Sequence record: OR539216.1
Direction: 5' to 3' (one strand)
Length of the DNA stretch: 41,822 nt
Source of the DNA: Escherichia phage vB-Eco-KMB41
Part shown: positions 1 to 41,822 of the stretch, piece after piece
Layout of the letters: the number at the start of each line of letters is the position of its first letter
How positions within the stretch are numbered: position 1 is the stretch's first letter
The notes under the pieces: generated by a model
Told to the model about the DNA's origin: nothing
What the model saw: the letters and a program-made list of their open reading frames with translations, nothing else
The model's database searches: none
Position numbers and translations under genes: made by a program

Positions 1-61
1 TATCCGATCGGGCCGGACTCGGATCTGGTTGCCCGGTTGAGCGAATATCTTTACCCGACTG

Positions 62-81
62 AATAGCACGAATTGCTAAAA
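62..81 (+). promoter_or_regulatory. Palindromic box site 1 (AATAGCACGAATTGCTAAAA; core TAGCA-N5-TGCTA)
   Basis: Perfect 5-bp inverted repeat with 5-bp spacer; about 22 bp downstream lies TATTAT, then a GC hairpin, SD and ATG of 153..401. The stop codon of the wrap-around ORF (64..66) overlaps the box. Confidence 0.5.
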
Positions 82-152
82 GCGATTTATCAAATGTTGT
101 TATTATCTTTTCACCGGGCGGCAATGGGTCGCCCACTACCGGAGACGAGACG

Positions 153-401
153 ATGGCAAACTTAACAATCATTGTAAAAGGCGATCAAGAGCGCGGGCGT
201 CAGTGGTCACGCCACTTTAAAAACCTGCTCCCGGCGTTCGTGAAAACTGGCACAGTTAAGCGCCATCTCTCATGGAAAGCGCCGGAGTTAACAGGCGAGG
301 AGCCGGAACTGGAGGAGCGCGTGGACGAGTTCACCACACGCGGCGAGTACGAACTGAATCGCCTGATCCACCGTAACAAGATCCGCGCCGACGAATATTA
401 A
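153..401 (+). CDS. hypothetical protein (82 aa)
   Basis: ORF with GGAGACGAG SD-like stretch upstream; no recognisable motif. Confidence 0.55.
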   Translation: MANLTIIVKGDQERGRQWSRHFKNLLPAFVKTGTVKRHLSWKAPELTGEEPELEERVDEFTTRGEYELNRLIHRNKIRADEY

Positions 402-406
402 CAGCC

Positions 407-422
407 TGGCCCTTCGGGGCCA
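407..422 (+). promoter_or_regulatory. Intercistronic GC hairpin with UUCG tetraloop (GGCCC-TTCG-GGGCC), immediately 5' of SD
   Basis: Stem-loop followed by CCCAGGAGC and ATG at 441; near-identical cassette recurs at about 13193..13225. Confidence 0.45.
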
Positions 423-440
423 TCCACCCAGGAGCTACTT

Positions 441-803
441 ATGGCAATTACAGTTAACACTCGTTTCCCGACATACACGGACGCTCTGATCGACTCGCAT
501 CGCGTCCAGGCGCTTCTCCGTGTGAACACATGCGCGAAGCTGGCCCCGGTATCGTGCAACGTGTACGAGCGCGAGAACAAGGGCGAAAAGCTGGGGTTCG
601 GCTACGTGCTGCGCGTCGGTCCGATCACAATCCACTGTAGAGGGATCACCCGGTACTCCGTGGACTACCACGACGAGGGGAGCGGCTGGACTTGCGACGC
701 GGTGACGGCGGAGGACGCTATACAAGAGGCTTACGAGTACCTGGCGAAGCGCCTCCAGTGTCTCCAGCTTGGGATCGCCATCCTGTCGGACGCTGCCGAA
801 TGA
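441..803 (+). CDS. hypothetical protein (120 aa)
   Basis: ORF with AGGAG SD about 7 nt upstream; ATGA stop/start overlap with the next ORF. Confidence 0.6.
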   Translation: MAITVNTRFPTYTDALIDSHRVQALLRVNTCAKLAPVSCNVYERENKGEKLGFGYVLRVGPITIHCRGITRYSVDYHDEGSGWTCDAVTAEDAIQEAYEYLAKRLQCLQLGIAILSDAAE

Positions 804-1036
804 TCCCGGAGAAGGTCCAGCGAAAAGCCGACGAGATTCTGGCCCGGTATTACGCGAAGGAGATCGCGCCTAAGAGGTTGAAGGGGTTCGGCAAGGTATC
901 AGCGTTCAACGTTGGCTATAGCTGGCGGCTCGTAACGTGGGACGAGGGGGAGACGTGGGATCTTTTGTCCCACGAGGAGTACAACAACAAAACGCGGGGC
1001 CGTCGTCAGCGGCTCCAGGTCAAAGGCAAAAGGTAA
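800..1036 (+). CDS. hypothetical basic protein (78 aa)
   Basis: Internal ATG of ORF 692..1036 chosen because it gives an ATGA overlap with 441..803; the longer upstream extension is Arg/Gly-rich and overlaps the previous gene. Confidence 0.45.
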   Translation: MIPEKVQRKADEILARYYAKEIAPKRLKGFGKVSAFNVGYSWRLVTWDEGETWDLLSHEEYNNKTRGRRQRLQVKGKR

Positions 1037-1045
1037 GAGGTATTT

Positions 1046-1357
1046 ATGGAACGTTTCGCACACATTTTTGAAGCACACGATCGCCAGGTTCTGGTCCGCC
1101 GGGGTGAGGACTCCGAGGACAATCCAGCGATCAACCTGATCACTGAGATCCAGGGCGCGGAGTTGTCGTTTAACATCGTGTTCCACCCGGACGACGAAGC
1201 GATGGACGGACAAGCGGCCTACGACGAAGCGATGGCGAAGCGCGATCAAGCCTTCGAGAAGGTGGACACGCTTAAGGAGGCGGCGGAGGGATTCGCTAAA
1301 CAGTTAGCCGGGGCGGTGTCCCCGATGGACGCCTTACGCCTTCTTTCCGGCAAATAA
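1046..1357 (+). CDS. hypothetical acidic protein (103 aa)
   Basis: ORF followed directly by an intrinsic terminator; no recognisable motif. Confidence 0.6.
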   Translation: MERFAHIFEAHDRQVLVRRGEDSEDNPAINLITEIQGAELSFNIVFHPDDEAMDGQAAYDEAMAKRDQAFEKVDTLKEAAEGFAKQLAGAVSPMDALRLLSGK

Positions 1358-1380
1358 CAATAAGTTAACAATCAATCATA

Positions 1381-1409
1381 AAAGGGCCTTTGCGGCCCTT
1401 TCTTTTTTC
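1381..1409 (+). terminator. Rho-independent terminator (AAGGGCC-loop-GGCCCTT + T-run)
   Basis: GC stem-loop followed by TCTTTTTTC directly after the 1046..1357 stop. Confidence 0.7.
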
Positions 1410-1455
1410 ATTTACCCTTTTAGCGTTCACTCACTTGTTAAAAGGGATCCCTCCA

Positions 1456-1809
1456 ATGTCTGAGCATACGACGCTATGGCAATTATTCCAGCTATACCGC
1501 GTTGAGTTGGGTTATTCATTCATCGCGGCATCGGTGGCGGTGTTCCGTCACTGGCAATTGCGCCACCCGTTCCGCGATATCGTGAGCGGCGGGGCTATCT
1601 GCGCTGCTGTCGCTTTCGGTATGAATAATATTTTATCCTTCTTCGGGGTCGATCATGGAACGTGGGGTTATCTGGCCTCCGTGTTCCTGGGCTACGTTGG
1701 CGTAGAGACTGCGCTCGACTGGGCCAGCGAAAAGATCCCATTCCTGAAAAAAATCCGCGCCACTCCGGCGCACACTGCAAACGAGGATCAGACCGATGGC
1801 AAAATTTGA
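1456..1809 (+). CDS. holin, lambda S-like
   Basis: Hydrophobic protein with predicted TM segments; C-terminal part (YLASVFLGYVGVE...KK) resembles lambda S; sits immediately upstream of and overlaps the endolysin. ATG at 1456 preferred over the TTG at 1390 that lies inside the terminator. Confidence 0.8.
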   Translation: MSEHTTLWQLFQLYRVELGYSFIAASVAVFRHWQLRHPFRDIVSGGAICAAVAFGMNNILSFFGVDHGTWGYLASVFLGYVGVETALDWASEKIPFLKKIRATPAHTANEDQTDGKI

Positions 1810-2275
1810 AGTAACGCCACAGCGTAAGGCATTCCTGGACGCGATCGCCGTGGGCGAGGGGACCGATAACGGACGCCAGCAGACCAAAAATCACGGCTAC
1901 GACGTGATCGTGGGCGGCTCCCTGTTCTCCGACTATTCGAAGCATCCGAACCGCCTCGTAAAGCTGCCGAAGCTGGGGATCAATTCAACCGCCGCCGGGC
2001 GTTACCAGCTTTTGAGCCGCTACTATGACGTGTACAAAAAACAGCTTGGACTCCCGGACTTCTCTCCAGCCAGCCAGGACCAGATCGCGCTCCAGCAGAT
2101 CAGCGAGCGTAAAGCGCTGGAGGATATCGACGCGGGCCGGATCAAAGACGCCGTGAAGAAATGCCGGACCATCTGGGCCTCCCTGCCCGGCTCCCCATAC
2201 GGTCAGCGAACGGAGACTTTCGACGACTTCCTGGGCTACTTCCGCGCCGCTGGCGGTAAGGTTGCCGACGAATGA
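1796..2275 (+). CDS. R: endolysin, lambda R-type lytic transglycosylase
   Basis: Translation aligns along its length with lambda R as recalled (QRKAFLD..EGTDNGRQ.T.NHGYDVIVGG.LF.DYS.HP...GRYQLLSR..D.Y.KQLGL.DFSP.SQD..ALQQI.ER.AL..ID.G.I..A...C...WASLPG). Confidence 0.95.
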   Translation: MAKFEVTPQRKAFLDAIAVGEGTDNGRQQTKNHGYDVIVGGSLFSDYSKHPNRLVKLPKLGINSTAAGRYQLLSRYYDVYKKQLGLPDFSPASQDQIALQQISERKALEDIDAGRIKDAVKKCRTIWASLPGSPYGQRTETFDDFLGYFRAAGGKVADE

Positions 2276-2793
2276 TCGCCGCCCTCCGGTTGTTCCTCTC
2301 GACTCACTGGCGCGTCGTGCTGCTGGCTCTTGTCGTGCTGCTGGCGCTGGGGGGATCTTTCTGGGCTGGCTCGGCGTGGACCGATCGGGGCTGGACCGCT
2401 CGCGACAATGCTCGGATCGCGAAGGAATCCACCCAGGAGGCGAACGCACAAGCCGCCGCCCGTATCATTGAACAAGGCCGGGCCATCGCCCGCGAGGAGT
2501 CCGTAAAATATGCGAACGCACAAGCCGCAAAAGCTCGCGCTGATTCTGCCGCTGCTGGCGCTGCTCTTAATCGGTTGCTCGAACGAGCCAGCAAGGAAGC
2601 CGCCAGACGCGAAGCCGCTGATCAGACCGCTTCCCTCGGAAGGGCGTCAGGGGAAAAGACCGCCCGAATGTATTCCGAGTTGCTCGAAGGGACTGGAAAG
2701 ATCGCTCGACGGTATGCTGATATAGCGGAGAAGGCGATCACCGCCGGGGAGGTGTGCGAATTGAACTACGACGCGGTAGAGCGTCAGCAATAA
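2272..2793 (+). CDS. Rz: i-spanin (Rz-like)
   Basis: N-terminal TM segment then long Ala/Arg/Glu-rich helical periplasmic domain; follows endolysin with overlapping start; contains an embedded +1-frame lipoprotein ORF. Confidence 0.8.
   Translation: MIAALRLFLSTHWRVVLLALVVLLALGGSFWAGSAWTDRGWTARDNARIAKESTQEANAQAAARIIEQGRAIAREESVKYANAQAAKARADSAAAGAALNRLLERASKEAARREAADQTASLGRASGEKTARMYSELLEGTGKIARRYADIAEKAITAGEVCELNYDAVERQQ
2510..2725 (+). CDS. Rz1: o-spanin (Rz1-like outer-membrane lipoprotein), embedded in Rz
   Basis: Signal peptide with lipobox LLIGC and Pro-rich mature part, wholly inside the Rz gene in another frame. Confidence 0.8.
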   Translation: MRTHKPQKLALILPLLALLLIGCSNEPARKPPDAKPLIRPLPSEGRQGKRPPECIPSCSKGLERSLDGMLI

Positions 2794-2795
2794 GT

Positions 2796-2820
2796 AAGGG
2801 GCCAGAAGGCCCCTTTTTTA
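2796..2820 (+). terminator. Rho-independent terminator (AAGGGGCC-AGAA-GGCCCCTT + T-run)
   Basis: Perfect 8-bp GC stem and T5 tract right after the Rz stop; also closes the convergent minus-strand gene. Confidence 0.8.
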
Positions 2821-3624
2821 TGCTGCCGGGTTGACCGTGACCGTACAGACGGCGGAGGTAACGGTGTTCGGCGCGACGGTGTTCGAACTGGTGGCAATAC
2901 AGCGGTATTGACCAGCGTCCCCGGTCGCCGGGCTGGCAACGTTCAGCGTTGCGGCGGTAGCCCCGGAGATGTTCGTCCAGGAGGTCCCGCCGTTCGTGGA
3001 CTTCTGCCACTGGTAGGAGTACGGCGCGAGGCCCGTCGTGGAGTTTACCGCGATCGACAAGCTGGCTGCGGTCCCCACGGTCCAGGTGGCGGTCGCCGGG
3101 AGGTTGGTCGAGAGAGCGATCGCTGGCTTGGTACGCTCGCGCAAGCTCTCGGCGGTCTGGCCCGCGCTGTCGGTTACGCGGCAAAAATAATCGCCGTTGT
3201 TCCCTGCTGCGTACCCGGTGATCGTATACGTCGGGGAGTTCGTCCCCACTGGGTTGTCGGTGCTGGATGCCCGGCGAAACCATGCGTAAGTATACGGCGG
3301 GACGCCACCACTCACGGCGACCGTGAACGTCTTGTTACTTCCCAGTGGGATATAACTCGCCCCGGCGTCGTTGGCGTTGTTACCCGGTAAATTTTGGGTA
3401 AACACGATCGGCGGGACCAGCGCCGGATCCAGTTCGATGTAAAACATTTTCGTGGGGTCCAGGTTGGACGGTTCACTGTCCAGCCAGATCACATCCTTTT
3501 GATGGACCTTGCTCGGATCAAGGATTCGCGTCACTTTCCAGCCCATCAGGTCGGCGCGGCGGTAACGATGCCAATAAGCCATAATTTTGTCCTCGTGAAA
3601 TTGTGCGGTATACTGCCCCGGCAT
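2818..3624 (-). CDS. Ig-like domain protein (two tandem Ig-like repeats)
   Basis: Two ~80-aa repeats sharing PPYTYAW/APYSYQW and GDYFC/GQYRC motifs typical of Ig-like folds; N-terminal ~90 aa unrelated. Alternative start at Met15 (about 3582) has a better SD (GAGGA). Confidence 0.75.
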   Translation of the reverse strand: MPGQYTAQFHEDKIMAYWHRYRRADLMGWKVTRILDPSKVHQKDVIWLDSEPSNLDPTKMFYIELDPALVPPIVFTQNLPGNNANDAGASYIPLGSNKTFTVAVSGGVPPYTYAWFRRASSTDNPVGTNSPTYTITGYAAGNNGDYFCRVTDSAGQTAESLRERTKPAIALSTNLPATATWTVGTAASLSIAVNSTTGLAPYSYQWQKSTNGGTSWTNISGATAATLNVASPATGDAGQYRCIATSSNTVAPNTVTSAVCTVTVNPAA

Positions 3625-3651
3625 TGTAGATCATCTCTGGCGTTAAAACGA

Positions 3652-3683
3652 AAGGAGCCGCTTTTTAAGCGGCCCTTTTTTTT
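3652..3683. terminator. Terminator hairpin (GCCGCTT-loop-AAGCGGC) flanked by A- and T-runs
   Basis: Stem-loop with T9 on plus side and T-rich tract on minus side; lies between two minus-strand genes. Confidence 0.6.
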
Positions 3684-3783
3684 AGAGTACCATCGACACG
3701 CCGAAACCGATTAAAGCCCACAGCGCGGCGCTGGCTGCGATTACGCCCCATATAACGTATTTACTTCCGCGTAAGTCAGTCAT
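3682..3783 (-). CDS. small hydrophobic peptide (33 aa, single predicted TM helix)
   Basis: Unlisted small ORF MTDLRGSKYVIWGVIAASAALWALIGFGVSMVL; its ATG overlaps the TGA of 3780..4172 (ATGA coupling) and it ends at the terminator. Confidence 0.35.
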   Translation of the reverse strand: MTDLRGSKYVIWGVIAASAALWALIGFGVSMVL

Positions 3784-4172
3784 GATATTTTCCCCTCTCT
3801 TTTGAATTTACCCAGGCGCCCGCGAATGGATGCCTTGCTCTTGTTCAACCACTGCCCGACCTGCTCGTGGGTCAGGTCTGCCCGCGTTACCTCATGAAGC
3901 CCGGTAGCCTGAGCGATATCAAGAACGTCGTCCGGCGTCAGTTCATCCACCCAGAAGCGGATCAGCTTCTTGTCCTCGTCAGTGGTCCACCAGCTATAGG
4001 TCCGGCGGTGAGCCAGTGAAACGCCCAGCTTGGACGCTCGGACTTGCATCTGGCGGAAGTTACGCCCGATCAGCTTCGCCAGGTCATGCGCTGGCATCGT
4101 CCCCGCCAGCTTCTCCAGTTCTAAATCTTCCTGCCCGGTCCATCCGATCCGGGTTGCGTTCTTTTTAGCCAC
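3780..4172 (-). CDS. hypothetical protein (130 aa)
   Basis: ORF with GTG start preceded by AAGGAGG SD; no recognisable motif. Confidence 0.65.
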   Translation of the reverse strand: MAKKNATRIGWTGQEDLELEKLAGTMPAHDLAKLIGRNFRQMQVRASKLGVSLAHRRTYSWWTTDEDKKLIRFWVDELTPDDVLDIAQATGLHEVTRADLTHEQVGQWLNKSKASIRGRLGKFKREGKIS

Positions 4173-4443
4173 GTTTGCCTCCTTTGAGGTGCTTCCGGTT
4201 TTTGGTGTCGGCGATCGCGTTCTTGAGATCGTTCTTTCCGCCTTTGGTCCCCGGAACGACGCGCCAGTGATGCGGGTCCGGGTTGTTCAGGTACATCTCG
4301 CCGTCCGGCGTCTCGATCGATATGTCCGCGATCGCCTCCTTGCCGAACACGCGGGAGACTGCGCTGATCATGCCGTCCAGTTCGGCGGCTTGCGCCGCCT
4401 CCCATAACTCCCGGCGCGTTGCCTTAATCGGCCCCGTAGCCAT
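4165..4443 (-). CDS. hypothetical protein (92 aa)
   Basis: ORF in co-directional array with short overlaps; basic C-terminus. Confidence 0.6.
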   Translation of the reverse strand: MATGPIKATRRELWEAAQAAELDGMISAVSRVFGKEAIADISIETPDGEMYLNNPDPHHWRVVPGTKGGKNDLKNAIADTKNRKHLKGGKRG

Positions 4444-4651
4444 AAGCCCCCCGGATAAGCTCGCGGGCGTCGCTCTCTGCCTGAGCCGCTTCGCGCTTTA
4501 AAGCTGCTGTAGCGTGAGGCCCTGCCGCGTACATCTTGAGACGGTTGCGGAGGATCATCGCCACCTCGATCAGAATGTGCGCCTGTTTGAGTAACATCCA
4601 GTTAATCACGACCGCTTTATTTGTTTTGGTCTGAATCAGTGCCTTTTCCAT
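4424..4651 (-). CDS. hypothetical protein (75 aa)
   Basis: ORF with AAGGAG SD 6 nt upstream of ATG. Confidence 0.55.
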   Translation of the reverse strand: MEKALIQTKTNKAVVINWMLLKQAHILIEVAMILRNRLKMYAAGPHATAALKREAAQAESDARELIRGAYGYGAD

Positions 4652-4652
4652 C

Positions 4653-4976
4653 TTAAGCTCCTTTGCTTTCCAGTACGTCGATCACTTTGGTGTAGAAAAC
4701 TTCTTTCGCGCTGAGGGCGGTCAGGCACTCCTCGCGGGTCCGCTTCTTCTCAATACACCAGTAGCAACGGCACAAAGCGGCGCGGAAATAATCCAGTTGC
4801 GGGTCGCTCTTATAATGCGCCTCCAGCTTCTGATTAAGCTCGGCCTCCATCATGGCCTTAAGACCTTTCAGTGACGCCTTACTGGTGCGGATCAGGGTGG
4901 CGTATTTGTGGGCGAAGGCGCGGACCTCTTTCGCTTCCGCCGGGGTGTATTTGATTGTGTTCGGTACTGTAGCCAT
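4653..4976 (-). CDS. hypothetical protein (107 aa)
   Basis: Start set at MATVPN (GAGGA SD upstream); the longer ORF form to 5039 would run through the promoter-like element. Confidence 0.65.
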   Translation of the reverse strand: MATVPNTIKYTPAEAKEVRAFAHKYATLIRTSKASLKGLKAMMEAELNQKLEAHYKSDPQLDYFRAALCRCYWCIEKKRTREECLTALSAKEVFYTKVIDVLESKGA

Positions 4977-5031
4977 TTCGTTGTCCTCGTGTTGGTGTGA
5001 AAAGATAATAACAAAGGATAAGTGAAAGCGC

Positions 5032-5050
5032 TTTAGCAAAAAGTGCTATT
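5032..5050 (-). promoter_or_regulatory. Palindromic box site 2 (TAGCA-AAAAG-TGCTA)
   Basis: Same oriented box, followed about 22 bp downstream (minus sense) by TATTAT, then SD and ATG of 4653..4976. Confidence 0.45.
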
Positions 5051-5054
5051 TGAT

Positions 5055-5076
5055 AAAAAGGCCCCGGAGGGCCTTG
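5055..5076 (-). terminator. Rho-independent terminator (minus sense: GGCCC-TCCG-GGGCC + TTTTT)
   Basis: GC hairpin followed by T5 on the minus strand, right after the stop of 5079..5819. Confidence 0.6.
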
Positions 5077-5078
5077 TG

Positions 5079-5819
5079 TCAGAATGGGGAGTTTTCGATG
5101 AATACCGCGACGGCGAAGCCTTCGGGAGTGGCGGAGCGGATGTTCTTCGTTCGTGTGCTGGATCCTCCCAGCTTCGACCAGCCCGGATTATCCTTCACCG
5201 CCGGGACGCTCTGCGCTGCTGGCATACGGAAGCCGCCACCGCACCAGATCCCCGTCTGCTTCGGGTAAGCATCGCGCGGAGGGTAGATCTCCGGGTATAG
5301 CGTATGCTGGTGGTTCTCCGGCAAGTAGCCGCCGAAGTGGTAAGGGTGGAACCAGTGATCGCAAGGTCGCCACATCGTCGAGAGCCGGGAGATCTTCGGA
5401 TTCTCCAGCATCCAGGGGACCGGGTTCCGGTCCTCATAGTCGCCCTTTTCGTACCCGGCGAACATTGCCACCTGCTCCACCATGCGGGCCAGGTTAACGG
5501 CCTTCTGTTGGAAGCGCGGATCCTTCTTGCGCTTCGCTTCCCACCATCGCGCCCCGGTACAAGTAAGATCCGTACACTCGGCGAAGGATGCAACGAAGAT
5601 CACGCCGGGGCCTACCTCGTCGGCAATGCGAAGCGCTTCCGCTTCCGTGTTCTCTGCGTCGAACATCCGGCCCACACGGATCAGGTTCGGCTCGTTCGGG
5701 TCTGGGTGGATCCCTGGCTCGTGCTGCCCGTCATACATCCAGCATTCGACGCCAGCCTCCAGCCACTTGTCCACCATGATCCGGGTCAGGTTAAAAAGGA
5801 AAATTGCCTTATGCTTCAC
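5079..5819 (-). CDS. hypothetical protein (246 aa), possible nucleic-acid-modifying enzyme
   Basis: Long well-behaved ORF upstream of the terminator; contains ECTDLTC and ENPK stretches but no canonical C5-methyltransferase motif I, so function is left open. Confidence 0.7.
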   Translation of the reverse strand: MKHKAIFLFNLTRIMVDKWLEAGVECWMYDGQHEPGIHPDPNEPNLIRVGRMFDAENTEAEALRIADEVGPGVIFVASFAECTDLTCTGARWWEAKRKKDPRFQQKAVNLARMVEQVAMFAGYEKGDYEDRNPVPWMLENPKISRLSTMWRPCDHWFHPYHFGGYLPENHQHTLYPEIYPPRDAYPKQTGIWCGGGFRMPAAQSVPAVKDNPGWSKLGGSSTRTKNIRSATPEGFAVAVFIENSPF

Positions 5820-6045
5820 GGTTCAGATCCTTCTCGTATTCGTCGGCGTCACGCTTGATCAGCGCGTCCCACTGGTCCATATGGACCGGGTTAAAATCCT
5901 GCTCAAAAGAGAGATCGAGATCCCCGGCGAACAGGAGGCCCTCGGCCTCCGTGTCCACGAGGCCCCGGCGTAGTAGCTCGGCGGCGACCTTCTCCTGGAA
6001 GATGGCCCAGCGGCTATTAGTGTGACCGTCGTTATACTTCATCAC
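5809..6045 (-). CDS. hypothetical acidic protein (78 aa)
   Basis: ORF overlapping both neighbours by a few nt. Confidence 0.55.
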   Translation of the reverse strand: MMKYNDGHTNSRWAIFQEKVAAELLRRGLVDTEAEGLLFAGDLDLSFEQDFNPVHMDQWDALIKRDADEYEKDLNREA

Positions 6046-6626
6046 TAAATCCTCGCTGGCATGATGATCAGCGTTGCGTTGCCGTCCGGCGTTTCGAAGT
6101 CCACGCGGATCGGGTTGGTGTTGCCGTTAAAGCTGAGTTTCGCGAACGGCTTCTTAATGCCGAACTTTTTCCCCAGCTTCTCGATCATTCCGAGGTAAGG
6201 GGTCGCGACGCCGATCACTTCGACGGCCTTCGAGTTCTGGCGGGCCTCGTTCAGCAGACGATCAACGTCGGGATAGTTGGCGTCCACAATGTCCACGGTC
6301 CCCACGGCTACGCGGGCTTTCTTGTGGTCAACGTCGGCGAGGTCCTTCGGCTTGTCTGCCGGAATGTCCAGCCAGTACACGATCCCCGCCTCGGTGTCGA
6401 TCACGGCGGAATAGATCCGCCCAGTCGGTGGCGCGGAGATGTTCAGGATAATCCCCTCCGCTGGAGCCTCGACCAGCTTATGGTCGCTTTCGAGGCAAAC
6501 ATGACCGTTAGACGTGCGGATCCGGCTACCGATGAAGTGGATCGCGTTCAGGTAGTAGCGGACCTCGTTCTGGGCCTTCGTCAGTTGGTGAGCGCGTAAG
6601 GCGCTTACAGGTGCATAAATAATCAT
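6045..6626 (-). CDS. hypothetical protein (193 aa)
   Basis: ORF in replication-associated array; no recognisable motif. Confidence 0.65.
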   Translation of the reverse strand: MIIYAPVSALRAHQLTKAQNEVRYYLNAIHFIGSRIRTSNGHVCLESDHKLVEAPAEGIILNISAPPTGRIYSAVIDTEAGIVYWLDIPADKPKDLADVDHKKARVAVGTVDIVDANYPDVDRLLNEARQNSKAVEVIGVATPYLGMIEKLGKKFGIKKPFAKLSFNGNTNPIRVDFETPDGNATLIIMPARI

Positions 6627-6640
6627 CTCTGGGTCCTCTG

Positions 6641-7282
6641 TTAAATCATGCTTTTGCCGTCGAACATCATTTCCGCCTGGGTCAGATATTCAGTCTTGAT
6701 CGCGCCGCGCTTCTTCGGCTTGATAACGAACATCACAGACGGCTTGCTGTTCTTCTTGCCCGCGACTCCGGTCCCGGCCTTCACGAACGCCACGCGCCCG
6801 GAGTTCTCGCCGTCGCTGGTGATGTGAATAACCAGGCTTGCCGCGTCCAGTGCCTTTTTGAACCACGCCGTAGAGGCGTCGGAGTTCAGGAGAAACACGG
6901 TCGTAACGTCGCGATCCTTCGCTTGCTGGATGGCCTTCACGATCCACGGAAGCGGCTCGGCGTATGGCGGATTACACCAGGCCAGACCGCCCTCGGCTCC
7001 CCACTCCACGCCATCCTTGAGGGCGTCCGTTTTCTCGTCCAGGTAGACGTCACAGAGGGCGTTTTCCTTCTCCGCCGCCACGTCGATCCCGAACTGCCCG
7101 AAGCGCTTCGCGGCCCAGTCGAACAGCCAGCGCGGCGTCTGCCACTTCTGGCGGATAGCGTCCGGCGTGGTGGTCTTGTTGAAGCGGCGACCGCTAACAG
7201 TGGTCACGTCTGCCGCTGCGCGTTCCGCCTCGGTCATGCCGTCCACATGGTCGATCGTGCTGGTGTCTTTCTCGTCTTTCAT
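6641..7282 (-). CDS. DNA N6-adenine methyltransferase (phage Dam type)
   Basis: Contains the catalytic (N/D)PPY motif in context WCNPPYAEP, characteristic of amino-methyltransferases. Confidence 0.8.
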   Translation of the reverse strand: MKDEKDTSTIDHVDGMTEAERAAADVTTVSGRRFNKTTTPDAIRQKWQTPRWLFDWAAKRFGQFGIDVAAEKENALCDVYLDEKTDALKDGVEWGAEGGLAWCNPPYAEPLPWIVKAIQQAKDRDVTTVFLLNSDASTAWFKKALDAASLVIHITSDGENSGRVAFVKAGTGVAGKKNSKPSVMFVIKPKKRGAIKTEYLTQAEMMFDGKSMI

Positions 7283-7338
7283 CTGCTGCCCTTCTGTTGT
7301 TGGTGGTTATTAAAGATAATTGATTAACTGTTTAGTGT

Positions 7339-7357
7339 TTTAACAAAAAGTGCTATT
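7339..7357 (-). promoter_or_regulatory. Palindromic box site 3 (TAACA-AAAAG-TGCTA, one mismatch)
   Basis: Degenerate copy of the oriented box upstream of the methylase gene. Confidence 0.35.
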
Positions 7358-7412
7358 TATGGTTTCTCACGTTTCCCTGTAGCAACATTAGCGCCGCTGG
7401 TATCGACGCTTT

Positions 7413-7438
7413 AGCCCCCGCGCCGGGGCTTTTTTTTT
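7413..7438 (+). terminator. Plus-sense intrinsic terminator-like hairpin (AGCCCC-loop-GGGGCT + T8) inside a minus-strand operon
   Basis: 6-bp GC stem followed by T8 on the plus strand only; abuts the primase stop codon. Confidence 0.45.
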
Positions 7439-8255
7439 ACCCGAACGCGCCAGCCAGATCTCCCCCTATGCAAGCCCTCCCCGTCCTGTCGTAGCCGTAC
7501 AGGAAAACCTCGTCCGGGTCAGTGTAAACGAACCGGATCTCCCGATCGCCGTCGTAGATCGCCGAAGCCTGGACGGCGTTCATAGGCCGGAACGTCAGCC
7601 AGACCTCCGCCTCCCCTCGCGCCGCCACGTTCACGGCATGAGCCGGATCCGCCACGAGATACACCGGAGCGTCCGGCGCTGGGTGGATCAGTCCGACCGC
7701 GCCCCACGTTGGCCCGCCAGCGGCAAACACCACGGACCTGTCGGAGCCGATCTTCGCAACGTTGCACCACGGCCCCAGGGATCCCCCCAGTGGACGAGCG
7801 CATGGAACATACAGGAAGCCGTCCCGCATCGCGCCTTTAGCCATGACTCGCTCGACGTCCTCCGGGGAGAGTTCCCAGTCCTGCGCGGGCTTGTCCTGCT
7901 GCCGGGCATACTTGCGGGCCTCTTTGACGATCGTCTCCCGCTTCTCCGGGGTGAGTCCGCCTATCCAGTCGCCCAGGTCGTTGATCGCCTCGTTGAACGG
8001 CTGCGATCGGCTGGTCATAAACCAAAACATGCCATCACGAGCGCCACCGCACGAGCCGGAACAGTACCCGAAGCCCTCGGCCTTTTTCGTCTGCTGCTTA
8101 TGGCCCCAGCGAAAGCGATCGGTCCCGCCACAGATCGGGCATGGCTGGTGATTGCCGTTAAACGCCTTGCGGTCCCATCCACAGAGATCGAGGAGCGCCT
8201 GTTCCCATTTGCCGGGCATCGCCGCGAGAACGTCCTCTTTTTTATAAATTGCCAT
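7437..8255 (-). CDS. DNA primase (zinc-binding)
   Basis: N-terminal CPICGG...DRFRW zinc-ribbon typical of phage/plasmid primases plus a second Cys cluster; divergent from the helicase gene. Confidence 0.7.
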   Translation of the reverse strand: MAIYKKEDVLAAMPGKWEQALLDLCGWDRKAFNGNHQPCPICGGTDRFRWGHKQQTKKAEGFGYCSGSCGGARDGMFWFMTSRSQPFNEAINDLGDWIGGLTPEKRETIVKEARKYARQQDKPAQDWELSPEDVERVMAKGAMRDGFLYVPCARPLGGSLGPWCNVAKIGSDRSVVFAAGGPTWGAVGLIHPAPDAPVYLVADPAHAVNVAARGEAEVWLTFRPMNAVQASAIYDGDREIRFVYTDPDEVFLYGYDRTGRACIGGDLAGAFG

Positions 8256-8320
8256 CTTGCCCTCCGTTTCTTTCGCGGTTACTATAAATCATGCTTTAGT
8301 GATATTACAAGGGATAAACA

Positions 8321-10360
8321 ATGTTAATGACATTGGAAAAACAGATCGAGGCACTCGACCGGGACGCCATACTCCGCGCCCTCGGAGACATGCCTGTTAC
8401 ACCATACGATCACCAGTTCGTAGCATATGAGGCTTGCGCGGAGGCCATCCGTCGCTATCCTGGCCCGGTCATTGTGGACGCCGCCGTGAGTGCGGGTAAA
8501 ACCATCATGATCTCCATGCTGGCCCGCCGAATCAGGGATATGGGATTCCCCGCCATGATCCTGTCCCGTCAGGGGGAGATCATCGATCAGGACTTCGAGG
8601 AGTTGCGGAACTTCGGCGTAAACTCCTCGATCTACTGCGCCAGCCTGGGACGCAAGTCGGCACACTTCCCGATCGTCGTCGGCTCCGAGGGTACAGTGAT
8701 CGGAGGACTCCGCCCAGGTCAGGCCCTCGCCCATTACGCGCCGCTGTTCCTGCTGATCGATGAATGCCATCACGTCAACATTGAGGACCTGATCCGCTCA
8801 CAGGAGCGCATAGTCCCGGAGTACCTGCGCGACGATAAGGGGGAGATCATCCTTGACGGCTTCGGGGATCCGACCGTTATCGGAGAGCATAAGGGCGAGA
8901 CATACGAGGAGATGGTCGAGGCGGGCCGCGCCAGCTATACGATCATTATCCGCACGTTGCAGCAACGCGCCCGCGAGGTGTACGGGAAGGAACTCCGCAT
9001 TATCGGCTACACCGGGACGCCATACCGTGGCGTAGAGTCGATCATCCAGCCAGACCTCGAACAGCCCGGATTCTGGCGTAAAAAGGTCTGCGAGATCTCG
9101 ACGGAATACCTCGTAAGCGTCGGCGCTGTCGTTCCGACTCACTTCGGCCTGTCCAATCTCCACTATAACCTCGACCAGTGGCGATCGTCCGGCGAGGATG
9201 GCGTGAAGGAGTTCACGGACGCCGAAATGGACGCCATGCAAAAGGCGATCCTCAAAGAGAAAAAACTCACTCACGAGATCATGGCGGAGGTCTACGCCAT
9301 CGCACAGCACAGGAACGGCGTATTAGTGACGTGTGCGGGCGTGAGACACTGCAAACAGGCGGCGGAGGCCCTTCCCCCTGGTACGCCTTACGCCATCATC
9401 ACGGACGACACGACGGGCAAGAAGCGCATGGACATTTTGCGCCGCGCCAATACCGGGGAGATCAAGTTCATATTCCAGGTTAACGCCCTAACGACTGGCG
9501 TTAACGTCCCGTTCTGGGACACGTCGGTGATCCTGCGGAAGATAGGCTCCCTCACGCTCCTAACCCAGCTTTTAGGCCGTGGGATGCGAATCCTTAAGCC
9601 GTTCCATATCGCCGCCGGGGTGACGAAAGAGGATCACCTGGTGCTCGACTATGCCGGGACGCTGGACGAACTCGGATCCCTGTATTTCTCTCCGCTGCTG
9701 GAGGCATATCAGCACAGCGCCGACGAGAGCAAGGGGGAATTAGAGTTAGACTGTCCGAAGTGTCGCAAGGCGGGCCACCCTACGCTAAACGGCAAACACG
9801 CGCGACGCTGCCGCTACGTGGATCCAGACACTGGCGAACGCTGCGAACACTTTTTCCAGTTCATCACCTGCGACGACTGGAAGGACGCCAGCGGGCGGAA
9901 AGTGGTCCAGAAGGGATGCGGCGCACAAAACGACATCGTAGCGCGGATCTGTCGCTGCTGCGGGAACTCACTCGTAGATCCGAACAAGAACTTAAGCCGG
10001 ACGACCTACTCGCGGGACGACTACTACAACGTGAGGGACTTCCGCATGGAATTAGCGCGAGGGACTGGGGGGATCGCCTTCCGGTACGAACTGGAGAAGG
10101 ACGGGGACCAGTTTGTGGCGTGGCAAGTATTCTGGCCCGGTAGCGATAGCCCACAGGCGAAAAAGGAATGGCTCCATAATGGCATCCTTAAGCACGTACT
10201 GGACGGCAAGAAGCGGGCGGACATTAAGAAGCTACGGACGCCCCAGGAGGTCCTCGCGTATGCGCCTTACTTCATGGCTCCACTGAAAGTTACCCACCGG
10301 AAGATCGGCAAGGGTAAAGACGTTATATCAAACAAAATCTTTATGAATGAGGGTTTCTAA
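8321..10360 (+). CDS. superfamily-2 DNA helicase (DEAH-type) with C-terminal Cys-rich zinc-finger domain
   Basis: Walker A SAGKT, DEAH-like LLIDECHH, helicase C-terminal motifs (TGVNVP, LLGRGMR); C-terminal CPKC...CRCC clusters. Confidence 0.85.
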   Translation: MLMTLEKQIEALDRDAILRALGDMPVTPYDHQFVAYEACAEAIRRYPGPVIVDAAVSAGKTIMISMLARRIRDMGFPAMILSRQGEIIDQDFEELRNFGVNSSIYCASLGRKSAHFPIVVGSEGTVIGGLRPGQALAHYAPLFLLIDECHHVNIEDLIRSQERIVPEYLRDDKGEIILDGFGDPTVIGEHKGETYEEMVEAGRASYTIIIRTLQQRAREVYGKELRIIGYTGTPYRGVESIIQPDLEQPGFWRKKVCEISTEYLVSVGAVVPTHFGLSNLHYNLDQWRSSGEDGVKEFTDAEMDAMQKAILKEKKLTHEIMAEVYAIAQHRNGVLVTCAGVRHCKQAAEALPPGTPYAIITDDTTGKKRMDILRRANTGEIKFIFQVNALTTGVNVPFWDTSVILRKIGSLTLLTQLLGRGMRILKPFHIAAGVTKEDHLVLDYAGTLDELGSLYFSPLLEAYQHSADESKGELELDCPKCRKAGHPTLNGKHARRCRYVDPDTGERCEHFFQFITCDDWKDASGRKVVQKGCGAQNDIVARICRCCGNSLVDPNKNLSRTTYSRDDYYNVRDFRMELARGTGGIAFRYELEKDGDQFVAWQVFWPGSDSPQAKKEWLHNGILKHVLDGKKRADIKKLRTPQEVLAYAPYFMAPLKVTHRKIGKGKDVISNKIFMNEGF

Positions 10361-10361
10361 C

Positions 10362-10829
10362 ATGGCGATATTGAATAAAAAGACTGATTTCTGGCGCGAG
10401 TTTTACCCGGACCACATTCCGAGCTATTGCCCCCACGAGGACGTCGAACAGCAAAACATGGCGAGCAATATCCGGGAGATCTACGGCGATCCTCTGACTG
10501 ATCCCGACGCGCTTCTGGCGTTCCACCCAGTGAACGAGAGCGGGGCCAGTGGAGATCCTCGCTACGGGGCGAAGTTAAACGCGCTCGGACGGCTCGCCGG
10601 GATCTCTGACTGGGTTTTCCTGGAGCCTCGCGGCGGCTATGGCTTCGCGCTGATCGAGTTGAAACGGAATACCCGGAGCAAGTCCCGACTGAGCGCCGAC
10701 CAGAAAGCGGTCTTAGAACGGGCGCGGGCGCGTGGTGGCTGGACTGCTGTCGCGTGGGGCTGCGAGGCTGGTCTGGCTGCACTGGAGTATTATCTTAAAT
10801 TACCTGTTGCAAACATCACGAAAGAATGA
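10362..10829 (+). CDS. VRR-NUC domain nuclease
   Basis: Conserved D...ELK...LS..Q core (SDWVFLEP...ALIELKRNT...LSADQKAV) characteristic of VRR-NUC; the ORF track start at 10347 would overlap the helicase. Confidence 0.75.
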   Translation: MAILNKKTDFWREFYPDHIPSYCPHEDVEQQNMASNIREIYGDPLTDPDALLAFHPVNESGASGDPRYGAKLNALGRLAGISDWVFLEPRGGYGFALIELKRNTRSKSRLSADQKAVLERARARGGWTAVAWGCEAGLAALEYYLKLPVANITKE

Positions 10830-10835
10830 TTTAAT

Positions 10836-10865
10836 CCCTCTCACATTCACCAGTGAGAGGGTTTT
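10836..10865 (+). terminator. Hairpin CCCTCTCAC-loop-GTGAGAGGG + TTTT (weak terminator or attenuator)
   Basis: Perfect 9-bp stem between the VRR-NUC stop and the exonuclease start. Confidence 0.45.
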
Positions 10866-10868
10866 ACA

Positions 10869-11909
10869 ATGCAAACGAACGGCCTGATCCCGGCGCTTCC
10901 ATCCTACGACATAGGGGCTTCGATGTTTATCGACGCCAGGAGCGCCGACCAGCTTACTAACGAGCAATACCACGAGGACGAGATCTACATTACCGGGTCA
11001 AGCCTCTGGACCATCTACAGCAAATGTCCCGCCGCGTGGCGCTTCCAGAAGGCACAGGAAGCCGCAACAAAAAAACTGAATGCCGCCCAGAAGCCGCTCA
11101 CGTTCGGGACGACTTCCCACACGATGTTACTTGAGCCGGAGCGCTTCGAACGCGAGTTTATGCGTCTGCCTAACCCGGACGACTTCCCCGGCCTGATCAC
11201 CTCAATGTCCGGCATGACGTCATGGTTAAAGGAGCGCGGTCAGAAGGGCTACTCCAATAAAACCGCCGCCGAACTGATCGAGATGTGTCGCGCCATTCAG
11301 GCCCCGGACGAGGTTCTCCACATCTGGCACGAGATCGAGGCGAAGGCCATCGCGGAGGCGAACGGTCGCGAGATCGTCCCGGCGAAGGACTGGGACCGCG
11401 TTCACTCAATGCGTGACGTTCTGCTGGTAAACCACAATTACCGCCGGATCATCGAAACGGGCCTCCCGGAGTTGTCGCTGTTCTGCGTGATCGATGGCGT
11501 CCCGGTTAAGGTCCGTCTGGACCGCGTGACCGATACCGGGGAGATCATCGACTACAAGACCACGCAAAGCGCGGAGCCGGAGAAGTTCGGGCGTCTGGCT
11601 CACGATTTGGGCTACTGGTGCAAAATGGCGTTACAGCATGACTGTTTTAAGCTGGCCTACCAGCAGGATCCGGCGGGGACTAAATTACTCGTTCAGGAAA
11701 AAGACGAGCCGTGGCTGGCCCTCATGAATCGCCTTACGCCGGAGCAAATTATGATCGGTCGTATGCAATACAAGACGGCGCTCCAGGTCCTCAAACACTG
11801 CCGCGAGCGCGACGTCTGGCCCGCTTATGCAAACGGTCAGGAGGAGATCCCGCTGTCCACTCCGGCCTATTTACAACAACGTTACAAAGAATATTTTAAG
11901 GAGATTTGA
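10869..11909 (+). CDS. PD-(D/E)xK recombination exonuclease (RecB/Cas4-like fold)
   Basis: Nuclease core with D...(E/D)xK pattern (LDRVTDTGEIIDYKTTQ) and position directly upstream of Erf. Confidence 0.7.
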   Translation: MQTNGLIPALPSYDIGASMFIDARSADQLTNEQYHEDEIYITGSSLWTIYSKCPAAWRFQKAQEAATKKLNAAQKPLTFGTTSHTMLLEPERFEREFMRLPNPDDFPGLITSMSGMTSWLKERGQKGYSNKTAAELIEMCRAIQAPDEVLHIWHEIEAKAIAEANGREIVPAKDWDRVHSMRDVLLVNHNYRRIIETGLPELSLFCVIDGVPVKVRLDRVTDTGEIIDYKTTQSAEPEKFGRLAHDLGYWCKMALQHDCFKLAYQQDPAGTKLLVQEKDEPWLALMNRLTPEQIMIGRMQYKTALQVLKHCRERDVWPAYANGQEEIPLSTPAYLQQRYKEYFKEI

Positions 11910-11911
11910 TC

Positions 11912-12634
11912 ATGGTATTTTCTGAATCACGCGCCGCAATTGTCCCGGCAATGGTTAAGGCCCGAATCGCTATGATGTCGGAAGCCAAAAAGAACACGCA
12001 AAATAATCACCTTAATAACTGGTATGCGGATCTTGGATCGTTCCTGTCCACAATCCGCCCGGCGCTGGAGTCGAACGGTCTGATCGTCGTTCAGACGCCT
12101 ATGCCCTGCACTGAAAAAAATAACATGCTCGTGTTACCGCTGGAGACGATGGTCCTCCACGAGTCCGGCGAGTTCATGACCGCCGTTATGGAAATGCCTC
12201 TCTCGTTCGGCAAGGGCGCGGCGGCTCACTCTGTCGGCTCGGCGATCACCTATGCCCGACGCTATCACCTGGCGGCGCTGTTCGGCATCACCCAGGCAGA
12301 CGACGACGGCAACGCGACGAAGAAAACCGCCCGCCAGTGGATCGCAGATCTCGAAGGGATCGAGGACGTGGCGAAGCTGGACGAAGCCGTGGGGAAAGTG
12401 GTCCACGCGCTGGCAGACGATCAGGCATCCGTGAAGGTTGTCCGCGACTGGCATATTTCCCGCAAAGCGGCATTGCGAGCCAGCGAGGCGAAAGGCTTTA
12501 GCCCTGCCTCGGTTGTTAAACAGAAAAAAGGCGCTGATAATGCCCCGGCAAAAGAACAGCCCGCCGCCCCGGTAGAGCCTCAAAAGGACGAAGCCCCGGC
12601 GGCGGAAGATAAACCGAATATTGAGGACTTTTAA
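11912..12634 (+). CDS. erf: Erf-family single-strand annealing protein
   Basis: Erf signature region ([15 protein letters not shown]) and acidic/Pro-rich C-terminal tail; ATG at 11912 preceded by AAGGAGA. Confidence 0.8.
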
Positions 12635-12636
12635 GC

Positions 12637-13185
12637 ATGGCATCACGCGGCGTTAACAAGGTGATTCTGGTTGGCAATTTGGGCCAGGATCCCGAAGTGC
12701 GTTATATGCCGTCGGGTGGAGCGGTGGCGAACATCACGATCGCCACCTCTGAATCCTGGCGCGACAAGCAAACGGGCGAACAGAAAGAACAGACGGAATG
12801 GCATCGCGTCGTTCTGTTCGGGAAGCTGGCGGAGGTCGCCGGGGAGTACCTGAAAAAAGGCTCACAGGTTTACATTGAGGGCCAGCTTAGGACGCGCAAG
12901 TGGACGGACCAAAGCGGCGCGGAGAAATACACGACTGAGGTCGTCGTGAACGTCGGCGGCACTATGCAAATGCTCGGCGGGAAGCGTGAAGGTGGTCAGT
13001 CTGGGGGGAACGGACCTACCCACTCCGGCGGCGGTGGCAATTCTCGCAATTCTCCGGGCCGTGGCGCGACGAACTCGCAAAATCCGGGCAAGGGTAGCGG
13101 GTCAGGGTCTGCGCCTCGTGGTGGCTCTCCTGCTGCGTCTGGTGGCGAGCCTCCCCTGGACTTTGACGACGACATACCTTTTTAA
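12637..13185 (+). CDS. ssb: single-stranded DNA-binding protein
   Basis: Canonical OB-fold SSB N-terminus ([41 protein letters not shown]), Gly-rich linker and acidic C-terminal tip DDDIPF. Confidence 0.95.
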
Positions 13186-13192
13186 CAGGTGA

Positions 13193-13206
13193 GGCCCTTC
13201 GGGGCC
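13193..13206 (+). promoter_or_regulatory. Intercistronic GC hairpin with UUCG tetraloop (GGCCC-TTCG-GGGCC), second copy
   Basis: Identical hairpin to 407..422, again followed by CCCAGGAGC SD and an ATG (13229). Confidence 0.45.
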
Positions 13207-13228
13207 GATCCTCCCAGGAGCCGACGAG

Positions 13229-13669
13229 ATGAAACAATGCGCCATCTGTCAGACGGTCAAGCCTCTGGAGGACTTCCACAGGAACAAGCGGACGAAGGAC
13301 GGGCGGGATTGCCGTTGTAAGGTCTGCAAGGGGCAAAAGTACCGCGAGTATTACCACGGCGATCCATCCCGGAAGGAGAGGATCATCGCGAACGTTAAGA
13401 CATATCAGGCGGGGCCGGGACGCGAGAAGGCGAACGCCACAAAGTCCCACTATCAGGAGCGCCACCCTAAGAAGCGAAAGGCCCATAATCTGGTCCGTAA
13501 TGCTCTGAGGCGCGGAGAACTCCACAGGGGGCCGTGTGAGGTGTGCGGAGCCGACAAGGTAGTGGGCCACCATGACGACTATGATCGCCCGTTAGCGGTC
13601 CGCTGGTTGTGCGAGAGGCATCATAAAGAGTGGCATCTGGTCCACGGTGAAGCGCTTAACCCGGATTGA
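13229..13669 (+). CDS. HNH endonuclease
   Basis: N-terminal CxxC...CxxC zinc finger and C-terminal HNH core (CEVCG...HHDDYDRP...WLCERHHKEWH). Confidence 0.8.
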   Translation: MKQCAICQTVKPLEDFHRNKRTKDGRDCRCKVCKGQKYREYYHGDPSRKERIIANVKTYQAGPGREKANATKSHYQERHPKKRKAHNLVRNALRRGELHRGPCEVCGADKVVGHHDDYDRPLAVRWLCERHHKEWHLVHGEALNPD

Positions 13670-13716
13670 TTGCTTTTAGATAACGGTTTAATGAATAATC
13701 ACGGAGACGTTAACCA

Positions 13717-13950
13717 ATGAAGGAGCCTAACATGGCAGAATTAAAGGCCGTTTGCCTCGTGAAGCAAGTCCGAGAAGCGAAAGGCATCCAGCAGAAAGAT
13801 TTAGCGGAGCGAATCGGCATGATCCCGCATCAGTTGAGCCGCTACGAAAACGGGCACGAATTGCCATCTGTAACTAACCTCTGCCGGATCGCGAAGGCGC
13901 TCGACGTCTCGATCGCGGATCTGATTGAAACAGGAGTAAACCACGATTAA
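13717..13950 (+). CDS. helix-turn-helix transcriptional regulator (XRE/Cro-like)
   Basis: HTH signature QKDLAERIGMIPHQLSRYENG and LCRIAKALDVSIADL; alternative start at 13732 has AAGGAG SD. Confidence 0.75.
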   Translation: MKEPNMAELKAVCLVKQVREAKGIQQKDLAERIGMIPHQLSRYENGHELPSVTNLCRIAKALDVSIADLIETGVNHD

Positions 13951-13982
13951 CGAATTGTTAAACTCGTATCGAGGTACAAAGA

Positions 13983-14010
13983 GAAGGGGCCAATTAAGGC
14001 CCCTTTTTTT
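13983..14010. terminator. Bidirectional rho-independent terminator (GGGGCC-AATTAA-GGCCCC + T7)
   Basis: Perfect GC stem with T-run on plus side and T-rich tract on minus side, between the convergent HTH and tailspike genes. Confidence 0.8.
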
Positions 14011-16219
14011 ATGCTGGCGTCCTGAATTGGATCGGTTTCGCCGCTGCGAGTTGCGTCCCCGCCGGGGTCGCCGTCACGATAGCGTCCGCGATATCGATCG
14101 TTACCGGGGCCGTGGAGTTGCTCGGCGGCGTCTGGTACGGTCCGCGAGTGATGCGGGTCGAGAGGTTCGCGCCACCAGCGCCAGCGCCGGGGATGATGAT
14201 CCTCGTGCCAGGGGAGAGCGGGTTCCCGAACAGCCACGGGCGGGAGGTTTCGTTCGCGATCGGGGTCACGTTACAGATCAGCTTTTTGTCGCCGACTGCG
14301 GTCGCCGCGATCTTGAAATTATCCGTCGCCGGGATGTACGCCCCGGAGGCCGTCACGGTGAAGATCTTCCCATCCTCGCGCACAATCAGATCGCCCGCCA
14401 TAAACTCCTTACCAGTCGGGAACGCGTTACCATCCCACGCTCCGCTCGATCCCTTGTTGATGTAGGTCCGGTTGGAGTTGGTCATGATGGCCCCGATGCC
14501 TCCCGCGATGCCCTGGGGAGGATATGGGGTGGCGATCACGTTGGAGCCGATGCTCTCAATGTCGGAGTAGGAACACTTACTCCACGCCTGATCGCCGTAG
14601 CCGTTCACGTCGATCGCGTTCACGTTGATCATACGGAGGCGAGAGAGGCCACGCGTCACGAAGCCGTCCGAGGTGGTCCCGCCGCTGGAGTCATCGCCGA
14701 CCGCATCGAACGAGCGGCAAGAGATATTCGACATTTCCAGCAGGGACGCCACGCCGAACAGGGAGAGCGTATAACAGTCGATGTTTTCGAATACCATCCG
14801 GTTTTCGAAGCCATTCCCCGCCGCCACGCCAGCGTAAACGCGTCCGTATTTGGTGTGGACGTTACGGACCGTCATATCAAAGCAAGGGTTAGACGGTGCG
14901 CCAGCAGTCACGCCCCACTCCAGCATAACCATGCGGAGAGAGTGGACGTCGGTCGATCCGGTTGCCACTGGCTCGCCGCTCACGCCGTCGATCGTGATGC
15001 GTTTGCAGCCATAACAGACCACTCCCCCCACGGTCAGGCCGGAGCCGACGCCGTAGCCCATATCCGGGTTTACATCGACATTGGTCACGGTACAGTCGCG
15101 CGCGACTTCCAGGTGGACACATTGGCGGCAACGGACGGCGGTCACGTTGGTGATCGTAACGTTCTTCGCGTATTGGCTGTCCGGGATATCCCAGCCATAC
15201 GGGCCTTGTCCGGCGATACCGATCCCGATGCCCCACGAAGGGTTAGCGGAGCCGATGGTGTCCAGTTGGATCCCGTCAATCAAACAGCCTTCATCGTAGT
15301 GCTTCTGGACCACGTTAAGCTCGATCCCGTCGCCGTCCATTTTGTAGAACGAAAGGTTACGATAAACGCCGCGCGTTACTGGCTCCCCGGTCCCCTGCTG
15401 CAAGATGCCGTAAAGGCCATTTTTGAACTCGCACTCCGTGACCTCGATCGTCCCGGTTTTCGGGTTAGCCTGGAGAACAATCGATCCCACTTTGGACGCG
15501 GTAGGCTTGCCGTCAAACAGGCAGTCACGGATCCGCACATCACCGCCCCAGAAGCGAACGCGCAAATTATTGATCGTCGCGCCCTTGAGGATTGAGCCAT
15601 CCAGGAAAAAGTCCGCCGTCCCTTTCCACGTACCGCCCATGATCAGGATGTTCTCGGCGGTCACATTGCCGTCGAGGGTCCCGGTCCAGCCCACCGCGTT
15701 AACCGCGAGTTTCTGGGCCTCTGCCGTGTCAAACATCGTCTGAATCGCTGCGGACACGCTGGTGAATGGCGCTTTACCCACGAACTGGAAAGGCGTCAGC
15801 CAGCCCTGGATCGACTCCTTCACGTTGCCGTAAGTGGTCCCGACGTACTCCCACCCAGTCGGCGAGGTGAGAAGGTTCCACATCTGCACAGGGTCATACT
15901 TGAACAGGTTCGCAAAATAGAACTGCTCGACGTCGTTCCGGTCTAAAACCTTCATGGACGATTCGATCTTGGTGATCAGCTTGACTACTTGACCGTTCCA
16001 GACCGGATAGCCGGAGACGTTGGTCCTGATCGGCTGAGGGATCGGCGTCAGAGTTCCGTCCTCGTCCTCGACAAAGACCTGAGTCTGGTTAGCCGGGTTT
16101 AATGGGTCGGTGTCCTTCACGCCGATATAAATTTTCCCATCCACCAGCGCCGCGAAACGGTCCAGGCGGAGGAAAGGCGTCGAAGGCATACCAATATCAG
16201 CGTATACGTCGCGGGCCAT
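14009..16219 (-). CDS. tailspike protein (P22 gp9-like N-terminal head-binding domain + distinct beta-helix receptor-binding body)
   Basis: N-terminus matches P22 tailspike as recalled (DGKIYIGVKDTDPLNPANQ...YDP); remainder is Gly/Asn/Thr-rich like parallel beta-helix enzymes. Start set at second ATG (GGAGA SD); ORF track start is 16231. Confidence 0.85.
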   Translation of the reverse strand: MARDVYADIGMPSTPFLRLDRFAALVDGKIYIGVKDTDPLNPANQTQVFVEDEDGTLTPIPQPIRTNVSGYPVWNGQVVKLITKIESSMKVLDRNDVEQFYFANLFKYDPVQMWNLLTSPTGWEYVGTTYGNVKESIQGWLTPFQFVGKAPFTSVSAAIQTMFDTAEAQKLAVNAVGWTGTLDGNVTAENILIMGGTWKGTADFFLDGSILKGATINNLRVRFWGGDVRIRDCLFDGKPTASKVGSIVLQANPKTGTIEVTECEFKNGLYGILQQGTGEPVTRGVYRNLSFYKMDGDGIELNVVQKHYDEGCLIDGIQLDTIGSANPSWGIGIGIAGQGPYGWDIPDSQYAKNVTITNVTAVRCRQCVHLEVARDCTVTNVDVNPDMGYGVGSGLTVGGVVCYGCKRITIDGVSGEPVATGSTDVHSLRMVMLEWGVTAGAPSNPCFDMTVRNVHTKYGRVYAGVAAGNGFENRMVFENIDCYTLSLFGVASLLEMSNISCRSFDAVGDDSSGGTTSDGFVTRGLSRLRMINVNAIDVNGYGDQAWSKCSYSDIESIGSNVIATPYPPQGIAGGIGAIMTNSNRTYINKGSSGAWDGNAFPTGKEFMAGDLIVREDGKIFTVTASGAYIPATDNFKIAATAVGDKKLICNVTPIANETSRPWLFGNPLSPGTRIIIPGAGAGGANLSTRITRGPYQTPPSNSTAPVTIDIADAIVTATPAGTQLAAAKPIQFRTPA

Positions 16220-16231
16220 TGTGATCTCCAT

Positions 16232-16258
16232 GAGAAAGGGGGCTTATCGCCCCCGTTG
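16232..16258 (-). promoter_or_regulatory. Intergenic hairpin GGGGGC-loop-GCCCCC upstream of tailspike
   Basis: GC stem-loop between the ejection-protein stop and tailspike start, followed (minus sense) by TTTCTC. Confidence 0.35.
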
Positions 16259-19200
16259 TTATTGTTGCTGCTGCTGTTCGGTTGCTGCCGCCCTGCCACC
16301 TGCGCCGGAAAAGAATCCGACGATCCCGGCTCGGTTAACGGCTGCTTTCTCCTCCGGGCTGAATGCCTCATACAAGGCCCGCCACTCCGGGGAGTTCGCC
16401 GCCGCTTGCTCGGCCTCTCGGACGAACGTCCGGCCCGCTGGGGTCAGCTTCCCGGAACTCTGCGCGGCTGCGGCTTGCATAAGTTTGGAGAAGTCCGGGG
16501 ACGAAAGCAAGTTGTCCGCCAGTACCGAACGAGGCACACGAGCGCCCCGCGCCGCCTGAGCCGCCGACAATGCCGCGTTACCTGCCGGACCTGCCGCCAG
16601 ATAAGCCGCCGTGTGCTTCGCCAGCCAGCCCCCCGCGCCGTACAGCTTGGACAAGACGCCGCCCGCGTTCGGGTCGTCGAAGCGCTTCACGAAGTCGGAG
16701 ATCGATCCGGTCGTGGTGGTAAAGCGTTTCGCCCGGTCGATGCCATTCGCCACGCGGTAGATCTGCATGAGGCGCACACGCTGATCGCGCGGTAGGTGCT
16801 TCATGACATTGCCTAACGTCCCGTTTGCCTGGGCGGTCTTGTACCAGTCCACGAAGCCGGGGATCGCGAAGGTATCGCGGGCGCTACGGTTCCCCAGGGT
16901 CCGCTCCAGCGCGTTAGCCACTACGTCGCCTTTGAGGCTCTCCGGGGTTGCAGCCATCAGGCGGTCCCAGTCCTTCGCGCTGCCGCCTTTCTTGCCCAGG
17001 TTTAAGATCGCGTTCTGCACTTTCCCGGTGATCGAGTCGGTGAGGTTCTTTCCGAGTGCGTCCTGGGCGATCGTCTCCAGATCCTTACGGCGTTTAACGA
17101 GTTGTTTCGCCACGTTCCAGTCGTCCGCCGCGCCGTACTGAGCCGCGACTTTCTCCTGGTCGTCAGTCAGGCGGGCGTAAAGCTGTTTAAGTGCGCCCGT
17201 CTCCTCGTCCTTGAACGGACCAGATTTTTTGTTGAGCGCCTGGCCCACCTGCTTACGGAGCGTGTCGATCCGCGAGTAGGTCGGAATGGTCGCTACGTCC
17301 TGATCCGGGAGGCCCGTCGCCGGGTCCACCTTGCCAGGCTTCGGAGCCATCCAGTCGAGCGCCTTACGTTCTGCGCTGGAGAGATACGCCTCGCCGCCTA
17401 ACTCGTCAGCCTTCGCCGTCAGATAGTCCACGGTGCTGTCCGGCCTTACTTGCGCGTTACGCGGGATCTTCGCCGCGATCGCGTTATAAGCCTTCTCCGC
17501 CTCGTCGCCCAGACCGTCGATCACCGCACGAGTGCGGGCCGTGAACGCCTGATCAATGGTCTGCGCGTTCATGCTTGACATGCTATCGATCAGCTCGTCC
17601 GCCTTCTCGCCTAAGCGGGAGATCCCGTTTAACTGCTGCGTCTCCAGCGCGGAGCCTTTACGGCTCACAAGCTGCTGGATCGTGCTGCGGAAATTCGTGT
17701 CTCGCGCGTAAGCCGCCGGGGTCAGTTGATCCTCCAGCCCCAGATCGCGGGCCGTCTTGATCAGCTTCTTGTCCACGTCCGCCATGTTCGCCAGGTCGAT
17801 CGCGTCGTCAGAAGCGCGGAGGGCCTCCCCGTTCGCGCCCTGGACGTTACGGTCTGGCGTCAGTCGGAACTTGCTCGCGTCACGAGCCACAGCGTCGGAA
17901 ATGCCCGCCTCGGTCGCCTGGGTGGATCGGGTTGCGTCTGCTGCGGCGTCAGCGGCCCCACCTGCGGCCCCCTCCGGCGCTCTGAGCGCGTTCCACAGTT
18001 TACCCGCGCCACCGATAACAGCACGACCGATCGCCTCTCCTGCGGGCGCTAGTGCGATATTCGTCAGCGTCTCCTCCGGGTCGCCTCGACCAGCGGCCAC
18101 CGCGCCGGGGACGGCACGAGCCGCCGGGGCTGCGATCCAGTTCTGGGTCATATCGGCGAGACGGGTCGCGAAGCTGGTCGCGTCCGGCGCTTCACGGACC
18201 AGTCCGAGGAGTTCGGTCGCCGCCTGAGCCTTACGCGGGCCAGGCAGTGGCGCGAGCATATCCCCGATCAGGGTCCCGATCTGCGCGTATTTGTCCGTGG
18301 GAGCCAGACCAGGGATCCCCCCAGGCGTGATAGTCGGCGCTTGGGTGTTCTGGTCCACCAGCCCGACGCCCTTCCCGGCATCGGTCACGGCTTGGGAGAT
18401 CATGTTCGCCAGCGAGATCGGCGTGTTCAGCAGGTCGATCCCCGTCTGAGCCACGCCGCGAGCGCCCTGATCCAGTGAATGGAGGACGGTCTGGCCTAAC
18501 TGTTCCCAGTTTCGGGCGGCTTCTTCGTTTGGATCGGTTTGTCCGGGCTGATTAGCTCCGCTCTGGACTCCGTTACTGTTCGGCGCTGCCGCCCCTTGTG
18601 CGCCATCAGATCCCGCTTGATTAGGTGCATTGCCAGCGGCGACGGCTGCGACTTGTTGATCGGCTCCGGGTGCTCCGGCTCCGTCTGCGGCTGCTGCTGG
18701 GGGTTGGTAGTCCCCGAACTGGTCGAAAACATTACCGCCAGCGCTCGGAGATCGTGCGCTGGTTGCGTATTGAGTAGGTTCGCCGCTGCCATCGCTGCCA
18801 GCGCCTCGCCCAGTCCATTGATTAAACCGATCATCCACATATTGACGCCCCTCCGGGCCAGGGGTTGCCTGTCCCGCCAGTTGTTTGTCTACATTGCCGG
18901 GGCCGTCATGGTAAGCCTGGAGGGCGGTCCCCCAGTCTCCATAGCGCTGATACATGCGGGAAAGGTACTGCGCCCCCGCGTCCGCTTGCATTGCTGGATC
19001 CTGCGCCAGCGCGTCCGGGTCGTAGCCCATTTCGCGGGCCGTGTCCGGCATCACTTGCGTAAGTCCCATTGCGCCTTTTTTCGATCGCGCCGCTGGGTTG
19101 CCGCTGGACTCTTTTCCCATTAACTGGGTCATGAGTCCGGCGGGGATCCCCCATTTAGCCCCGGCGCTCTCTACCACATCAGCATAACCCGAACCGGACG

Positions 19201-19285
19201 ATCCGGGCTGAGTTGGGACCTGATTAGGGAGCGCCGTCGCATTTTCCGGCATATTCTGATCGAACTGGTCAAAGATGTTAGCCAT
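16259..19285 (-). CDS. ejection/internal virion protein with N-terminal lytic transglycosylase (SLT) domain (1008 aa)
   Basis: SLT signature near N-terminus (LMGKESSGNPAA...GAMGLTQVMPDTA...AQYLSRMYQRYGDW), long Gly/Ala/Gln-rich linker, large C-terminal body; occupies the position of P22 gp16. Confidence 0.75.
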   Translation of the reverse strand: MANIFDQFDQNMPENATALPNQVPTQPGSSGSGYADVVESAGAKWGIPAGLMTQLMGKESSGNPAARSKKGAMGLTQVMPDTAREMGYDPDALAQDPAMQADAGAQYLSRMYQRYGDWGTALQAYHDGPGNVDKQLAGQATPGPEGRQYVDDRFNQWTGRGAGSDGSGEPTQYATSARSPSAGGNVFDQFGDYQPPAAAADGAGAPGADQQVAAVAAGNAPNQAGSDGAQGAAAPNSNGVQSGANQPGQTDPNEEAARNWEQLGQTVLHSLDQGARGVAQTGIDLLNTPISLANMISQAVTDAGKGVGLVDQNTQAPTITPGGIPGLAPTDKYAQIGTLIGDMLAPLPGPRKAQAATELLGLVREAPDATSFATRLADMTQNWIAAPAARAVPGAVAAGRGDPEETLTNIALAPAGEAIGRAVIGGAGKLWNALRAPEGAAGGAADAAADATRSTQATEAGISDAVARDASKFRLTPDRNVQGANGEALRASDDAIDLANMADVDKKLIKTARDLGLEDQLTPAAYARDTNFRSTIQQLVSRKGSALETQQLNGISRLGEKADELIDSMSSMNAQTIDQAFTARTRAVIDGLGDEAEKAYNAIAAKIPRNAQVRPDSTVDYLTAKADELGGEAYLSSAERKALDWMAPKPGKVDPATGLPDQDVATIPTYSRIDTLRKQVGQALNKKSGPFKDEETGALKQLYARLTDDQEKVAAQYGAADDWNVAKQLVKRRKDLETIAQDALGKNLTDSITGKVQNAILNLGKKGGSAKDWDRLMAATPESLKGDVVANALERTLGNRSARDTFAIPGFVDWYKTAQANGTLGNVMKHLPRDQRVRLMQIYRVANGIDRAKRFTTTTGSISDFVKRFDDPNAGGVLSKLYGAGGWLAKHTAAYLAAGPAGNAALSAAQAARGARVPRSVLADNLLSSPDFSKLMQAAAAQSSGKLTPAGRTFVREAEQAAANSPEWRALYEAFSPEEKAAVNRAGIVGFFSGAGGRAAATEQQQQQ

Positions 19286-20610
19286 TAAAGCCCCTCCGGT
19301 AAGAATCCGTATTTTGCTTTAAATTGCTCTTTGACGCTAGGCGTAGGATTTTGCATCAGGTAATTAAGCGCCGCCTGGGCGTTCTGCTGCGGGATCCCCC
19401 CAGCGGTCAGTTGCCCGATTGCCTCCTGTTTCGCGTCGTCCAGTTGGATCTCGCGACGGTAGGACTCCACGCGCCCGCCCTGGTTCTTCTCCAGCGCCGC
19501 CTTGCCCTTCTCCAGACTGGTGACATAACGCTGGATCACGGCCTTAAGCTGGTCCTCGCTCATTTGTCCGGGGTTGGCGTTCAGCAGGGCATTAGCCGCC
19601 GCCTCGCCTTCCTTCTCCGTGACCGAACCAGTCCCGCGTAAGGACTCCATCCCGGCGAGTCGCGCCTGGCTCTTAAGCTGGTCCAGGGTCTGGACGATCT
19701 CCGCCGTGTTATCGCCGCCACCAGTCGCCGCCGACCAGAAGCGGTTTCCGTAGCCGTTGATCCCGGTAACGTAGCCCAGGTCCTTACGCGCTAAAAGCTG
19801 TTTAGCCAGATCCAGCGACGTGTCGATCGGGGCCAGCGTCTTGTCGAACGTCTGGAGAAAATCGCGTTTCGTGTTGAGGCTGTCGGCCTGTAGCTTCGCT
19901 TGCTGCTGGGCGTACTTGCCGCGCTCAATGTCGTTTTTCTCCTGCGCGATCCGGGTGTTCAGTCGCTCGTTTTGTAGCCCGATGTAACGGAGGTTACGGT
20001 CCGCCGCCTGGCTGGCTGCGTTAAGGTCCTGCCCCCTGATCGTGGTCGTGTTCTTCATGACCTCTTTCGCGTAGTCCAGTTGGTCCTTGCTGGTGTTGCT
20101 GGCAAGGTGGAGCGCCTGGACGGAACGGCGGAACGCGTCCGGGTCGTTCTGCGCGGCCTGTAGTGCTGCGTTCGGGTCAATCCCCATAGCCTGGAGCGCC
20201 GGGGCGTTCTGCTGGACGAACTGCGCCGCCGCCTCTGGTCCTTGCGCGATCGCGACGTCCGCCTGGCTGGCTAACTGGGATCCCTGCTGCTGGCGAATCT
20301 GGTCCGTCAGTCCGAGACGTTTCTGGAGCGCCTCGATCTGGTTCGGGTACTTGTACGCCAGCGCCTGGATCGCGGAAGGGTCGCCCGCTGCCGCTTGCCA
20401 GTCTTTATTGAACTGGGCCATTTGCTCCTGATTCACCTGCGCGGCTTTCATCGCCATTCCCTGCTGTCGGTTCTGGATCTGCTGCGCGGTGTTGTTCTGG
20501 ATCAGGCCGATATTCTGGAGCGTGTTCGTCCCCGCCGCCTGGATGTTCTGGAGGTTGTTCCACAGGTCGCCCGGATCCGCGCCGCCGCCACCGCCTAATA
20601 ATTGAGCCAT
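19285..20610 (-). CDS. ejection protein (P22 gp20-like, positional)
   Basis: 441-aa Gln/Ala-rich protein between gp7-like and gp16-like genes, with ATGA-type overlaps. Confidence 0.65.
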   Translation of the reverse strand: MAQLLGGGGGADPGDLWNNLQNIQAAGTNTLQNIGLIQNNTAQQIQNRQQGMAMKAAQVNQEQMAQFNKDWQAAAGDPSAIQALAYKYPNQIEALQKRLGLTDQIRQQQGSQLASQADVAIAQGPEAAAQFVQQNAPALQAMGIDPNAALQAAQNDPDAFRRSVQALHLASNTSKDQLDYAKEVMKNTTTIRGQDLNAASQAADRNLRYIGLQNERLNTRIAQEKNDIERGKYAQQQAKLQADSLNTKRDFLQTFDKTLAPIDTSLDLAKQLLARKDLGYVTGINGYGNRFWSAATGGGDNTAEIVQTLDQLKSQARLAGMESLRGTGSVTEKEGEAAANALLNANPGQMSEDQLKAVIQRYVTSLEKGKAALEKNQGGRVESYRREIQLDDAKQEAIGQLTAGGIPQQNAQAALNYLMQNPTPSVKEQFKAKYGFLPEGL

Positions 20611-21272
20611 TAGATCATACCTCCGAACATGCCGCCGAACATGGACGTAAAGCTGTTCGCGTCCTGCGCCGCGCCTTGTGACATTTGATTATTAGCCGTT
20701 GCTGCGGTGTTCCACGGCAAGGCCGCTTTTTGGCCCAGGATCTGGCCCTTCTGTCCTGCGAGAGCGGTCAGGGCGTTAGTCGTCCCGGTAGCCGCTGCGG
20801 ACTGAGCGCCAGCGCCAGATAAGCCGACGTTAGTCAGGCCCAGAAGCTGGTTAAACATATCTTGCTGCTGCGCTTGCATCGCGTTCAGGTAGTTCTGGCC
20901 CAGCGTAGGCGCGATCGCCGCGAGTCCGTTCTGGGTAGCCGTCGATCCGAGGCCCCCGGTCGCTTCCGCGCTGGCGAGTTGCGTCCGACGCGCCGCGTCC
21001 TCGTTCATGGCGAACTCTTTCCCGCCGTAGTAGTCGGAAAGAAGCTGCTCACGATCGATCGGCTGGCCCGCGATCGCCGTCAGTTGTGGGAGTGCATTCG
21101 TCCCGGCCTCACGGAAGGGGCTTAACCATTCCGCCTGTTGCGCCTGTAGCTCGCGCTGATAGTCCATCTGTTTATCGGTGGCTTTCTGCTGCTGCTTAAG
21201 GGCCTTATTCGTCCCGATGCCGCCTAAAACGGATGATACAGCGCCGCCGATCCCGCTAATTGCTCCGCCCAT
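20610..21272 (-). CDS. ejection protein (P22 gp7-like)
   Basis: Gly-rich N-terminus, PFREAGT motif as recalled in P22 gp7, Gln/Ala-rich body, C-terminal FGGMFGGM. Confidence 0.7.
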   Translation of the reverse strand: MGGAISGIGGAVSSVLGGIGTNKALKQQQKATDKQMDYQRELQAQQAEWLSPFREAGTNALPQLTAIAGQPIDREQLLSDYYGGKEFAMNEDAARRTQLASAEATGGLGSTATQNGLAAIAPTLGQNYLNAMQAQQQDMFNQLLGLTNVGLSGAGAQSAAATGTTNALTALAGQKGQILGQKAALPWNTAATANNQMSQGAAQDANSFTSMFGGMFGGMI

Positions 21273-21715
21273 TTGGTCCTCTCCTCAAAAAAATTACTTC
21301 CGCCATGTTACCGTCCGCCAATTGTACAAGCTGCGGGGCGCTTTCAACAAATCCCACCTTTCGGACCACGTTCCGCGCGTGTCGGTGTGACATGAGAACA
21401 GGGACGCGGATCGCATAATGGCCCCAGTGAGCCAGAAAAGCCTCGCAAGCCTCGCGTGACCGTCTGCGTCTGGGTGGATCCATCGCCATATGACCATCGA
21501 TCCCGCCTTCGTCGTTTGCCATGATGGCGAACACGCAACGCCATATGACCATCGATCCCGCCTTCGTCGTTTGCCATGATGGCGAACACGCAACATTTTT
21601 CCCACAGAAAATATTTTGCCTCGACGTGGCGAGGCCATTCCGGCAAGCCCCAGGCGTGGAGGAGGTCCACGCCGGAGTCTGGCACGAGTTCGATCATCTC
21701 TCCATAGTCCATCAT
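21256..21715 (-). pseudogene. virion gene at the P22 gene-14 position, frameshifted by an exact 55-bp tandem duplication
   Basis: Three overlapping minus-strand ORFs in different frames; peptide CVFAIMANDEGGIDGHMA is encoded twice, once per repeat copy; removing one copy would give a single ~134-aa ORF. Confidence 0.55.
21484..21593. repeat. Exact tandem direct repeat, 2 x 55 bp (GCCATATGACCATCGATCCCGCCTTCGTCGTTTGCCATGATGGCGAACACGCAAC)
   Basis: Two identical adjacent copies read directly in the sequence; 55 is not a multiple of 3. Confidence 0.85.
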
Positions 21716-22287
21716 TACGTCCCGATAAAGCCCTGGCTGATACCCATAGCCACCAGCGCGGCTACGACCTGCCGGATCTCCATCAGCCCGGCGTTTAGCG
21801 TTGCTACGTCCGAGTAGGTCGCGTCAGCGTTAAAGCCGCCTTTCTGCTGGGTTCCGGTTGCTGCCGTCCATCCGGTGTTACGCCCGCCCATTACCTTGAC
21901 GTTGTTCACGCGGATCTCCGTCCCGATGGATAACGGGCCTTGCATCACCTGGAGCGCCGTCAGCGCCTTTTTAATCACCTCCCCGTCCAGATCGCTAACG
22001 GTCTGTTCCAGCGTGTCAAAATTGCCCTGGAGGGTGTTAAAATCGACCTCGATCGTGTTCATGCGACCGTTAAGGCTGGAGATCTCCCCGTCCTGCTGGT
22101 CGTTTCGGATTCGCTGCTGGTCGGCGATTTGGAACGCGTCAGACGCCGCTCCCTCGGCGTTGTTCGCGGTGTCCCCGGTTCCCTGCGAGAAGGCCCCCAG
22201 TCGGATCAGCCAGTCCTTGAACGCCGGAGGAGTACCCGGCGGGAAGCTCTGGACGTTTAGCTGTTGAAGCGTGTTAACAGTAGCCAT
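21715..22287 (-). CDS. tail needle protein (P22 gp26-like)
   Basis: Heptad-rich coiled-coil region and C-terminal motif TGWTAATGTQQKGGFNAD matching P22 gp26 as recalled. Confidence 0.85.
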   Translation of the reverse strand: MATVNTLQQLNVQSFPPGTPPAFKDWLIRLGAFSQGTGDTANNAEGAASDAFQIADQQRIRNDQQDGEISSLNGRMNTIEVDFNTLQGNFDTLEQTVSDLDGEVIKKALTALQVMQGPLSIGTEIRVNNVKVMGGRNTGWTAATGTQQKGGFNADATYSDVATLNAGLMEIRQVVAALVAMGISQGFIGT

Positions 22288-22300
22288 GATCCCCCCAGAA

Positions 22301-23752
22301 TCAGGTCACACGGACACGCGCCCGCGAGAGAGTCGCCGGGGTTGCGCCTACGGTGCGAATTTTGAAGCCAATAGCGGACCGGACTCGGCCCACGACGCGT
22401 AAGATAACGTTCTGGAGCCAGTGGAAAGGCTTGTTATAGTCGATGCTTTTCTCCTGCCCGTACACGATCCCGTCCTCGGTAGCGGAGAGCCAGATCCGGC
22501 TCGCCACGGAGTCGCCCCCGGTGCTGGCGTCCATGCGGAAGTCAGCAAGGATCGCATTCTCGGCCCACAGCAAAGGCGTATACAGGACGATCTCCTGGTC
22601 CTCGCCATATTGAGCGCTGGTCGTGTGGTCAAGCTGGCCCAGCCACGGCTCCACCTTGTCGCCACAGGTGATCACCTTGCCCTCGTTCACGTAGTCGATC
22701 GCGCGGTGCGGCTTGATGCCGTTAATACCCGTTTTGATGTACGACCAGACCGGGACGCCCTGCGCCTGGCTAACCGGGTGATCGTAAACCAGCGTGTAGT
22801 CCGGGAGGTGGACAATAAGCAATTTGTGCGTTTCAAAGGTCAGTGACTCCAGTCGGACGTCCGCCAGTTCCTCCACGGTGTAACCCATGAGGATCTTCTT
22901 AACTTCCACGCTCGCCAGTTCGGACCACGATCCGCCGCCGGGGTTCATGAGGCCGATCGAGAGGTCGCCGGAGAACGGGGAGACGAGGAACGCGAAGGAC
23001 TCCAGATACTCGCACACGCTTTCACGCCCGATCGTCCCGGCGTCGATGGTGTAGGAGGGCTGGTTCGCGTAGACGTTCTGATCGTCACCAGTCAGGCCGA
23101 AGAACTCGATCGAGGCGCTACCGAAGCAAACGACATAATCACGCCACGAGCGGATCGCCACGATGCCGTCCGGCATGGACTCGGCACGATACGCCGGGGC
23201 CGTCTTGTCCGGGTGCGTCTCGTCGTCCAGGTCGGAGATCCAAAAGGTGTCCGTCCCCTTCGTGGAGAAAATAAAGCGCTGGCGGAGGTGGCACACGTCG
23301 TTAATGTCGCCCCAGTTGTATTGTGCGATCGGGTCGTCGTCCGACGTGGGCCAGTTGGAGAACGCCGTCCGGCTCCCGTCGTAGCCGATCATGATCATCC
23401 TGTTCTCGGTCACGATCGCCACGCGGTCCCGGCTATGCGCCATCGGGGTACGGTCTACGCCCGTGATATCCGTCACCACTTCGCCGTCCAGATAAAGGGA
23501 CTGGCCCATGACGCGGTAAGTCTGGCCTTTGACCGTGTTCCAGTCAGCGCCACGGCTTACGCCCGCCACGTCGTCCCCGCGCTTCGTAATGCCCGGCATG
23601 ATGCGCATATAGCCGTTGCCGCCCTTGATGTTGCGGCTCACGGCGAGCATGTTCTCCGGTAGCCGCGTTGACCAGTCGAGCGTGTTGGAGCGACGTCCGT
23701 CGCCATAGAGCAAGGGGATCGTGATCTCCTGCCCGCGTTCTGGGTTCCTCAT
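22301..23752 (-). CDS. tail hub protein (P22 gp10-like)
   Basis: Multiple blocks match P22 gp10 as recalled (PGITKR, GVSRG, SNWP, DLDDETHPD, YRAESMPDGI, WRDYVVCFGS, ITCGDK, LSATEDGI.YG.E, IGFK.R). Confidence 0.9.
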   Translation of the reverse strand: MRNPERGQEITIPLLYGDGRRSNTLDWSTRLPENMLAVSRNIKGGNGYMRIMPGITKRGDDVAGVSRGADWNTVKGQTYRVMGQSLYLDGEVVTDITGVDRTPMAHSRDRVAIVTENRMIMIGYDGSRTAFSNWPTSDDDPIAQYNWGDINDVCHLRQRFIFSTKGTDTFWISDLDDETHPDKTAPAYRAESMPDGIVAIRSWRDYVVCFGSASIEFFGLTGDDQNVYANQPSYTIDAGTIGRESVCEYLESFAFLVSPFSGDLSIGLMNPGGGSWSELASVEVKKILMGYTVEELADVRLESLTFETHKLLIVHLPDYTLVYDHPVSQAQGVPVWSYIKTGINGIKPHRAIDYVNEGKVITCGDKVEPWLGQLDHTTSAQYGEDQEIVLYTPLLWAENAILADFRMDASTGGDSVASRIWLSATEDGIVYGQEKSIDYNKPFHWLQNVILRVVGRVRSAIGFKIRTVGATPATLSRARVRVT

Positions 23753-24204
23753 TTCGCCGTCCCGTCATAGTAGAATCGATCTTGTGGGAAATATGGGTTA
23801 TTCCCCTGCCCGGTTGGCATATCGTTACGCTGTTTGAGGCTCGGCACTTCGTAGAACTGGATCTTAATGATGTCCCATTGTTCCTTTAGTACCGCGTTCA
23901 TTTCCGGCGTTAAATCGCGCTGCATATCCAGGAGGATCCGCTGGGCCAGCTTGAGGGCGATCCCCTCTTTGGTCCACAGGTCCAGCCCGGAGTCCTCGTT
24001 CCCGTCCGGTACGCCGTCGGCGTTGGTCGTGAAGATATAGGGCAAGGCTACGCCGTCTTTGATCACCGTAGCCATTAAGCCCTCCAGATCCTCCAGCGCG
24101 TCGTTGATTTGCTGGGGATCTGGCATCATGAGAACAGCAGACGACGCCAGCCCGCCACGGCGTAACGCCAGGTTAACGATCTGGATCTTCTGCAAAGTTG
24201 CCAT
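23749..24204 (-). CDS. tail adaptor protein (P22 gp4-like)
   Basis: N-terminal block (VNLALRRGGLASSAVL...INDALEDLEGLMA) and C-terminal MPTGQGN match P22 gp4 as recalled. Confidence 0.85.
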   Translation of the reverse strand: MATLQKIQIVNLALRRGGLASSAVLMMPDPQQINDALEDLEGLMATVIKDGVALPYIFTTNADGVPDGNEDSGLDLWTKEGIALKLAQRILLDMQRDLTPEMNAVLKEQWDIIKIQFYEVPSLKQRNDMPTGQGNNPYFPQDRFYYDGTAK

Positions 24205-24206
24205 AA

Positions 24207-24716
24207 TTATTTTTTCGCCTTCTTGTCAGTCGGGACTTTCGCGCCGTCTACCTTCTCGCCGTCTTTCGGCTTGGATTCGTCGGCCTTCGCTTCCTGGGTG
24301 GATTCCTGAGCCTCTGCGCCGCTCTCTGGCGCTTTCTCGGCTTCGGCGTCCTTCGGTGCGTATTTAGGCTCGGAGGCCGTAGCGGTCGATTCTGGGGCCT
24401 TCTCGTCCACCTTCTTGTCCTGCTCTTTCTTGAGGTTCTCGGCTTCCTGCTCGTCCTGCTCCTGTTTGTCGGCCTTCGCCTCCTTCTCGGCGGCTTCCTT
24501 GATCGCTTCGTCCAGTTCGGCGAGGCGGTTCGGATGATCCACCCAGAAGCCAGACGCCAGACGCTCGGCGGCTTCTTCTTCGGCAAAGATGGCGTAATGG
24601 CCTTCGATATTGCCGGAACGGAACGGCGTCAGACGGATGCCCTCGGCGGCTACGATAGCCGGGCGGGTGTACAACATTACGGTGATAGCTGCTGCGAGTG
24701 CGGTTTTACGCGTCAT
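24207..24716 (-). CDS. secreted low-complexity Lys/Glu/Ala-rich protein with N-terminal signal peptide (169 aa)
   Basis: N-terminus MTRKTALAAAITVMLYTRPAIVAA has signal-peptide character; the rest is highly charged low-complexity sequence. No P22 gene sits between coat and gp4. Confidence 0.6.
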   Translation of the reverse strand: MTRKTALAAAITVMLYTRPAIVAAEGIRLTPFRSGNIEGHYAIFAEEEAAERLASGFWVDHPNRLAELDEAIKEAAEKEAKADKQEQDEQEAENLKKEQDKKVDEKAPESTATASEPKYAPKDAEAEKAPESGAEAQESTQEAKADESKPKDGEKVDGAKVPTDKKAKK

Positions 24717-24761
24717 GGTAGATCCTCGTTATTGGGTGATGTTCGGGGAACAGTATAAGCG

Positions 24762-24790
24762 ATAAAAAAAGGGGAGCCAATGGCTCCCCC
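24762..24790 (-). terminator. Rho-independent terminator after coat gene (minus sense: GGGGGAGCC-loop-GGCTCCCC + T7)
   Basis: Long GC stem followed by TTTTTTT on the minus strand just downstream of the coat stop. Confidence 0.75.
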
Positions 24791-24812
24791 TTCTGCGAGT
24801 GCTTTCGCGCTC

Positions 24813-26072
24813 TTACGACTGCTTAGGCAGTACCAGGCCGACATATTCCGGCACGAGGACGGAGGTCCCGTACAGGGTAGTGAATCGGCAAGTGGTCACG
24901 CCCGCGATGTGATCGAACGCGTAGGACATGATCAGCGTCGCGCCCTGTTTGGTGGTGGCTCGCATTACCTGCGGACCTTGACCAGTAGGGAACGCCAGAT
25001 TACCGAACATCAGTTCCACGGAGCCGTCGGCCCACAGGAGGTTAGCGTTAGCCGCTGCCTTGTTGATCACGGTCAGCGCTGCGCCGGAGGCCGCGTTCGC
25101 GTCCACGTTCGCGTAAGGGCGAGATGGCACGTCGGCATTGTTCGGCGGCAGGATCTGAGGGGTGATCGTGATGTTGTTGCCGGAAACATCCAGGACGCGG
25201 AACACTTGAGGGGTGTCCGTGGTGTCCTTGCTGATCATGTGAACCATGTTCACGCCCGCGATGGTGAACGCGTCGCCAGCTTCCAGGCCGTGACCAGCGG
25301 AAACGGAGATGATGCCCTGGCGGTTATCGACCGGGAGATCGTTCGCGTCTTTCGCTACGACTTTGTGAGCCGGAGCGGAGGCCAGCGTGATCGCGCCAGT
25401 CGGGCCAGCGCCCAGTCGTGCGGAGATGTCGGTCTGGTACGAGTCAAAGCCCGCAACGTCCGGGATCTTCGCCTTTTCGTAGGCGGTCTGGGTCAGACCT
25501 GCGGCGTATTGACGTCCGCCCAGTTCTTTAGCCAGATCTTTGTAAGAGAACGCGTTCCAGAAGGAGCGCTTATTCACGCCCTGCGGGATGCCGATCGAGG
25601 TGAACTGAGCGCCCACTTGTGCGGCTGCGTCCCACAGATCGAGGCCCAGGGTCCCCTGAGAGTTATCGCCTACCGGGATCACATGGGTAGCGTAACGCGC
25701 TGCGGTAGCGATCAGGTCGGAGTCGATCTTCGCTGCTACACGCTGGCCCGCTGCTCGGCCCATTTCTTTCTTGTGCTCCGGGTCGCGCATCTCGCGAGCG
25801 TCCAATTTCCACAGGACGTTCTGAGGCTCTTTAAAAGCCGACGGGACGAGACGCTGGACGATATCGGTCCCGGTTTTCCCGGTCAGGTCCAGACCTTCGA
25901 TGATATCCGCGTGATAACGCTGCGGACGGTATTCAACGTCCCCGGCGCGTTGCATCGCGGTATCGCTTGGGCGGTATTTCGCGGCGTTCTGCGATACCAC
26001 GCAAGACGCTTCGAAGCTCTCCACATACTCCTCGAAAGCGATTTCGAGGTCCTTCGCTAACTGGTTAGCCAT
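24813..26072 (-). CDS. major capsid (coat) protein, P22 gp5-like
   Basis: Blocks match P22 coat as recalled (AKYRPSDTAMQR, RPYANVDANAASGAALTVIN, LLWADGSVEL); 419 aa; followed by a strong terminator. Confidence 0.9.
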   Translation of the reverse strand: MANQLAKDLEIAFEEYVESFEASCVVSQNAAKYRPSDTAMQRAGDVEYRPQRYHADIIEGLDLTGKTGTDIVQRLVPSAFKEPQNVLWKLDAREMRDPEHKKEMGRAAGQRVAAKIDSDLIATAARYATHVIPVGDNSQGTLGLDLWDAAAQVGAQFTSIGIPQGVNKRSFWNAFSYKDLAKELGGRQYAAGLTQTAYEKAKIPDVAGFDSYQTDISARLGAGPTGAITLASAPAHKVVAKDANDLPVDNRQGIISVSAGHGLEAGDAFTIAGVNMVHMISKDTTDTPQVFRVLDVSGNNITITPQILPPNNADVPSRPYANVDANAASGAALTVINKAAANANLLWADGSVELMFGNLAFPTGQGPQVMRATTKQGATLIMSYAFDHIAGVTTCRFTTLYGTSVLVPEYVGLVLPKQS

Positions 26073-26108
26073 TTATCCTTTCTCCACCGATGGTTAATCG
26101 AATTTAGT

Positions 26109-27107
26109 TTACTTCTTCCGGTTCTTCGCTGCCAGGTAATCCGTATAATCTCCGGTTGCTTCGGCGCGTTTGCGGAGGGCTTCGAGTTGCCCCACGTTCG
26201 CGACGCCGTTCTGGCCTTTGACTTCTGGCGTTTTGTTTACTTCTTTCTTGGCCTTTGGTGCGCGTCCTGCGCGGCTCTCAATATCGCGGATAAGGTAGCC
26301 CAGCCCGATATGGTCCGTATTGTAGGCTTCCTCGACCTGTTTACGCAAATCCGCGTTACGACCGATCGCCATTACGACGCCCGCCGGGTCGTTCTTGCTA
26401 TGGATCATCATTGCCGCCTGGAGTGGTTCCGGCAGTTCTGCGATCACGGCTTCCGCCTTCTCATAGCCCGCAAAGCGTTTTAACGCCTTCGCGCGTTCCG
26501 TCTGGTAGCGCTGCTGGCCTTCGCTGAATTGTTTGCCGAAAACCTCCATGCGCTGGGCTTGCTTTTCCTGGTGCTGCTGCCATGCGGCCTTATCTTCGGT
26601 CCACTTGTCCAGCGCCTCGGCGTACTTCTCCGGGTCCCAGTCGATCCCTTCGTCGCCCATTTCCGGCTTACGCGGCATATCGGCGGGGATGTTCGCTGGA
26701 TCCTTCTTCTGGGTGGATTCCTTGAACTGTTTCTTTTGCTCGCGGAGTTGGGCGCGAAGATGCTTAACCAGATCGGTGTCGCCTTCCTGATCGTCCTCGT
26801 CGGAGGCTTCCACGGTCACAGGCTTGCCGTCGAACAAAAACTCCTCTTGCTCGTCGTCGTCGCCGCCGTTCTCGCCGTTCTCGCCTTCCTTCGCCTTCGG
26901 CTTGCCGTTTTCGTCCAGGTCCTGCTCGTCCGTGTCAGTGTCCGCATTGTCGCGATCCTGCTCGTCCGGGTCGGTGTCCGGGGTGTCGTCGGCGTTGTCG
27001 TTCTGGTCCGCGTTCTCGCTGTTCTGCATAGCTTCATACGCCGCCGCGCCGCCGTCGTTCTCGGTGTGCGGTGCGTAATATTTCAAAAACATTTCACGGA
27101 ATTTCAT
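26109..27107 (-). CDS. scaffolding protein
   Basis: Highly acidic N-terminal half, helical Lys/Glu/Gln-rich body; positioned immediately upstream of coat as in P22 gene 8. Confidence 0.75.
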   Translation of the reverse strand: MKFREMFLKYYAPHTENDGGAAAYEAMQNSENADQNDNADDTPDTDPDEQDRDNADTDTDEQDLDENGKPKAKEGENGENGGDDDEQEEFLFDGKPVTVEASDEDDQEGDTDLVKHLRAQLREQKKQFKESTQKKDPANIPADMPRKPEMGDEGIDWDPEKYAEALDKWTEDKAAWQQHQEKQAQRMEVFGKQFSEGQQRYQTERAKALKRFAGYEKAEAVIAELPEPLQAAMMIHSKNDPAGVVMAIGRNADLRKQVEEAYNTDHIGLGYLIRDIESRAGRAPKAKKEVNKTPEVKGQNGVANVGQLEALRKRAEATGDYTDYLAAKNRKK

Positions 27108-27235
27108 CGTAGATCCTCACTTTGTTACATACGCGATGTATTTCGCCCATCGGTGGCGGGAGTAAGTTTAAGCGAGGGCGGCGGGAAAATGCAAATAGGG
27201 GAGATCGCGATTAACGATCCCCCCAGTGTGGCGGG

Positions 27236-27505
27236 TTATTTCGTGGCGGCTTTTACGAGGGCCTGAGAGAGATAGAGCGCCTCGTGGTGCGGTGGAACCG
27301 AAGCGGGGATCACGTAGTACAGCGCGACGTCCGGGCCTTCTTCGGCGTGGATCCTCTCACTGGCGACGATCCTCCACTTCTCCCCCTCCTCCGGTCCTTC
27401 CAGTATGCCGTCCAGGTCGTGGCGTTCTTCGAGTGTCTGGCCCAGCTTGCGGAGGGCGGACACTCCCCCGCCCGGAAAGGCGAGGTAGTGATGGATTATG
27501 CTCAA
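27236..27505 (-). CDS. hypothetical protein (89 aa)
   Basis: ORF with balanced composition between the 158-aa ORF and scaffold; overlaps upstream gene by 4 nt. Confidence 0.55.
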   Translation of the reverse strand: MSIIHHYLAFPGGGVSALRKLGQTLEERHDLDGILEGPEEGEKWRIVASERIHAEEGPDVALYYVIPASVPPHHEALYLSQALVKAATK

Positions 27506-27978
27506 AATGGAATGTCCAGTGGTTTGTCGTTGTTGTTTGGCGGAAGGATCTCGGCGTCCTCCACCTCCTCGTCCTTGCGTGGGTTAACTTCGCGAGCGCT
27601 GTCCGCCGCTGCCACGTAGTCGCCTTCGATCGGTCCTTTGTAGGTAAGCTGGCGAATGCTGGCAATGTCCGCCAGGAAGCGAGTCTCCGCCACCATGAAG
27701 TCGGCGCGGAGTTTCTGTAGTCCGGCCTCCATGATCGGGAGGGTGATCTCCGCCAGTTCCTCCGGGGATGGCATCACGTAATTCACGACGATCTCCTGTT
27801 TTGAGAGAGTGATCATCGCCGGGACGTCGTTCCGTGACTGGTATTTCTCCACGCTGTAGAGGTCGCCCAGGTCGTGGTCGCTGAGTGTTACGGTCCCGCG
27901 TTTATAATGCGAGTAGCCGCTGTCTTTCTGTTCTGCGACGCAAAGGCAAACGTATTGAGTTTTGGTTACTGTAGGCAT
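27502..27978 (-). CDS. hypothetical protein (158 aa)
   Basis: First ORF downstream of palindromic box site 4 and its hairpin; no recognisable motif. Confidence 0.65.
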   Translation of the reverse strand: MPTVTKTQYVCLCVAEQKDSGYSHYKRGTVTLSDHDLGDLYSVEKYQSRNDVPAMITLSKQEIVVNYVMPSPEELAEITLPIMEAGLQKLRADFMVAETRFLADIASIRQLTYKGPIEGDYVAAADSAREVNPRKDEEVEDAEILPPNNNDKPLDIPF

Positions 27979-28052
27979 TGTCTCGATCTCTCTGGTTTGG
28001 CGGGGCCGTTCCCCGCCGTTGAAATAACTATAACATTTGATAAAAGACGCGT

Positions 28053-28071
28053 TTTAGCAATTCGTGCTCTT
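28053..28071 (-). promoter_or_regulatory. Palindromic box site 4 (TAGCA-ATTCG-TGCTC, one mismatch)
   Basis: Oriented box followed about 22 bp downstream (minus sense) by TATAGT and a GGCGGGG-loop-CCCCGCC hairpin, upstream of 27502..27978; overlaps the stop codon of 28054..28359. Confidence 0.5.
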
Positions 28072-28359
28072 TCTGATTTGAATCTCGTCCCACTCGCTCC
28101 AGTGCTCATACTGAGCCAGCCAGCGGCGGAGACGTTCACGGCGTCGGTAGGTTGCAGCCAGCCCGCGCCCGTCACTTTTCCGTAATTTGATCCGGTGGAG
28201 TACGCGCTCCAGCGGCTCGCCGTCAGGACGGAAACCGCGCAAAATGACCGCCGTCTCCTCCTCGTTAATGTAGATCGTGAACTTGTTACATTTGTGCTCG
28301 CGCAAGTGGGCTTTTACGATGCAAAGCCACTCAATTTTAGAGAGGCGATGTTTTTTCAT
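28054..28359 (-). CDS. hypothetical basic protein (101 aa)
   Basis: ORF visibly more AT-rich than its surroundings; 4-nt overlap with upstream 77-aa ORF; no P22 counterpart at this position. Confidence 0.6.
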   Translation of the reverse strand: MKKHRLSKIEWLCIVKAHLREHKCNKFTIYINEEETAVILRGFRPDGEPLERVLHRIKLRKSDGRGLAATYRRRERLRRWLAQYEHWSEWDEIQIRKSTNC

Positions 28360-28589
28360 GCGTAAGCCCCTTCGAAGGTGGTCAGCGATAAGCCGCTGTA
28401 GTAGTGATTCAGTTCGTACACGACGCCCAGGCCATCAGCCCCGGCGCTTACTGGTTCCAGCACGAGGATTGTTATCCGGTGCGTGTCGGTTCGCTTATCT
28501 TCTGGCAACGGCTCCACGCGCTGGATGTTCTTCGCTGCGATCAGATACTTGTCGCCCGCGCTGTCAATAACTGGAATTAAGCCTCTCAC
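28356..28589 (-). CDS. hypothetical protein (77 aa)
   Basis: ORF with GTG start preceded by AAGGAG SD; forms an overlapping pair with 28054..28359. Confidence 0.55.
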   Translation of the reverse strand: MRGLIPVIDSAGDKYLIAAKNIQRVEPLPEDKRTDTHRITILVLEPVSAGADGLGVVYELNHYYSGLSLTTFEGAYA

Positions 28590-28629
28590 GTTTTGCTCCT
28601 TGTAACTGTTTAGTGATGTGTCGAGGCAA

Positions 28630-28655
28630 AGAATAGCCCGGACTTGCCGGGCTTG
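28630..28655 (-). terminator. Terminator-like hairpin after portal gene (AGCCCGG-loop-CCGGGCT)
   Basis: 7-bp GC stem followed in minus sense by ATTCTTT, about 30 bp downstream of the portal stop. Confidence 0.45.
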
Positions 28656-28683
28656 TCTTTAGCTTTTCGTGCGGTCAGACCAG

Positions 28684-30918
28684 TTAGACGCCTTCGAGTC
28701 CCATCTGGCGGTCTGCGGTCTGCCGGGCTTGCTGCTCTGCCAGTTCCTGCGCCCGCTGGTCGCTCTGCTGGCTGTAGCCCTGGCCCTGAGCCTTGAGGAA
28801 CAGATCCGCCTGTTTGTGGGCGTCGCTGTTCTGCTGGCTCACGTACTTCTGGAGGACGGCGATCGCGTTCAATAGCTGATCCTGCGGGATTGCCGCCGCC
28901 TCTGCCATCGTCTTGACCGTCTGGGCGTTTTTCAGTTGACCGTCGGACGCGGTGCTCTGCGCTTTCAGGGTCAGATCTAAACGCTTGTTCTCCTGCTCCA
29001 TCACTGCGGCCTTGCCCTGGTCGGCTACGCCCTGCGCGGCTACCATTTCGGCGTCCGGCTGGCTCTGGGAGGCTTGCTGGGCCTGGGCGACCATCGCCTT
29101 TTCTTCGTCCGTCTGCGGCTTGATGATGCCATTCAGGAGAAGCTGGCGGCGGCTGTATTCTTTGAAGTCCTGCAAGCCTTCGCCGTCCATGTTCATGATG
29201 ATCAGGCCCATGACTACAGCGGCGTTCGGGTCGCCTGGTGCCATCGACTGGAGGAGATTCGTCAGGCTGCGAACGGTTGCGACGCGCTTCGTCTGGGAGG
29301 ATTCGCCCACGTCGGCCTCGACCTCATATTTCCCGCGCTTGAGGTCGTTAATCGCGATCGCCTCGTCAGTGTCACGGTCGATCACTTTCCCGGTCATTAA
29401 CACGAGATCGTCCGTTCCGTCCTCGTTCTTGATGCGGACATAGTTCTCCGAGCCGTAGACCTTGCGGGCCGCGCTGAGGTAAACGCGTCCGCAATGGCGG
29501 AGGGTTTTCCCCAGGTTGTCCATGTAGAGAGCGCCCTGTCCGTCCATGCGGGCGAAAATGGCCTCCACGGTTTCGGTCGCCAGGTTCGACGGTAGCGCCT
29601 CCACCTGGGACGAGCCGACGATCTGCTGGATAGTGCTCCCGGTGTACTGTAGGACCGCTGCCAGCGCCGGAGAGAGCGGAGTCGATGGCGTGTATCCTAA
29701 CGGCCCGGCTTGCTGCACGACCTCACCAGCGGCATTACGGAGCGATTTCGCGGGCAAGTATGCCGGGCGCTTCGTGTTACGTTCCCCCCAGGCGTCCGCC
29801 AGCTTGCCGGGAATCATATCAATGTCCATGATCGGGATGTTATCGCCGCCAGACTGCGCGGCCTGGTCCGCCATCATGGACACGATCAGGTTTTCCAGAC
29901 GTTGCGCGTCGAGGGCCTGGGTCGCATGACCGCTTACGCGCTCCATGTTGTCGATGAAGGAGCGGCGGGCGTTGAACACGAAGATCGGGATCCACTCGAA
30001 CGGGATCAGCTTCGGCTCCTCCAGCCATTCGCCGCCAGTCATAAGGCCGCAATAGACCTTACGGCGTTTCACCTTGCGGTCCTTCTGGCGCTCCCAGCCT
30101 CCGGCCTTAAGCTCGTCCTCGATCTGTTCGATATCGTCCTCGTCGTAGACCTCCACCTCCCCGGTGATCGGGTTCTTATAGGAGATCACGGTGGTGTCCT
30201 CGATCTTCACCTCGTAGTAGCGGGCGATGTAGATCGCGTCCTTCGTGGCCCAGTCGAATTGTTTCCCGGTATCGATCGCCATCAGGTCCTCCGGTGCGAG
30301 GGCATCGGGATAGCGCTCCTCGTACTTGTCCGGGGTCATGCTGAATAGCTCCGCCATCCACATAGCATCACTGCGATCGTACATTTTGGAGTCCTGATCG
30401 ACGAACAGGCACGAGGCCGGATCATAGATCGGATAAAACACGATATGCCGCGTCTCGTTGTCCGGGTCGAACTCGTCCTCCAGTTCGGTGTCCATGCGGA
30501 AAGCGCCCATTCCCCCGGTCACGCCGTCGTCGTAGGTGTTGTCTACGGCTTCCGGCCCGTTTGACTCCTGGAAGTCGGCGCGAAACTTGCCGTTCAGCTT
30601 GTCCGCCAGTTCCTCGGAGGCCTGGGTGTCTTTCGGGCGGAACGTCACGGAGACGCGGTTCAGGCGGTAGTCGGAAATGATGCGATCGACCTCGCGCCCG
30701 ACTTTGTTAAGTTCGAATCGAGGGTATTTCTGGAAACGCTCGTCGTCCATAGCAAAGCCGGAGTTCGTCGAGCCTTCCCACTGAGCGCCGGGGATGCGGA
30801 CGAAGCGGGCCGTCTCGATCATCTTCTTGCGGCTCTGCTCCTCGCTGCCGATCGCGGCGCTTAATTTGTTTCGGGCGCATTCCTGCCAGTTCTGCGCCTT
30901 CTTCGTGACTCGTGCCAT
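28684..30918 (-). CDS. portal protein (P22 gp1-like)
   Basis: Blocks match P22 portal as recalled (YDRSDA, ARYYEVK, NPITGEVEVY, RKVKRRKVY) with a Gln/Ala-rich helical C-terminal barrel region; 744 aa. Confidence 0.9.
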   Translation of the reverse strand: MARVTKKAQNWQECARNKLSAAIGSEEQSRKKMIETARFVRIPGAQWEGSTNSGFAMDDERFQKYPRFELNKVGREVDRIISDYRLNRVSVTFRPKDTQASEELADKLNGKFRADFQESNGPEAVDNTYDDGVTGGMGAFRMDTELEDEFDPDNETRHIVFYPIYDPASCLFVDQDSKMYDRSDAMWMAELFSMTPDKYEERYPDALAPEDLMAIDTGKQFDWATKDAIYIARYYEVKIEDTTVISYKNPITGEVEVYDEDDIEQIEDELKAGGWERQKDRKVKRRKVYCGLMTGGEWLEEPKLIPFEWIPIFVFNARRSFIDNMERVSGHATQALDAQRLENLIVSMMADQAAQSGGDNIPIMDIDMIPGKLADAWGERNTKRPAYLPAKSLRNAAGEVVQQAGPLGYTPSTPLSPALAAVLQYTGSTIQQIVGSSQVEALPSNLATETVEAIFARMDGQGALYMDNLGKTLRHCGRVYLSAARKVYGSENYVRIKNEDGTDDLVLMTGKVIDRDTDEAIAINDLKRGKYEVEADVGESSQTKRVATVRSLTNLLQSMAPGDPNAAVVMGLIIMNMDGEGLQDFKEYSRRQLLLNGIIKPQTDEEKAMVAQAQQASQSQPDAEMVAAQGVADQGKAAVMEQENKRLDLTLKAQSTASDGQLKNAQTVKTMAEAAAIPQDQLLNAIAVLQKYVSQQNSDAHKQADLFLKAQGQGYSQQSDQRAQELAEQQARQTADRQMGLEGV

Positions 30919-30933
30919 GTTAATCTCCGGGGG

Positions 30934-32556
30934 TTAGCGGTTACTCGGCACATTATAGCCGGAATAATCTTCGTCTTTCACTGCCTCCGGTGGCTGCATT
31001 AACATGCAAAGCACGTCAGCCATCCCCGGCGACTTCATTTTGAGTTTGGTCCGCATCTGCGGCTTAGGCATCCTAGCAAATTTTCCGTTGGTGTTATAAA
31101 TACGCGGAATACGGCACACTTCCGCGCGGAGTTTGGTCATATGCTCCCCGATCCCCTCGCTGTCGAGGCTGATCATCTCGTCCGGGTTGTGATATTCGCC
31201 CTTTACTACCGCCTGGTAGGTCTTTTCGAAGCGCTTCCGTAAGAGGTAGATGTCCTGGGAGCCACGGTTCGCGAACGCGTCCACGTTCTTCTGAATGTTG
31301 TCCCCGCTGGCCTTGTTGTTCAGCCAGTGATCCAGCTCCACCGGGTTGTCCGGGAACTTCACGCCGTCCCCGGCGTTGTAGCCGTCTACGAGGACCTTCG
31401 TCCCGGCGTAAGCCTCCGTGACCTGGCGACGTAAGCCAGCGCCCAGTCCCGCGCGGTCCCACACGAACGCCTCCACGCCGTGATCCTTCGCCGTGTTGAT
31501 CGCCTTGTCTACGCTGTCGTTCGCGTCCCCTTCGAACCACTCCTCCATGTGAGTGACTACGGAGCCGTAGCGCTCGCCGTAAGCCTTGTTATCCGCGCCA
31601 ACGTCCGCCGGGTCGAGTGCGCCGATACGCATCCCCGAAGGCTTCCATCCGAGTTTCTTGTGGGCGTCCACGGCTGCGTCGAACCATTCCGCCGGGATAA
31701 TGGCGTCAGGAACAGAATCGTTAAAATGGCCTTCCCATACGTGGTTAAACAGCGCTTTCGAGAGGGTTACGCGGTCGAACTCCATCTCCGATCGAAGCTC
31801 TGGGGGGAACCACGGATTATCTGACCAGTTCACGCGGATAATCAGGTGGAGATCGTCCTCGTAGATGCCGTCCCGCTGGAGATCCTCCCAGAATGGGATG
31901 AGAAAACGTTGAGAGAACGCATCCTCCGAGGATCCGGGGTTGGCGGTGAACAGCATCATGCCGCCCGTTTCGCGCATGGTCGGGGTTAACTGGCGGAGAG
32001 ACTCGGCGGAAAAGGTCTGCGCCTCCTCGCCCCAGAAGCGACGGAAGCCGAACGCGGACTTAACTCCCGCCGGGTCCCTGGCCATCCCCTTAAATCGGAT
32101 GATCGCGCCGTTGGAGTGGCGGATCTCCTTCTCCAGTACCTCGAAGCCGTCCAGCCCGTAAGCCTCGATCCGGTTGACGAGGAGCGGGTGGACTGAATCC
32201 TTGATCGATGCCTGATACTCACGGAGACACATCGCGCTCGCTGCCTCGTCGTGGGCGTCAGCGTCGATGATCCCCCCGACGGTGAGCGACTTCCCGGAGC
32301 CACGTCCGCCGACCAGGATAATAAAGCGCTTCGGACGGAGGAGGATCGGGGTCAGGACCTCGGCGATCGTGATGTCGTGCGGCTCACTGGTGTAAACCCA
32401 TTCGCCCTTTACTTTTTTCATGTTGTAGAGGTGCTTCGCGCTGGTCCCGTCCGGCTCATATACGCCGTAGATCAGCCCGCCCTCTCGCGCCACGTAAGCG
32501 GCCCGCCCCTCCAGGCGAGCCAGTCGATCGAGATTATCCTTTCTGTTTTTTGCCAT
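30934..32556 (-). CDS. terminase large subunit
   Basis: N-terminal ATPase with Walker A VGGRGSGKS, C-terminal nuclease-like region, position immediately upstream of portal. Confidence 0.9.
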   Translation of the reverse strand: MAKNRKDNLDRLARLEGRAAYVAREGGLIYGVYEPDGTSAKHLYNMKKVKGEWVYTSEPHDITIAEVLTPILLRPKRFIILVGGRGSGKSLTVGGIIDADAHDEAASAMCLREYQASIKDSVHPLLVNRIEAYGLDGFEVLEKEIRHSNGAIIRFKGMARDPAGVKSAFGFRRFWGEEAQTFSAESLRQLTPTMRETGGMMLFTANPGSSEDAFSQRFLIPFWEDLQRDGIYEDDLHLIIRVNWSDNPWFPPELRSEMEFDRVTLSKALFNHVWEGHFNDSVPDAIIPAEWFDAAVDAHKKLGWKPSGMRIGALDPADVGADNKAYGERYGSVVTHMEEWFEGDANDSVDKAINTAKDHGVEAFVWDRAGLGAGLRRQVTEAYAGTKVLVDGYNAGDGVKFPDNPVELDHWLNNKASGDNIQKNVDAFANRGSQDIYLLRKRFEKTYQAVVKGEYHNPDEMISLDSEGIGEHMTKLRAEVCRIPRIYNTNGKFARMPKPQMRTKLKMKSPGMADVLCMLMQPPEAVKDEDYSGYNVPSNR

Positions 32557-32971
32557 AGCCCAGATCCTGGAATGATCGTTCCGTCATATGGAATAAATGC
32601 CCCACCAGATACGCCTCCGGCTCGTCGTTGTTGGCGTCGTGCGTGAATCCAAGCGTGTCGGCGATGAAGTTCTTAACGTGGACCAGTTCGTGGGCGATGG
32701 TCGTCCGCCAGTGCGGCCCACGCTTTACTCCCACTAAGACCAGTTTCACGCCGTCGTCCGCGTGGTACTCCGTGGCGCTGCCCTGCGGGAAAGGATCAAG
32801 CATGGCCCACCGTGGGAAGCATTCGAGCATTTTCCCCACCATCTCCTCGTCCTGCGGGTCGTAACATACAATAAAGTAAGGGTAAGGTGAGGCGGTGAAC
32901 CATTTCAGGCCCAGCGCCTCCAGTCTGCCGTAAGTGTCCGGCGGTAGCTTATTCTTGCGGGTTCTCGCCAT
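32534..32971 (-). CDS. hypothetical protein with HExxH zinc-metallopeptidase-like motif (145 aa)
   Basis: IAHELVHV followed by EPEAY about 25 residues downstream; sits between TerS-like and TerL with 23-nt overlaps on both sides. Confidence 0.55.
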   Translation of the reverse strand: MARTRKNKLPPDTYGRLEALGLKWFTASPYPYFIVCYDPQDEEMVGKMLECFPRWAMLDPFPQGSATEYHADDGVKLVLVGVKRGPHWRTTIAHELVHVKNFIADTLGFTHDANNDEPEAYLVGHLFHMTERSFQDLGYGKKQKG

Positions 32972-33503
32972 TCAGTCGGGCCTCCAGTGCGTCCAGACGC
33001 TTGACCATCTCGGACATTTCGAACACTTCCGCGCCGTGGCGGATCATCTTCACCATTGCCTCCGCCGCGTCGAACGGTAGCTCCCCATTCGCCACCAGGT
33101 CCTCGATCTCGGTGATACGCTCGGACGGGGTGGATCCGGTCAGTTCAAAGCAATAGGTCGGGCTGGTCGGCTTCGTGTAGGGGATTAAGCGGCTCATGAT
33201 ATCGCGCATCATGGATCCGTCTACCATTGCCATCTGGATCGCTCGCTGGATGAAGATATCCTCCGTAAGTTGGATCTCCTCGTACTCGTCAACCATGATC
33301 GGCTCGCCCGTCTCCGGGTCGCGCTTCACCTCGCCAGTGTTGGGATCGACGTCCTCGACCTTGCGCCCGGTGCGCTCCTTGATGCGGACTTTTTTCAGCG
33401 CTTCGAGGAGTAACGTCCGGTTCTGCTTCGCCCGGCCCCGGCGCTCTGGCTGGTTGTCTTTGGAGAACTTCTTCCCCTTCGTTAAATTCTGTTCGTTAGC
33501 CAC
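32949..33503 (-). CDS. putative terminase small subunit
   Basis: Basic N-terminus (KGKKFSKDNQPERRGRAKQNRTLLLEALKK), acidic helical remainder, two genes upstream of TerL; assignment positional and compositional only. Confidence 0.5.
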   Translation of the reverse strand: MANEQNLTKGKKFSKDNQPERRGRAKQNRTLLLEALKKVRIKERTGRKVEDVDPNTGEVKRDPETGEPIMVDEYEEIQLTEDIFIQRAIQMAMVDGSMMRDIMSRLIPYTKPTSPTYCFELTGSTPSERITEIEDLVANGELPFDAAEAMVKMIRHGAEVFEMSEMVKRLDALEARLNGENPQE

Positions 33504-33576
33504 AAAAAAATCCTCCGTTTATCGCCTGAGTCTCACAGGGTTACGCGGAGGATTATCGGCGGTTACGGAACAGTGA

Positions 33577-33876
33577 TCAAGCCCGCTTAAACGAGAGGTC
33601 AGGGCATAGGTGCATATTCTCGGCGGTTATCGGCCAGGGGCTTACGGGGTGATTGAATGCCAGCGTGTCCCGCTTCTTCGCCACATAGCCCCGACTCTTG
33701 CCCTTCGGCTCCGCCAGGCTGGCGCACAGCACACAAGCGCCGTTTGACGTGTACCGGGTGAAGTTCCCGCCGTGGGTCTTGCACTCCGGCCCGTAGTACG
33801 TCCGGGCCTTGAGGAGACGCGCCTCCGCCTTGTTCTTCGCCGTGACCTTGTTCGGCTCCTTGCTCTGCCAGCCCAT
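33577..33876 (-). CDS. hypothetical Cys-containing basic protein (99 aa)
   Basis: Contains GPECKTHGG...ACVLC; overlapping alternative-frame ORF 33599..33991 is Arg/Ala-rich and rejected. Confidence 0.55.
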   Translation of the reverse strand: MGWQSKEPNKVTAKNKAEARLLKARTYYGPECKTHGGNFTRYTSNGACVLCASLAEPKGKSRGYVAKKRDTLAFNHPVSPWPITAENMHLCPDLSFKRA

Positions 33877-34439
33877 CAGTCACAGCCCCCCGGTGAGGTG
33901 TAGGATCCGCCGCTGTCTCCGCTGTCATAGCTCGGTGACGGGTCGTAGCTGGGCGAGTGGTGCGTGACTGGCTCGCACACGGACGGCTCACTGGAGGCGC
34001 TCGTGTGGCGGTGGCTGCTGTCGTCCCAGTCGTTCAGCGGATTGAGCGGGGAGATCGGGGAAGGCGGGTTTAACGGGTTGAGGAGGTGCATCGGGTCCGA
34101 GATCGGATCCTGCTGCGTTCCGCGCGCTGCCGGGCGTGGGTCCTGCGCCATAGCGCGGGCAAGCTGGGCCGCTCGTGGGTCGCGGTGCTGCGCTGCCTTC
34201 GCTGCCTGGCGCTGTTTGGCGATCACGCTCTGCGGTAGGTACGCCGGGCGCTGTTCCGCCAGCCTCTCCTGAGCGCGGCGTGACTGCTCCAGATGTCCCT
34301 CGCTCTGGGTGATCATATCGCGAATGGCGCGGCGGGTGTCTGCCTGGCACTCGTCACACTGATAAATGTCCGCCTCTGTCCAGCGACGCGGCTCCGTCTT
34401 GCCACATGTGCGGCACTCTTTGAAACGTTGTATTGACAT
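33876..34439 (-). CDS. zinc-ribbon protein with Pro/Ser-rich low-complexity C-terminus (187 aa)
   Basis: N-terminal CRTCG...CDEC (CxxC-N17-CxxC), then repeats NPLNPPSPISPLNPLN and SPSYDPSPSYDSGDSGGSY. Confidence 0.6.
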   Translation of the reverse strand: MSIQRFKECRTCGKTEPRRWTEADIYQCDECQADTRRAIRDMITQSEGHLEQSRRAQERLAEQRPAYLPQSVIAKQRQAAKAAQHRDPRAAQLARAMAQDPRPAARGTQQDPISDPMHLLNPLNPPSPISPLNPLNDWDDSSHRHTSASSEPSVCEPVTHHSPSYDPSPSYDSGDSGGSYTSPGGCD

Positions 34440-34504
34440 TGTTCGATCTCTCTCGTGGGTGGAAACGGCCCCAGCATATCGCCGGGGCGTACATCATGCA
34501 AGCG

Positions 34505-34687
34505 TTATCTAATGAAGGTATGGAAGAACCACAGCAGACCACAGACGCACAGGAACAGCGTCACGCCGCGCCATACCAGATCGAACCAGTCGATCGAGGT
34601 GTCCGGCTCTGCTGGTACGACTACCCAGCCCGCCGCGATCTCGCGCTTCTTCGCTTCGTGTTCTGCCAGCGTTACCGGGGGACGCAT
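34505..34687 (-). CDS. small membrane protein (about 60 aa)
   Basis: Start set at internal Met (MRPPVT...); C-terminal hydrophobic segment LFLCVCGLLWFF; the longer form overlaps the upstream gene with Arg-rich sequence. Confidence 0.45.
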   Translation of the reverse strand: MRPPVTLAEHEAKKREIAAGWVVVPAEPDTSIDWFDLVWRGVTLFLCVCGLLWFFHTFIR

Positions 34688-34728
34688 AACGAAAAAGGGG
34701 GCGTTACGATCCCCCCAGGCGCTGGCCC

Positions 34729-35673
34729 TCACTTTACGACGCGGTAGCGCTTCACGTCGGCCCATTCAACCACGGACGAGTCCAGGGTGACGCGATCGCC
34801 GCTGGTCAGTTCAAGCTCCAGCAACGTGTCGCGGTTGAGAGACTTCGGCGCGTAGCCCCATTCCCACACGGTCCAGCCTTCGTCCTGCTCGCCAGTCTGC
34901 GGACGGTCCAGCAGTACGTCCATGAGTTCGGACGCTGCCGCCACGCGGATCTCCCCGTTGTTGTTCATGCGGTGGATAAGCTGGCGGACCGCTTCGTGGC
35001 GCTTGACGTGCCAGCGGAGGCTCTGTTCCGTCTCCTGGCGCTTGCGCTCGGCGAAGTGGTTCAGGCGATCGCCGTCCGTTTCGCAGTTGGTCAGGCGCTC
35101 GGTCGCCTCTGCCGCCTGGACGGTGTGGCGGAGTGCTGCGGTCGGTAACTTGAACACGTTCCAGTTATACGGGATCCGCTTCTCGTCGCAAGCCTTCACG
35201 TAACGGCCCAGCAGGTCCACGCGGGCCTCGGCGTCCTCTGCTGCCTTGCGGTTGCGCTCGGAGTTCTCGCTGTTCGCCACCAGCGCCCGCGCCCGCTGCT
35301 CGGTGTACTGGATATGCTTCGGCTTGCCCGGCTTCGGGTTGAAGTAGTGCGGGACGTCCTGCGTCCCCAGGATCACGCGAAGGTCCACGTAGTAGCCGCC
35401 GATCCGTTCGTTGTCCTCGCGCATACGTTCCGCCAGCGCTTCCAGTTCGCGCTCGCGGGTCTTGTCGCGCCACTTCTCGGACTCGGAGAACACGCGGGCC
35501 AGCGCCTCGTCGGAGAGGAGCGGGAGGTGATGTTCCGCCAGGTCTGGCTCCGGTTTGAAGCCCTGCGCCATCGCGTCGCGAATGTCGGCGAGGTGGATCT
35601 GGCGAGTGGTAAGGCGTTGACGCTGTTCAATGGTCAGGCAAGCGTAGAGCAAGCCCTGATCGTGTGAGTTCAT
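34729..35673 (-). CDS. hypothetical protein (314 aa)
   Basis: Long ORF with balanced composition and predicted helical content; preceded by GAAA-tetraloop hairpin and CCAGAGGA SD. Confidence 0.7.
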   Translation of the reverse strand: MNSHDQGLLYACLTIEQRQRLTTRQIHLADIRDAMAQGFKPEPDLAEHHLPLLSDEALARVFSESEKWRDKTRERELEALAERMREDNERIGGYYVDLRVILGTQDVPHYFNPKPGKPKHIQYTEQRARALVANSENSERNRKAAEDAEARVDLLGRYVKACDEKRIPYNWNVFKLPTAALRHTVQAAEATERLTNCETDGDRLNHFAERKRQETEQSLRWHVKRHEAVRQLIHRMNNNGEIRVAAASELMDVLLDRPQTGEQDEGWTVWEWGYAPKSLNRDTLLELELTSGDRVTLDSSVVEWADVKRYRVVK

Positions 35674-35718
35674 GCTGTAGATCCTCTGGTTGGTTGGCCC
35701 CTTTCGGGGCCGGGTTGG

Positions 35719-36048
35719 TTAGAACTTGATAGCCGGGATGTAAACGGACTCTTTCGCGCCACCTTTCAGGCTGGACGCTGCCACACATCCCCCGGTGATC
35801 CAGTGCTCCAGGTTGATTTTGCCGCCCGCTGCGTTGATGCGCTCCAGCAGGTGCTCCGCCTGTTCGCGTGTCTCAAAGACCGCGTAATGATAAAGCTCGT
35901 CGTAATAGCTGTCGTATGTAGCGGCGAACAGCATCTTAACGCGGAAGGCCGGGAGGCGCTTCGGCATGTCGCGGCCCACGCGCTCGTCGAAGGCTTTCTC
36001 TGTTTTGCTGTAGAAAAGCGGGGATTCAATTTCGAAGTATGTAGCCAT
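35719..36048 (-). CDS. hypothetical protein (109 aa)
   Basis: Start set at MATYFE (GGAGAC SD); the ORF track's 224-aa form would run through the promoter module and the neighbouring membrane-protein gene. Confidence 0.65.
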   Translation of the reverse strand: MATYFEIESPLFYSKTEKAFDERVGRDMPKRLPAFRVKMLFAATYDSYYDELYHYAVFETREQAEHLLERINAAGGKINLEHWITGGCVAASSLKGGAKESVYIPAIKF

Positions 36049-36120
36049 TTTGTCGTCTCCAGTTGGGCGGGACCATTTCCCGCCTCTGGAAATAACTATA
36101 CAGTGATTTATCAAATGTGT

Positions 36121-36139
36121 TTTAGCAATTCGTGCTATT
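36121..36139 (-). promoter_or_regulatory. Palindromic box site 5 (TAGCA-ATTCG-TGCTA, perfect)
   Basis: Followed about 22 bp downstream (minus sense) by TATAGT, then GGCGGGA-loop-TCCCGCC hairpin, SD and ATG at 36048; overlaps the stop codon of 36135..36416. Confidence 0.55.
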
Positions 36140-36416
36140 CGTCCCAGCGCCCCGGCTTGAACAGGACGCCGCGCCGCCAGTCCTGCCACGTCCAGTAAGG
36201 CCAGCCAAACGCCATCAGCACGACGGCGCATATCAGCATAAGCGCGACGATGAAGGCCGCGAGGGGTAGGAGGGCTGGCGGGATGTGCGCCGCCTCCTTG
36301 CGCGTCAGGTTGGCGAGGTGCTTCGCCCCGCCTCCCTGGGTGAACTCGACCACGAACCAGGCTATGCCGACCAGCCACCACGCGAAGATCCAATTTAACA
36401 TTTCAATACATCCCAT
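36135..36416 (-). CDS. small integral membrane protein (93 aa)
   Basis: Two strongly hydrophobic segments (WIFAWWLVGIAWFVV and LPLAAFIVALMLICAVVLMAF). Confidence 0.6.
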   Translation of the reverse strand: MGCIEMLNWIFAWWLVGIAWFVVEFTQGGGAKHLANLTRKEAAHIPPALLPLAAFIVALMLICAVVLMAFGWPYWTWQDWRRGVLFKPGRWDE

Positions 36417-36756
36417 TAGTGAGTAAGTATAAGCGCCCGTTCCTCATGGAGCGGACCATCTGCGAGGATCCCCAGCCTCCCGGCACTCGGTACATCATGC
36501 CGTTAGCGCCCCGGCAGTAGAGGCGGTTACGGTCGCGGAAGCCGCGAAGCTGTCGCCCTGTCTGCGTCCCCTTCGGGTCCACGATGCGGCAGAATACCGG
36601 AGCGCCGCCGTATAGCTGCGTAAGGTCGTGAATGTGCTTACGCTGGGCTTGCTGGACCATCTCCTCCGCCTCTTTCCATGCGCATGACTCGCACAGGCCG
36701 GAGGCAGTACCCGCCGCGATCGGCAGGTGGCAACGTCGGCAGTAACTAAAGACCAT
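36403..36756 (-). CDS. zinc-ribbon protein (117 aa)
   Basis: N-terminal CRRCH...CESC (CxxC-N12-CxxC) motif. Confidence 0.6.
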   Translation of the reverse strand: MVFSYCRRCHLPIAAGTASGLCESCAWKEAEEMVQQAQRKHIHDLTQLYGGAPVFCRIVDPKGTQTGRQLRGFRDRNRLYCRGANGMMYRVPGGWGSSQMVRSMRNGRLYLLTNGMY

Positions 36757-37033
36757 CGGCTGGTCCCTCCTGCATGTTGTCGGCGACCTGCTGCATATAG
36801 ATCGCGTAAAGGTTCTGGCCTATCGCCAGGATATCCTCCGGGCGGAGCAATGCCCGCGCCGTGTGAGGGTTGGAGAGCGCCGCCACCAGGACGTCCCGCT
36901 GGCGATGGTTAAGCCGGACCTCGCTCCACGGTGCGGAGTTCGCCATCTGGATCACCTGCTCGATCTTGAGGTGGTCGAACCAGACAAGGATCTCCGGCTT
37001 CGGCTCCTGCTCCTGCTGCTCGTCGATCACCAT
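36746..37033 (-). CDS. hypothetical protein (95 aa)
   Basis: ORF in tightly packed co-directional array. Confidence 0.55.
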   Translation of the reverse strand: MVIDEQQEQEPKPEILVWFDHLKIEQVIQMANSAPWSEVRLNHRQRDVLVAALSNPHTARALLRPEDILAIGQNLYAIYMQQVADNMQEGPADGL

Positions 37034-37386
37034 TCGCCCGGCTCCTTCGCGTCGCGGTAGCCCATGATCAGCGCTTGCACGACGTCGAACACGTCAGCCC
37101 TGATCGACTGGTGGAGGAACAGCCCGAAGTGTCGGCGTTGCACTCCGTCCGAGAGGTTCCAGTGTTGGAGGTGGTAGTCATGTAAGACCATCGGCTCCAT
37201 CTTGGGCGGCTCGTCCCTGGTCAGGTCGATCAGCGTGTCGTCGTGCTTGAACTCAATCTCCCTGATCATCTGCGTGTCAGGTGTTACGGTGCGGCGCTTG
37301 CCGTCGAACGGCCCGCCGATCAGCAGGGCCAGCATGTACTCCGGTACGGCTGGCGGCTGGTGGTTGCGGTAATGTGTCGGGTGCAT
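37027..37386 (-). CDS. hypothetical protein (119 aa)
   Basis: ORF preceded by GC hairpin and GGGAGGA SD. Confidence 0.6.
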   Translation of the reverse strand: MHPTHYRNHQPPAVPEYMLALLIGGPFDGKRRTVTPDTQMIREIEFKHDDTLIDLTRDEPPKMEPMVLHDYHLQHWNLSDGVQRRHFGLFLHQSIRADVFDVVQALIMGYRDAKEPGEW

Positions 37387-37431
37387 GGTAGATCCTCCCA
37401 GGATGCCCGGCTCTCGACCGGGCGGTGGTTG

Positions 37432-37707
37432 TTAGATGTTCGCGGCGATGAATGCCAGGACTTCGCGGAGGTGCTTCTCGTCGCGGATAGTGGCTGGCAA
37501 TTCCTCTTTCACGCTGCTGTCGAGATAGATATTGCCATTCCATGTATAAGAGCCGTTCGGGTTGACCAGGTAGGAGAACATCCATTCACAATCGTTATCC
37601 GCTTCCCACACGCACAGCAGGATCTTATCGTCGTCCAGGTCCTCGATCGTCACATCCAGGCCGCGCTTCGCTGCGAATTTCTTGGTGGTTGCGTTGACTG
37701 CTTTCAT
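37432..37707 (-). CDS. hypothetical acidic protein (about 91 aa)
   Basis: Start set at MKAVNA (internal Met of ORF 37432..37764); lies downstream of palindromic box site 6. Confidence 0.6.
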   Translation of the reverse strand: MKAVNATTKKFAAKRGLDVTIEDLDDDKILLCVWEADNDCEWMFSYLVNPNGSYTWNGNIYLDSSVKEELPATIRDEKHLREVLAFIAANI

Positions 37708-37780
37708 GGTCTTGCCCTCTGGTTGTTGTGGGCGTCTCGTCGCCCGGTGAAAACATATTATCAATTATCACCGGGGACGT

Positions 37781-37799
37781 TTTAGCAATTCGTGCTATT
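37781..37799 (-). promoter_or_regulatory. Palindromic box site 6 (TAGCA-ATTCG-TGCTA, perfect)
   Basis: Followed about 22 bp downstream (minus sense) by TAATAT, then GGGCG-loop-CGCCC hairpin and the ATG at about 37707. Confidence 0.55.
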
Positions 37800-37977
37800 T
37801 ATCCTTTCTCATTCGTCGGAGTGATCGGACCAGATCGACGACGGCCCAGCCAGACGCCAGCAGGAACGGCGCGAGGACCGCCAGCTTTTCCCAGTTGGTC
37901 AGGATCGTGTCGGTCCCCTTCGTCATGCCGATCCAGGCTATCACCAGGACCTCGTAAGCGAACGCGAGCCAGATCAT
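37795..37977 (-). CDS. small membrane protein (60 aa)
   Basis: Two hydrophobic segments and basic C-terminus RSLRRMRKDK. Confidence 0.5.
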   Translation of the reverse strand: MIWLAFAYEVLVIAWIGMTKGTDTILTNWEKLAVLAPFLLASGWAVVDLVRSLRRMRKDK

Positions 37978-38207
37978 TTACCCAGCCTAACCTTGCGTAC
38001 GATCGTCGCTGCGGTGTCGTAGGCGTCGCGCTGCCGTGGCGAGACGCTACTTTCCCGTAGCTCCACCAGTCCACGCTCCAGGACTTCCAGCGCGGCCCAG
38101 CGCCCGGATAGGTCCATGATCACCTCCTCGGCGTCGCGGTTGATCTTGCCTGGCGGGTGTCCTTCCGCCATCAGCTTGATCTCCTCGGTGGTCATTGGCT
38201 TAAGCAT
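37974..38207 (-). CDS. hypothetical protein (77 aa)
   Basis: ORF with 4-nt overlap to downstream gene. Confidence 0.5.
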   Translation of the reverse strand: MLKPMTTEEIKLMAEGHPPGKINRDAEEVIMDLSGRWAALEVLERGLVELRESSVSPRQRDAYDTAATIVRKVRLGK

Positions 38208-38508
38208 CAGCGCCCCCTTTCGGCCCCAGTTCCTGGTCGATAAAGTCCTGGGCCATCTCGTCCGCGCTGTCGTGGCGTCCGTCCTGCTCGGCCTGGCGAA
38301 TGGCGTCGATCTGCTTCTGGCGCTGATCAGCCATGAAGCCCTCGACCGCCTGGTGTGCGAGCGCCGTCGCCTGGTTGTGGCTGTAGCCCTGTTTGCGGAA
38401 GCGGTTGAACGCGTTCTCCAGCAGTGAGGCGCGTTGGTTCGGGCCTACATACATACGCGAGATATCCGCGACGGCTGATTTCTTCTCTGCATTGTCTTTC
38501 ATCATCAT
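38200..38508 (-). CDS. hypothetical protein (102 aa)
   Basis: ORF with helical, charged composition. Confidence 0.55.
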   Translation of the reverse strand: MMMKDNAEKKSAVADISRMYVGPNQRASLLENAFNRFRKQGYSHNQATALAHQAVEGFMADQRQKQIDAIRQAEQDGRHDSADEMAQDFIDQELGPKGGADA

Positions 38509-38538
38509 CTCCTCGTTTCTTCGTCGTCGTGACGGGCC

Positions 38539-38727
38539 TCACATCAGGCCCAGCATGTTAAACAGGATCGCCGCGAGTGATATCACGATCGCGCCGATGG
38601 TTGTCGCTACCATCAGGAAGTAATTCCACAATCCGAAGCGCTCGATCCAGTCGTTCGATCGTACTGGTTGAGTGTTCCCGATCGGTGTCCGTCTGGGGAA
38701 TAAAATCACGTTGTTATTGTCGCTCAA
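38539..38727 (-). CDS. small membrane protein (62 aa)
   Basis: C-terminal TM segment (FLMVATTIGAIVISLAAILF); apparent TTG start preceded by AAAGGTGA SD. Confidence 0.45.
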   Translation of the reverse strand: MSDNNNVILFPRRTPIGNTQPVRSNDWIERFGLWNYFLMVATTIGAIVISLAAILFNMLGLM

Positions 38728-38749
38728 ACTATATCACCTTTCAATGATT

Positions 38750-38980
38750 AAATCATGGTTACGTGAGGTTTTCATTAAGCCCTCAAAAAGTGCCAGCAAA
38801 TGGCCCCGGTTACATCATTTAAAATCTGTCACCAAATGTTAGTTAAGTGATTGAATTAAATCCGGTTACATTGCAGGTTTCATTGTCTCAAAAAATGTAA
38901 CTTGCGCTTAACTCGGTTACGGTTACAGGTTACATCTCTCTCTATATAGAGAGAGTGTAACTGTCACCGATGTAACCGGG
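38750..38980. repeat. Iteron-like array: at least 8 GGTTAC/GTAACC hexamers (three in tandem at about 38915..38933), TGTCACC motifs and a perfect 20-bp palindrome CTCTCTCTATATAGAGAGAG (about 38936..38955)
   Basis: Read directly; 255-bp non-coding gap immediately downstream of the AAA_25 ATPase gene; hexamer density far above the roughly 1 per 2 kb expected by chance. Confidence 0.7.
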
Positions 38981-38982
38981 CC

Positions 38983-40638
38983 TTAAAAGTCGTTCAGATC
39001 GTCGTCCTGATCCTCCGCTTTTGAGGATGGTTTCCAGTCCGTCGGGAGTGGCTTCTGATCGCGGATTCCACCCAGGAGCGGAGCCGCTTCTTTCGTGGCG
39101 GTCAGCGTCTCGTCTCCGGCGACCTTGATGATCCCCATCGTGTTAGTGGCGTGAAGGAATGCGCGACGGAATGCCGTCTTGTCGATCTGCGGGTCCGCGC
39201 TGTTCCGCGCCCACTCACTGAGCGCCGCCTTTGTCAGCTTCGGAGTGCGGCCTCTGCGCTTGCTGTTGTACTCGTGGACGAAGTTCACCAGTCGGATCGC
39301 GTTCTCCTCCTGCTGGCTGCGCTTCGGCCCCTCGTCGGCCTTCTCCTCCTTGTCGCCAGTCGGTACAGCCTCCAGCGCGTTAATGACGACCAGCGTCCCC
39401 AGGTTGTCGCCAATCTCCCACGCTGCCGGGTTCTGCTGCGCTTCGGGGCGTACTGGCTTCATGCGGGCCATTGCCTCGCGCTTCATCTTGACCAGTTCAG
39501 GCGGGAGCGGGACGGATTGCGTCCGCATGGCGCGAGGAGGGAGGAGCGCACAGCCTTTCGCCTTCGTGTGCTCAATGACAAAAAGCTCCTTGTCCTTGCA
39601 CTTCTTCACCATGATCTCGAATCCGGCGTTTGCCCGGAGGGTTGACGCGCCACGAGCGCCGCGCTCGGTGTCCTTCCCGGTGTGGTGGATCACCATCACG
39701 GCACAGTTGAGCATTTCCGCCAGCTTCGCCGCGTTCGCCATCAGGATCGCCGCCACGTTGTTGTCGTTCTCGTTGAAGTCCTGCCCGCCTACCCATTCGA
39801 TCACCTTGCCGTCCGCGTCACGCTTCGCGGTCTGGCCCACCTTCTGGCCCGCGCTGTTGGCGCTGTAGGTATCAATGACCACGAGGGCCGGTGCGTTCTC
39901 CTCAATGCCGAAGAACGGGGAGGAGAGGACCTTCCCGGCGAAGCGCTGGAGGATCTCCGCGTTATGGAGGGGGACCTGTTCGCCGATGATAAACAGGTTA
40001 TTCAGATCCTTGTTGCCGTTGCGCTTGTACTTCCATCCCGCGTAACGTTCACGGACGCCGCTCGCATCCTCCGGCGCGAAGTACAGGACGGATCCCTGTC
40101 GGACCGGAAGCCCGGCGAAGTCGATCCCGGTGGCGACACAAATCGCCATCTGTAACGCGCAAAAAGTCTTTTTAGCGCCCGACTCGCCGACCAGGAAGCC
40201 CACGGAGCGCTCCGGGACCAGCGACTGGATCACATAGTTAACGGGGGTGATTTTGTTCCCGGCGCGTAACTTGTCCAGGAACTCGTCCGGCTGGTCTGCC
40301 AGCAGTTCGGCGATCGCCTTCTTGTCCTTCTCGCGCTGGTCCTCTGTCGTCTCGCTGCGTGGCTTCGCGACGGGCTTCTGGTTCTCGTCCAGTACGAGGT
40401 CCCACTGGTGATCGTCCTCATTGTCGCCGAACGCGTAAAGCTCCATCTCCGCCAGTGATAGGCCCTGCTCTGCTGCCTGGTCTGCCGCGATCGCCATCTG
40501 CTGGTCCATGTCCGCCTCTGTCGGCTCCGGCGCTGCGTTCAGCCATTCCGGGACGGGTTCCAGACGAGCCTCGCCTGGGAGGATCTGGTCCAGTAGTTCC
40601 TCGCGGGTCGGTTCCTGCTGTTCTTCGTCGTGCATCAT
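38983..40638 (-). CDS. RecA-fold ATPase of the AAA_25/RepA-like type (putative replication initiator or helicase), 551 aa
   Basis: Walker A GESGAKKT, Walker B LVVIDTYS, downstream VMVIHHTGKD motif typical of RepA-like ATPases; acidic N-terminal ~130 aa; flanked on both sides by GGTTAC repeat clusters. Confidence 0.75.
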   Translation of the reverse strand: MMHDEEQQEPTREELLDQILPGEARLEPVPEWLNAAPEPTEADMDQQMAIAADQAAEQGLSLAEMELYAFGDNEDDHQWDLVLDENQKPVAKPRSETTEDQREKDKKAIAELLADQPDEFLDKLRAGNKITPVNYVIQSLVPERSVGFLVGESGAKKTFCALQMAICVATGIDFAGLPVRQGSVLYFAPEDASGVRERYAGWKYKRNGNKDLNNLFIIGEQVPLHNAEILQRFAGKVLSSPFFGIEENAPALVVIDTYSANSAGQKVGQTAKRDADGKVIEWVGGQDFNENDNNVAAILMANAAKLAEMLNCAVMVIHHTGKDTERGARGASTLRANAGFEIMVKKCKDKELFVIEHTKAKGCALLPPRAMRTQSVPLPPELVKMKREAMARMKPVRPEAQQNPAAWEIGDNLGTLVVINALEAVPTGDKEEKADEGPKRSQQEENAIRLVNFVHEYNSKRRGRTPKLTKAALSEWARNSADPQIDKTAFRRAFLHATNTMGIIKVAGDETLTATKEAAPLLGGIRDQKPLPTDWKPSSKAEDQDDDLNDF

Positions 40639-40664
40639 TGTTTAATCACCTCATGGTTACATTA

Positions 40665-40701
40665 CGGGAGACAATGTAACCGCTATTTGTCACCGCGTCA
40701 A
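40665..40701 (-). promoter_or_regulatory. Sigma70-like promoter (TTGACG-17 bp-TACATT) overlapped by inverted repeat GGTTACATT-N9-AATGTAACC
   Basis: Read on minus strand: -35 TTGACG, 17-bp spacer, -10 TACATT, then AGGTGA SD and ATG of the ATPase; the 9-bp-arm palindrome covers the -10 and start region. Confidence 0.5.
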
Positions 40702-40779
40702 TTCAGCGCCAGTAAAGAAAACTCTTTACATCACGGTTACGTTACCTTAAGGTGATAGCCGAACACGACGGAGGTCATT

Positions 40780-41217
40780 ATGTCACTGTTTGACGATGAA
40801 GCGCCACGCGCCCCACTTCGGGCCAACGTAGCGCCACGTAAGACGCCACAGGAGAGACTCCTGGAGATACTGGAGAAGGTCCGCTCCACCGATCCGTCCA
40901 TCCATGACGCGATCGAACAGGGGAGAATGGATCCTTATCTGCCGACGGTCGAGACGCGGAACGCTTTTCTAACTCTGCGCCCGTCGGAGCAAATATTCGC
41001 GGCGTTCTGGGACTGCCCCGGCGTCGATCGTAAGAAGTTAATGGACCTATGCCGACACGCCGGAAAGATGGAGCGAGCCGGAAAATTACGGGACCTTAAG
41101 GTGGACCGCTCGAAGCTGGCGACCACTGAAAGCGGGATCCCCCCAGGCGTCGAGATTGGCCCGGAGTTGGCCCTCGCCGCACTACAATGCAAGCAAGCCA
41201 TGAGGAAAGAGAGATGA
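40780..41217 (+). CDS. hypothetical protein (145 aa)
   Basis: ORF with GGAGG SD 7 nt upstream, first gene of the rightward unit leaving the divergent control region; the overlapping minus-strand ORF 40935..41798 is rejected. Confidence 0.65.
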   Translation: MSLFDDEAPRAPLRANVAPRKTPQERLLEILEKVRSTDPSIHDAIEQGRMDPYLPTVETRNAFLTLRPSEQIFAAFWDCPGVDRKKLMDLCRHAGKMERAGKLRDLKVDRSKLATTESGIPPGVEIGPELALAALQCKQAMRKER

Positions 41218-41822
41218 TCAGATATATCGCAGTAACCGAAGAAGCGGACCAGGACGAGAGCATGGCGTCCCACATCCCGGAGAGTCAGATCGAGCGCATC
41301 GATCGCGCTGCTAATGGTAAGGCTATCCTGATCGTTCGTGAATATCGCGAGAAGTGCCGCGAAGATTCCGAGTGTTACGGTCGGAAGGAATGGCGGATCG
41401 ATGGCTACGAGTCGCAAGAGCGCTACAGCGTGATGAAGTTCGACGACCTGATCGCCTGGCTGAATGGCATCCCGCCGGAGCCGATGGTGGTTGACTTCGA
41501 TCGCCTGTCGCCGGAGGAGCGCGAGAACGTCATGGACAATCTGGTGGCGGCGCGTCATGCCCTGCGCAACGTGAACAGTAAGACCGTACTCCAGCCAGCG
41601 CCAGCGCATCACGTCGGCCTCGACTCGGACGTGTGGGCCGTGGTCAAACTGCTGGAGGCTCGCGAGTGGGCCGAACATTGCACGACGACCGAACTCGGCG
41701 GACGTCTGGAGTCGGAGATCACGAAGCTGGTCGGGACTGAGAACGAAACGGCGGGCAAGCTCAAACGGGCGGAGCAATTGCTGGCGGAGATCCATCACGC
41801 GGTCAATAACGACGGCGGGCTT
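41214..41822 (+). CDS. hypothetical protein, 3'-truncated at window end (203 codons here; continues in frame at 1..66 if the molecule is circular)
   Basis: ATGA overlap with 40780..41217; open to the last base; frame closes exactly at the window end and resumes at position 1 to a TAG at 64..66. Confidence 0.6.
   Translation, partial: MIRYIAVTEEADQDESMASHIPESQIERIDRAANGKAILIVREYREKCREDSECYGRKEWRIDGYESQERYSVMKFDDLIAWLNGIPPEPMVVDFDRLSPEERENVMDNLVAARHALRNVNSKTVLQPAPAHHVGLDSDVWAVVKLLEAREWAEHCTTTELGGRLESEITKLVGTENETAGKLKRAEQLLAEIHHAVNNDGGL

Follow-up and report, generated by a model that had tools for sequence, protein, structure and literature searches.

The single tailspike of Escherichia phage vB-Eco-KMB41 (record OR539216.1) is a two-module protein, in which a P22-type head-binding domain is joined to a right-handed beta-helix body belonging to the colanidase tailspike family. 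The window, that is the whole stretch of 41,822 nucleotides that was analysed, holds a Murrayvirus-like genome with 90% nucleotide identity to phage ST231. Taken as a whole, the explanation that a P22-type docking domain carries a colanidase-family beta-helix as the sole tailspike of a lytic podophage of the Murrayvirus group is held to be very likely. According to the proposed mechanism, the N-terminal ~113 residues would anchor the spike, by analogy a trimer, to the gp4/gp10 tail hub, which is encoded 6-8 kb upstream, and residues ~114-736 would act as a depolymerase that binds and cleaves the colanic-acid exopolysaccharide of the host. Such cleavage may open a path for the virion across the slime layer; once the outer membrane is reached, the needle and the ejection proteins would take over. 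The architecture itself is ordinary and has already been described and annotated.

The gene, its position and its docking domain

The sequence-only reading placed a tailspike ORF of 736 codons at 14009-16219. This ORF is confirmed and lies on the minus strand, which that reading had not given (Table 1). The first ATG of the same ORF is found at 16231 and would extend the gene to 14009..16231, giving a protein of 740 aa with four additional residues. The start at 16219 is preferred because of the spacing of the Shine-Dalgarno sequence, because it brings the residue numbers into register with P22 gp9 (10-112 to 10-112), and because the same start is used in the annotations of IME_EC2 and Sortsne and in a 97%-identical protein (P0001). 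The start at 16231, 5' of which no Shine-Dalgarno-like sequence was found, is judged less likely. The ATGGAG-N6-ATG motif is kept in ST231, IME_EC2 and Sortsne; the ST231 gene is annotated from the upstream ATG.

Table 1. Positions of the tailspike gene, its modules, its flanking signals and the hub genes in the window
Feature	Coordinates	Strand	Remarks
Tailspike CDS	14009..16219	-	736 aa + stop, uninterrupted ORF
P22-type head-binding (tail-hub docking) domain, aa 9-111	15887..16195	-	PF09008
Junction/neck, aa 112-145	15785..15886	-	short helices; low pLDDT at aa 127-130 in the model
Colanidase-family receptor-binding/depolymerase body, aa 146-736	14012..15784	-	right-handed parallel beta-helix + C-terminal domain
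Most conserved beta-helix core, aa 270-416	14972..15412	-	candidate active site; stretch also common to host WcaM
Shine-Dalgarno GGAG	16229-16226	-	6 nt 5' of ATG 16219; direct reading
GC-rich hairpin (6 bp, 5-nt loop), then TTTCTC	16238..16254	-	between ejection-protein and tailspike genes; upstream boundary of the cassette
Hairpin + T-run directly after the tailspike stop codon	13984..14005	-	downstream boundary of the cassette
P22 gp10-type tail hub protein	22301..23752	-	inferred docking partner; PF11134, E=4e-137
P22 gp4-type tail adaptor	23749..24204	-	second inferred docking partner; PF11650, E=4e-23

The genes for P22-type portal, coat, gp4, gp10, gp7, gp20-like and needle proteins are all present in the window and make up a complete P22-type virion module. 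The tailspike gene closes this module, occupying the place that gene 9 has in P22, and is located between the gene for an SLT-bearing ejection protein and a convergent XRE/SSB module; the same arrangement is observed in ST231, IME_EC2 and sortsyn. When both modules of the protein were used as tblastn queries, only the self-match was obtained, and neither a second tailspike nor a second head-binding domain was found elsewhere in the window.

The first ~120 residues had been ascribed to a P22 head-binding domain. The domain itself was recovered, and its boundary lies slightly earlier, at aa ~113. The Pfam profile PF09008 (Head_binding), which is 113 positions long, matches aa 9-111 through its positions 10-112; the E-value is 2.1e-32, and the score of 112.2 bits exceeds the cut-off of 24. 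In the sequence search, PDB chains of the P22 and Sf6 tailspike N-domains were found with E=1e-21 to 8e-30, and the identity of the head-binding domain amounts to 47.5% with P22 and 54.3% with Sf6 (7sg7, deposited as 'Gene 14 protein'). The AlphaFold2 model, which is that of a monomer, is of moderate confidence in this domain (pLDDT 62-87, and below 50 at aa 1-24). Foldseek comparison of the model with solved head-binding domains gave a TM-score of 0.79 for 1lkt_A and 0.68-0.70 for 7sg7/8tvr (target-normalised) at 44-55% identity, and the domain is thus predicted to share the fold of 1LKT and of the in situ structures 8TVR/7SG7. According to their entry titles, the in situ structures 8tvr and 8eb7 contain gp9-N bound to gp10/gp4. 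By analogy with P22, the tailspike encoded in the window would dock onto the gp4/gp10 hub and would form a trimer.

The body and its conserved core

In the PDB sequence search, the match to P22 stops at aa 112-113, and the match to phi92 gp150 starts at aa 114. The alignment of the body begins at aa 117 with Bonnellvirus proteins and at aa 145 with those of the phiWec-type ~150-kb phages (the ~1015-aa form). The crystallised colanidase phi92 gp150 (6E0V) aligns from aa 114 to 734 with its residues 27-622 (E=1.2e-83), and PHROG 6117, 'colanic acid degradation', is matched with E=1e-238. PF27800 is precomputed on all homologues, from which its assignment to the body is taken; in the copy of Pfam used, which lacked PF27800, the body gave a sub-threshold Beta_helix match (E=0.015). 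The body is therefore a member of the colanidase tailspike family (phi92 gp150 / NST1 CAE; PHROG 6117; PF27800), which gives an identity to the different receptor-binding body that the sequence-only reading had proposed.

The beta-helix-like character suggested earlier from the composition of the body was borne out by structure prediction, a check that had been suggested for this part of the protein. The mean pLDDT of the AlphaFold2 model is 83, with most of the body at 85-98, and regular short strands extend across aa 172-565. The best PDB match of the model in Foldseek is again the gp150 colanidase (6e0v_A; E=1e-37, target-normalised TM 0.69), the global rmsd of 18 A being a matter of domain placement in the monomer model. 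Other right-handed beta-helix tailspikes were matched as well. Within the body, conservation is highest in the beta-helix core. In an alignment of 31 sequences, reaching down to 29% identity, D297, E300 and E371 are invariant, and conservation reaches 90% or more at D347, D411 and E416; D297, E300, D347, E371 and D411 are also found in gp150. Judging from this pattern of conservation, D297, E300 and E371 may be regarded as candidate catalytic residues.

The likely substrate and the competing readings

Colanic acid is predicted to be the most likely substrate of the body, because NST1 and gp150, both characterised colanidases, bracket it in the tree. In this small neighbour-joining tree, which is midpoint-rooted and carries no support values, NST1 and its clade form the sister group of the window clade, and gp150 is located across the root. 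The body shares 49.4% of its residues with NST1 and 32.5% with gp150; between the two enzymes the figure is 30.4%. NST1 is described as a well-characterised colanidase (PMC4179555), and phi92 gp150 is reported to hydrolyse colanic acid (2025 study, as cited in PMC13450770), the reported cut being that of the beta-1,4 Glc-Fuc bond.

Among the alternatives, the one that survives best is that the body has diverged and acts on another polysaccharide, so that the name colanidase would be right for the family and wrong for the substrate. The new target might be another enterobacterial capsule or exopolysaccharide, perhaps a related one, or colanic acid itself in a modified form with different acetylation or pyruvylation. 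We consider a shift of this kind unlikely. In its favour, the two assayed enzymes are only 49% and 32% identical to the body; against it, both of them degrade colanic acid despite a mutual identity of 30%. The C-terminal third diverges fastest among close relatives, so that specificity could have drifted there, but the conserved core is intact, including all of the invariant acidic residues, and is also common to WcaM of the colanic-acid gene cluster. The recorded hosts of phages with full-length homologues include Klebsiella, Kosakonia and Stutzerimonas besides E. coli and Salmonella; the closest cultured relatives, however, were isolated on E. coli K-12. This strain has neither an O-antigen nor a group capsule but is able to make colanic acid. 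If the substrate had nevertheless shifted, the fast-evolving C-terminal third, swapped intragenically after ~aa 330, would be the specificity determinant, and the tailspike alleles of Murrayvirus would form a natural series for the mapping of specificity in one depolymerase fold.

A spike that only binds, having kept the fold and lost catalysis, would recognise colanic acid and leave it uncleaved. The retention of all the family-invariant acidic residues, which are shared with gp150 and the NST1-type proteins, makes this very improbable.

For ST231 and IME_EC2, GenBank gives the gene the product name 'colanic acid biosynthesis protein (wcaM)'. On that reading it would be a moron coding for a biosynthetic protein. 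Partial similarity to WcaM does exist: TIGR04004 is matched with E=3e-19, and BLASTP with WcaM of K-12 gave E=1e-20 and 26% identity over 310 aa. The score of 69.2 bits, however, is far from the equivalog cut-off of 794.6 (TIGR04004 / NF007517), with only aa 215-414 aligned, and membership in WcaM was rejected on this comparison. The name also conflicts with the virion-docking domain on the protein, with the location of the gene, which is the last of the virion genes and corresponds in place to P22 gene 9, and with the full-length homology to a crystallised tailspike. A biosynthetic role is therefore extremely improbable. No literature treating WcaM together with a tailspike was found, and the paper on the tailspike-like WceF (PMC7949094) contains neither WcaM nor colanic acid.

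Finally, the view that the body is closely related to the P22 endorhamnosidase, which would make the protein a plain orthologue of P22 gp9 with O-antigen as its target, is almost certainly wrong, because every tailspike chain of P22 or Sf6 in the PDB aligns with aa ~9-113 only, those of P22 gp9 with aa 11-112; Pfam, which recovers PF09008, gives no match to the P22 tailspike body, and the Foldseek hits to full-length gp9 (E~1e-11 to 1e-12) are driven by the N-domain, with 13-15% identity, a TM-score of ~0.2 and only the generic right-handed beta-helix in common. The statement of the sequence-only reading that the remainder of the protein does not resemble the P22 enzyme thus holds, no close homology having been found.

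Module exchange and comparison with known systems

Domain swapping, which had been presumed typical of such proteins, is directly observed in this family. Among phages, the same body is found behind N-termini of the PF09008, PF03906, PF18668(+PF26208) or PF12571 type, and the identities of the N-terminal part and of the body are decoupled among homologues. Variability is greatest in the C-terminal third, where identity is 50-70% even between proteins whose N-termini agree at 94-97%. Within the genus, the tailspike gene forms a sharp island of divergence between conserved hairpins. It is an exchangeable cassette, which recombines either as a whole gene or intragenically after about aa 330. Both boundary hairpins are kept in four relatives; in Lumpael, the upstream one shows a compensatory stem/loop change, and the loop of the downstream one has changed from TTAATT to AATTAA. 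The downstream hairpin is probably a bidirectional terminator between the convergent genes, since T7 follows it on the + strand as well.

The tailspike would be the host-recognition determinant of the phage, and its body predicts colanic-acid-producing (mucoid) Enterobacteriaceae as the targets. Colanidases have been considered of practical interest for the removal of biofilm and slime and for synergy in phage cocktails (PMC4179555), and for the production of colanic-acid oligosaccharides (work cited in PMC13450770). The present assignment corrects the 'colanic acid biosynthesis protein WcaM' label, which has been propagated in GenBank on the nearest relatives, and the gene is a clear case of a tailspike cassette with a conserved hairpin at either end; beyond correct annotation, it matters little.

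The closest counterpart is ORF31 of ST231 (WAV88278.1; Murrayvirus), a tailspike identical in 96.9% of amino acids and 92.4% of nucleotides. The tailspikes of IME_EC2 and sortsyn have the same two-module architecture at ~67.5% amino acid identity, that of IME_EC2 diverging progressively after about aa 330. The name 'tailspike colanidase' is already in use for the proteins of Salmonella phage Lumpael (Murrayvirus) and of Escherichia phages Sortsne (Sortsnevirus) and Skarpretter (Skarprettervirus), which are likewise high-GC podophages of ~41-42 kb combining a PF09008-type N-terminus with a colanidase body. Their amino acid identity to the window tailspike is 38.8%, 49.3% and 57.8%, respectively. 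In Lumpael the whole gene, including the head-binding domain, is a different allele, and its flanks are ~90-96% identical at the nucleotide level.

The colanic-acid-degrading enzyme of phage NST1 (HM214492) is the closest assayed enzyme, with an identity of 46.8-49.4% and a body alignment from aa 117. On the side of NST1 and Bonnellvirus (J8-65, Lidtsur), the related clusters P0019, P0010 and P0012 have a PF03906 (T7 tail-fibre) N-terminus or no recognised N-terminal domain, and not PF09008. Homology to phi92 gp150 (6E0V/6E0W) extends across the entire body, and the fold is common to both; gp150, however, is a protein of a myophage whose baseplate is of the multi-fibre kind, and it lacks the P22 head-binding domain, and the window protein carries several small insertions relative to it (621 against 596 aligned residues). 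WcaM of E. coli shares the conserved beta-helix core and, in the BLASTP alignment, keeps D297, E300, E371 and D411, but it is a cellular protein in which neither the head-binding domain nor the C-terminal third is present. Another cellular protein, WceF of Pantoea stewartii, is a stewartan-cleaving enzyme that combines a tailspike fold with a head domain like that of P22 (PMC7949094). It matches the window protein weakly, over aa 19-128, and belongs to an exopolysaccharide cluster, not to a virion. With the tailspikes of P22 (gp9) and Sf6, the window protein shares the head-binding domain and the general plan of a docking domain followed by a beta-helix enzyme, and the genome encodes P22-type hub proteins; it differs from them in a body of another family and in its presumed substrate, an exopolysaccharide instead of the O-antigen.

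Domain architecture of the tailspike

The sequence-only reading had placed a tailspike ORF at 14009-16219; this ORF is real, far beyond chance, and lies on the minus strand. In the ORF listing it runs uninterrupted over 14009..16231, and 16219 is its second in-frame ATG, from which 736 aa are encoded. A GGAG lies 6 nt ahead of this ATG, and no Shine-Dalgarno-like sequence was found on direct reading upstream of the ATG at 16231. Counted from 16219, the numbering falls in the register of P22 gp9 (10-112 vs 10-112), and the equivalent start is used in the records of IME_EC2 and Sortsne and in P0001, a metagenomic protein of 736 aa that is 97% identical to the tailspike. Taken together, these features make the start at 16219 more credible than that at 16231.

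The proposed P22-like N-terminal head-binding domain was borne out. PF09008 (Head_binding) was matched at aa 9-111 (Pfam, E=2.1e-32, 112 bits vs a threshold of 24), with 47.5% identity to its P22 counterpart and 54.3% to that of Sf6 (7sg7, deposited as 'Gene 14 protein'). In the PDB sequence search, aa ~9-113 were the sole aligned stretch for every P22 and Sf6 tailspike chain, and the modelled N-domain matched 1LKT and the in-situ P22/Sf6 hub-tailspike complexes (TM 0.68-0.79). Profile score, fold and the presence of a cognate hub in the genome all agree with PF09008 membership. The N-terminal 'head domain' of WceF (6tgf) also weakly matched aa 19-128 (window 15836-16165, E=7e-5). This domain has been characterised as P22-like (PMC7949094), and since WceF is bacterial, the P22-type docking domain is found in non-virion cellular enzymes too.

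The body of the tailspike has the fold, and belongs to the family, of the colanidases. Aa 114-734 aligned end to end with gp150, the colanidase tailspike of phi92 (PDB 6E0V, E=1.2e-83), and PHROG 6117 'colanic acid degradation' matched the whole protein (E=1e-238). The AlphaFold2 model, built as a monomer from 31 homologues, reached a mean pLDDT of 83 (body mostly 85-98) and displayed short strands in the regular pattern of a right-handed beta-helix, with 6e0v_A as the top PDB fold match (E=1e-37, target-normalised TM 0.69), in line with the beta-helix-like composition noted in the sequence-only reading. All family-invariant acidic residues are retained, namely D297 and E300 in GDGIELNVV, E371 in CRQCVHLE, and D347, D411 and E416; the first five in sequence order, D297, E300, D347, E371 and D411, are shared with gp150. 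The body thus qualifies as a colanidase-family member on three counts: it is homologous throughout to a crystallised one, has the fold and keeps the invariant residues. The P22 endorhamnosidase as an identity for the body was rejected, as full-length P22 gp9 reached only 13-15% identity and TM ~0.2 in the fold search. Because this residual match is the common N-domain plus generic fold, the body is not a close homologue of that enzyme, in agreement with the sequence-only reading.

Colanic acid as the candidate substrate

In PMC13450770, Xu et al. (2025) are cited for the hydrolysis by gp150 of the beta-1,4 Glc-Fuc bond of colanic acid, and NST1 is termed a well-characterised colanidase (PMC4179555). 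The body of the window protein shares 49.4% identity with NST1 and 32.5% with gp150, against only 30.4% between these two enzymes. In a small, midpoint-rooted NJ tree of bodies, drawn with no support values, the clades of the window protein and NST1 are sisters, and gp150 lies across the root. Owing to this placement and these identities, the two assayed enzymes bracket the window body, which is the main argument that colanic acid is the probable substrate of the tailspike. A shifted specificity, governed by the fast-exchanging C-terminal part of the tailspike, is considered improbable. By analogy with P22 gp9, the tailspike would trimerise and sit on the tail hub; judging by the titles of entries 8TVR, 8EB7 and 7SG7, this domain type docks hub proteins in P22 and Sf6. 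Binding and cleavage of colanic acid would then bring the particle to the outer membrane.

The GenBank tailspikes of ST231 (ORF31) and IME_EC2 (IME_EC2_25) are annotated as 'colanic acid biosynthesis protein (wcaM)'. WcaM membership of the window tailspike was rejected, with a TIGR04004 score of 69 bits vs the equivalog cut-off of 795, and the name is therefore a mislabel. IME_EC2_22 is labelled 'baseplate wedge protein'; its homologue in the window matches HNH/EndoVII-type endonuclease PHROGs (E=3e-41). K-12 WcaM, from the host colanic-acid gene cluster, is nevertheless homologous to the core of the tailspike body (26% over 310 aa, E=1e-20) and keeps D297, E300, E371 and D411. The core homology and the kept invariant acidic residues suggest that WcaM itself may be a colanic-acid glycanase, parallel to WceF of the stewartan cluster (PMC7949094). 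In the literature searched, WcaM and tailspike were not named together in any paper.

The tailspike gene as an exchangeable cassette

Domain swapping, also proposed from the sequence, is evident at several levels. In the protein collection, the PF27800 body is preceded by PF09008, PF03906 (T7 tail-fibre N-terminus), PF18668 with or without PF26208, or PF12571, and some bodies have no recognised N-terminus; alignments of the window tailspike with Bonnellvirus proteins start at its aa 117, and those with proteins of phiWec-type ~150-kb phages at its aa 145. Identities of the N-terminus and the body are decoupled among homologues: P0002, P0003 and P0007 are 94-97% identical over aa 1-112 and just 50-70% over aa 521-736, P0004-P0006 share 52-54% in the N-domain and 61-69% in the body, and P0018-P0023 share 71-74% and ~45%, respectively. 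Within Murrayvirus, the gene is a divergence island. Compared with Lumpael, nucleotide identity is ~92% ahead of the start codon, ~65% from there on, and again 96% just past the stop; compared with IME_EC2, it is 84-91% up to about aa 170, 71-78% from there to about aa 320, and then declines to 50-69%, so that Megablast covers only the first 984 nt.

The island is bounded by two hairpins that flank the gene exactly. Both are kept in ST231, IME_EC2, Lumpael and Sortsne, although identity of the enclosed coding DNA can be as low as 45-70%, and stem/loop changes in Lumpael preserve pairing. The two probably act as terminators, in both directions in the case of the downstream one, and mark the edges of an exchangeable tailspike cassette; it may be speculated that their conserved flanks double as crossover sites. 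A small hypothetical ORF (198-285 nt) lies between the XRE gene and the tailspike terminator in IME_EC2, Lumpael and Sortsne. It seems to be missing from the window (region compared, 13951-14008), since the XRE-type ORF directly adjoins the terminator, as apparently also in ST231.

Coordinates of the tailspike region and of related features in other records
Feature	Record	Position	Strand	Remarks
Colanidase core common to WcaM	window	14972-15412		tailspike aa 270-416
Hairpin, start-codon side	window	16254-16238		GC-rich, T-rich tail
Hairpin, stop-codon side	window	14005-13984		GC-rich, T-rich tail
Ejection protein	window	16259-19285	-	1008 aa; N-terminal SLT lytic transglycosylase PF01464, aa 38-139, E=2e-23
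XRE-type ORF	window	13717-13950		
Homologue of IME_EC2_22	window	13229-13669		
ORF31	L001 (ST231)	6001-8223		
IME_EC2_25	L002 (IME_EC2)	3001-5241		
Small hypothetical ORF	L002 (IME_EC2)	5294-5578		
Small hypothetical ORF	L003 (Lumpael)	5437-5634		
Small hypothetical ORF	L004 (Sortsne)	5398-5643		
WcaM	L005 (E. coli K-12)	6506-7897		

Genome context and comparison with known phages

Over its first 25 kb, the window shares 90% nt identity with ST231, 86% with IME_EC2 (~86% across 90% of this stretch) and 87% with Lumpael, all Murrayvirus; phages of this type are ~41-42 kb high-GC podophages (PMC7552041). ST231 is the nearest of the records compared, and should the remainder of the genome show a similar level, its value of ~90% would point to a separate species. 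The tailspike gene ends a complete P22-type virion module comprising terminase, portal (PF16510), scaffold, coat (PF11651), the hub genes gp4 (PF11650) and gp10 (PF11134, E=4e-137), needle, gp7, a gp20-like translocase and the SLT-bearing ejection protein. Convergent with it is an early/replication block with the XRE regulator, HNH/EndoVII-like nuclease, SSB, Erf and exonuclease VIII. Neither a further head-binding domain nor another beta-helix body was found within the window, and the phage therefore has a single tailspike. The ejection protein holds the position of P22 gp16 but bears a peptidoglycan-cutting domain; it also contains long Ala/Gly/Gln-rich low-complexity stretches and a QQQQQ tail at the C-terminus.

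Both the observation and the interpretation of the sequence-only reading were correct, and they concern a feature of known type. The same architecture has been deposited as 'tailspike colanidase' in Lumpael, Skarpretter and Sortsne, and the closest deposited protein is 96.9% identical to the window tailspike, which is an ordinary, already catalogued type whose anatomy holds no surprise for a specialist.

Follow-up and report, generated by a model that had tools for sequence, protein, structure and literature searches.

In the genome of Escherichia phage vB-Eco-KMB41, the position held by gene 16 in phage P22 is taken by a much longer gene, whose product begins with a putative wall-cutting domain. 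This raises the question whether the protein is an ejection protein of the P22 type, a lysin or a fusion of an enzyme with an ejection protein. The window analysed (41,822 nucleotides, OR539216.1) is the whole genome of a Murrayvirus and shares 92% nucleotide identity with phage ST231 over the virion module. The gene, annotated here as an SLT-gp16 fusion ejection protein, lies on the minus strand at 16259..19285, and the ORF list and translation give an ATG start, 1008 amino acids and a stop; the product is 95% identical to the 'transglycosylase' of ST231. An earlier, sequence-only reading had pointed to this ORF and left the strand unstated; a plus-strand reading of the same interval was rejected, as it is full of stops. 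Direct reading of the sequence shows a Shine-Dalgarno-like GGAGGGG upstream of the ATG (19291..19297, minus strand). The ATG overlaps by 1 nt, in the arrangement TAATG, with the TAA stop of the gp20-like gene, and genes 20 and 16 of P22 likewise overlap by 1 nt (10069..11484 and 11484..13313).

The surrounding genes, all on the minus strand, define the context. The upstream neighbour at 19285..20610 encodes a gp20-like ejection protein of 441 aa (Pfam Inj_translocase PF16928, E 3e-13; PHROG 2534), preceded at 20610..21272 by a gp7-like ejection protein of 220 aa (Pfam P22_gp7 PF25688, E 1.7e-19; PHROG 598). Downstream, at 14009..16231, follows the gene of a tailspike that joins a P22-type head-binding domain to a body degrading colanic acid (Pfam Head_binding, E 2e-32; PHROG 6117, E 1e-238). 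By Pfam and PHROG matches compared with the P22 map, the order portal, scaffold, coat, gp4, gp10, needle, gp7-like, gp20-like, 1008-aa gene and tailspike is that of P22. The gene is therefore the last of a gp7 - gp20 - gp16 ejection cluster in a P22-type virion operon, upstream of the tailspike. Between 13.5 and 22 kb nothing in the base composition stands out as a signal of recent acquisition.

The larger part of the protein is of the P22 gp16 type. Residues 139-958 match the PHROG 770 profile over positions 3-667 of 668 (E 1.3e-110), the same profile that is matched by P22 gp16 itself (E 2.3e-266), and by profile similarity the body is thus assigned to the P22 gp16 family. The earlier proposal, which placed an ejection protein where a P22-like virion module has gp16, agrees with both this match and the gene order; the length of 609 aa that it gave for P22 gp16 is likewise correct, and the excess amounts to 399 aa. 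The pairwise similarity to P22 gp16 is confined to a conserved N-region at residues 263-350 (18236..18499, minus strand; GxRGxxQxGxDxLNxP ... PTDxYAQxG), where BLASTP aligns only residues 264-346 with P22 residues 65-134 at 33% identity (E 5e-4). According to the homolog alignment this region is kept in homologs with and without the SLT domain. It is followed by a Gly/Ala-rich, weakly hydrophobic region (residues 351-499, 17789..18235, minus strand; pLDDT <50), by an all-helical domain at residues 500-870 (16676..17788, minus strand), which represents the conserved gp16-type core, matches PHROG 770 and PHROG 6704 and is modelled mostly with pLDDT 85-95, and by a helical, Ala-rich C-terminal tail ending in QQQQQ (residues 871-1008, 16262..16675, minus strand). 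The AF2 confidence of the tail is mixed, low for residues ~877-914 and moderate to good from ~915. Single-sequence and profile searches of the PDB and the 50 listed Foldseek matches returned the SLT domain alone and no solved-structure relative of the ~850-residue body. Pfam and NCBIfam gave no match on the body, the Pfam set searched being one without PF26808, a family that a larger database lists for homologs.

Upstream of this body, residues 161-262 form a linker (18500..18805, minus strand) rich in Ala (24%), Gly (17%) and Gln (11%), in which the alignment shows a conserved QxATSA element. With pLDDT <50 it is predicted to be disordered, and the whole stretch of residues 162-499 is modelled at very low confidence. 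Both the composition and the predicted disorder fit the Gly/Ala/Gln-rich linker described from the sequence earlier.

Residues 34-160 (18806..19186, minus strand) are assigned as a lytic transglycosylase domain of the SLT, GH23-type by Pfam, PDB matches, AF2 and Foldseek. Family-1 lytic transglycosylases, which cleave the MurNAc-GlcNAc bond and yield 1,6-anhydroMurNAc, are marked by the motifs ES, GLMQ and AYNxG, and the corresponding elements are all present here. Glu59 (codon 19109..19111, minus strand) in GKESSG (residues 57-62) is the predicted catalytic acid: Glu59-Ser60 align with Glu478-Ser479 of E. coli Slt70 and with Glu37-Ser38 of T7 gp16. GLTQV (residues 74-78) aligns with GLMQI and AYHDGPG (residues 124-130) with AYNAGPG of Slt70. 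The catalytic role of the aligned residues in Slt70 and T7 gp16 is established and is also given in a figure legend of PMC8954989. Among 51 homologs, Glu59 and the remaining motif residues show a conservation of at least 90%, and G74, Y125, P129 and G130 are near-invariant in the alignment.

Pfam PF01464 matches residues 38-139 with E 2.4e-23, far above chance, and a score of 82.4 bits (cut-off 21.3); sequence searches of the PDB return Slt70, MltC and MltE/EmtA for the domain. In the AF2 model residues 33-160 have pLDDT values of 82-97, and all 50 PDB matches listed by Foldseek are lytic transglycosylases with a probability of 1.00, among them Slt70 (1qte, rmsd 2.7 Å) and T7 gp16 (7eyb_I, rmsd 2.7 Å over 126 columns), while their E-values are weak (0.02-0.25), probably due to the use of the whole 1008-residue model as query. 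The profile match, the confident fold that superposes on solved enzymes, and the recovery of GKESSG, GLTQVMP (residues 74-80) and AQYLSRMY (residues 105-112) with an aligned catalytic Glu bear out the SLT domain that the sequence-only reading had proposed. Sequence and model together support the assignment of the N-terminal module as a family-1 lytic transglycosylase SLT domain with a lysozyme-like alpha-helical fold, predicted to be active. The most probable reading of the gene, to which we give a probability of roughly 85%, is an internal ejection (pilot) protein of the gp16 type from a Murrayvirus with a P22-like virion, to which an active family-1 lytic transglycosylase is fused N-terminally.

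Alternatively, the domain could be catalytically dead and serve as a structural or peptidoglycan-binding module only. That P22 gp16 works without such a domain, and that lytic transglycosylase mutants of T7 gp16 are viable under standard conditions (PMC8954989), would be compatible with this. The intact catalytic Glu and family-1 motifs and their conservation argue against it, as does the divergence pattern: the SLT module stays 55-75% identical where the remainder has diverged to 13-40%, as expected from purifying selection on an enzyme. We therefore consider a dead domain improbable.

An active domain could also belong to a lysin rather than to an ejected protein. The gene adjoins the tailspike gene, PHROG 21143, a 'lytic tail fiber protein', matches residues 33-640 with E 3e-60, and PHROG 2013, a 'lytic tail protein', matches the SLT domain, all of which might indicate an external, tail-associated lysin. 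PHROG 21143, however, is merely the SLT-gp16 fusion of the Sf101 type, and over its full length the KMB41 protein matches the family of P22 gp16, itself described as an internal, ejected protein in passages of PMC4992974 and PMC8402733. Moreover, gp4, gp10, needle and tailspike are all assigned to other genes, and long stretches of disorder next to a helical body typify ejection proteins, not fibres, so a tail lysin is somewhat less probable still than a dead domain. Lysis of the cell at the end of infection, as by an endolysin, is the least probable role, even though a murein-cleaving domain is present and some database names of related domains say 'endolysin' (PHROG 669). The genome has a separate, canonical lysis cassette at 1390-2793 with a holin (1390-1809), an endolysin (1796-2275; PHROG 90, E 1e-54) and an Rz spanin (2272-2793), which rules out a lysis role of the 1008-aa protein; the gene also lies within the virion operon, fused to an 850-residue ejection-protein body. 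An ejection protein with an active transglycosylase thus remains the preferred reading.

The predicted enzyme is flanked by two copies of a short motif, found by a pattern scan: NIFDQF at residues 3-8 (19262..19279, minus strand), within the N-terminal MANIFDQFDQN (residues 1-11), and NVFDQF at residues 185-190 (18716..18733, minus strand), within NVFDQFGDY (residues 185-193) of the linker. Across all six frames of the 41.8-kb window, the pattern N-x-F-[DAEQ]-[QK]-[FLIMVY] occurs just twice, both times in this protein, and the motif is absent from the gp7-like, gp20-like and needle proteins. The 9-residue self-match within the single sequence is not above chance, its score being reached by 92 of 200 shuffles, and the case for a repeat therefore rests on conservation and co-variation: in the homolog alignment both copies are conserved and co-vary between lineages, and copy 1 is kept N-terminally in every SLT-bearing homolog with an overall identity of ~46% or more. 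Copy 1 also aligns with the N-terminus of T7 gp16, MDKYDKNVP. The internal repeat suggested earlier from the sequence thus holds as a conserved short twin motif, of which both copies are kept, but not as a domain duplication. Since some SLT-less homologs begin with tandem copies of the motif, the SLT domain appears to have been inserted between the two copies.

Tentatively, and with clear doubt, the twin [N/G]-x-[F/W]-[D/E/A]-[Q/K]-[F/Y] may be a docking motif characteristic of the N-terminus in some gp16-type ejection proteins; the SLT domain would then be a mobile cassette that entered independently in different lineages, ahead of, between or behind the copies. The docking partner could be another ejectosome protein, a component of the procapsid through which the protein is recruited for packaging, or a host protein in the periplasm; T7 gp16, which acts as a 'molecular tape' on gp15, offers a likeness for the ejectosome option. 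If the docking reading were true, the enzyme in KMB41 would be tethered at both ends. The twin motif is the sole mildly new point of the analysis, and it would provide a mutable handle on the recruitment of ejection proteins into procapsids or on their periplasmic assembly, both of which are poorly understood.

A possible course of action can be outlined for the fusion protein. By homology to P22, it would be packaged inside the capsid together with the gp7-like and gp20-like proteins, and after binding of the tailspike and release of the tail needle the three proteins would exit via the tail channel. Once in the periplasm, the SLT domain may use Glu59 as the catalytic acid to cut glycan strands locally and thereby open a hole in the murein for a trans-envelope conduit, in analogy to T7 gp16, while the disordered Ala/Gly/Gln linker would give the enzyme reach to the wall. 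As in P22 gp16, the body (residues ~263-1008) might help to build the conduit at its inner-membrane end. Such a membrane role is a conjecture, since no classical transmembrane helix is predicted in the 1008-aa protein, the top Kyte-Doolittle segment (residues 410-428) reaching 1.09. T7 needs the murein-cutting activity of gp16 only for highly cross-linked walls, and since P22 gets by with a gp16 that has no SLT domain, the domain may be dispensable in many situations. Searches of the literature found no experiments on the KMB41 protein or any close ortholog. The practical value of the prediction is small: a wall-cutting enzyme would be delivered with the DNA, as the annotation of the relatives already has it.

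The SLT-gp16 fusion is indeed already known: close relatives are annotated with it, and it is frequent in P22-like phages and prophages. In ST231, IME_EC2, Lumpael, Sortsne and IME279 the orthologs are named 'transglycosylase' or 'DNA transfer protein'. The Murrayvirus/Sortsnevirus orthologs (ST231 ORF30 WAV88277, IME_EC2, Lumpael, sortregn, Sortsne, IME279, Kc237) have ~1000 aa, an identical architecture and the same genome position, and differ by sequence divergence only (69-96% aa identity); in this wider set the name 'lytic transglycosylase' occurs as well. Outside this group, the 'transglycosylase' gp13 of the Lederbergvirus Sf101 (911 aa, 31% overall identity) combines an N-terminal SLT domain, a linker and a gp16-type body, and includes a segment near-identical to residues 52-150 of P22 gp16. 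A similar fusion is seen in P22-like prophages of E. coli, Klebsiella, Cronobacter and Serratia, in ~790-aa proteins named 'lytic transglycosylase domain-containing', although many of these have another, P22-type C-terminal body, just 13-18% identical. As in KMB41, the Sf101 and prophage genes follow homologs of gene 7 and gene 20, and their linkers hold a twin N-x-F-A-Q-[LI] motif; in the Sf101 type, however, the SLT domain starts at residue 1 and both copies lie behind it (residues 153 and 177), whereas in KMB41 one copy precedes and one follows it.

The C-terminal domain family comprises 831 cluster representatives at E<=1e-3, and ~19% of the cluster representatives have the SLT fusion, as determined by scanning 150 family representatives with an HMM built from our own SLT alignment. 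Among nine long SLT-less homologs scanned, no Pfam match to another enzyme domain was found. The fusion that the earlier reading saw in an otherwise P22-like module is real but not unusual, given Sf101 and its frequency in prophages. A review (PMC8954989) generalises that P22-like phages are without the transglycosylase of T7 gp16; the occurrence of the fusion in Sf101, in numerous prophages and in roughly a fifth of the family's cluster representatives contradicts this.

Compared with the two best-known systems, the protein is a composite. P22 gp16 (609 aa) shares PHROG 770, the gene position, the 1-nt overlap with gene 20 and the conserved N-region, but has neither the SLT domain nor N-x-F-D-Q-F motifs, and pairwise similarity is detectable over ~80 residues only. 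T7 gp16 (1318 aa), an internal core protein, has its N-terminal SLT domain on the largest ejection protein, as here; the two share a fold and 26% identity over residues 5-150 (E 3e-7), and the N-terminal peptides are alike (FDQFDQNMP in KMB41, MDKYDKNVP in T7). Beyond about residue 150-230 nothing in common is detectable, and the bodies belong to different families. The match to PHROG 342, the T7 gp16 family, is confined to positions 12-229 of the 1235 in the profile (E 5.6e-10), and membership in this family was rejected, as the similarity is limited to the N-terminal module. The closer resemblance to T7 gp16 than to P22 that had been proposed earlier thus applies to the first ~150 residues, while the other ~850 are of the P22 gp16 type and show nothing in common with T7 gp16. 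The T7 core proteins form an ordered stack, whereas those of the P22 type are described as diffuse, and the SLT domain of T7 gp16 is described as cutting murein during DNA entry (PMC8954989), a role presumed for the KMB41 domain as well. A wall-degrading module on a protein extruded into the envelope is also found in gp35 of K1E/K1-5 and in the tape measure proteins of TM4 and T5, there on other carrier proteins and in several cases with other enzyme classes, and reviews (including PMC8954989) describe how ejection proteins exchange such modules.

The protein at the P22 gp16 position is encoded by a 1008-codon open reading frame on the minus strand (16259-19285), the sole one of the ORF list in this interval; a plus-strand reading of the interval was rejected, with many stops. 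The reading frame and every string quoted from it by the sequence-only reading were found in the minus-strand translation: MANIFDQFDQN (residues 1-11), GKESSG (57-62), GLTQVMP (74-80), AQYLSRMY (105-112), and NVFDQFGDY (185-193). A GGAGGGG lies 5' of the ATG, whose first base is also the last base of the upstream gene's TAA stop (TAATG), the same junction as between P22 genes 20 and 16. The 27 nt that separate the stop from the tailspike ATG contain a hairpin with a perfect 6-bp GC stem, GGGGGCGATAAGCCCCC, then TTTCTC (16238-16254, minus strand), a possible attenuator or RNA-stability element. The terminator-like site that lies 3' of the tailspike gene (14005-13984) is stronger.

The proposed N-terminal SLT-type domain is borne out by profile, alignment and fold. 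Residues 38-139 match Pfam SLT (PF01464) with an E-value of 2.4e-23 and a score of 82 bits, where the gathering cut-off is 21. A PDB sequence search found E. coli Slt70, MltC, and MltE/EmtA, and a search with a profile of 51 homologs added T7 gp16 (7eyb, 7k5c; E 5e-7). Glu59-Ser60 align with Glu478-Ser479 of Slt70 and Glu37-Ser38 of T7 gp16, while GLTQV and AYHDGPG align with the Slt70 motifs GLMQ and AYNAGPG; Glu59, Gly74, Tyr125, Pro129, and Gly130 are each at least 90% conserved among the 51 homologs. The structure prediction suggested for this region gave a confident AlphaFold2 model (residues 33-160, pLDDT 82-97), for which lytic transglycosylases made up 50 of the 50 Foldseek PDB matches listed, with T7 gp16 among the matches (rmsd 2.7 Å over 126 columns). 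By all sequence-level and fold-level criteria, the domain is a predicted active family-1 lytic transglycosylase.

The body of the protein is of a different kind. Residues 139-958 cover the whole profile of PHROG 770 ('DNA transfer protein', E 1e-110), the family that holds P22 gp16 (E 2e-266). Direct BLASTP against P22 gp16 detected only residues 264-346, against P22 65-134 (E 5e-4); the kinship is therefore real but distant. Likeness to T7 gp16 is limited to residues 5-150 (26% identity, E 3e-7), and the T7 gp16 profile, PHROG 342, is matched only over the first ~230 of 1235 positions. Thus, the greater likeness to T7 gp16 than to P22 remarked on earlier holds for the added SLT module, but not for the other 85%, which is of the PHROG 770 type. 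In the AlphaFold2 model the confident SLT domain is followed by a long low-confidence stretch (residues 162-499), within which the Ala/Gly/Gln-rich linker noted before is indeed present, and by a confident all-helical domain (residues 500-870, pLDDT mostly 85-95); in the C-terminal tail confidence is low at residues ~877-914 and moderate to good thereafter. The protein has no classical transmembrane helix, and neither a profile PDB search nor the Foldseek matches listed included a solved structure resembling the body.

Pfam and PHROG scans assigned the minus-strand operon as large terminase, P22-type portal, scaffold, P22-type coat, gp4 adaptor, gp10, tail needle, gp7-like, gp20-like, the 1008-aa protein, and tailspike, which is the P22 gene order and places the protein at the gp16 position, as had been proposed. 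Over its full length, the virion segment of 12 kb shares 92% nucleotide identity with phage ST231, and 84% with IME_EC2, Lumpael, and sortregn, which all belong to the genus Murrayvirus; the window, about as long as their genomes, is essentially a whole Murrayvirus genome. In these high-GC coliphages, a P22-like virion module is combined with an unrelated replication module. The tailspike (14009-16231, minus strand) combines a P22 head-binding domain (residues 13-115) with a colanic-acid-degrading body (PHROG 6117, E 1e-238); its label in relatives, 'colanic acid biosynthesis protein wcaM', is wrong. Very long antisense ORFs opposite tailspike (13955-15595, plus strand, 546 aa) and coat (24780-26060, plus strand, 426 aa) probably arise from the ~60% GC content and are not genes. 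At the P22 gene 14 position (21294-21715, minus strand) lie two overlapping ORFs of 114 and 123 aa, the latter matching PHROG 17333 over its first ~70 residues only, where ST231 is annotated with one 134-aa protein; a gene-model matter or a frameshift is possible.

The fusion of SLT domain and gp16 is already annotated in close relatives, as 'transglycosylase' in ST231 (95% identical), IME_EC2, and Lumpael, and as (putative) 'lytic transglycosylase' in Sortsne, IME279, and Kc237. In a large protein database, prophages of E. coli, Klebsiella aerogenes, Cronobacter, Serratia, and Shimwellia contribute numerous entries of ~790 aa under the name 'lytic transglycosylase domain-containing protein' or 'DNA transfer protein'. 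When the C-terminal half (residues 500-1008) was the query of an exhaustive HMMER search, 831 clusters at 50% identity were obtained (E<=1e-3); among the best 150 of the 831 cluster representatives, an SLT domain is present in 29 (19%), N-terminal in every case. Since close relatives already bear this annotation and the family has it widely, the fusion is ordinary. Identity to the SLT module of the window remains 55-75% even in proteins whose C-terminal body reaches only 13-18%, which points to module shuffling, stronger constraint, or both.

The internal repeat noted before stands only in part. Within the single sequence it is statistically not compelling, since 92 of 200 shuffles reached the score of the 9-residue self-match. 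However, among full-length relatives with an SLT domain, nearly every one retains both copies, to as low as ~46% identity, and the copies co-vary by lineage (NIFDQF/NIFDQF, NVFDQF/NVFDQF, NFFDQF/NFFDQF, NPFAQF/NPFAQF, NMFAKY/NMFGQY, NMFAEY/NLFAEY). Across its six reading frames, the window contains the pattern N-x-F-[DAEQ]-[QK]-[FLIMVY] only two times, each in this protein, with the SLT domain between the copies. In the Sf101 type both copies are C-terminal to the SLT domain (DPNNPFAQ[LI]E at 153 and 177); in a Serratia/Pluralibacter type two GPWEKY-like copies precede it. Some homologs that lack the SLT domain start with two tandem copies, such as homolog P0236 (NVFDQFDD at residues 3 and 13; gene cluster gp10, gp7-like, 395-aa, gp16). 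Tandem aromatic-acidic starts (NVFDQFDD, GPWE[RM]F, or WWEE, each twice) are seen in the SLT-less gp16-type homologs P0236, P0253, P0133, P0138, P0221, and P0241 (for genomic record L005, at 2544-4730). A start M-A-x-x-[FW]-x-x-[FYW] is present in 18 of 146 representatives, and the T7 gp16 N-terminus MDKYDKNVP aligns with FDQFDQNMP of our protein. The simplest reading of these sequences would be that proteins of the gp16-type family recurrently carry the twin aromatic-acidic peptide at the N-terminus, and that the SLT cassette was inserted at varying points relative to it. The peptide would have its candidate partners among the other ejectosome proteins, following the 'molecular tape' precedent of T7 gp16, the components of the procapsid, or the periplasmic proteins of the host. 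Of all these features, only the twin motif flanking the SLT cassette had no description in the literature searched, and even it may be known.

A role of the protein in lysis is excluded by a separate, compact cassette of overlapping genes distant from the virion operon (1390-2793, plus strand), in which profile scans identified a holin, an endolysin (PHROG 90, E 1e-54; no Pfam match), and an Rz-like spanin (DUF2514). P22 gp4 reportedly has murein hydrolase activity (in work of Moak and Molineux from 2004), and a gp4 homolog was found in vB-Eco-KMB41 by Pfam, so the phage may carry two wall-active virion proteins. For the 1008-aa protein, the observation of an SLT-bearing gp16-type ejection protein is confirmed and its interpretation is supported. 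In the best-supported account, which builds on homology to P22 gp16 and the T7 precedent, the protein would be packaged in the head along with the gp7-like and gp20-like proteins and expelled via the tail at infection, whereupon the flexibly tethered SLT domain would cut murein locally and the gp16 body would add to a trans-envelope conduit. Internal location and ejection of P22 gp16 are described in PMC4992974 and PMC8402733, and in T7 the SLT domain is required for genome internalisation if the peptidoglycan is highly cross-linked (PMC8954989).

Sf101, a temperate Lederbergvirus and hence truly P22-like, has at the gp16 position a protein of 911 aa annotated 'transglycosylase', which aligns with residues 34-989 at 31% identity; by sequence, the fusion extends beyond the Murrayvirus-type group. 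The Sf101 protein (Sf101 locus L001, 5992-8727) is a three-part mosaic when compared with P22 gp16 (P22 locus L002, 11484-13313): an SLT module, residues ~225-330 near-identical to P22 gp16 residues 52-150, and a C-terminal body of the same type as in the window rather than in P22. P22-like phages have been generalised as being without the transglycosylase found on T7 gp16 (PMC8954989); its absence is correct for P22 and Sf6, but not as a generalisation.

Follow-up and report, generated by a model that had tools for sequence, protein, structure and literature searches.

The record of the Escherichia phage vB-Eco-KMB41 (OR539216, 41.8 kb, genus Murrayvirus) contains a unit of 55 bp that is present twice, back to back, within a gene that is conserved among related phages and that is split into overlapping reading frames in the deposited sequence. 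This raises the question whether the repeat belongs to the phage, either as a recent inactivating duplication or as a site that is read through by a programmed frameshift, or whether it was introduced when the genome was assembled. A sequence-only reading of the locus had left these three options side by side. Based on the comparison with related phages and with the other genomes of the same study (PMC11162368), we have little doubt that the duplication is the untrimmed end-overlap, with k = 55, of a circular SPAdes contig, which was retained when the contig was rotated, and that it is not a feature of the phage. In the following, the window denotes the whole stretch of 41,822 bp that was analysed, and positions refer to it.

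The repeat and the reading frame that it breaks

For the region 21484..21594 Tandem Repeats Finder gives a period of 55, 2.0 copies, 100% matches, 0 indels, and a score of 222. By direct string comparison the two copies (Table 1) are identical at 55 of 55 positions and follow each other without any spacer, so that the exact back-to-back unit noticed in the first reading is confirmed in two ways. The C at 21594 is a single further base that continues the periodicity, which fits chance. The repeat unit runs CGCCATATG...ACACGCAA, and the junction between the copies, at 21538/21539, reads ...GGCGAACACGCAA followed directly by CGCCATATGACC... This is the sole exact tandem duplication with a period of at least 12 bp in the whole window, and two adjacent identical 55-mers cannot arise by chance in a sequence of 41.8 kb.

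Because 55 is not a multiple of three, the additional copy shifts the reading frame in silico. The gene is split, as had been described, into two overlapping ORFs on the minus strand with lengths of 123 and 98 residues, and the peptide CVFAIMANDEGGIDGHMA is encoded in two frames. Only residues 1-59 of the 123-aa ORF are genuine; the remainder is an out-of-frame read-through due to the extra copy. At its stop, the 98-aa ORF shares 17 nt with the start of the gp7-like gene, which is also the case in the relatives. If one copy is deleted, a single ORF is obtained, and its length of 134 residues agrees with the approximate length that had been expected. Thus, the claim that the duplication frameshifts the gene is true for the deposited record, in which the frame is broken, but it most probably does not describe a property of the phage.

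Table 1. Coordinates of the features at the KMB41 locus and of the perfect tandem duplications in the genomes of the same study.
Genome	Feature	Coordinates	Strand	Basis or remark
KMB41	P22 gp7-like DNA-ejection protein (PF25688), downstream neighbour	20610..21272	-	profile match
KMB41	affected gene, P22 gene-14 position	21256..21715	-	134-aa ORF once one copy is removed; phrog_17333
KMB41	98-aa ORF	21256..21552	-	includes the protein's 93 genuine C-terminal residues
KMB41	123-aa ORF, deposited in NCBI as 'hypothetical protein [Escherichia phage vB-Eco-KMB41]' (P0011)	21344..21715	-	ORF list and homology search
KMB41	copy 1, unit CGCCATATGACCATCGATCCCGCCTTCGTCGTTTGCCATGATGGCGAACACGCAA	21484..21538	.	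presumably one end of the original SPAdes contig
KMB41	copy 2, 100% identical to copy 1	21539..21593	.	presumably the other end of the original contig
KMB41	tail-needle protein, 190 aa (phrog_1219), upstream neighbour	21715..22287	-	profile match
KMB41 (Murrayvirus, OR539216)	55-bp duplication	21484-21593
KMB47 (Vectrevirus, OR424385)	55-bp duplication	41879-41988		57 + 556 aa with duplication, 570 aa with one copy
KMB35 (Kagunavirus, OR525704)	55-bp duplication	41411-41520		41 + 54 aa with duplication, 82 aa with one copy; plus a trivial 12-bp duplication
KMB36 (Kagunavirus, OR525703)	55-bp duplication	41155-41264		83 aa with duplication, 102 aa with one copy; plus a 16-bp duplication
KMB46 (OR525699)	50-bp duplication, perfect	3371-3470

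The placement of the gene between a gp7-like gene and a tail-needle gene, corresponding to the position of gene 14 in P22, is borne out by the profile matches of both neighbours, and further out the locus is flanked by gp10-like (PF11134) and gp20-like (PF16928) genes. Some features of these surroundings are of interest in their own right. The gp20-like ejection-protein gene is a single ORF of 441 aa in the window (19285-20610, minus strand) and a single, similarly long CDS in ST231, Lumpael, sortsyn, and sortregn, and in IME_EC2 it is annotated as two overlapping CDSs (19297-19782 and 19779-20621). This suggests a frameshift in the gp20-like gene of the IME_EC2 record, which is possibly a sequencing error. 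The tail needle is mosaic in the genus: KMB41 and ST231 encode a needle of 190 aa, and sortsyn and IME_EC2 one of 256 aa, for which an Sf6-type knob is annotated. The nucleotide similarity of KMB41 to sortsyn and IME_EC2 ends at the boundary of the needle gene (query position 1102). Inside the needle gene there is an imperfect repeat at 22010-22059 with a period of 21 bp, 2.4 copies, and 75% matches; 21 bp correspond to seven residues and thus to the heptad period expected of the trimeric coiled coil of P22-type needles. Another imperfect tandem repeat, of 36 bp (26920-26988, 1.9 copies, 84% matches), is located in an ORF of 332 aa (26109-27107, minus strand) that is colinear with the gene for the IME_EC2 scaffolding protein, and it would correspond to an in-frame repeat of 12 residues.

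Single-copy relatives and the sister genomes

The window is colinear over its full length with the Murrayvirus genomes ST231, IME_EC2, Lumpael, sortsyn, and sortregn, at roughly 84-90% identity. In the annotations of all five of these close relatives the gene is a single intact ORF with a length of 128-134 aa, and in the DNA alignment all five show a clean gap of 55 columns exactly at the position of the extra copy in KMB41. The comparison of one versus two copies in related genomes, which had been proposed as a check, thus gives a single copy in every one of them. The restored 134-aa protein is 88-93% identical to the intact ORFs of the five phages. A translated search gave 21 phage records with a homolog, none of which has an interruption in it; these include records of Kosakonia, Klebsiella, Stutzerimonas, and Aeromonas phages. 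Compared to the relatives, the 75 codons 3' of the repeat contain 14-19 synonymous and 6-8 nonsynonymous differences. Given this excess of synonymous changes the gene does not show decay, and purifying selection has acted on the frame until now.

The sister genomes are even more informative about the length of the repeat. Seven genomes of the study (KMB41, KMB47, KMB35, KMB36, KMB46, KMB14, and KMB25) were scanned for exact tandem duplications with periods of 12-1000 bp, with ST231, IME_EC2, and 101101UKE1 from other laboratories as controls. Four of the seven KMB genomes, belonging to three unrelated genera, contain exactly one perfect tandem duplication of 55 bp each (Table 1). The sequences of the four units are mutually unrelated. 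All four duplications interrupt an ORF, which in each case fuses again as soon as one copy is removed. The three control genomes lack exact tandem duplications with periods longer than 12 bp. For the sites in KMB47, KMB35, and KMB36, the relatives listed, all from other laboratories, cover 545-547 of the 601 query bases, which corresponds to one copy, and these listed single-copy relatives include a genome that is 99.8% identical to KMB47. The 570-aa tail-protein ORF of KMB47 is intact in MZ234012.1 (39868-41580). It is not credible that four perfect duplications of the same length, which equals a SPAdes k, in viable phages that belong to three unrelated genera and passed through one pipeline are of biological origin.

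The workflow was not uniform across the study. KMB14 and KMB25 have no exact tandem duplication within the scanned range of periods, and the perfect repeat in KMB46 has a length of 50 bp. This latter repeat is located 3' of a side-tail-fibre gene and is present as a single copy in ityhuna and tonn, which are 99.5-99.7% identical; it is probably an artefact of joining, too, with another overlap length.

Origin of the duplication

According to PMC11162368 the Illumina reads were assembled with SPAdes 3.10.1 and the contigs were subsequently rotated to the EC2 start, a step called 'genome zeroing'; the values of k are not stated. Base 1 of IME_EC2 indeed aligns with base 1 of the KMB41 window, and therefore the contig must have been rotated after assembly. 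From these steps the repeat could have been generated as follows. The phage genome would assemble as a circle, presumably as a result of P22-like headful packaging, which leads to circular permutation. SPAdes, which is based on de Bruijn graphs, would open such a circle into a linear contig that begins and ends with the same k bases, with k = 55 in this case. If the contig is then cut at the EC2 start and its former ends are connected while both copies of the overlap are kept, these ends would come to adjoin at 21538/21539 and would appear as a perfect internal tandem repeat of 55 bp. That the join falls within the conserved 134-aa gene would be by chance, and the frame would be broken in the record only. 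The true KMB41 genome would then probably comprise 41,767 bp with a single copy of the unit and an intact gene.

The length of 55 bp belongs to the standard k series of SPAdes (21, 33, 55, 77, 99, 127). Ends of circular contigs 'overlapping by 55 bp' have been reported (PMC8851603), an overlap of 55 bp has been reported for SPAdes and metaSPAdes graphs, and overlaps of contig ends have been treated in general terms only in PMC8172020. That 55 was the final k is not documented in PMC11162368. We infer it from the recurrence of the 55-bp length, and likewise the contig ends would have been located at this site. In SPAdes, the automatic choice of k for 2x300-bp reads would normally end at 127, so that a final k of 55 must have come from an option set explicitly, the --sc mode, or the default of a wrapper.

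Repeats of this kind are known in a slightly different form. The 'artefactual DTR' also consists of two perfect copies whose length equals the k of the assembler, and it is due to SPAdes or other de Bruijn k-mer overlaps that remain when the genome of a phage, being circular or circularly permuted, is output in linear form. However, the copies of an artefactual DTR are usually found at the ends of a record, where they are easily recognised, whereas those of KMB41 are adjacent and internal after the rotation, look like a tandem duplication of biological origin, and interrupt a gene. Internal repeats of about 79 bp in short-read phage assemblies made with Shovill/SPAdes have been shown by Sanger sequencing and hybrid assembly to be artefacts (PMC10438801). 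They resemble the repeat in KMB41 in being spurious, in being internal to finished short-read assemblies, and in their potential to give apparent frameshifts. They differ in that their length is about 79 bp and that they lie close to the direct terminal repeats in T7-like phages, whereas the location of the 55-bp repeat in KMB41 is arbitrary and depends on the point at which the assembler broke the circle.

It is very unlikely that the vKMB41 stock acquired a genuine tandem duplication only very recently and that this inactivated a dispensable accessory gene, although tandem duplications are known in phage genomes and the identical copies together with the undecayed downstream frame would fit a very recent event. 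No function has been assigned to the gene, so that it may be dispensable. However, it would be a coincidence that such a duplication has the length of a SPAdes k, and another one that the pipeline yielded one perfect 55-bp duplication each for three further, unrelated phages; in one of them, the plaque-forming phage KMB47, a tail protein of 570 aa would be hit. The microhomology flanking the repeat amounts to just one base, and the gene is intact in all of the 21 related records. In addition, the junction sequence between the copies has no match in the viral, genome, and metagenome collections, a result that is non-discriminating by itself. The recent inactivating duplication that had been offered as one option is therefore not borne out by the recurrence of the 55 bp in the sister records and by the intact relatives. 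An artefact of another kind, caused by manual editing, polishing, or a scaffolding error and not by a SPAdes k-mer overlap, would have to produce exactly 55 bp, a canonical SPAdes k, in four independent records, and we regard this as extremely unlikely given that SPAdes and rotation, both named in the paper, jointly predict exactly the observed outcome. In favour of another artefact, the duplication in KMB46, which 99.5-99.7%-identical relatives lack, points to more than one overlap length in the output of the workflow, and the unreported k leaves room for it.

The chance that a programmed +1 ribosomal frameshift or transcriptional slippage yields a full-length protein with an internal repeat of 18 residues is practically negligible. 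The two overlapping ORFs have a peptide of 18 aa in common, and phages are known to use programmed translational frameshifting in structural genes, as in the lambda G/GT tail chaperone, which has similarly overlapping ORFs in different frames within the late-gene cluster. However, real programmed frameshifts are accompanied by a conserved slippery sequence and by a two-frame architecture that is shared among relatives, and neither is found at the KMB41 site: all relatives have a single ORF, and there is no slippery motif within the repeat or between the repeat and the frame-0 stop. The sole heptamer nearby, GGGAAAA (21603-21597), does not fit the X XXY YYZ register and lacks conservation in ST231. 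It would also give a -1 shift, whereas a +1 shift is needed because 55 = 3x18+1. Furthermore, an insertion of 18 aa would fall in the strands 42-48 and 54-60 of the predicted fold, and a programmed shift is superfluous given that an artefact of the pipeline accounts for everything. Thus, with a slippery site that is not in register, the wrong direction, and no conservation, this option did not hold either. Of the three options it is the assembly artefact that is supported by the recurrence in the sister genomes and by the single copy in the relatives.

The affected gene and the consequences for the records

With the untrimmed overlap removed, the restored protein matches phrog_17333, a family of unknown function, with an E-value of 1e-57. 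Neither the restored protein nor four of its homologs have a hit in Pfam, even at E <= 10, and a profile search of the PDB sequences with the restored protein gave insignificant hits only. To get an idea of the fold we used an AlphaFold2 model of the homolog P0001, which is 93% identical, built on ten homologs; its confidence is high (pLDDT 86, pTM 0.77). In this model a strand is followed by a helix, three strands, a long helix, a strand, a helix, and two strands. Foldseek found 105 matches in the PDB at E <= 0.001, and the 50 listed (TMq 0.51-0.71) are all GNAT-type or putative acetyltransferases or uncharacterised proteins. In a viral structure library the matches were acetyltransferases and the model of a 'DUF2824 family protein' (E 6.8e-4, TMq 0.65). 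The 134-aa protein is therefore predicted to have a GNAT-like fold. Whether it could act as an acetyltransferase is uncertain. In the alignment, the loop that corresponds to the pyrophosphate-binding motif for acetyl-CoA (Q/R-x-x-G-x-G/A), located where the long central helix (residues 62-79) starts, has the invariant residues R65, R66, S68, R69, and A71 and does not contain any glycine, and in a loop that lacks the canonical glycines the catalytic competence is uncertain. The label 'virion gene', which the gene had been given in the sequence-only reading, is not supported by a family of no known function, the lack of a Pfam hit, and a predicted GNAT-like fold.

The position of the gene suggests a comparison with P22 gp14, which itself belongs to PF11039 (DUF2824, 6e-53) and to phrog_651. 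Both proteins share the slot between the tail-needle and gp7 genes, have similar sizes (134 versus 151 aa), and are probably similar in fold, judged from the match of the predicted fold to the DUF2824 model. However, they have no detectable sequence relationship. Membership of the 134-aa protein in the P22 gp14 family is not supported: it has no PF11039 hit at E <= 10, the hhalign probability is 0.4%, and the two proteins are assigned to different families, phrog_17333 and phrog_651. The divergent homolog from the Aeromonas phage 4_4512 was considered as a bridge to DUF2824 and gave no Pfam link at E <= 10. Thus, the gene is a positional counterpart of gp14 whose fold is probably similar, and not a demonstrated member of its family. 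Concerning the function of P22 gp14, the papers found in the literature use the name 'gp14' for the tailspike of Sf6 and for gp14 of T7.

In the improbable case that the duplication was real after all, vKMB41 would represent a natural knockout of a gene that is conserved at the gp14 position in 21 related records, and the GNAT-fold protein would be dispensable for plaque formation on the isolation host. If the repeat is the retained overlap of the contig ends, as we think, OR539216 is 55 bp too long, and a chimeric 'hypothetical protein' of 123 aa is already included in the NCBI nr database. At least three sister records (OR424385, OR525704, and OR525703) share the error, and OR525699 probably does so with 50 bp. 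The 55 bp need to be deleted from OR539216, where either copy may be taken out, and from at least these three records, and the frameshifted proteins that stem from them ought to be withdrawn. The split gene of the 570-aa tail protein in OR424385 bears on host-range analyses of phages that have been proposed for therapy. As a diagnostic, whenever a rotated short-read assembly of a phage or plasmid contains an internal perfect tandem repeat of 55, 77, 99, or 127 bp, this repeat should be regarded as an untrimmed k-mer overlap until reads contradict this. For the biology of the phage the duplication does not have any weight; vKMB41 almost certainly has an intact gene, like its relatives, and the value of the finding is curatorial.

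Follow-up and report, generated by a model that had tools for sequence, protein, structure and literature searches.

In Escherichia phage vB-Eco-KMB41 a small gene separates the coat gene from the gene for the head-tail adaptor, and its product begins like a secreted protein and continues into highly charged sequence. What is such a protein for, and does it have a counterpart at this position in other phages? A first-pass annotation of the window (the whole 41,822-nt stretch of record OR539216.1) had suggested a secreted or decoration protein with no equivalent at this place in P22.

The gene and its setting in the structural operon

ORF169 occupies 24207..24716 on the minus strand, an orientation absent from the first-pass annotation. 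It encodes 169 amino acids from an ATG start to a TAA stop at 24207-24209, and a Shine-Dalgarno sequence, GAGGA (24723..24727, minus strand), lies 6 nt 5' of the ATG, with its GAG core invariant in 7/7 aligned relatives. The protein, with a pI of 4.9 and a net charge of -10, is a member of phrog_28530 (E 9.5e-54). It has 25 homologues in a large set of proteins, and the gene occurs in 13 phage records, every time in the same position. The dN/dS values against relatives are 0.36-0.56, indels among the relatives are multiples of three, and all 6 changes that separate the N-domain from that of ST231 are synonymous (p = 1.6e-4). ORF169 is a genuine coding gene, not an open frame that arose by chance from high GC content. 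A 112-aa ORF on the same strand (24248-24586) overlaps it and is presumed to be a side effect of the repeated GAA/AAG-rich codons of ORF169. An internal start at Met14, which would drop the hydrophobic extension described below, is unlikely: the strong, conserved GAGGA precedes Met1, no Shine-Dalgarno sequence precedes Met14, and the N-terminal extension is also conserved at the protein level. A fusion to the coat protein by read-through or frameshifting, as in T7 10B, was rejected, as two in-frame TAA stops separate the coat gene from ORF169 despite their shared frame.

The placement between coat and tail-adaptor genes was correctly recognized from the start. Upstream is a P22-type coat protein gene (24813..26072, minus strand; PF11651, E 5e-72; phrog_283), and downstream is a P22 gp4-type head-tail adaptor gene (23749..24204, minus strand; PF11650, E 4e-23; phrog_637). 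The adaptor ATG lies 2 nt past the ORF169 stop, and because only 2 nt separate the two, translational coupling of ORF169 and gp4 is likely. In all relatives examined the gene either stops 2 nt short of the gp4-type start or overlaps it by 1-26 nt; P22 and ST64T overlap by 17 nt, and Skarpretter has the 2-nt gap. Both the slot and the tight spacing to gp4 are common to Murrayvirus, Sortsnevirus, Skarprettervirus and Lederbergvirus.

The strong terminator proposed to follow the coat gene is well supported. An intrinsic-terminator-like hairpin at about 24764..24792 (minus strand), AAGGGGGAGCC-AUU-GGCUCCCCUU followed by U7, has a G+C-rich stem of 11-13 bp. The folding energy of the 99-nt intergenic RNA is -31.6 kcal/mol (z = -3.5), a stability that 0/200 shuffled sequences reached. 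A perfect hairpin with a T-run follows the coat gene in every relative, with a different sequence in each, and a stem-loop is annotated at the same place in P22 and in Sf6, where it is called 't coat'. A search of the coat-ORF169 intergenic region against Rfam gave nothing above the gathering score. For phage L, an intra-operon terminator that closes the procapsid module has been proposed to cut downstream mRNA (PMC8022706).

Overlapping the hairpin, a sigma-70-like promoter candidate (24752..24780, minus strand) combines TTGGCT at -35 (24775-24780) and TATACT at -10 (24752-24757) with a 17-nt spacer, matching the consensus at 9/12 positions. The candidate -35 element sits within the 3' arm of the terminator hairpin. 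The -10-like element is contained in the 9-mer GCTTATACT (24752-24760), which starts 3 nt past the T-run and is kept in 7/7 aligned relatives (GCATATACT in sortsyn) while its flanks diverge. The same 9-mer recurs 5' of the scaffold gene, as a GCTTAAACT box. Separate regulation of ORF169, which had also been suggested, is plausible by way of this candidate promoter.

Domain architecture and the hydrophobic N-terminus

The protein divides into five segments. The N-terminal extension, aa 1-13 (MTRKTALAAAITV; 24678..24716, minus strand), comprises a signal-peptide-like n-region and most of an h-region; it is present in Murrayvirus-type homologues and not in Sortsnevirus-type orthologues, and its first seven residues have AF2 pLDDT below 50. 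The orf69-like N-domain core follows at aa 14-61 (24534..24677, minus strand), supported by conservation, the AF2 model, hhalign and BFVD. In the AF2 model (pLDDT 80, pTM 0.63; about 80-89 over aa 11-76) the predicted order is a strand at 12-17, a helix at 19-25, a hairpin at 30-45 and a helix at 46-55, after which comes GFWVDHP. This sequence and LY.RP are the conserved motifs of the domain (aa 14-72). Residues M14, Y16, R18, P19, I21, E25, A42, I43, F44 and E46 are invariant in the family, as are E48, A49, R52, L53, G56, W58, V59, D60, H61 and P62. Foldseek with the ORF169 model against the PDB returned nothing at E < 0.4, and a sequence profile search of the PDB returned IsdH matches only, which at E 0.04-0.1 we regard as chance. 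The NCBIfam search gave low-complexity noise only, and no resemblance was found between ORF169 and the scaffolding protein that this phage encodes.

The rest of the protein, aa 62-169, is 67% K/E/D/A (K 19%, E 19%, D 9%, A 19%) with 7% hydrophobic residues, predicted to be helical first and disordered after. The earlier picture of a signal peptide followed by a disordered, charged remainder is too simple, as aa 11-76 form the conserved domain. The charged helix, aa 62-106 (24399..24533, minus strand; K 20%, E 24%, D 11%), has a predicted helix at 62-104 with pLDDT about 57-63, rising to about 78-87 for aa 62-76 in a domain-only run, and contains 9 opposite-charge pairs at i/i+4 and 7 at i/i+3. 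The segment is reminiscent of an ER/K single alpha-helix and probably serves as a spacer. Next is an acidic segment rich in Ala, Glu, Pro and Ser, aa 107-150 (24267..24398, minus strand), predicted to be disordered (pLDDT below 50; net charge -6), with variable length and sequence among homologues and a dN/dS of 0.45-0.69 against close relatives. The basic C-terminal tail, aa 151-169 (PKDGEKVDGAKVPTDKKAKK; 24210..24266, minus strand; net charge +3), consists of DGxKV repeats and then KKAKK, with G158, K160, V161 and K168 invariant. Against sortregn and sortsyn the tail shows 0 nonsynonymous and 3-4 synonymous changes (4 against sortsyn; p = 0.008 and 0.001, respectively). Judged from these codon comparisons, the N-domain and the C-tail are under purifying selection.

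Is the protein exported? The N-terminus reads MTRK, TALAAAITVMLY and TRPAIVAA|E, and inspected by eye it has the n/h/c features of a signal peptide: a basic n-region, an uncharged hydrophobic h-region of a length within 7-15 residues, and small side chains at -3 and -1, with V-A-A as the site. ORF169 and its closest relatives share the MTRK n-region (+2), Pro19 and the V-A-A|E site, and 12-13 uncharged residues rich in A/I/L/V/T reach a mean Kyte-Doolittle value of 2.2 over 11 residues. Based on these features, a cleavable Sec signal peptide could be proposed, and the protein would be secreted or periplasmic. The family as a whole points the other way. The hydrophobic stretch, aa 5-16, is confined to the Murrayvirus clade. 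It is missing in the Sortsne, Kc237, IME279, sortkaff and P0024/25 orthologues (starting MSRKTKQMIYTRP... or MSYQQMIYTRP...) and weak in the homologue P0022, and the n-region has no basic residue in P0009 and P0020 and His only in P0017. Within the would-be h/c-region fall six of the family-invariant residues (M14, Y16, R18, P19, I21 and E25) and two elements of the modelled domain, the sheet strand at aa 12-17 and the helix at aa 19-25, both at pLDDT 80-85. The P22 orf69 protein starts exactly at the equivalent of this strand. Cleavage at A24|E25 would therefore cost the protein part of its fold, and Arg18 is atypical for a c-region. A membrane anchor or a lipoprotein fits no better, with 12-13 uncharged residues being too few for the one and no lipobox Cys for the other. 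The comparative and structural evidence argues against secretion, and we regard the Sec signal peptide once suggested for ORF169 as highly improbable.

Relation to P22 orf69 and its counterparts

The statement that P22 has no equivalent gene here does not hold. In P22 a stem-loop (6102-6119) is followed by orf69 (6135-6344) and then by gene 4, and the same slot is filled by Orf186 in L/ST64T and by a 102-aa protein in Skarpretter. Comparison of the ORF169-family N-domain with those of orf69, Orf186 and the Skarpretter protein by hhalign gave 85.8%, and up to 96.5% (E 7.7e-10) with a more diverse profile. Further N-domain links came from BLASTP (E 0.001) and phrog_1175 (E 0.01), and the Skarpretter protein matches phrog_3769 (E 3e-5). 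The top BFVD Foldseek match to the N-domain was the syntenic Skarpretter protein (probability 0.99, E 0.1, TM 0.46, 23% identity). In the joint alignment, Y16, P19, G56, W58, D60, H61, P62 and L65 are invariant. An exhaustive profile search with the N-domain against 1.84 billion representatives recovered its own family alone (3 representatives), so the relationship is a remote one. On the strength of profile comparison, shared motifs and synteny, the ORF169 N-domain is a remote homologue of the N-domains of orf69, Orf186 and the Skarpretter protein.

The proteins are modular and differ mostly in what the N-domain is joined to. Almost nothing follows it in P22, whereas ST64T/L add a WDGH domain (PF25311, E 2e-40), Skarpretter a P/A/K-rich tail, and ORF169 the ER/K helix with the disordered region. 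A Lys-rich tail ends every version. The P22 orf69 protein (NP_059631; phrog_1175) shares with ORF169 the order of stem-loop, ORF and gene 4, an ORF whose 3' end reaches the gene 4 start, the Lys-rich tail, and the paired motifs IYKP / LYTRP and GWLDHPSKL / GFWVDHPNRL (orf69 / ORF169). It is only 69 aa long as compared with 169 aa, without the hydrophobic extension, the ER/K helix or the acidic disordered region, and HMM-to-sequence searches give no database-wide significant link between it and the ORF169 family. Orf186 (AAL15528; phrog_3769) is similar to ORF169 in slot and length and in the plan of N-domain, variable middle and basic tail. Its N-domain starts MGVMLYK...DDGWVKHPNEV, whereas its middle is the globular WDGH domain rather than a charged helix and disorder, and its tail, KPKAESDADKD, is of the P22 type. 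The phage L report states of orf186 'detailed function unknown' and that it interrupts the coat-to-gene-4 synteny (PMC8022706).

The Skarpretter protein (AZF88660 / A0A3G8F2V5) likewise follows a hairpin with a T-run, ends 2 nt before a gp4-type gene, and carries behind its N-domain a disordered tail rich in Lys (KTKKPAAKKGK). It differs from ORF169 in having EWYRHP in place of FWVDHP and a tail that is P/A-rich instead of E/K-rich, and in having neither the hydrophobic N-terminal extension nor the GCTTATACT box. The Sf6 gene 6 protein (NP_958182; phrog_3251) was considered as a further member. It occupies the slot after 't coat', overlaps the gp4 homologue, and is small with a Lys/Arg-rich tail, but it has no W..HP motif, and with an hhalign value of 0.9% and no detectable homology it was rejected.

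Possible roles of the ORF169 family

Lambda gpFI is a non-virion packaging chaperone with a small folded domain and an unstructured charged region. Its gene, Fi, lies between E and Fii, and ORF169 likewise lies between a major capsid gene and a head-tail adaptor gene. Both proteins combine a small folded domain with a long, charged, unstructured part, and both are acidic overall. However, the two are not related in sequence: hhalign against PF14000 and phrog_92 gave probabilities of 0.1-0.2% (0.15% and 0.09%), and ORF169 had no Pfam match at E <= 10, PF14000 included. The domain order is also reversed, with the folded domain C-terminal in gpFI (PDB 2LSM is the C-domain).

We tentatively propose, at somewhat short of an even chance for the reading as a whole, that ORF169 represents in Murrayvirus a small accessory gene of P22-like structural modules, placed between the coat and gp4-type adaptor genes, whose cytoplasmic product helps head completion. 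Within this proposal, membership of the orf69 family and the lack of secretion stand on far firmer ground than the mechanism does. Most transcripts of the scaffold and coat genes, whose products are abundant, would stop at the post-coat hairpin, and ORF169 and the downstream head-completion genes would be expressed at a lower level by read-through, from the promoter-like element overlapping the terminator, or both. Translation of ORF169 would probably be coupled to that of gp4. The product would remain in the cytoplasm as an alpha/beta orf69-like domain of ~60 aa, with (L/I)Y..P and G(F)W..HP motifs, followed by a Glu/Lys-rich helix of ~45 residues, an acidic disordered stretch of ~45 residues and the conserved Lys-rich tail. 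The N-domain may dock on a conserved assembly partner at the capsid/portal vertex, or on gp4, while the charged extension and its basic tip may touch DNA, or else an acidic surface, at the time of packaging or shortly afterwards. With such contacts the protein would assist packaging or head completion without being essential, and it would be comparable to gpFI in position and architecture. Between L and P22, gp4 is about 97% identical and the coat genes are nearly identical, whereas the orf69/Orf186 N-domains are only about 38% identical. Divergence of this extent between near-identical neighbours gives no sign of a close contact that co-evolves with coat or gp4. Nor does the accessory-protein reading account for the hydrophobic extension of the Murrayvirus clade.

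Other roles have to be weighed against the same observations. The slot behaves like a mosaic hot spot, with orf69 or Orf186 placed between nearly identical coat and gp4 genes, a mobile WDGH domain inserted in some members, and terminator and promoter-like elements of the gene's own. Together with the strongly acidic, DNA-mimic-like middle region, this could indicate a moron-like or cargo protein directed at the host, in which the N-domain carries variable payloads acting on host or defence functions and not on assembly. Morons in the strict sense are not related to one another and have no fixed site, though, and here the N-domain and its position are kept over very deep divergence, strictly lytic genera included, with translation probably coupled to gp4; a host-directed role is accordingly unlikely. 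A minor virion or decoration protein, with the N-domain on the mature capsid or portal vertex and the helix and tail as outward flexible 'hair', seems to us rather doubtful. The gene directly follows the coat gene in the structural operon, and an anchor domain with a long spacer is typical decoration-fibre architecture. For phage L, virion LC-MS/MS detected nine further phage proteins, unnamed in the text (PMC8022706). The same report does not include orf186 among the virion proteins it names (PMC8022706), nor orf69 in the classical P22 virion list of gp1, 5, 4, 10, 26, 14, 7, 20, 16 and 9 (PMC8022706). The position behind a terminator should lower expression relative to coat, and in our searches neither the fold nor the sequence resembled Dec, gpD or any further decoration protein already described. 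Our literature search found no virion proteomics for Murrayvirus, Sortsnevirus or Skarprettervirus.

In a further reading, the orf69-like N-domain would be a conserved targeting or anchoring module of P22-like phages whose payloads can be exchanged, and it would deliver them to the capsid or portal or, for injection, into the virion. P22 would have no payload, L/ST64T a WDGH domain, and the Murrayviruses an ER/K spacer with an acidic DNA-mimic-like tail; we think it improbable that this is the function. Finally, the tight spacing to the gp4-type start in every relative examined would suit a leader ORF whose translation delivers ribosomes to gp4 and whose protein has little function of its own. 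Purifying selection on the N-domain and C-tail at the protein level, motifs conserved across genera and a confidently predicted fold make that very unlikely. The accessory helper of packaging or head completion stays our working proposal.

Among the systems in which phage assembly is studied, P22 is a textbook case. One remote family now joins its orf69 and the orf186 of phage L/ST64T with the longer charged proteins of lytic Murrayvirus, Sortsnevirus and Skarprettervirus, on a common plan of conserved N-domain, variable middle and basic tail, always after the post-coat terminator and probably coupled to the adaptor gene. ORF169 very probably does not encode a secreted protein, and the gene is not unique to vB-Eco-KMB41. 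If the N-domain were an anchoring module, it would reveal, in a model phage family, a modular slot for cargo or decoration that had gone unrecognised. As it stands, the ORF169/orf69 family is a candidate gpFI-like helper in podoviruses.

The gene and its surroundings

The window is essentially the complete genome of a lytic Murrayvirus-group podovirus, with a nucleotide identity over the 10 kb structural region of 92% to ST231 and 83-85% to IME_EC2, sortsyn and Lumpael. The genes around ORF169 lie on one strand (minus) throughout and form a P22-type morphogenesis module in the order scaffold (26109-27107), coat (24813-26072, PF11651), ORF169, gp4-type adaptor (23749-24204, PF11650), gp10-type (22301-23752), needle and gp7-type ejection protein. 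ORF169 occupies 24207-24716, the coordinates of the first-pass annotation, on the minus strand, and has an ATG start and 169 codons; its stop is 2 nt from the adaptor ATG.

ORF169 is a real gene. GAGGA stands 6 nt upstream of the ATG on the minus strand, phrog_28530 ('unknown function') matches the product (E 9.5e-54), syntenic orthologues occur in 13 phage records, and homologues fall into 25 clusters in a large protein collection. Orthologue lengths differ by multiples of three. Over the whole gene, dN/dS ranges from 0.36 to 0.56 in comparisons with six relatives; the orf69-like N-terminal domain (N-domain) has 6 synonymous and no nonsynonymous differences from ST231 (p = 1.6e-4), and the last 19 codons have 4 and none from sortsyn (p = 0.001). 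A read-through fusion with the coat protein, as in T7 10B, is not expected: the frames are the same but two in-frame TAA codons intervene (24717-24815, minus), one being the coat stop and the other lying 4 codons 5' of the ATG.

Other features were observed in this region. In the scaffold protein, about 100 residues near the N-terminus (aa ~16-115) make up a low-complexity extension that is extremely acidic and rich in Asp, Glu and Asn; the PHROG scaffold match begins only at aa 40, and no Pfam match was found. A 426-aa ORF (24780-26060, plus) antisense across the entire coat gene is probably an artefact of high G+C and not a gene. Immediately 3' of the portal gene (28684-30918, minus), the perfect 7-bp G+C-rich hairpin AGCCCGG-ACTTG-CCGGGCT (28635-28653) scores as terminator-like on either strand, but its T-run is weak.

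The strong terminator proposed between coat and ORF169 was borne out. The 96-nt spacer 3' of the coat stop contains the hairpin AAGGGGGAGCC-AUU-GGCUCCCCUU and then a U-run, with a folding energy of -31.6 kcal/mol (z = -3.5); a simple pattern scan did not pick it up, and it was seen by folding. The hairpins of relatives are each perfect, each different in sequence and each followed by a T-run, and the P22 and Sf6 records annotate a stem-loop at this position, labelled 't coat' in Sf6. For phage L, one paper notes this intra-operon terminator and suggests that partial termination leads to less downstream mRNA (PMC8022706).

Three nucleotides 3' of the T-run begins GCTTATACT, whose TATACT core is invariant in 7 aligned relatives with differing flanks. 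The exact 9-mer was found at the same position in seven fetched loci (ST231, sortregn, Lumpael, IME279, sortkaff, Sortsne and Kc237); this exact-pattern search adds Lumpael and sortkaff to the aligned set and leaves out sortsyn because of its variant, GCATATACT. TTGGCT lies 17 nt 5' of TATACT, within the hairpin 3' arm, and the pair scores 9/12 as a sigma-70 promoter. GCTTAWACT occurs in three exact copies in the window against about 0.6 expected, all on the minus (coding) strand upstream of genes. Two are directly 3' of hairpins, one 5' of ORF169 (24752-24760) and one, GCTTAAACT, some 58 nt 5' of the scaffold gene (27165-27173), where ST231 also has a copy; the third is at 36426-36434. The 9-mer may serve as a phage promoter -10 or as a regulatory box. 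The promoter-like pair and the recurring box make separate or supplementary transcription of ORF169 plausible.

Protein anatomy and the N-terminus

Alignment of 20 homologues gave a four-part plan for ORF169. Residues 14-72 are strongly conserved (M14, Y16, R18, P19, I21, E25 and AIF.E.EA..RL..GFWVDHP..L..LD..I). Residues 62-106 are Glu/Lys/Asp-rich and predicted to form a long helix, with 9 i/i+4 and 7 i/i+3 opposite-charge pairs; residues 107-150 are acidic, Ala/Glu/Pro/Ser-rich and variable in length (pLDDT <50); and residues 151-169 form a conserved basic tail, PKDGEKVDGAKVPTDKKAKK, whose DGxKV repeats differ in number among relatives. The pI of the whole protein is 4.9. The AlphaFold model of residues 1-77 (mean pLDDT 80, pTM 0.63) contains strand 12-17, helix 19-25, hairpin 30-45, helix 46-55, the GFWVDHP turn and helix 62-76. 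The description of the protein as Lys/Glu-rich low complexity thus suits two thirds of it (aa 62-169, 67% K/E/D/A) but not the first 60-75 residues, which are predicted to form a folded domain. Residues 25-68 gave repeated weak tblastn matches, all to a single hypothetical protein found in N4-like roseobacter phages (e.g. DFL12phi1 11986-12150), which at 38-40% identity and E 2-8 are not significant and may be due to chance.

The N-terminus does look like a signal peptide, with MTRK, 12-13 uncharged residues (mean hydropathy 2.2), Pro19 and V-A-A|E. The hydrophobic stretch is clade-specific, and the extra 10-13 N-terminal residues belong to the Murrayvirus clade. Orthologues from Sortsne, Kc237, IME279 and sortkaff start with MSRKTKQMIYTRP... 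or MSY(E/Q)QMIYTRP... and lack the stretch wholly. Among the aligned homologues, it is weak in P0022, no basic residue precedes it in P0009 and P0020, and only a His does in P0017. Residues invariant in members with or without the stretch fall within the putative h/c-region and at the site where cleavage was proposed, aa 12-25 are modelled as part of the domain with high confidence, and the N-terminus of P22 orf69 is exactly the strand equivalent to the first of ORF169; cleavage would therefore remove part of a conserved fold. The stretch is also not long enough to anchor the protein in a membrane, and Cys is absent. Taken together, these features argue against a signal peptide and secretion. 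The conserved SD stands 5' of Met1, which makes an internal start at Met14 unlikely.

Relation to P22 orf69

The first-pass annotation had held that P22 lacks an equivalent gene, which our comparison contradicts. In P22 the slot holds a stem-loop (6102-6119), orf69 (6135-6344) and then gene 4, whose start overlaps the orf69 end. The orf69 protein, MKIAIYKPGG...VKDGWLDHPSKL...KPRKGRKPKAVSDADKD, shares motifs with ORF169 (IYKP / LYTRP and GWLDHPSKL / GFWVDHPNRL). BLASTP between them gave E 0.001, and the N-domain matches the family of orf69, phrog_1175 (E 0.01). Profile-profile comparison with orf69 gave 85.8%, rising to 96.5% (E 7.7e-10) with the orf69 profile broadened by ST64T Orf186 and a Skarpretter protein. 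As an independent line, the structure in BFVD that best matches the N-domain model is that of this 102-aa Skarpretter protein (probability 0.99), which is encoded between coat and gp4 and matches phrog_3769 (E 3e-5). When the N-domain profile was run in an exhaustive HMM search against 1.84 billion representatives, nothing matched outside the family of ORF169 itself. These comparisons point to a remote homology. In Sf6, by contrast, the slot is filled by a different small gene, not detectably related: gene 6 (61 aa), 3' of 't coat' and with it at 6147-6370 of the Sf6 locus, whose product resembles the N-domain in its strand-helix-G-F pattern and basic tail, yet hhalign gave 0.9%.

Orf186 of ST64T (locus L012, 1801-2361) and phage L begins with the same N-domain, continues with a WDGH domain (PF25311, E 2e-40) and ends in the P22-type tail. 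Set beside the other members, this layout suggests a family plan of conserved N-domain, variable middle and Lys-rich C-terminus. The middle is none in P22, the globular WDGH domain in L and ST64T, a P/A/K-rich linker in Skarpretter, and an ER/K helix plus acidic disordered region in Murrayvirus and Sortsnevirus. The coat and gp4 genes of P22 and L are nearly identical, yet the N-domains of the two are only ~38% identical; the coat-gp4 slot is a mosaic hot spot. The WDGH domain is found, too, in phage proteins of other families (phrog_3392, phrog_21846); a literature search on it found nothing.

Possible roles

The best-supported reading makes ORF169 an accessory protein that acts in the cytoplasm at the head-completion step. 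This reading draws on the conserved position and the probable coupling of its translation to that of gp4, on expression that would be lowered by the upstream coat terminator, and on a layout in which the N-domain may act as a small docking domain and the charged segment as a spacer that ends in a constrained basic tip. The same closeness to gp4 would suit a leader ORF for gp4, a rival reading against which the selection seen on the protein itself speaks. A minor virion protein or, as the first-pass annotation allowed, a decoration protein, and a host-directed cargo or moron-like protein are further rivals. A secreted protein is the least likely, given the N-terminal evidence.

The initial observation is partly upheld; the secretion reading and uniqueness relative to P22 are not supported. 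ORF169 belongs to a widespread but uncharacterised family of small genes in P22-like phages, of which it is a divergent and lengthened version. The importance is modest: orf69, orf186 and the lytic-phage versions are tied together, and a long-ignored P22 gene becomes testable.

Follow-up and report, generated by a model that had tools for sequence, protein, structure and literature searches.

A probable clade-wide accessory-gene cassette between the portal and scaffold genes of Murrayvirus-like podophages, and a candidate SSB-like docking tip on one of its proteins

Introduction

Mosaic accessory ("moron") slots occur in late operons of both lambdoid and P22-like phages and are explained by recombination at gene boundaries under the Hendrix/Juhala model. 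In the head module of P22 (terminase, portal, scaffold, coat) the portal and scaffold genes are adjacent. T7 offers a different kind of relevant system, in that its gp4 helicase-primase and its SSB, gp2.5, both have acidic C-terminal tails that end in Phe and compete for shared sites on the T7 DNA polymerase.

In bacteria, the C-terminal tip of the single-strand DNA-binding protein SSB (SSB-Ct, ...DFDDDIPF) docks Exo I, RecQ, PriA, Pol III chi, RecJ, RecO, DnaG and other proteins, and these partners recognise the C-terminal Phe with its carboxylate together with upstream Asp (PMC3159472, PMC5872125). The run of Asp just upstream of the terminus contacts a "basic ridge" on the partner (PMC3159472), and efforts to target the SSB-tail interface with antibacterials are already under way (PMC3594151, PMC5872125). 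Our literature search turned up no description of a phage protein other than an SSB that bears an SSB-Ct tip.

Here we analyse a locus in the head module of Escherichia phage vB-Eco-KMB41 (OR539216.1). The whole stretch of DNA that was analysed, referred to below as the window, is 41,822 nt long and is the complete genome of a Murrayvirus-like podophage, in which the late genes occupy the minus strand. The order of its head genes equals that of P22 except that a four-gene cassette and two hairpins lie between the portal and scaffold genes. As in the moron slots of lambdoid and P22-like phages, the structural genes are near-identical but the cargo between them differs, breakpoints coincide with the ends of genes, and there are a conserved short joint sequence and flanking terminator-like hairpins. 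Unlike those slots, which hold a single inserted gene, the locus is a standing multi-gene cassette in several genera with an old core pair, and its mobile 101-aa gene is translationally coupled to its neighbor and lacks a dedicated promoter and terminator.

Results and Discussion

Four genes between portal and scaffold

The portal (28684-30918) and scaffold (26109-27107) genes, both on the minus strand, are separated by a 1.58-kb gap housing four genes that together span 1.35 kb. The preliminary description of this sequence had placed ORFs of 77, 101, 158, and 89 aa in the gap, with the 77/101-aa pair overlapping by 4 nt, and both statements were upheld. All four ORFs are on the minus strand: W_77 (28356-28589; GTG start; family A), which occupies position 1 of the cassette; W_101 (28054-28359), a rare mobile accessory gene whose start overlaps the W_77 stop as ATGA; W_158 (27502-27978; family C), the C-terminal tail of which is encoded at 27505-27642; and W_89 (27236-27505; TTG start; family D), the last gene of the cassette. 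A further 4-nt stop-start overlap (TTGA), absent from the preliminary description, couples W_89 to W_158.

Members of family A are 73-77 aa long, the common allele having 73 aa; W_77, at 77 aa, is a divergent allele that shares about 47% identity with the common one, and its GTG start has AAGGAG 6 nt upstream. W_89 is the most widely conserved member of the cassette, and proteins of 119-148 aa in Sortsne, Kc237, and Skarpretter-like phages are probable distant homologs of it, based on sequence profile comparison (hhalign probability 68%).

No usable match to any of the four cassette proteins was found in Pfam, PHROGs, NCBIfam, or PADLOC, and the curated defense and anti-defense models among these likewise left W_77, W_101, W_158, and W_89 without a match. 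Rfam and tRNA scans of the cassette region returned nothing. PHROGs matches were confined to a ~138-aa gene of the relatives (function unknown), the scaffold (phrog_648 in the window), and a 169-aa gene after the coat gene, while P22_portal (PF16510) and P22_CoatProtein (PF11651) match near-identical portal and coat homologs in relatives. Cargo in this slot is variable, and the lack of family matches agrees with the original statement that no function can be read from the sequence.

A cassette exchanged gene by gene

To place the locus we used a presence/absence matrix of 22 loci from annotated and metagenomic relatives, including an outgroup. All 21 cassette-bearing loci, which represent at least four genera, have two to five small genes in the portal-scaffold slot, and at least 12 different arrangements occur among them. 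A portal gene directly adjoining the scaffold gene was seen only in the distant P22-like outgroup (L033/L034), the arrangement that had been described for modules of the P22 type. The 89-aa family (D) is present in 20 of the 22 loci, being missing from the cultured phage IME279 and the outgroup, followed by the 77-aa family (A, 14/22), the 158-aa family (C, 11/22), and the W_101 gene (5/22). Family A is missing in Sortsnevirus, family B is missing in the window, and family C is missing in Lumpael, ST231, Sortsne, and Kc237. Every cassette family is thus absent from at least one related locus, so that none looks essential for virion building; the portal and coat proteins of relatives that lack a family are 74-98% identical to those of the window.

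DNA homology between the window and its relatives breaks at gene boundaries (28596, 28366, ~28070, and 27504), and with most relatives it stops at 28596 and restarts at 27504. We consider it probable that the portal-scaffold region is a clade-wide accessory-gene cassette that has been reshuffled one gene at a time by recombination. Judging from its distribution, the cassette is ancestral to the Murrayvirus, Sortsnevirus, Skarprettervirus-like, and Giessenvirus-like phages and was not inserted into this genome. The genes for W_158 and W_89 are the old core pair of the cassette; in the most distant genera the recognizable cassette families are this pair only, plus one 89-aa gene in L030. With its mapped breakpoints and a conserved linker as the joint, the locus is a well-resolved natural case of gene-by-gene shuffling within a structural operon.

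There is very little chance that some of these ORFs are merely open frames arising by accident in a GC-rich intergenic spacer. Two of them have non-ATG starts (GTG and TTG) and the region is overlapped by many spurious ORFs on both strands, but dN/dS is well below 1 in all four (0.09-0.52, similar to the portal and coat genes; 0.09 for W_77 against L019 and 0.10 for W_89 against Lumpael), each of them is under purifying selection, homologs keep their length and position, W_101 has a confident AF2 model, and each of the four starts is preceded by a ribosome-binding site or a coupling overlap. Improbable too, if not to the same extreme, is the reading, taken from the preliminary description, that the whole four-gene block came in recently from a foreign source, as a moron island in an otherwise P22-type head module, and is flagged by AT-richness. 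The adjacent portal and scaffold genes of the outgroup, the terminator-like hairpins flanking the block, and the sporadic, somewhat lower-GC W_101 gene, with a GC3 of 0.667 (equal to that of W_77), are all in keeping with such an origin. Against it, three of the four families are common to several genera at this position, W_89 is 94-97% identical to its homologs in Lumpael, ST231, and sortregn and has a GC content above the genome mean, and W_101 is joined to W_77 by their 4-nt overlap and brings no promoter or terminator with it. The visible AT-richness claimed for the 101-aa ORF is real in so far as its GC content is lower than that of the genome (53.9 vs. 59.2%), but it is statistically weak, since 11.5% of all 306-nt windows are equally or more AT-rich. 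Synteny across the 22 loci rules out a recent insertion of the whole block, and the idea of recent acquisition survives for the 101-aa gene only. The same four genes do not recur in all relatives; the near-identical contig L018 is the only one to share all of them.

The sporadic 101-aa gene and its boundary linker

W_101 sits where most relatives have the ~138-aa family B gene, and it alone in the cassette behaves as a recent, mobile acquisition. It resembles a moron in being sporadic among close relatives and present in unrelated phages, its homologs occurring in early regions of Jilinvirus-type phages. It differs from one in its coupled start, and the scan gave no promoter match for it and the hairpin downstream of it has no U tract. 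Joint movement of W_101 with the 77-aa gene was ruled out, as unrelated genes lie upstream of it in the other phages. We weakly infer, from conserved Arg/His residues and from its neighbors in early regions, that W_101 most likely acts as a small basic factor, either binding nucleic acids or regulatory. Its movement between unrelated phages makes it a clean candidate for host-takeover and anti-defense screens.

The W_101 gene runs into a conserved boundary linker (27979-28072, minus strand), the recombination joint, which consists of the last codons of the gene (S-T-N-C), a stop, an AT-rich stretch, and a GC hairpin. In the window, L012, L013, sortsyn, and IME_EC2 this sequence is shared although the genes upstream of it are unrelated, and these genes end in the same four codons because the joint is a conserved 75-nt linker. 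An extended -10-like box, TGTTATAGT (28035-28027, minus strand), lies inside the AT-rich stretch and may have a promoter role; TGNTATANT motifs number only three in the genome, and the box is missing from sortkaff (Sortsnevirus). The GC hairpin, GGCGGGG-N5-CCCCGCC (28017-27999, minus strand), is located just before the W_158 ribosome-binding site. The local GC minimum of the region (48%) was found in the 75-nt linker, not within the W_101 gene.

Flanking hairpins and promoter-like boxes

The terminator-like hairpin that had been reported after the portal gene is indeed present (28653-28635, minus strand), with seven pairs followed by AUUCUUUG, and it is the upstream homology anchor of the cassette. 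The 64-nt region after the portal gene folds at -22.1 kcal/mol (z = -2.6), and the hairpin is kept in eight relatives from different genera; in Lumpael and sortregn its stem has changed in a compensatory manner. A second terminator-like hairpin lies before the scaffold gene (27198-27224, minus strand; 11 pairs, then the U-rich UAUUUGCAUUUUC; -21 kcal/mol, z = -4.4). Its 5' arm is one copy of a genome-wide motif, CTGGGNGGATC, and the hairpin is conserved in Murrayvirus and Sortsne, with only the 5' arm present in sortkaff and Kc237.

A palindromic-box promoter had been proposed to restart transcription into the head genes after the cassette. What we found there instead was the terminator-like hairpin and the weak, sigma-70-like -35/-10 boxes TTGCAT-N18-TAAACT (27165-27194, minus strand) ahead of the scaffold and coat genes. 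These boxes match the sigma-70 consensus at 7 of 12 positions, are unique in the window, and are kept across genera, with a different spacer sequence in sortkaff and Kc237. The sigma-70 promoter scanner reported no promoter in the cassette region, the TTGCAT-N18-TAAACT sequence falling below its threshold. A family of such palindromic-box promoters could not be reproduced either, because the hairpin and the CCCGCCACCGATGGGCG box downstream of it have no repeats elsewhere in the genome. We suggest that TTGCAT-N18-TAAACT is an internal promoter. The cassette would then lie at the end of a low-copy terminase-portal transcript, between the two terminator-like hairpins, and the weak internal promoter after it would boost the scaffold and coat genes.

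The 158-aa protein and its C-terminal tip

W_158 has an N-terminal beta sheet (residues 3-66) and a long amphipathic helix (residues 72-112), in which 10 of the 12 heptad a/d positions are hydrophobic, and the family has an invariant motif, LTYKGP(I/L)EGD(Y/F)VAAAD. Homologs are found in eight GenBank phages, including a Stutzerimonas phage. Residues 113-152 have pLDDT values below 50 in the AF2 model, and the tail is disordered and acidic (12 D/E vs. 5 K/R), ending in ...PLDIPF. The canonical SSB of this phage, encoded outside the cassette (12637-13185, plus strand) and annotated as such in Lumpael, ends in ...DFDDDIPF, and among the 476 stop-to-stop segments of the genome IPF ends are found only in SSB and W_158. 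An [IVF]PF tip is present in 19 of 23 family C clusters (17 IPF, one VPF, and one FPF), and the linker before it varies in length and sequence. Distant homologs end in DADDADFDDIPF (L030), DFDPDIPF (L031), and DPDLDIPF. The tip is missing from four family C clusters and from L012 and L013, all of which keep the rest of the protein, indicating that it is not part of the core function and that a pure decoy model fits poorly.

W_158 and the phage SSB thus share with bacterial SSB-Ct a disordered acidic tail that ends in D-I-P-F, and the W_158 tip, like the docking peptide, presents a terminal Phe with a free carboxylate after Ile-Pro. The bodies of the proteins differ: bacterial SSB has an N-terminal OB-fold domain for DNA binding and oligomerization, whereas no OB fold, no PDB relative, and no relative among SSBs were detected for W_158, and BFVD gave the Skarpretter homolog only. 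The absence of an OB fold rules out W_158 as a second, non-canonical SSB. A recent copying of the IPF tip from the phage ssb gene is likewise ruled out by synonymous codon differences and by the absence of DNA identity beyond the motif. T7 gp4 is an earlier example of a phage protein other than an SSB that has an SSB-like acidic tail with a terminal Phe and shares docking sites with SSB. It is, however, an enzyme of replication whose gene lies with others of that function, the small W_158 protein is specified by a gene of the head module, and the two sequences are unrelated.

Based on these features, we infer that W_158 may function as an SSB-tail adaptor or decoy. It would be oligomeric, hold a partner through the invariant LTYKGPxEGD motif, and engage through its ...D-I-P-F tip the SSB-tail pockets of host or phage enzymes (Exo I, RecQ, PriA, Pol III chi, RecJ, and recombinases). 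Tentatively, the 158-aa family could represent the first instance in nature of a phage protein other than an SSB in which the docking tip of SSB is joined to a new fold. Such a protein would hijack the host SSB interactome, for example by drawing away Exo I, RecQ, RecJ, or PriA or by linking these enzymes to a phage partner bound at the LTYKGPxEGD motif, so that phage DNA is protected or processed around packaging; the cassette would then be a dedicated host-interaction locus. If this is true, phages copy the SSB docking peptide onto unrelated proteins and so manipulate the DNA-repair and replication enzymes of the host. In this way a vaguely defined cargo becomes testable, as the W_158 tail is predicted to bind SSB-tail pockets.

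It is also possible, though again doubtful, that the IPF ending of W_158 is accidental or has some other use, for instance in contacting the portal or the 89-aa protein, and is unrelated to SSB partners. The tip of the window protein, DKPLDIPF, is less acidic than a true SSB tip, since these final eight residues contain only two Asp and include a Lys, and tip-less variants persist, as would be expected if the resemblance were a coincidence. Such a coincidence would have to accommodate the retention of the terminus in most clusters while the linker changes, the convergence of distant members on DFDDIPF and DFDPDIPF, which nearly reproduce the SSB tip, and the restriction of this ending to two segments of the genome. 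We regard a minor structural or head-assembly role of the cassette proteins, produced along with the head gene products and either internal to the virion or accessory to the portal or scaffold, as unlikely. The genes do belong to the head module by position, share its orientation, and are linked by translational coupling, conservation of families A and D is broad, and W_158, being helix-rich with a disordered acidic tail, is loosely scaffold-like; a virion or assembly role of the 77-aa and 89-aa families is possible given their conservation. This reading is opposed by the loss of each family from at least one locus despite the high identity of the portal and coat proteins, by the occurrence of W_101 homologs in early or replication regions of unrelated phages, and by the location of the genes for the canonical ejection proteins in another part of the genome. 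Homologs of families A and B in Kc237 are annotated "internal virion protein"; however, the Kc237 paper reports no proteomics and nowhere mentions internal virion proteins, and we dropped the label as evidence because that paper gives it no support.

Cargo of a recognized kind is present in the late module of a close relative. The Acb2/Tad1 sponge, a small anti-defense protein, and the other families searched gave no match to any of the four window proteins, but in L013 an Acb2/Tad1 gene (PF24729) lies among the structural genes, adjoining the coat gene, and late-module slots of this clade therefore do host anti-defense cargo.

The Portal-Scaffold Interval

The window (41,822 bases) amounts to a practically complete genome of a Murrayvirus podophage. 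The records nearest to it are those of Phage ST231, Salmonella phage Lumpael and Escherichia phages sortregn, sortsyn and IME_EC2; Sortsnevirus, the sister genus, and Kosakonia phage Kc237 lie further away. The late genes lie on the minus strand in the order large terminase (30934-32556), portal (28684-30918), four small ORFs, scaffold (26109-27107) and coat (24813-26072), with the adaptor, head-closure, needle and ejection protein genes beyond. The small ORFs, named here by length, are W_77 (28356-28589; 77 aa, GTG start, AAGGAG 6 nt upstream), W_101 (28054-28359; 101 aa), W_158 (27502-27978; 158 aa) and W_89 (27236-27505; 89 aa, TTG start), all on the minus strand. The preliminary description of this region was largely correct as a whole, and the ORF lengths and coordinates proved exact, as did the 4-nt overlap of the 77/101 pair (ATGA); the 158/89 pair, not mentioned there, also overlaps (TTGA). 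The terminator-like hairpin reported after the portal gene is present at 28653-28635 and is kept in eight relatives, with a compensatory stem change in Lumpael and sortregn. Purifying selection acts on all four ORFs (dN/dS 0.09-0.52, versus 0.05-0.20 for the portal and coat genes), indicating that they are genes and not chance frames.

A Shuffled, Probably Accessory Cassette

The description that fits the region best is a standing cassette of accessory genes shuffled by recombination. Among the relatives fetched (nine GenBank phage loci, Logan metagenome contigs and IMG/VR contigs), every one has small genes at this slot except the distant P22-like outgroup (portal 35% identical), in which the cassette is absent. 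On the basis of this distribution across genera, the cassette is judged ancestral to a multi-genus clade. A tblastn presence/absence matrix of 22 loci placed family D (W_89 included) in 20, family B (~138 aa, not in the window) in 15, family A (73-77 aa, W_77 included) in 14, family C (W_158 included) in 11, family E (56-57 aa) in six, W_101 and family F5 (145 aa, replacing A in Sortsnevirus) in five each, and family F90 (90 aa) in two. At least 12 distinct arrangements occur among the loci compared, and no family is present in all related loci. The gene set of the window is shared by a single locus, the contig L018, which is 98% identical over the 7.2 kb compared.

Families C and D look like the old core of the cassette. 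The families recognizable in Skarpretter-like and Giessenvirus-like genomes (portal 61-64% identical) are C and, after it, a probable D homolog, accompanied in L030, a Giessenvirus-like contig, by one 89-aa gene. The same contig carries a family E homolog (around 3459) upstream of portal and outside the cassette, implying that the family E gene also moves between slots. Family D is precisely missing from the cultured Klebsiella phage IME279, where (L007, 3013-3153) the conserved pre-scaffold spacer comes straight after a 156-aa gene, without the otherwise near-universal 89-aa family gene.

The four genes had been taken for one recent insertion, a reading we rejected because three of the four families recur at this position across genera. 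What was upheld is the slot with variable cargo of unknown function; the same four genes were not fixed across the 22 loci. Composition was also a poor guide. The description of the 101-aa ORF as visibly AT-richer holds weakly, since its GC content is 53.9% versus 59.2% for the genome, but GC is equally low or lower in 11.5% of all 306-nt windows, and the lowest value (48%) belongs to the 75-nt spacer after W_101, not to W_101 itself.

Breakpoints mapped by BLASTN of the window against its relatives showed that homology stops and resumes at gene boundaries. In ST231, L023, Lumpael and sortsyn it spans portal and its hairpin and stops at 28596, just before W_77; it extends to 28366, the end of W_77, in L019 and L020, and to about 28070, the end of W_101, in L011 and L012. 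Homology resumes at 28072 in sortsyn and at 27504, the start of W_89, in most other relatives. At about 28070 the joint is formed by a conserved module that lies just ahead of the ribosome-binding site of gene C: AGCACGAATTGC-TAA, then an AT-rich stretch, then the hairpin GGCGGGG-N5-CCCCGCC. The module stands behind unrelated genes in the window, L012, L013, sortsyn and IME_EC2, and through it three of these genes, which belong to two unrelated families (W_101 and E), share their last four codons, S-T-N-C. The cassette shows the classical picture of phage mosaicism by way of short conserved boundary sequences, here at nucleotide resolution.

The scaffold protein, whose N-terminal third is very acidic, of low complexity and D/E/N-rich, is 77-81% identical to its counterparts in ST231, L023, L019 and L020, versus 97-98% for portal and coat of the same relatives; the variable zone therefore seems to reach into the scaffold gene.

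Individual Cassette Proteins

W_77 is a divergent family A allele that shares ~47% identity with the common 73-aa form; four metagenomic clusters match it at 78-99% identity. Homologs of W_89 in Lumpael, ST231 and sortregn show 94-97% identity to it, and W_89 probably has longer homologs in other genera. Neither protein has any assigned family or annotation.

W_101 is the only cassette gene of the window that fits recent acquisition. Only two near-identical clusters were found in 5.8 billion proteins, and a search of 1.84 billion representatives yielded four clusters at 50% identity. The gene occupies the same slot in four relatives, always right after an A gene with a 4-nt overlap. Its distant homologs (39-53% identical) lie among small early genes of Jilinvirus-type phages, near primase and Nmad5 genes, and the genes upstream of them show no relation to family A. 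AF2 predicts with confidence (pLDDT 88) a helix, a three-strand sheet and a long Arg-rich helix, and the conserved residues are E35, L40, R41, G42, H55, R56, D63, R74, R76, and Y84. Our guess is a small nucleic-acid-binding or regulatory role.

W_158, the most notable member, is best described as a new-fold protein with a look-alike of the tail of single-strand DNA-binding protein (SSB). Its family comprises 23 clusters, none of them on a contig longer than about 42 kb; the complete contigs measure about 40 kb (phage-genome size). The family occurs in eight distinct GenBank phages, including Kc166B, C130_2, Skarpretter and one Stutzerimonas phage. The AF2 model has a beta sheet (residues 3-66), a 41-residue helix with hydrophobic residues at 10 of 12 heptad a/d positions, a disordered stretch (residues 113-152, pLDDT below 50) and a low-confidence tip. 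The body lacks an OB fold, and no PDB or BFVD relative was found besides its own family. The disordered stretch opens with the invariant motif LTYKGP(I/L)EGD(Y/F)VAAAD, followed by an acidic linker and the end ...PLDIPF; the canonical SSB of this phage (12637-13185) ends in DFDDDIPF. The SSB tip is a known docking peptide, in which SSB partners read the Asp residues as well as the terminal Phe downstream of them with its carboxylate (PMC3159472, PMC5872125).

Three observations speak against a chance resemblance: the tip is kept in 19 of the 23 clusters while the preceding linker varies in length and sequence, distant members end in DADDADFDDIPF, DFDPDIPF and DPDLDIPF, and only two of 476 stop-to-stop segments of this genome, SSB and W_158, end in IPF. 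As to the function of this tail, we infer that W_158 may be an adaptor or a pure decoy. The family members of sortsyn, IME_EC2, L012 and L013 lack the tip and keep the invariant motif. The tip is thus an addition, the core job of the protein being a different one, and this favors the adaptor over the pure decoy. Our literature searches turned up no published non-SSB phage protein that bears such a tip. The nearest known concept is T7 gp4, which has an acidic Phe-ending tail in common with gp2.5.

Transcription Signals

After W_89 there is a pre-scaffold hairpin (27224-27198; 11 pairs, -21 kcal/mol, z = -4.4) with a U-rich tail, and downstream of it TTGCAT-N18-TAAACT (27194-27165). The proposal that transcription restarts here is supported by the boxes, which are kept across genera even with differing spacer sequence, but their consensus match is only 7/12 and a promoter scanner called nothing in this region. 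From the boxes we infer re-initiation, by which scaffold and coat, required in high copy number, would be transcribed anew after the hairpin. The linker before W_158 has an extended -10-like TGTTATAGT, one of only three such motifs in the genome, which is missing in Sortsnevirus. Another of the three, TGATATAGT (38728-38736, minus strand), lies in the region that separates the primase/helicase gene from a group of small minus-strand genes; it may be an early promoter.

Additional Observations

Sortsyn has an additional 181-aa gene (L001, 6516-7061), with no Pfam match, in the large terminase-portal interval, which is 15 nt in the window; this is a second insertion point of the packaging module. 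After coat, the window has a 169-aa gene (24207-24716) whose N-terminal segment is hydrophobic and whose long low-complexity tail is rich in Lys, Glu and Ala; its sole match is phrog_28530, of unknown function. In L013, a related phage contig, an Acb2/Tad1-type anti-CBASS/anti-Thoeris sponge gene (4733-4969; PF24729, E = 7e-18) is inserted after coat and ahead of the following head gene; at that spot the window has just a 96-nt gap (24717-24812) without a gene.

The 11-mer CTGGGNGGATC is present in 20 copies in the window (e.g., 2347, 7780, 10065, 18314, 19393, 22288, 27216, 34708, and 41136) and, at one mismatch, in 23 versus 1.1 expected (maximum of five in 100 shuffles); Lumpael (L017) has 20 copies versus 0.12 expected. 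Copies occur on both strands, in all three reading phases, encoding different peptides, and also in intergenic DNA, which indicates selection at the DNA level. It may be a site recognized by a phage enzyme, a site of nicking or methylation, or a signal for recombination. One copy supplies the 5' arm of the hairpin ahead of scaffold, and another two also serve as ribosome-binding sites.

Follow-up and report, generated by a model that had tools for sequence, protein, structure and literature searches.

Two overlapping genes, orfA and orfB, occupy positions 33577–34439 of the window, the 41,822-nucleotide stretch of DNA analyzed here, which derives from the E. coli podophage vB_EcoP_KMB41 (Escherichia phage, Murrayvirus). 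The reading that best accounts for the data is that orfB is a small factor that binds DNA where the packaging operon begins, and that orfA is an adaptor acting through its tail. We assign this joint model, which includes the operon layout, a probability of about 0.4. As it stands, the pair consists of two conserved hypothetical proteins of ordinary type. The original prediction described both as zinc-ribbon proteins and, by comparison with late-gene activators of other phages, proposed them as candidate binders of a palindromic box or the GGTTAC repeats of this genome; the late-activator idea finds little support.

Gene Content and Order at the Start of the Packaging Operon

Both genes lie on the minus strand. 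orfA (33876–34439) encodes a protein of 187 aa that comprises a putative zinc ribbon, a variable linker, a Pro/Asn-rich block, and an acidic tail. orfB (33577–33876) encodes a basic protein of 99 aa (pI 9.8) in which a Cys-His-Cys-Cys module precedes a lineage-specific tail. The two reading frames overlap by ATGA, an arrangement retained at every locus examined. GC3 is 0.77 for orfA and 0.84 for orfB, as compared to 0.76 for TerL, and only 0.52–0.53 for the alternative frames that overlap them. Together with the ligand residues that are invariant in homologs, these values identify both as genuine genes. The prediction of two adjacent genes for Cys-cluster proteins is borne out in that both open reading frames are present where they had been placed, but orfB is not a four-Cys ribbon.

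The pair was also correctly described as lying upstream of the packaging genes. Downstream of orfB follow, in order, a 184-aa TerS-like gene (32949–33503, minus strand), a 145-aa HExxH gene, TerL, and the portal gene. The 184-aa gene is the first of the packaging operon and precedes the 145-aa gene and TerL in all relatives; it matches phrog_9747, a PHROG of unknown function, and the label TerS-like refers only to its position and size. The order orfB, promoter, TerS-like gene, HExxH gene, TerL is shared by Murrayvirus, Sortsnevirus, Skarprettervirus, Hungariovirus, and metagenomic contigs, and orfB is the sole gene of the pair to be kept in all four related genera. A role of the pair in lysis was rejected because the holin, endolysin, and spanin genes are located elsewhere.

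Scanning both proteins and their whole families against Pfam, NCBIfam, and PADLOC returned only sub-threshold generic ribbons, and a PDB sequence search with the family profiles gave nothing significant. The PHROGs matched by proteins of the orfA/orfB region are all annotated as "unknown function". No member of either family matches the antiterminator-Q (Phage_antiter_Q, antitermQ), Com, or DksA/TraR profiles. An Rfam search of positions 32800–36500 yielded nothing above chance, its one match (E = 0.81) falling far under the gathering score. Expression timing, virion-proteome, and binding data were not found in the literature on Murrayvirus, Sortsnevirus, IME_EC2, and KMB41.

The Cys-His-Cys-Cys Module and Tail of orfB

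The ligand set of orfB is C32-x2-H35-x12-C48-x2-C51, with an additional cysteine at position 91. C32, H35, C48, and C51 are invariant in 18 homologs. There are 17 orthologs; Skarpretter, C130_2, and STP9 encode orthologs, and orfB matches phrog_30250 (E = 1e-50), also of unknown function. The four ligands fall within a module that spans residues 11–55 (33712–33846, minus strand), with the pattern R..A…Y.G..C..H…RY.S.G.C..C. A profile built from the orfB orthologs retrieved 157 cluster representatives at E ≤ 1e-3, with roughly profile positions 7–57 being matched. orfB fits the motif R..A…G…Y.G..C.(1-5).[HC].(9-13).RY.S.G.C..C, and the similarity is also apparent at the profile level. Of 323 related modules, 264 have His as the second ligand and 59 have Cys, an exchange that is expected for a metal ligand.

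Among 165 matched proteins, 42 carry one module, 90 carry two, 28 carry three, and 5 carry four. Searches of 105 module relatives gave matches to HNH (8), HNH_5 (7), HNH_4 (4), and EndoVII (3), and a Foldseek search against viral models placed the orfB module in EndoVII, GIY-YIG intron-endonuclease, and HNH proteins. Tandem modules, some of them in proteins with nucleases, make up a pattern that is typical of a homing-endonuclease DNA-recognition module. Because the module recurs in tandem arrays, some of them with homing-type nucleases, orfB is plausibly a DNA-binding protein. We infer zinc and DNA binding by the module from the conservation of its ligands, the swapping of His and Cys, and the nuclease fusions. 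Neither Pfam nor NCBIfam contains a model of the module, no structure of it has been solved, and the proteins matched in a homolog search with the module alignment are all unnamed.

AlphaFold modeled orfB poorly from the 18-sequence orfB alignment (pLDDT 54). When it was given a module alignment of 95 sequences, pLDDT rose to ∼90 in 10-residue blocks covering residues 11–50, and the resulting model contains a helix (residues 16–21), two strands (26–28 and 40–42), and a second helix (49–55). This predicted helix/β-hairpin/helix fold and the ligand pattern are common to orfB and the modules of homing endonucleases of the HNH, EndoVII, and GIY-YIG types, to whose tandem repeats the orfB module is detectably homologous. 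orfB differs from these enzymes in having a single module, no nuclease domain detectable in a Pfam scan, a conserved lineage-specific tail, and a fixed rather than mobile genomic position.

The tail, residues 56–99 (33580–33711, minus strand), is specific to this phage group and reads GY(I/V)AKK.D.LAF.HPVSPWPIT..NMHLCPDLS. Its invariant residues are G63, Y64, K67, D70, A73, H76-P82, D93, and L94. It is modeled with low pLDDT and is partly retained in Skarpretter and C130_2 as GY.AK.AD..AFNHRGAPL.

The relatives of the module also allow a deflationary reading, in which orfB is what remains of a homing endonuclease after loss of the nuclease and is itself inert, orfA has an unrelated role as a host-takeover or anti-defense effector, and their adjacency to the packaging genes is functionally meaningless. 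The three nuclease families found among the module relatives are typical of mobile endonucleases, and orfA is variable, mosaic, and substituted by unrelated genes in two genera, both of which are as this reading would have it. However, four genera keep orfB intact and in place, its 25 invariant residues include positions in the non-module tail, and synonymous variation points to purifying selection. Moreover, PADLOC gives no match for orfB and only a weak match of orfA to a Cas12u4 zinc ribbon (E = 3.5e-4). We consider this reading unlikely.

The Promoter and Hairpin between orfB and the TerS-like Gene

A consensus scan, supported by conservation, places a sigma-70-type promoter for the packaging operon, TTGATC-N17-GATAAT, at 33552–33580 on the minus strand, such that the stop codon of orfB lies inside the −35 hexamer. 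Conservation of TTGAT and the −10 hexamer extends to 7 phages from 4 genera and to 10 Murray/Sortsne-type loci. Of 12 positions, 9 match the sigma-70 consensus, and the promoter, being this close to it, may need no factor. Mean column identity in the stretch between orfB and the TerS-like gene is 82%, and the −35, −10, CCUCC, and GGAGGA elements are invariant.

Folding of this stretch reveals a hairpin, AAUCCUCCG-N28-CGGAGGAUU, followed by a U-run that lies just 5′ of the start codon (33504–33554, minus strand; −17.4 kcal/mol, z = −2.1). Its 5′ arm overlaps the −10 hexamer of the packaging promoter, and its 3′ arm is the Shine-Dalgarno sequence (GGAGGA) of the TerS-like gene, 6–7 nt from the start codon. 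The hairpin shows no covariation, as both arms are invariant across the 10 loci, constrained by the −10 hexamer and the ribosome site. The hairpin is present in two of the four genera and absent in Skarpretter and C130_2, both of which have orfB. Judging from the position of the −10 hexamer, transcripts from the adjacent promoter probably do not contain the 5′ arm.

In phage Mu, the small zinc protein Com is encoded immediately upstream of the gene that it regulates, mom. The orfB gene is similarly situated just upstream of a gene with a hairpin-buried ribosome site. By analogy, orfB might be an RNA-binding translational activator that opens the hairpin masking the TerS-like ribosome site on read-through transcripts, thereby coupling translation of the packaging genes to the upstream operon. 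The anti-Shine-Dalgarno and Shine-Dalgarno elements are invariant in all 10 loci, and the 3′ arm of the hairpin coincides with the GGAGGA ribosome site, both of which favor such a mechanism. We nevertheless regard it as very unlikely, given that Skarpretter and C130_2 keep orfB with no hairpin to open, that some module relatives carry DNA nucleases, and that no family member matches the Com profile. Transcripts from the adjacent promoter, which would probably lack the 5′ arm, also count against it.

A second analogy is positional. The genes for lambda Q and for the Gram-positive regulators RinA, LtrC, and ArpU lie immediately upstream of a late or packaging promoter, as does orfB. The terminator-like hairpin that comes after this promoter in Murray- and Sortsne-type phages may parallel Q-type systems, in which a constitutive late promoter is followed by a terminator. 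However, no sequence relationship between these regulators and orfA or orfB was found. The hairpin beside orfB also departs from the lambda arrangement in probably lying outside the transcripts of that promoter and in being absent in two genera.

The model that we favor assigns these elements to an operon boundary. orfA and orfB would close an operon that probably starts at the box promoter at 36123, and in Murray- and Sortsne-type phages it would probably end at the hairpin and U-run inside the packaging promoter and leader. orfB would be a small, sequence-specific DNA binder at or near the TTGATC-N17-GATAAT promoter or its leader, where it would tune the timing of packaging-gene expression or flag this DNA to the packaging apparatus, while its tail touches a partner, for example RNA polymerase or TerS. 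orfA would be an accessory protein, an adaptor or decoy, whose predicted disordered tail makes the relevant protein contacts, and it may act jointly with orfB because the genes overlap. If orfB does regulate or mark the start of the packaging operon, this would be the first function for a module that occurs in many phage and bacterial proteins, and it would be a case of regulatory reuse of a DNA-binding module from homing nucleases. At the boundary itself, the −10 region of a conserved promoter doubles as one arm of a hairpin that is probably both the terminator of the upstream operon and an anti-Shine-Dalgarno element, and the map provides a testable view of how middle and packaging expression are separated in Murrayvirus-like phages.

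A more specific version of this model, which we view as unlikely, casts orfB as a DNA-recognition module domesticated from a homing endonuclease and now dedicated to switching the packaging operon of a group of P22-like podophages. orfB would bind the promoter and leader (33504–33580), its tail would recruit or release RNA polymerase or TerS, and orfA would modulate it through an acidic, possibly DNA-mimicking tail. Were this true, small regulators of late or packaging genes that are based on this zinc module, which Pfam and NCBIfam do not represent, would constitute a new class.

Alternatively, orfB could be a packaging accessory, a subunit that recognizes DNA and guides TerS to the site where packaging starts. 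It would then occupy the genomic slot of the terminase-associated HNH proteins of cos phages, lacking the nuclease. Its strict synteny with the TerS-like gene and TerL in four genera and the HNH nucleases among the module relatives are compatible with such a role. So is the position of a two-module relative directly upstream of a TerS-sized gene and TerL on an unrelated 55-kb phage contig. The promoter and probable terminator that separate orfB from the TerS-like gene argue against it, since they place the two in separate transcription units. In addition, single-module relatives in other prophages are located in early regions, far from terminase genes, suggesting that the module itself is not tied to packaging. 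We judge an accessory role improbable.

The orfA Family

The 29 homologs of orfA all come from phage contigs of ∼40 kb. The zinc-ribbon knuckles, C9xxC12-N15-C28xxC31, occupy residues 9–31 (34347–34415, minus strand); in an alignment of 28 homologs, C12, C28, and C31 never vary, and conservation of C9 is at least 90%. The motif had been read as CxxC-N17-CxxC, but the actual spacing between C12 and C28 is N15. Zn_ribbon_IS1595 and DUF7573 each give sub-threshold matches to 13 of 28 family members. The Zn_ribbon_IS1595 score is 16.5 bits, as compared to a curated cut-off of 25.4, and the best DUF7573 E-value is 3.8e-4. The conserved knuckles, taken with profile matches that all lie below curated thresholds, are consistent with an N-terminal zinc ribbon. 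A DksA/TraR-like C4 finger, for which the criterion was CxxC-N17-CxxC at the C-terminus after a coiled coil, was rejected on the basis of the N15 spacing, the N-terminal location of the motif, and the lack of a profile match.

The most conserved part of orfA is the PLNP/DWD block, residues 95–145 (…DPRPAARGTQQDPISDPMHLLNPLNPPSPISPLNPLNDWDDSSHRH; 34005–34157, minus strand). Its invariant residues in the alignment are Q109, D111, L123, N124, P125, S127, S130, P131, N133, P134, D137, W138, D139, H143, and R144. Codons in this block vary synonymously, indicating that selection acts on the protein; an overlapping DNA element was rejected as the source of the conservation for this reason. The repeats noted in the original prediction are present as written, NPLNPPSPISPLNPLN at residues 121–136 and SPSYDPSPSYD at residues 162–172. 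They are short peptide duplications; Tandem Repeats Finder detected no DNA array.

The C-terminal tail, residues 146–187 (33879–34004, minus strand), is acidic, of low complexity, and rich in Ser, Asp, His, and Tyr, and its composition and indels suggest that it is disordered. The pattern SYDSG…GGCD is conserved, and most homologs end in GGCD. The linker between the ribbon and the PLNP/DWD block is mosaic and variable, and the tail forms the conserved core of the family; the homolog in IME279 has no ribbon. orfA is missing from Skarpretter and C130_2, that is, from two of the four genera, and unrelated genes are found in its place.

Generic ribbons, such as the IS1595/TnpB-type transposase ribbon, eL43, and DUF7573, resemble orfA in having two CxxC knuckles ∼15 residues apart. 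orfA differs from them in that its ribbon is dispensable, as the IME279 homolog illustrates, and in that its PLNP/DWD block and acidic tail have no known counterpart.

The Palindromic Box, the GGTTAC Repeats, and Late Activation

The palindromic box is a 15-bp element, TAGCA-N5-TGCTA. Boxes lie 22 nt upstream of −10-like hexamers and are therefore centered near −42, and box promoters have no −35 hexamer at the normal spacing, a geometry that suggests dependence on an activator. P2 Ogr and P4 Delta are, like orfA and orfB, small phage proteins with a zinc-binding Cys cluster. Their genes lie outside the late operons, and they target late promoters that lack a −35 hexamer, activating them by way of a dyad upstream of −35 and contact with RNA polymerase. 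One or both of the proteins studied here could accordingly be Ogr-like zinc-finger late activators, with the TAGCA-N5-TGCTA boxes or the GGTTAC repeats as their binding sites. This proposal would draw on the small size and putative zinc binding of both proteins, the basic character of orfB, the position of the pair at the junction of replication and structural genes, the geometry of the box promoters, and the two copies of GTAACC found in Murrayviruses on either side of the packaging promoter's −10 hexamer.

Sequence comparison and phyletic distribution both weigh against it. The zinc motif of Ogr is CxxC-N22-CxxxxC, as compared to CxxC-N15-CxxC in orfA and CxxH-N12-CxxC in orfB. Neither protein matches Ogr_Delta (PF04606) at E ≤ 1, the 28 members of the orfA family and the 18 of the orfB family give no match at E ≤ 0.1, and no other activator profile is matched. 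The promoter adjoining orfB also differs from Ogr and Delta targets in having a usable −35 hexamer, and it has no palindromic box. As a general binder of the box, orfA is contradicted by distributions that run opposite to each other: Skarpretter and C130_2 have 7–8 boxes and no orfA, and Sortsne has orfA and no box. Sortsne orfB (65% identity) likewise coexists with canonical −35/−10 promoters and no box. The GGTTAC repeats do not fit either, in that the cluster by the primase gene occurs in KMB41 alone and is missing from IME_EC2, which has both proteins. These patterns suggest that orfA is not a DNA-binding late activator, and we consider Ogr-like activation by either protein quite unlikely.

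The apparent transcription of the pair is a further difficulty for an Ogr-like role. No promoter-like site was found between the box promoter at 36123 and orfA, which implies that both genes are probably products of that promoter and not its prerequisite. The promoter scan also gave no match in the intergenic leader of orfA (34440–34504, minus strand), in which a GC hairpin precedes CCACCCACGAGAGAGA and the ATG. This cassette of hairpin and ribosome site recurs after box promoters.

A phyletic-profile search for genes found in the genomes with boxes and absent from Sortsne recovered nothing beyond a 158-aa ORF that ends in PLDIPF and has no obvious character of a DNA binder. All five genomes encode an XRE helix-turn-helix protein, which also counts against an Ogr-like role for orfA or orfB, and this protein is at least as good a candidate for binding the 15-bp palindrome.

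Two Adjacent Zinc Proteins Precede the Packaging Genes

Two minus-strand genes, orfA (33876..34439, 187 aa) and orfB (33577..33876, 99 aa), overlap by an ATGA. Their GC3 values are 0.77 and 0.84, respectively, as compared to 0.52-0.53 for overlapping alternative frames, and both therefore fit real genes of this genome. The original prediction described them as zinc ribbons, one with CxxC-N17-CxxC spacing, and that observation is correct overall apart from two details. The Cys motif of orfA is C9xxC12-N15-C28xxC31, so the spacing is N15, and orfB is not a four-Cys ribbon; its ligands, C32-x2-H35-x12-C48-x2-C51, form a Cys-His-Cys-Cys set. The peptides NPLNPPSPISPLNPLN and SPSYDPSPSYD occur in orfA exactly as described; they are short duplications, and no DNA tandem array was found behind them. 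In an alignment of 28 orfA homologs, C12, C28, and C31 are invariant and C9 is at least 90% conserved, while the orfB ligands are invariant across 18 homologs.

The window shares 78-90% DNA identity with the Murrayvirus phages ST231, IME_EC2, sortsyn, sortregn, and Lumpael, and Sortsnevirus is a more distant DNA relative. The one paper describing KMB41 covers its host range and taxonomy, without gene functions, and every homolog found for orfA and orfB is annotated "hypothetical protein."

orfB Contains a Module Shared with Homing Endonucleases

A profile built from 18 orfB orthologs was scored against 1.84 billion cluster representatives. At E ≤ 1e-3, 157 proteins match, nearly all spanning only profile positions ~7-57. 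The shared module has the consensus R..A…G…Y.G..C..(G)H…RY.S.G.C..C, with His (264) or Cys (59) as the second ligand. Upon re-scanning, one module was counted in 42 proteins, two in 90, three in 28, and four in 5. Among 105 module relatives scanned, Pfam matches were obtained to HNH (8), HNH_5 (7), HNH_4 (4), and EndoVII (3), and no Pfam or NCBIfam model matched the module itself. AlphaFold, run with a 95-sequence alignment, predicts a helix/beta-hairpin/helix for residues 11-55 (pLDDT ~90) and models residues 56-99 with low confidence. No PDB structure matches; Foldseek against viral models returns many uncharacterized phage proteins together with EndoVII, GIY-YIG intron-endonuclease, and HNH proteins. 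Tandem arrays and fusions with three unrelated nuclease families are the hallmark of a DNA-recognition module, and because the module shows both, we infer that orfB binds DNA. The best-supported reading makes orfB a small zinc protein that binds DNA and derives from the recognition module of homing endonucleases.

Other module proteins occupy varied positions. Single-module relatives of 82 aa lie among temperate-phage early genes, and a further relative lies among nucleotide-metabolism genes. A two-module protein in a 55-kb phage contig is encoded immediately 5' of a TerS-sized gene and TerL, and another module protein is first in an operon leading to an Sf6-type TerS. Since these settings differ, the module serves general purposes, and only the orthologous family that combines it with a tail and is located at the packaging promoter is particular to this phage group. 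The C-terminal tail, GY.AKK.D.LAF.HPVSPWP…, is confined to the group and is partly retained in the Skarpretter, C130_2, and STP9 orthologs, which are 40-42% identical.

A Conserved Promoter, with a Hairpin in Two Genera, Precedes the Packaging Genes

The genes run in the order ~315-aa gene, ~80-aa putative membrane-anchored gene, orfA, orfB, 184-aa TerS-like gene, 145-aa HExxH gene, TerL, and portal, confirming the predicted location upstream of the packaging genes; the lysis cassette is elsewhere in the window. The full order is kept in Murray- and Sortsne-type phages, and from orfB onward it is kept in all four genera (Murrayvirus, Sortsnevirus, Skarprettervirus, and Hungariovirus) and in metagenomic contigs. 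The HExxH protein (32534-32971, minus strand) belongs to phrog_1365, of unknown function; its gene, between the TerS-like gene and TerL, is conserved in the four genera and missing from one metagenomic relative (L030).

The 73-nt gap 3' of orfB holds a sigma-70-type promoter, TTGATC-N17-GATAAT, and the orfB stop codon falls within its -35 hexamer. Seven phages from the four genera share TTGAT and the -10 hexamer. Across ten Murray- and Sortsne-type loci, the stretch between orfB and the TerS-like gene has a mean column identity of 82%; orfB protein identity across the same loci is only 49-94%. Within 33504-33580 (minus strand), the promoter is combined with a hairpin whose 5' arm comprises the -10 region and discriminator. 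CCUCCG, directly 3' of the -10 hexamer, base-pairs with CGGAGG, the Shine-Dalgarno sequence for the TerS-like gene; the hairpin has a fold energy of -17.4 kcal/mol, and U7 and the start codon come after it. Neither arm varies among the ten loci, and the hairpin is absent in Skarpretter and C130_2. This element may serve as both the terminator of the upstream operon and an anti-Shine-Dalgarno element. Transcripts arriving from upstream would form the hairpin, causing termination and masking the ribosome site, whereas those starting ~7 nt after the -10 hexamer would lack the 5' arm and be translated. If the hairpin does terminate upstream transcripts, the preceding operon would end with orfB. 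The orfB protein would act at this conserved operon start, as a transcriptional tuner or a packaging accessory.

Conservation in orfA Is Strongest in the C-Terminal Half

In the orfA alignment, the ribbon is conserved and the center is mosaic, with many indels. Conservation is strongest at residues 95-145 (…DPRPAARGTQQDP.SDP…LNPLNP.SP.SPLNP…DWD.SSHR), followed by an acidic tail rich in Ser, Asp, His, and Tyr that ends in GGCD in most homologs. Synonymous codons vary within this block, which indicates that the constraint acts on the protein. The homolog in Klebsiella phage IME279 (1973-2389 of its record) has lost the whole ribbon and keeps the Pro/Asn-rich block and acidic tail; in a metagenomic variant, the PLNP stretch is missing and the flanking parts are retained. 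Profile searches gave only sub-threshold generic ribbon matches (IS1595/TnpB-type, DUF7573, and eL43). orfA is found in Murray- and Sortsne-type phages only, its place being taken by an unrelated 179-aa gene in Skarpretter and by two small genes in C130_2. These patterns suggest that orfA is accessory and works through its low-complexity tail, and a tail-mediated accessory partner is its best-supported role. Either gene is possibly dispensable.

The ~80-aa gene 5' of orfA (34505-34765, minus strand) encodes a hydrophobic C-terminal segment, …VTLFLCVCGLLWFF…, judged by eye to be a possible membrane anchor. A shorter start is annotated in IME_EC2, and tblastn matches occur in Murrayviruses only.

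The Proposed DNA Targets

The two proteins had been proposed as late-gene activators analogous to P2 Ogr, binding a palindromic box or GGTTAC repeats. The box, TAGCAC(G/T)(A/T)(A/T)TTGCTA, occurs six times in the window versus 0.36 expected by chance: at 64-78 on the plus strand and, in minus orientation, at 5034-5048, 7341-7355, 28055-28069, 36123-36137, and 37783-37797. Every copy is oriented with its downstream genes, 22 nt 5' of a -10-like hexamer, and is thus centered near -42; a GC hairpin and a ribosome site follow. Activator-dependent promoters have this geometry. The box at 36123 heads the gene string running into orfA and orfB, with no promoter-like site found between it and orfA. 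A cassette at 34440-34504, also present in the leaders after each box promoter, comprises a GC-rich stem-loop, CCACC…GAGAGA, and a start codon; because it has no U-run, it may be an RNA processing, stabilizing, or translation element.

IME_EC2 has six boxes, Skarpretter 7-8, C130_2 seven, and Sortsne none; the equivalent Sortsne promoters are canonical (TTGCAT/TTGCGG-N17-TATATT). The distribution of orfA is the opposite, present in Sortsne and absent in Skarpretter and C130_2, which argues against orfA as the box binder. orfB and an XRE helix-turn-helix protein each occur in all five genomes, and the phyletic pattern therefore does not separate them. A 158-aa ORF (27502-27978, minus strand), which closely follows the box at 28055, is the sole ORF common to IME_EC2, Skarpretter, and C130_2 yet missing from Sortsne; its end, …PLDIPF, is similar to the tip of the bacterial SSB C terminus.

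GGTTAC occurs 22 times versus 11.5 expected. Copies of GGTTAC/TGTAACC cluster at 38757-38977, downstream of the primase/helicase gene, around a perfect 20-nt AT-centered palindrome, CTCTCTCTATATAGAGAGAG (38936-38955), and copies also flank the primase promoter, over which they form an inverted pair (40655-40740). The cluster and primase-promoter copies look like an origin or operator region. IME_EC2 carries both orfA and orfB and lacks the cluster, making these repeats a disfavored target for either protein. Only two GGTTAC copies are shared among Murrayviruses; they lie on either side of the packaging promoter's -10 hexamer and are not conserved in Sortsne-type loci. The Ogr analogy failed every test run here, and both proposed targets are disfavored, most clearly for orfA.

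The XRE-family gene of C130_2 is without annotation in its public record. In both Skarpretter (gp36/gp37) and C130_2 (gp55/gp56), the orfB ortholog is one intact ORF that the public record splits into two CDS. The loci with annotation errors are Skarpretter 4001-4312, C130_2 1208-1588, and L017 20475-20663.
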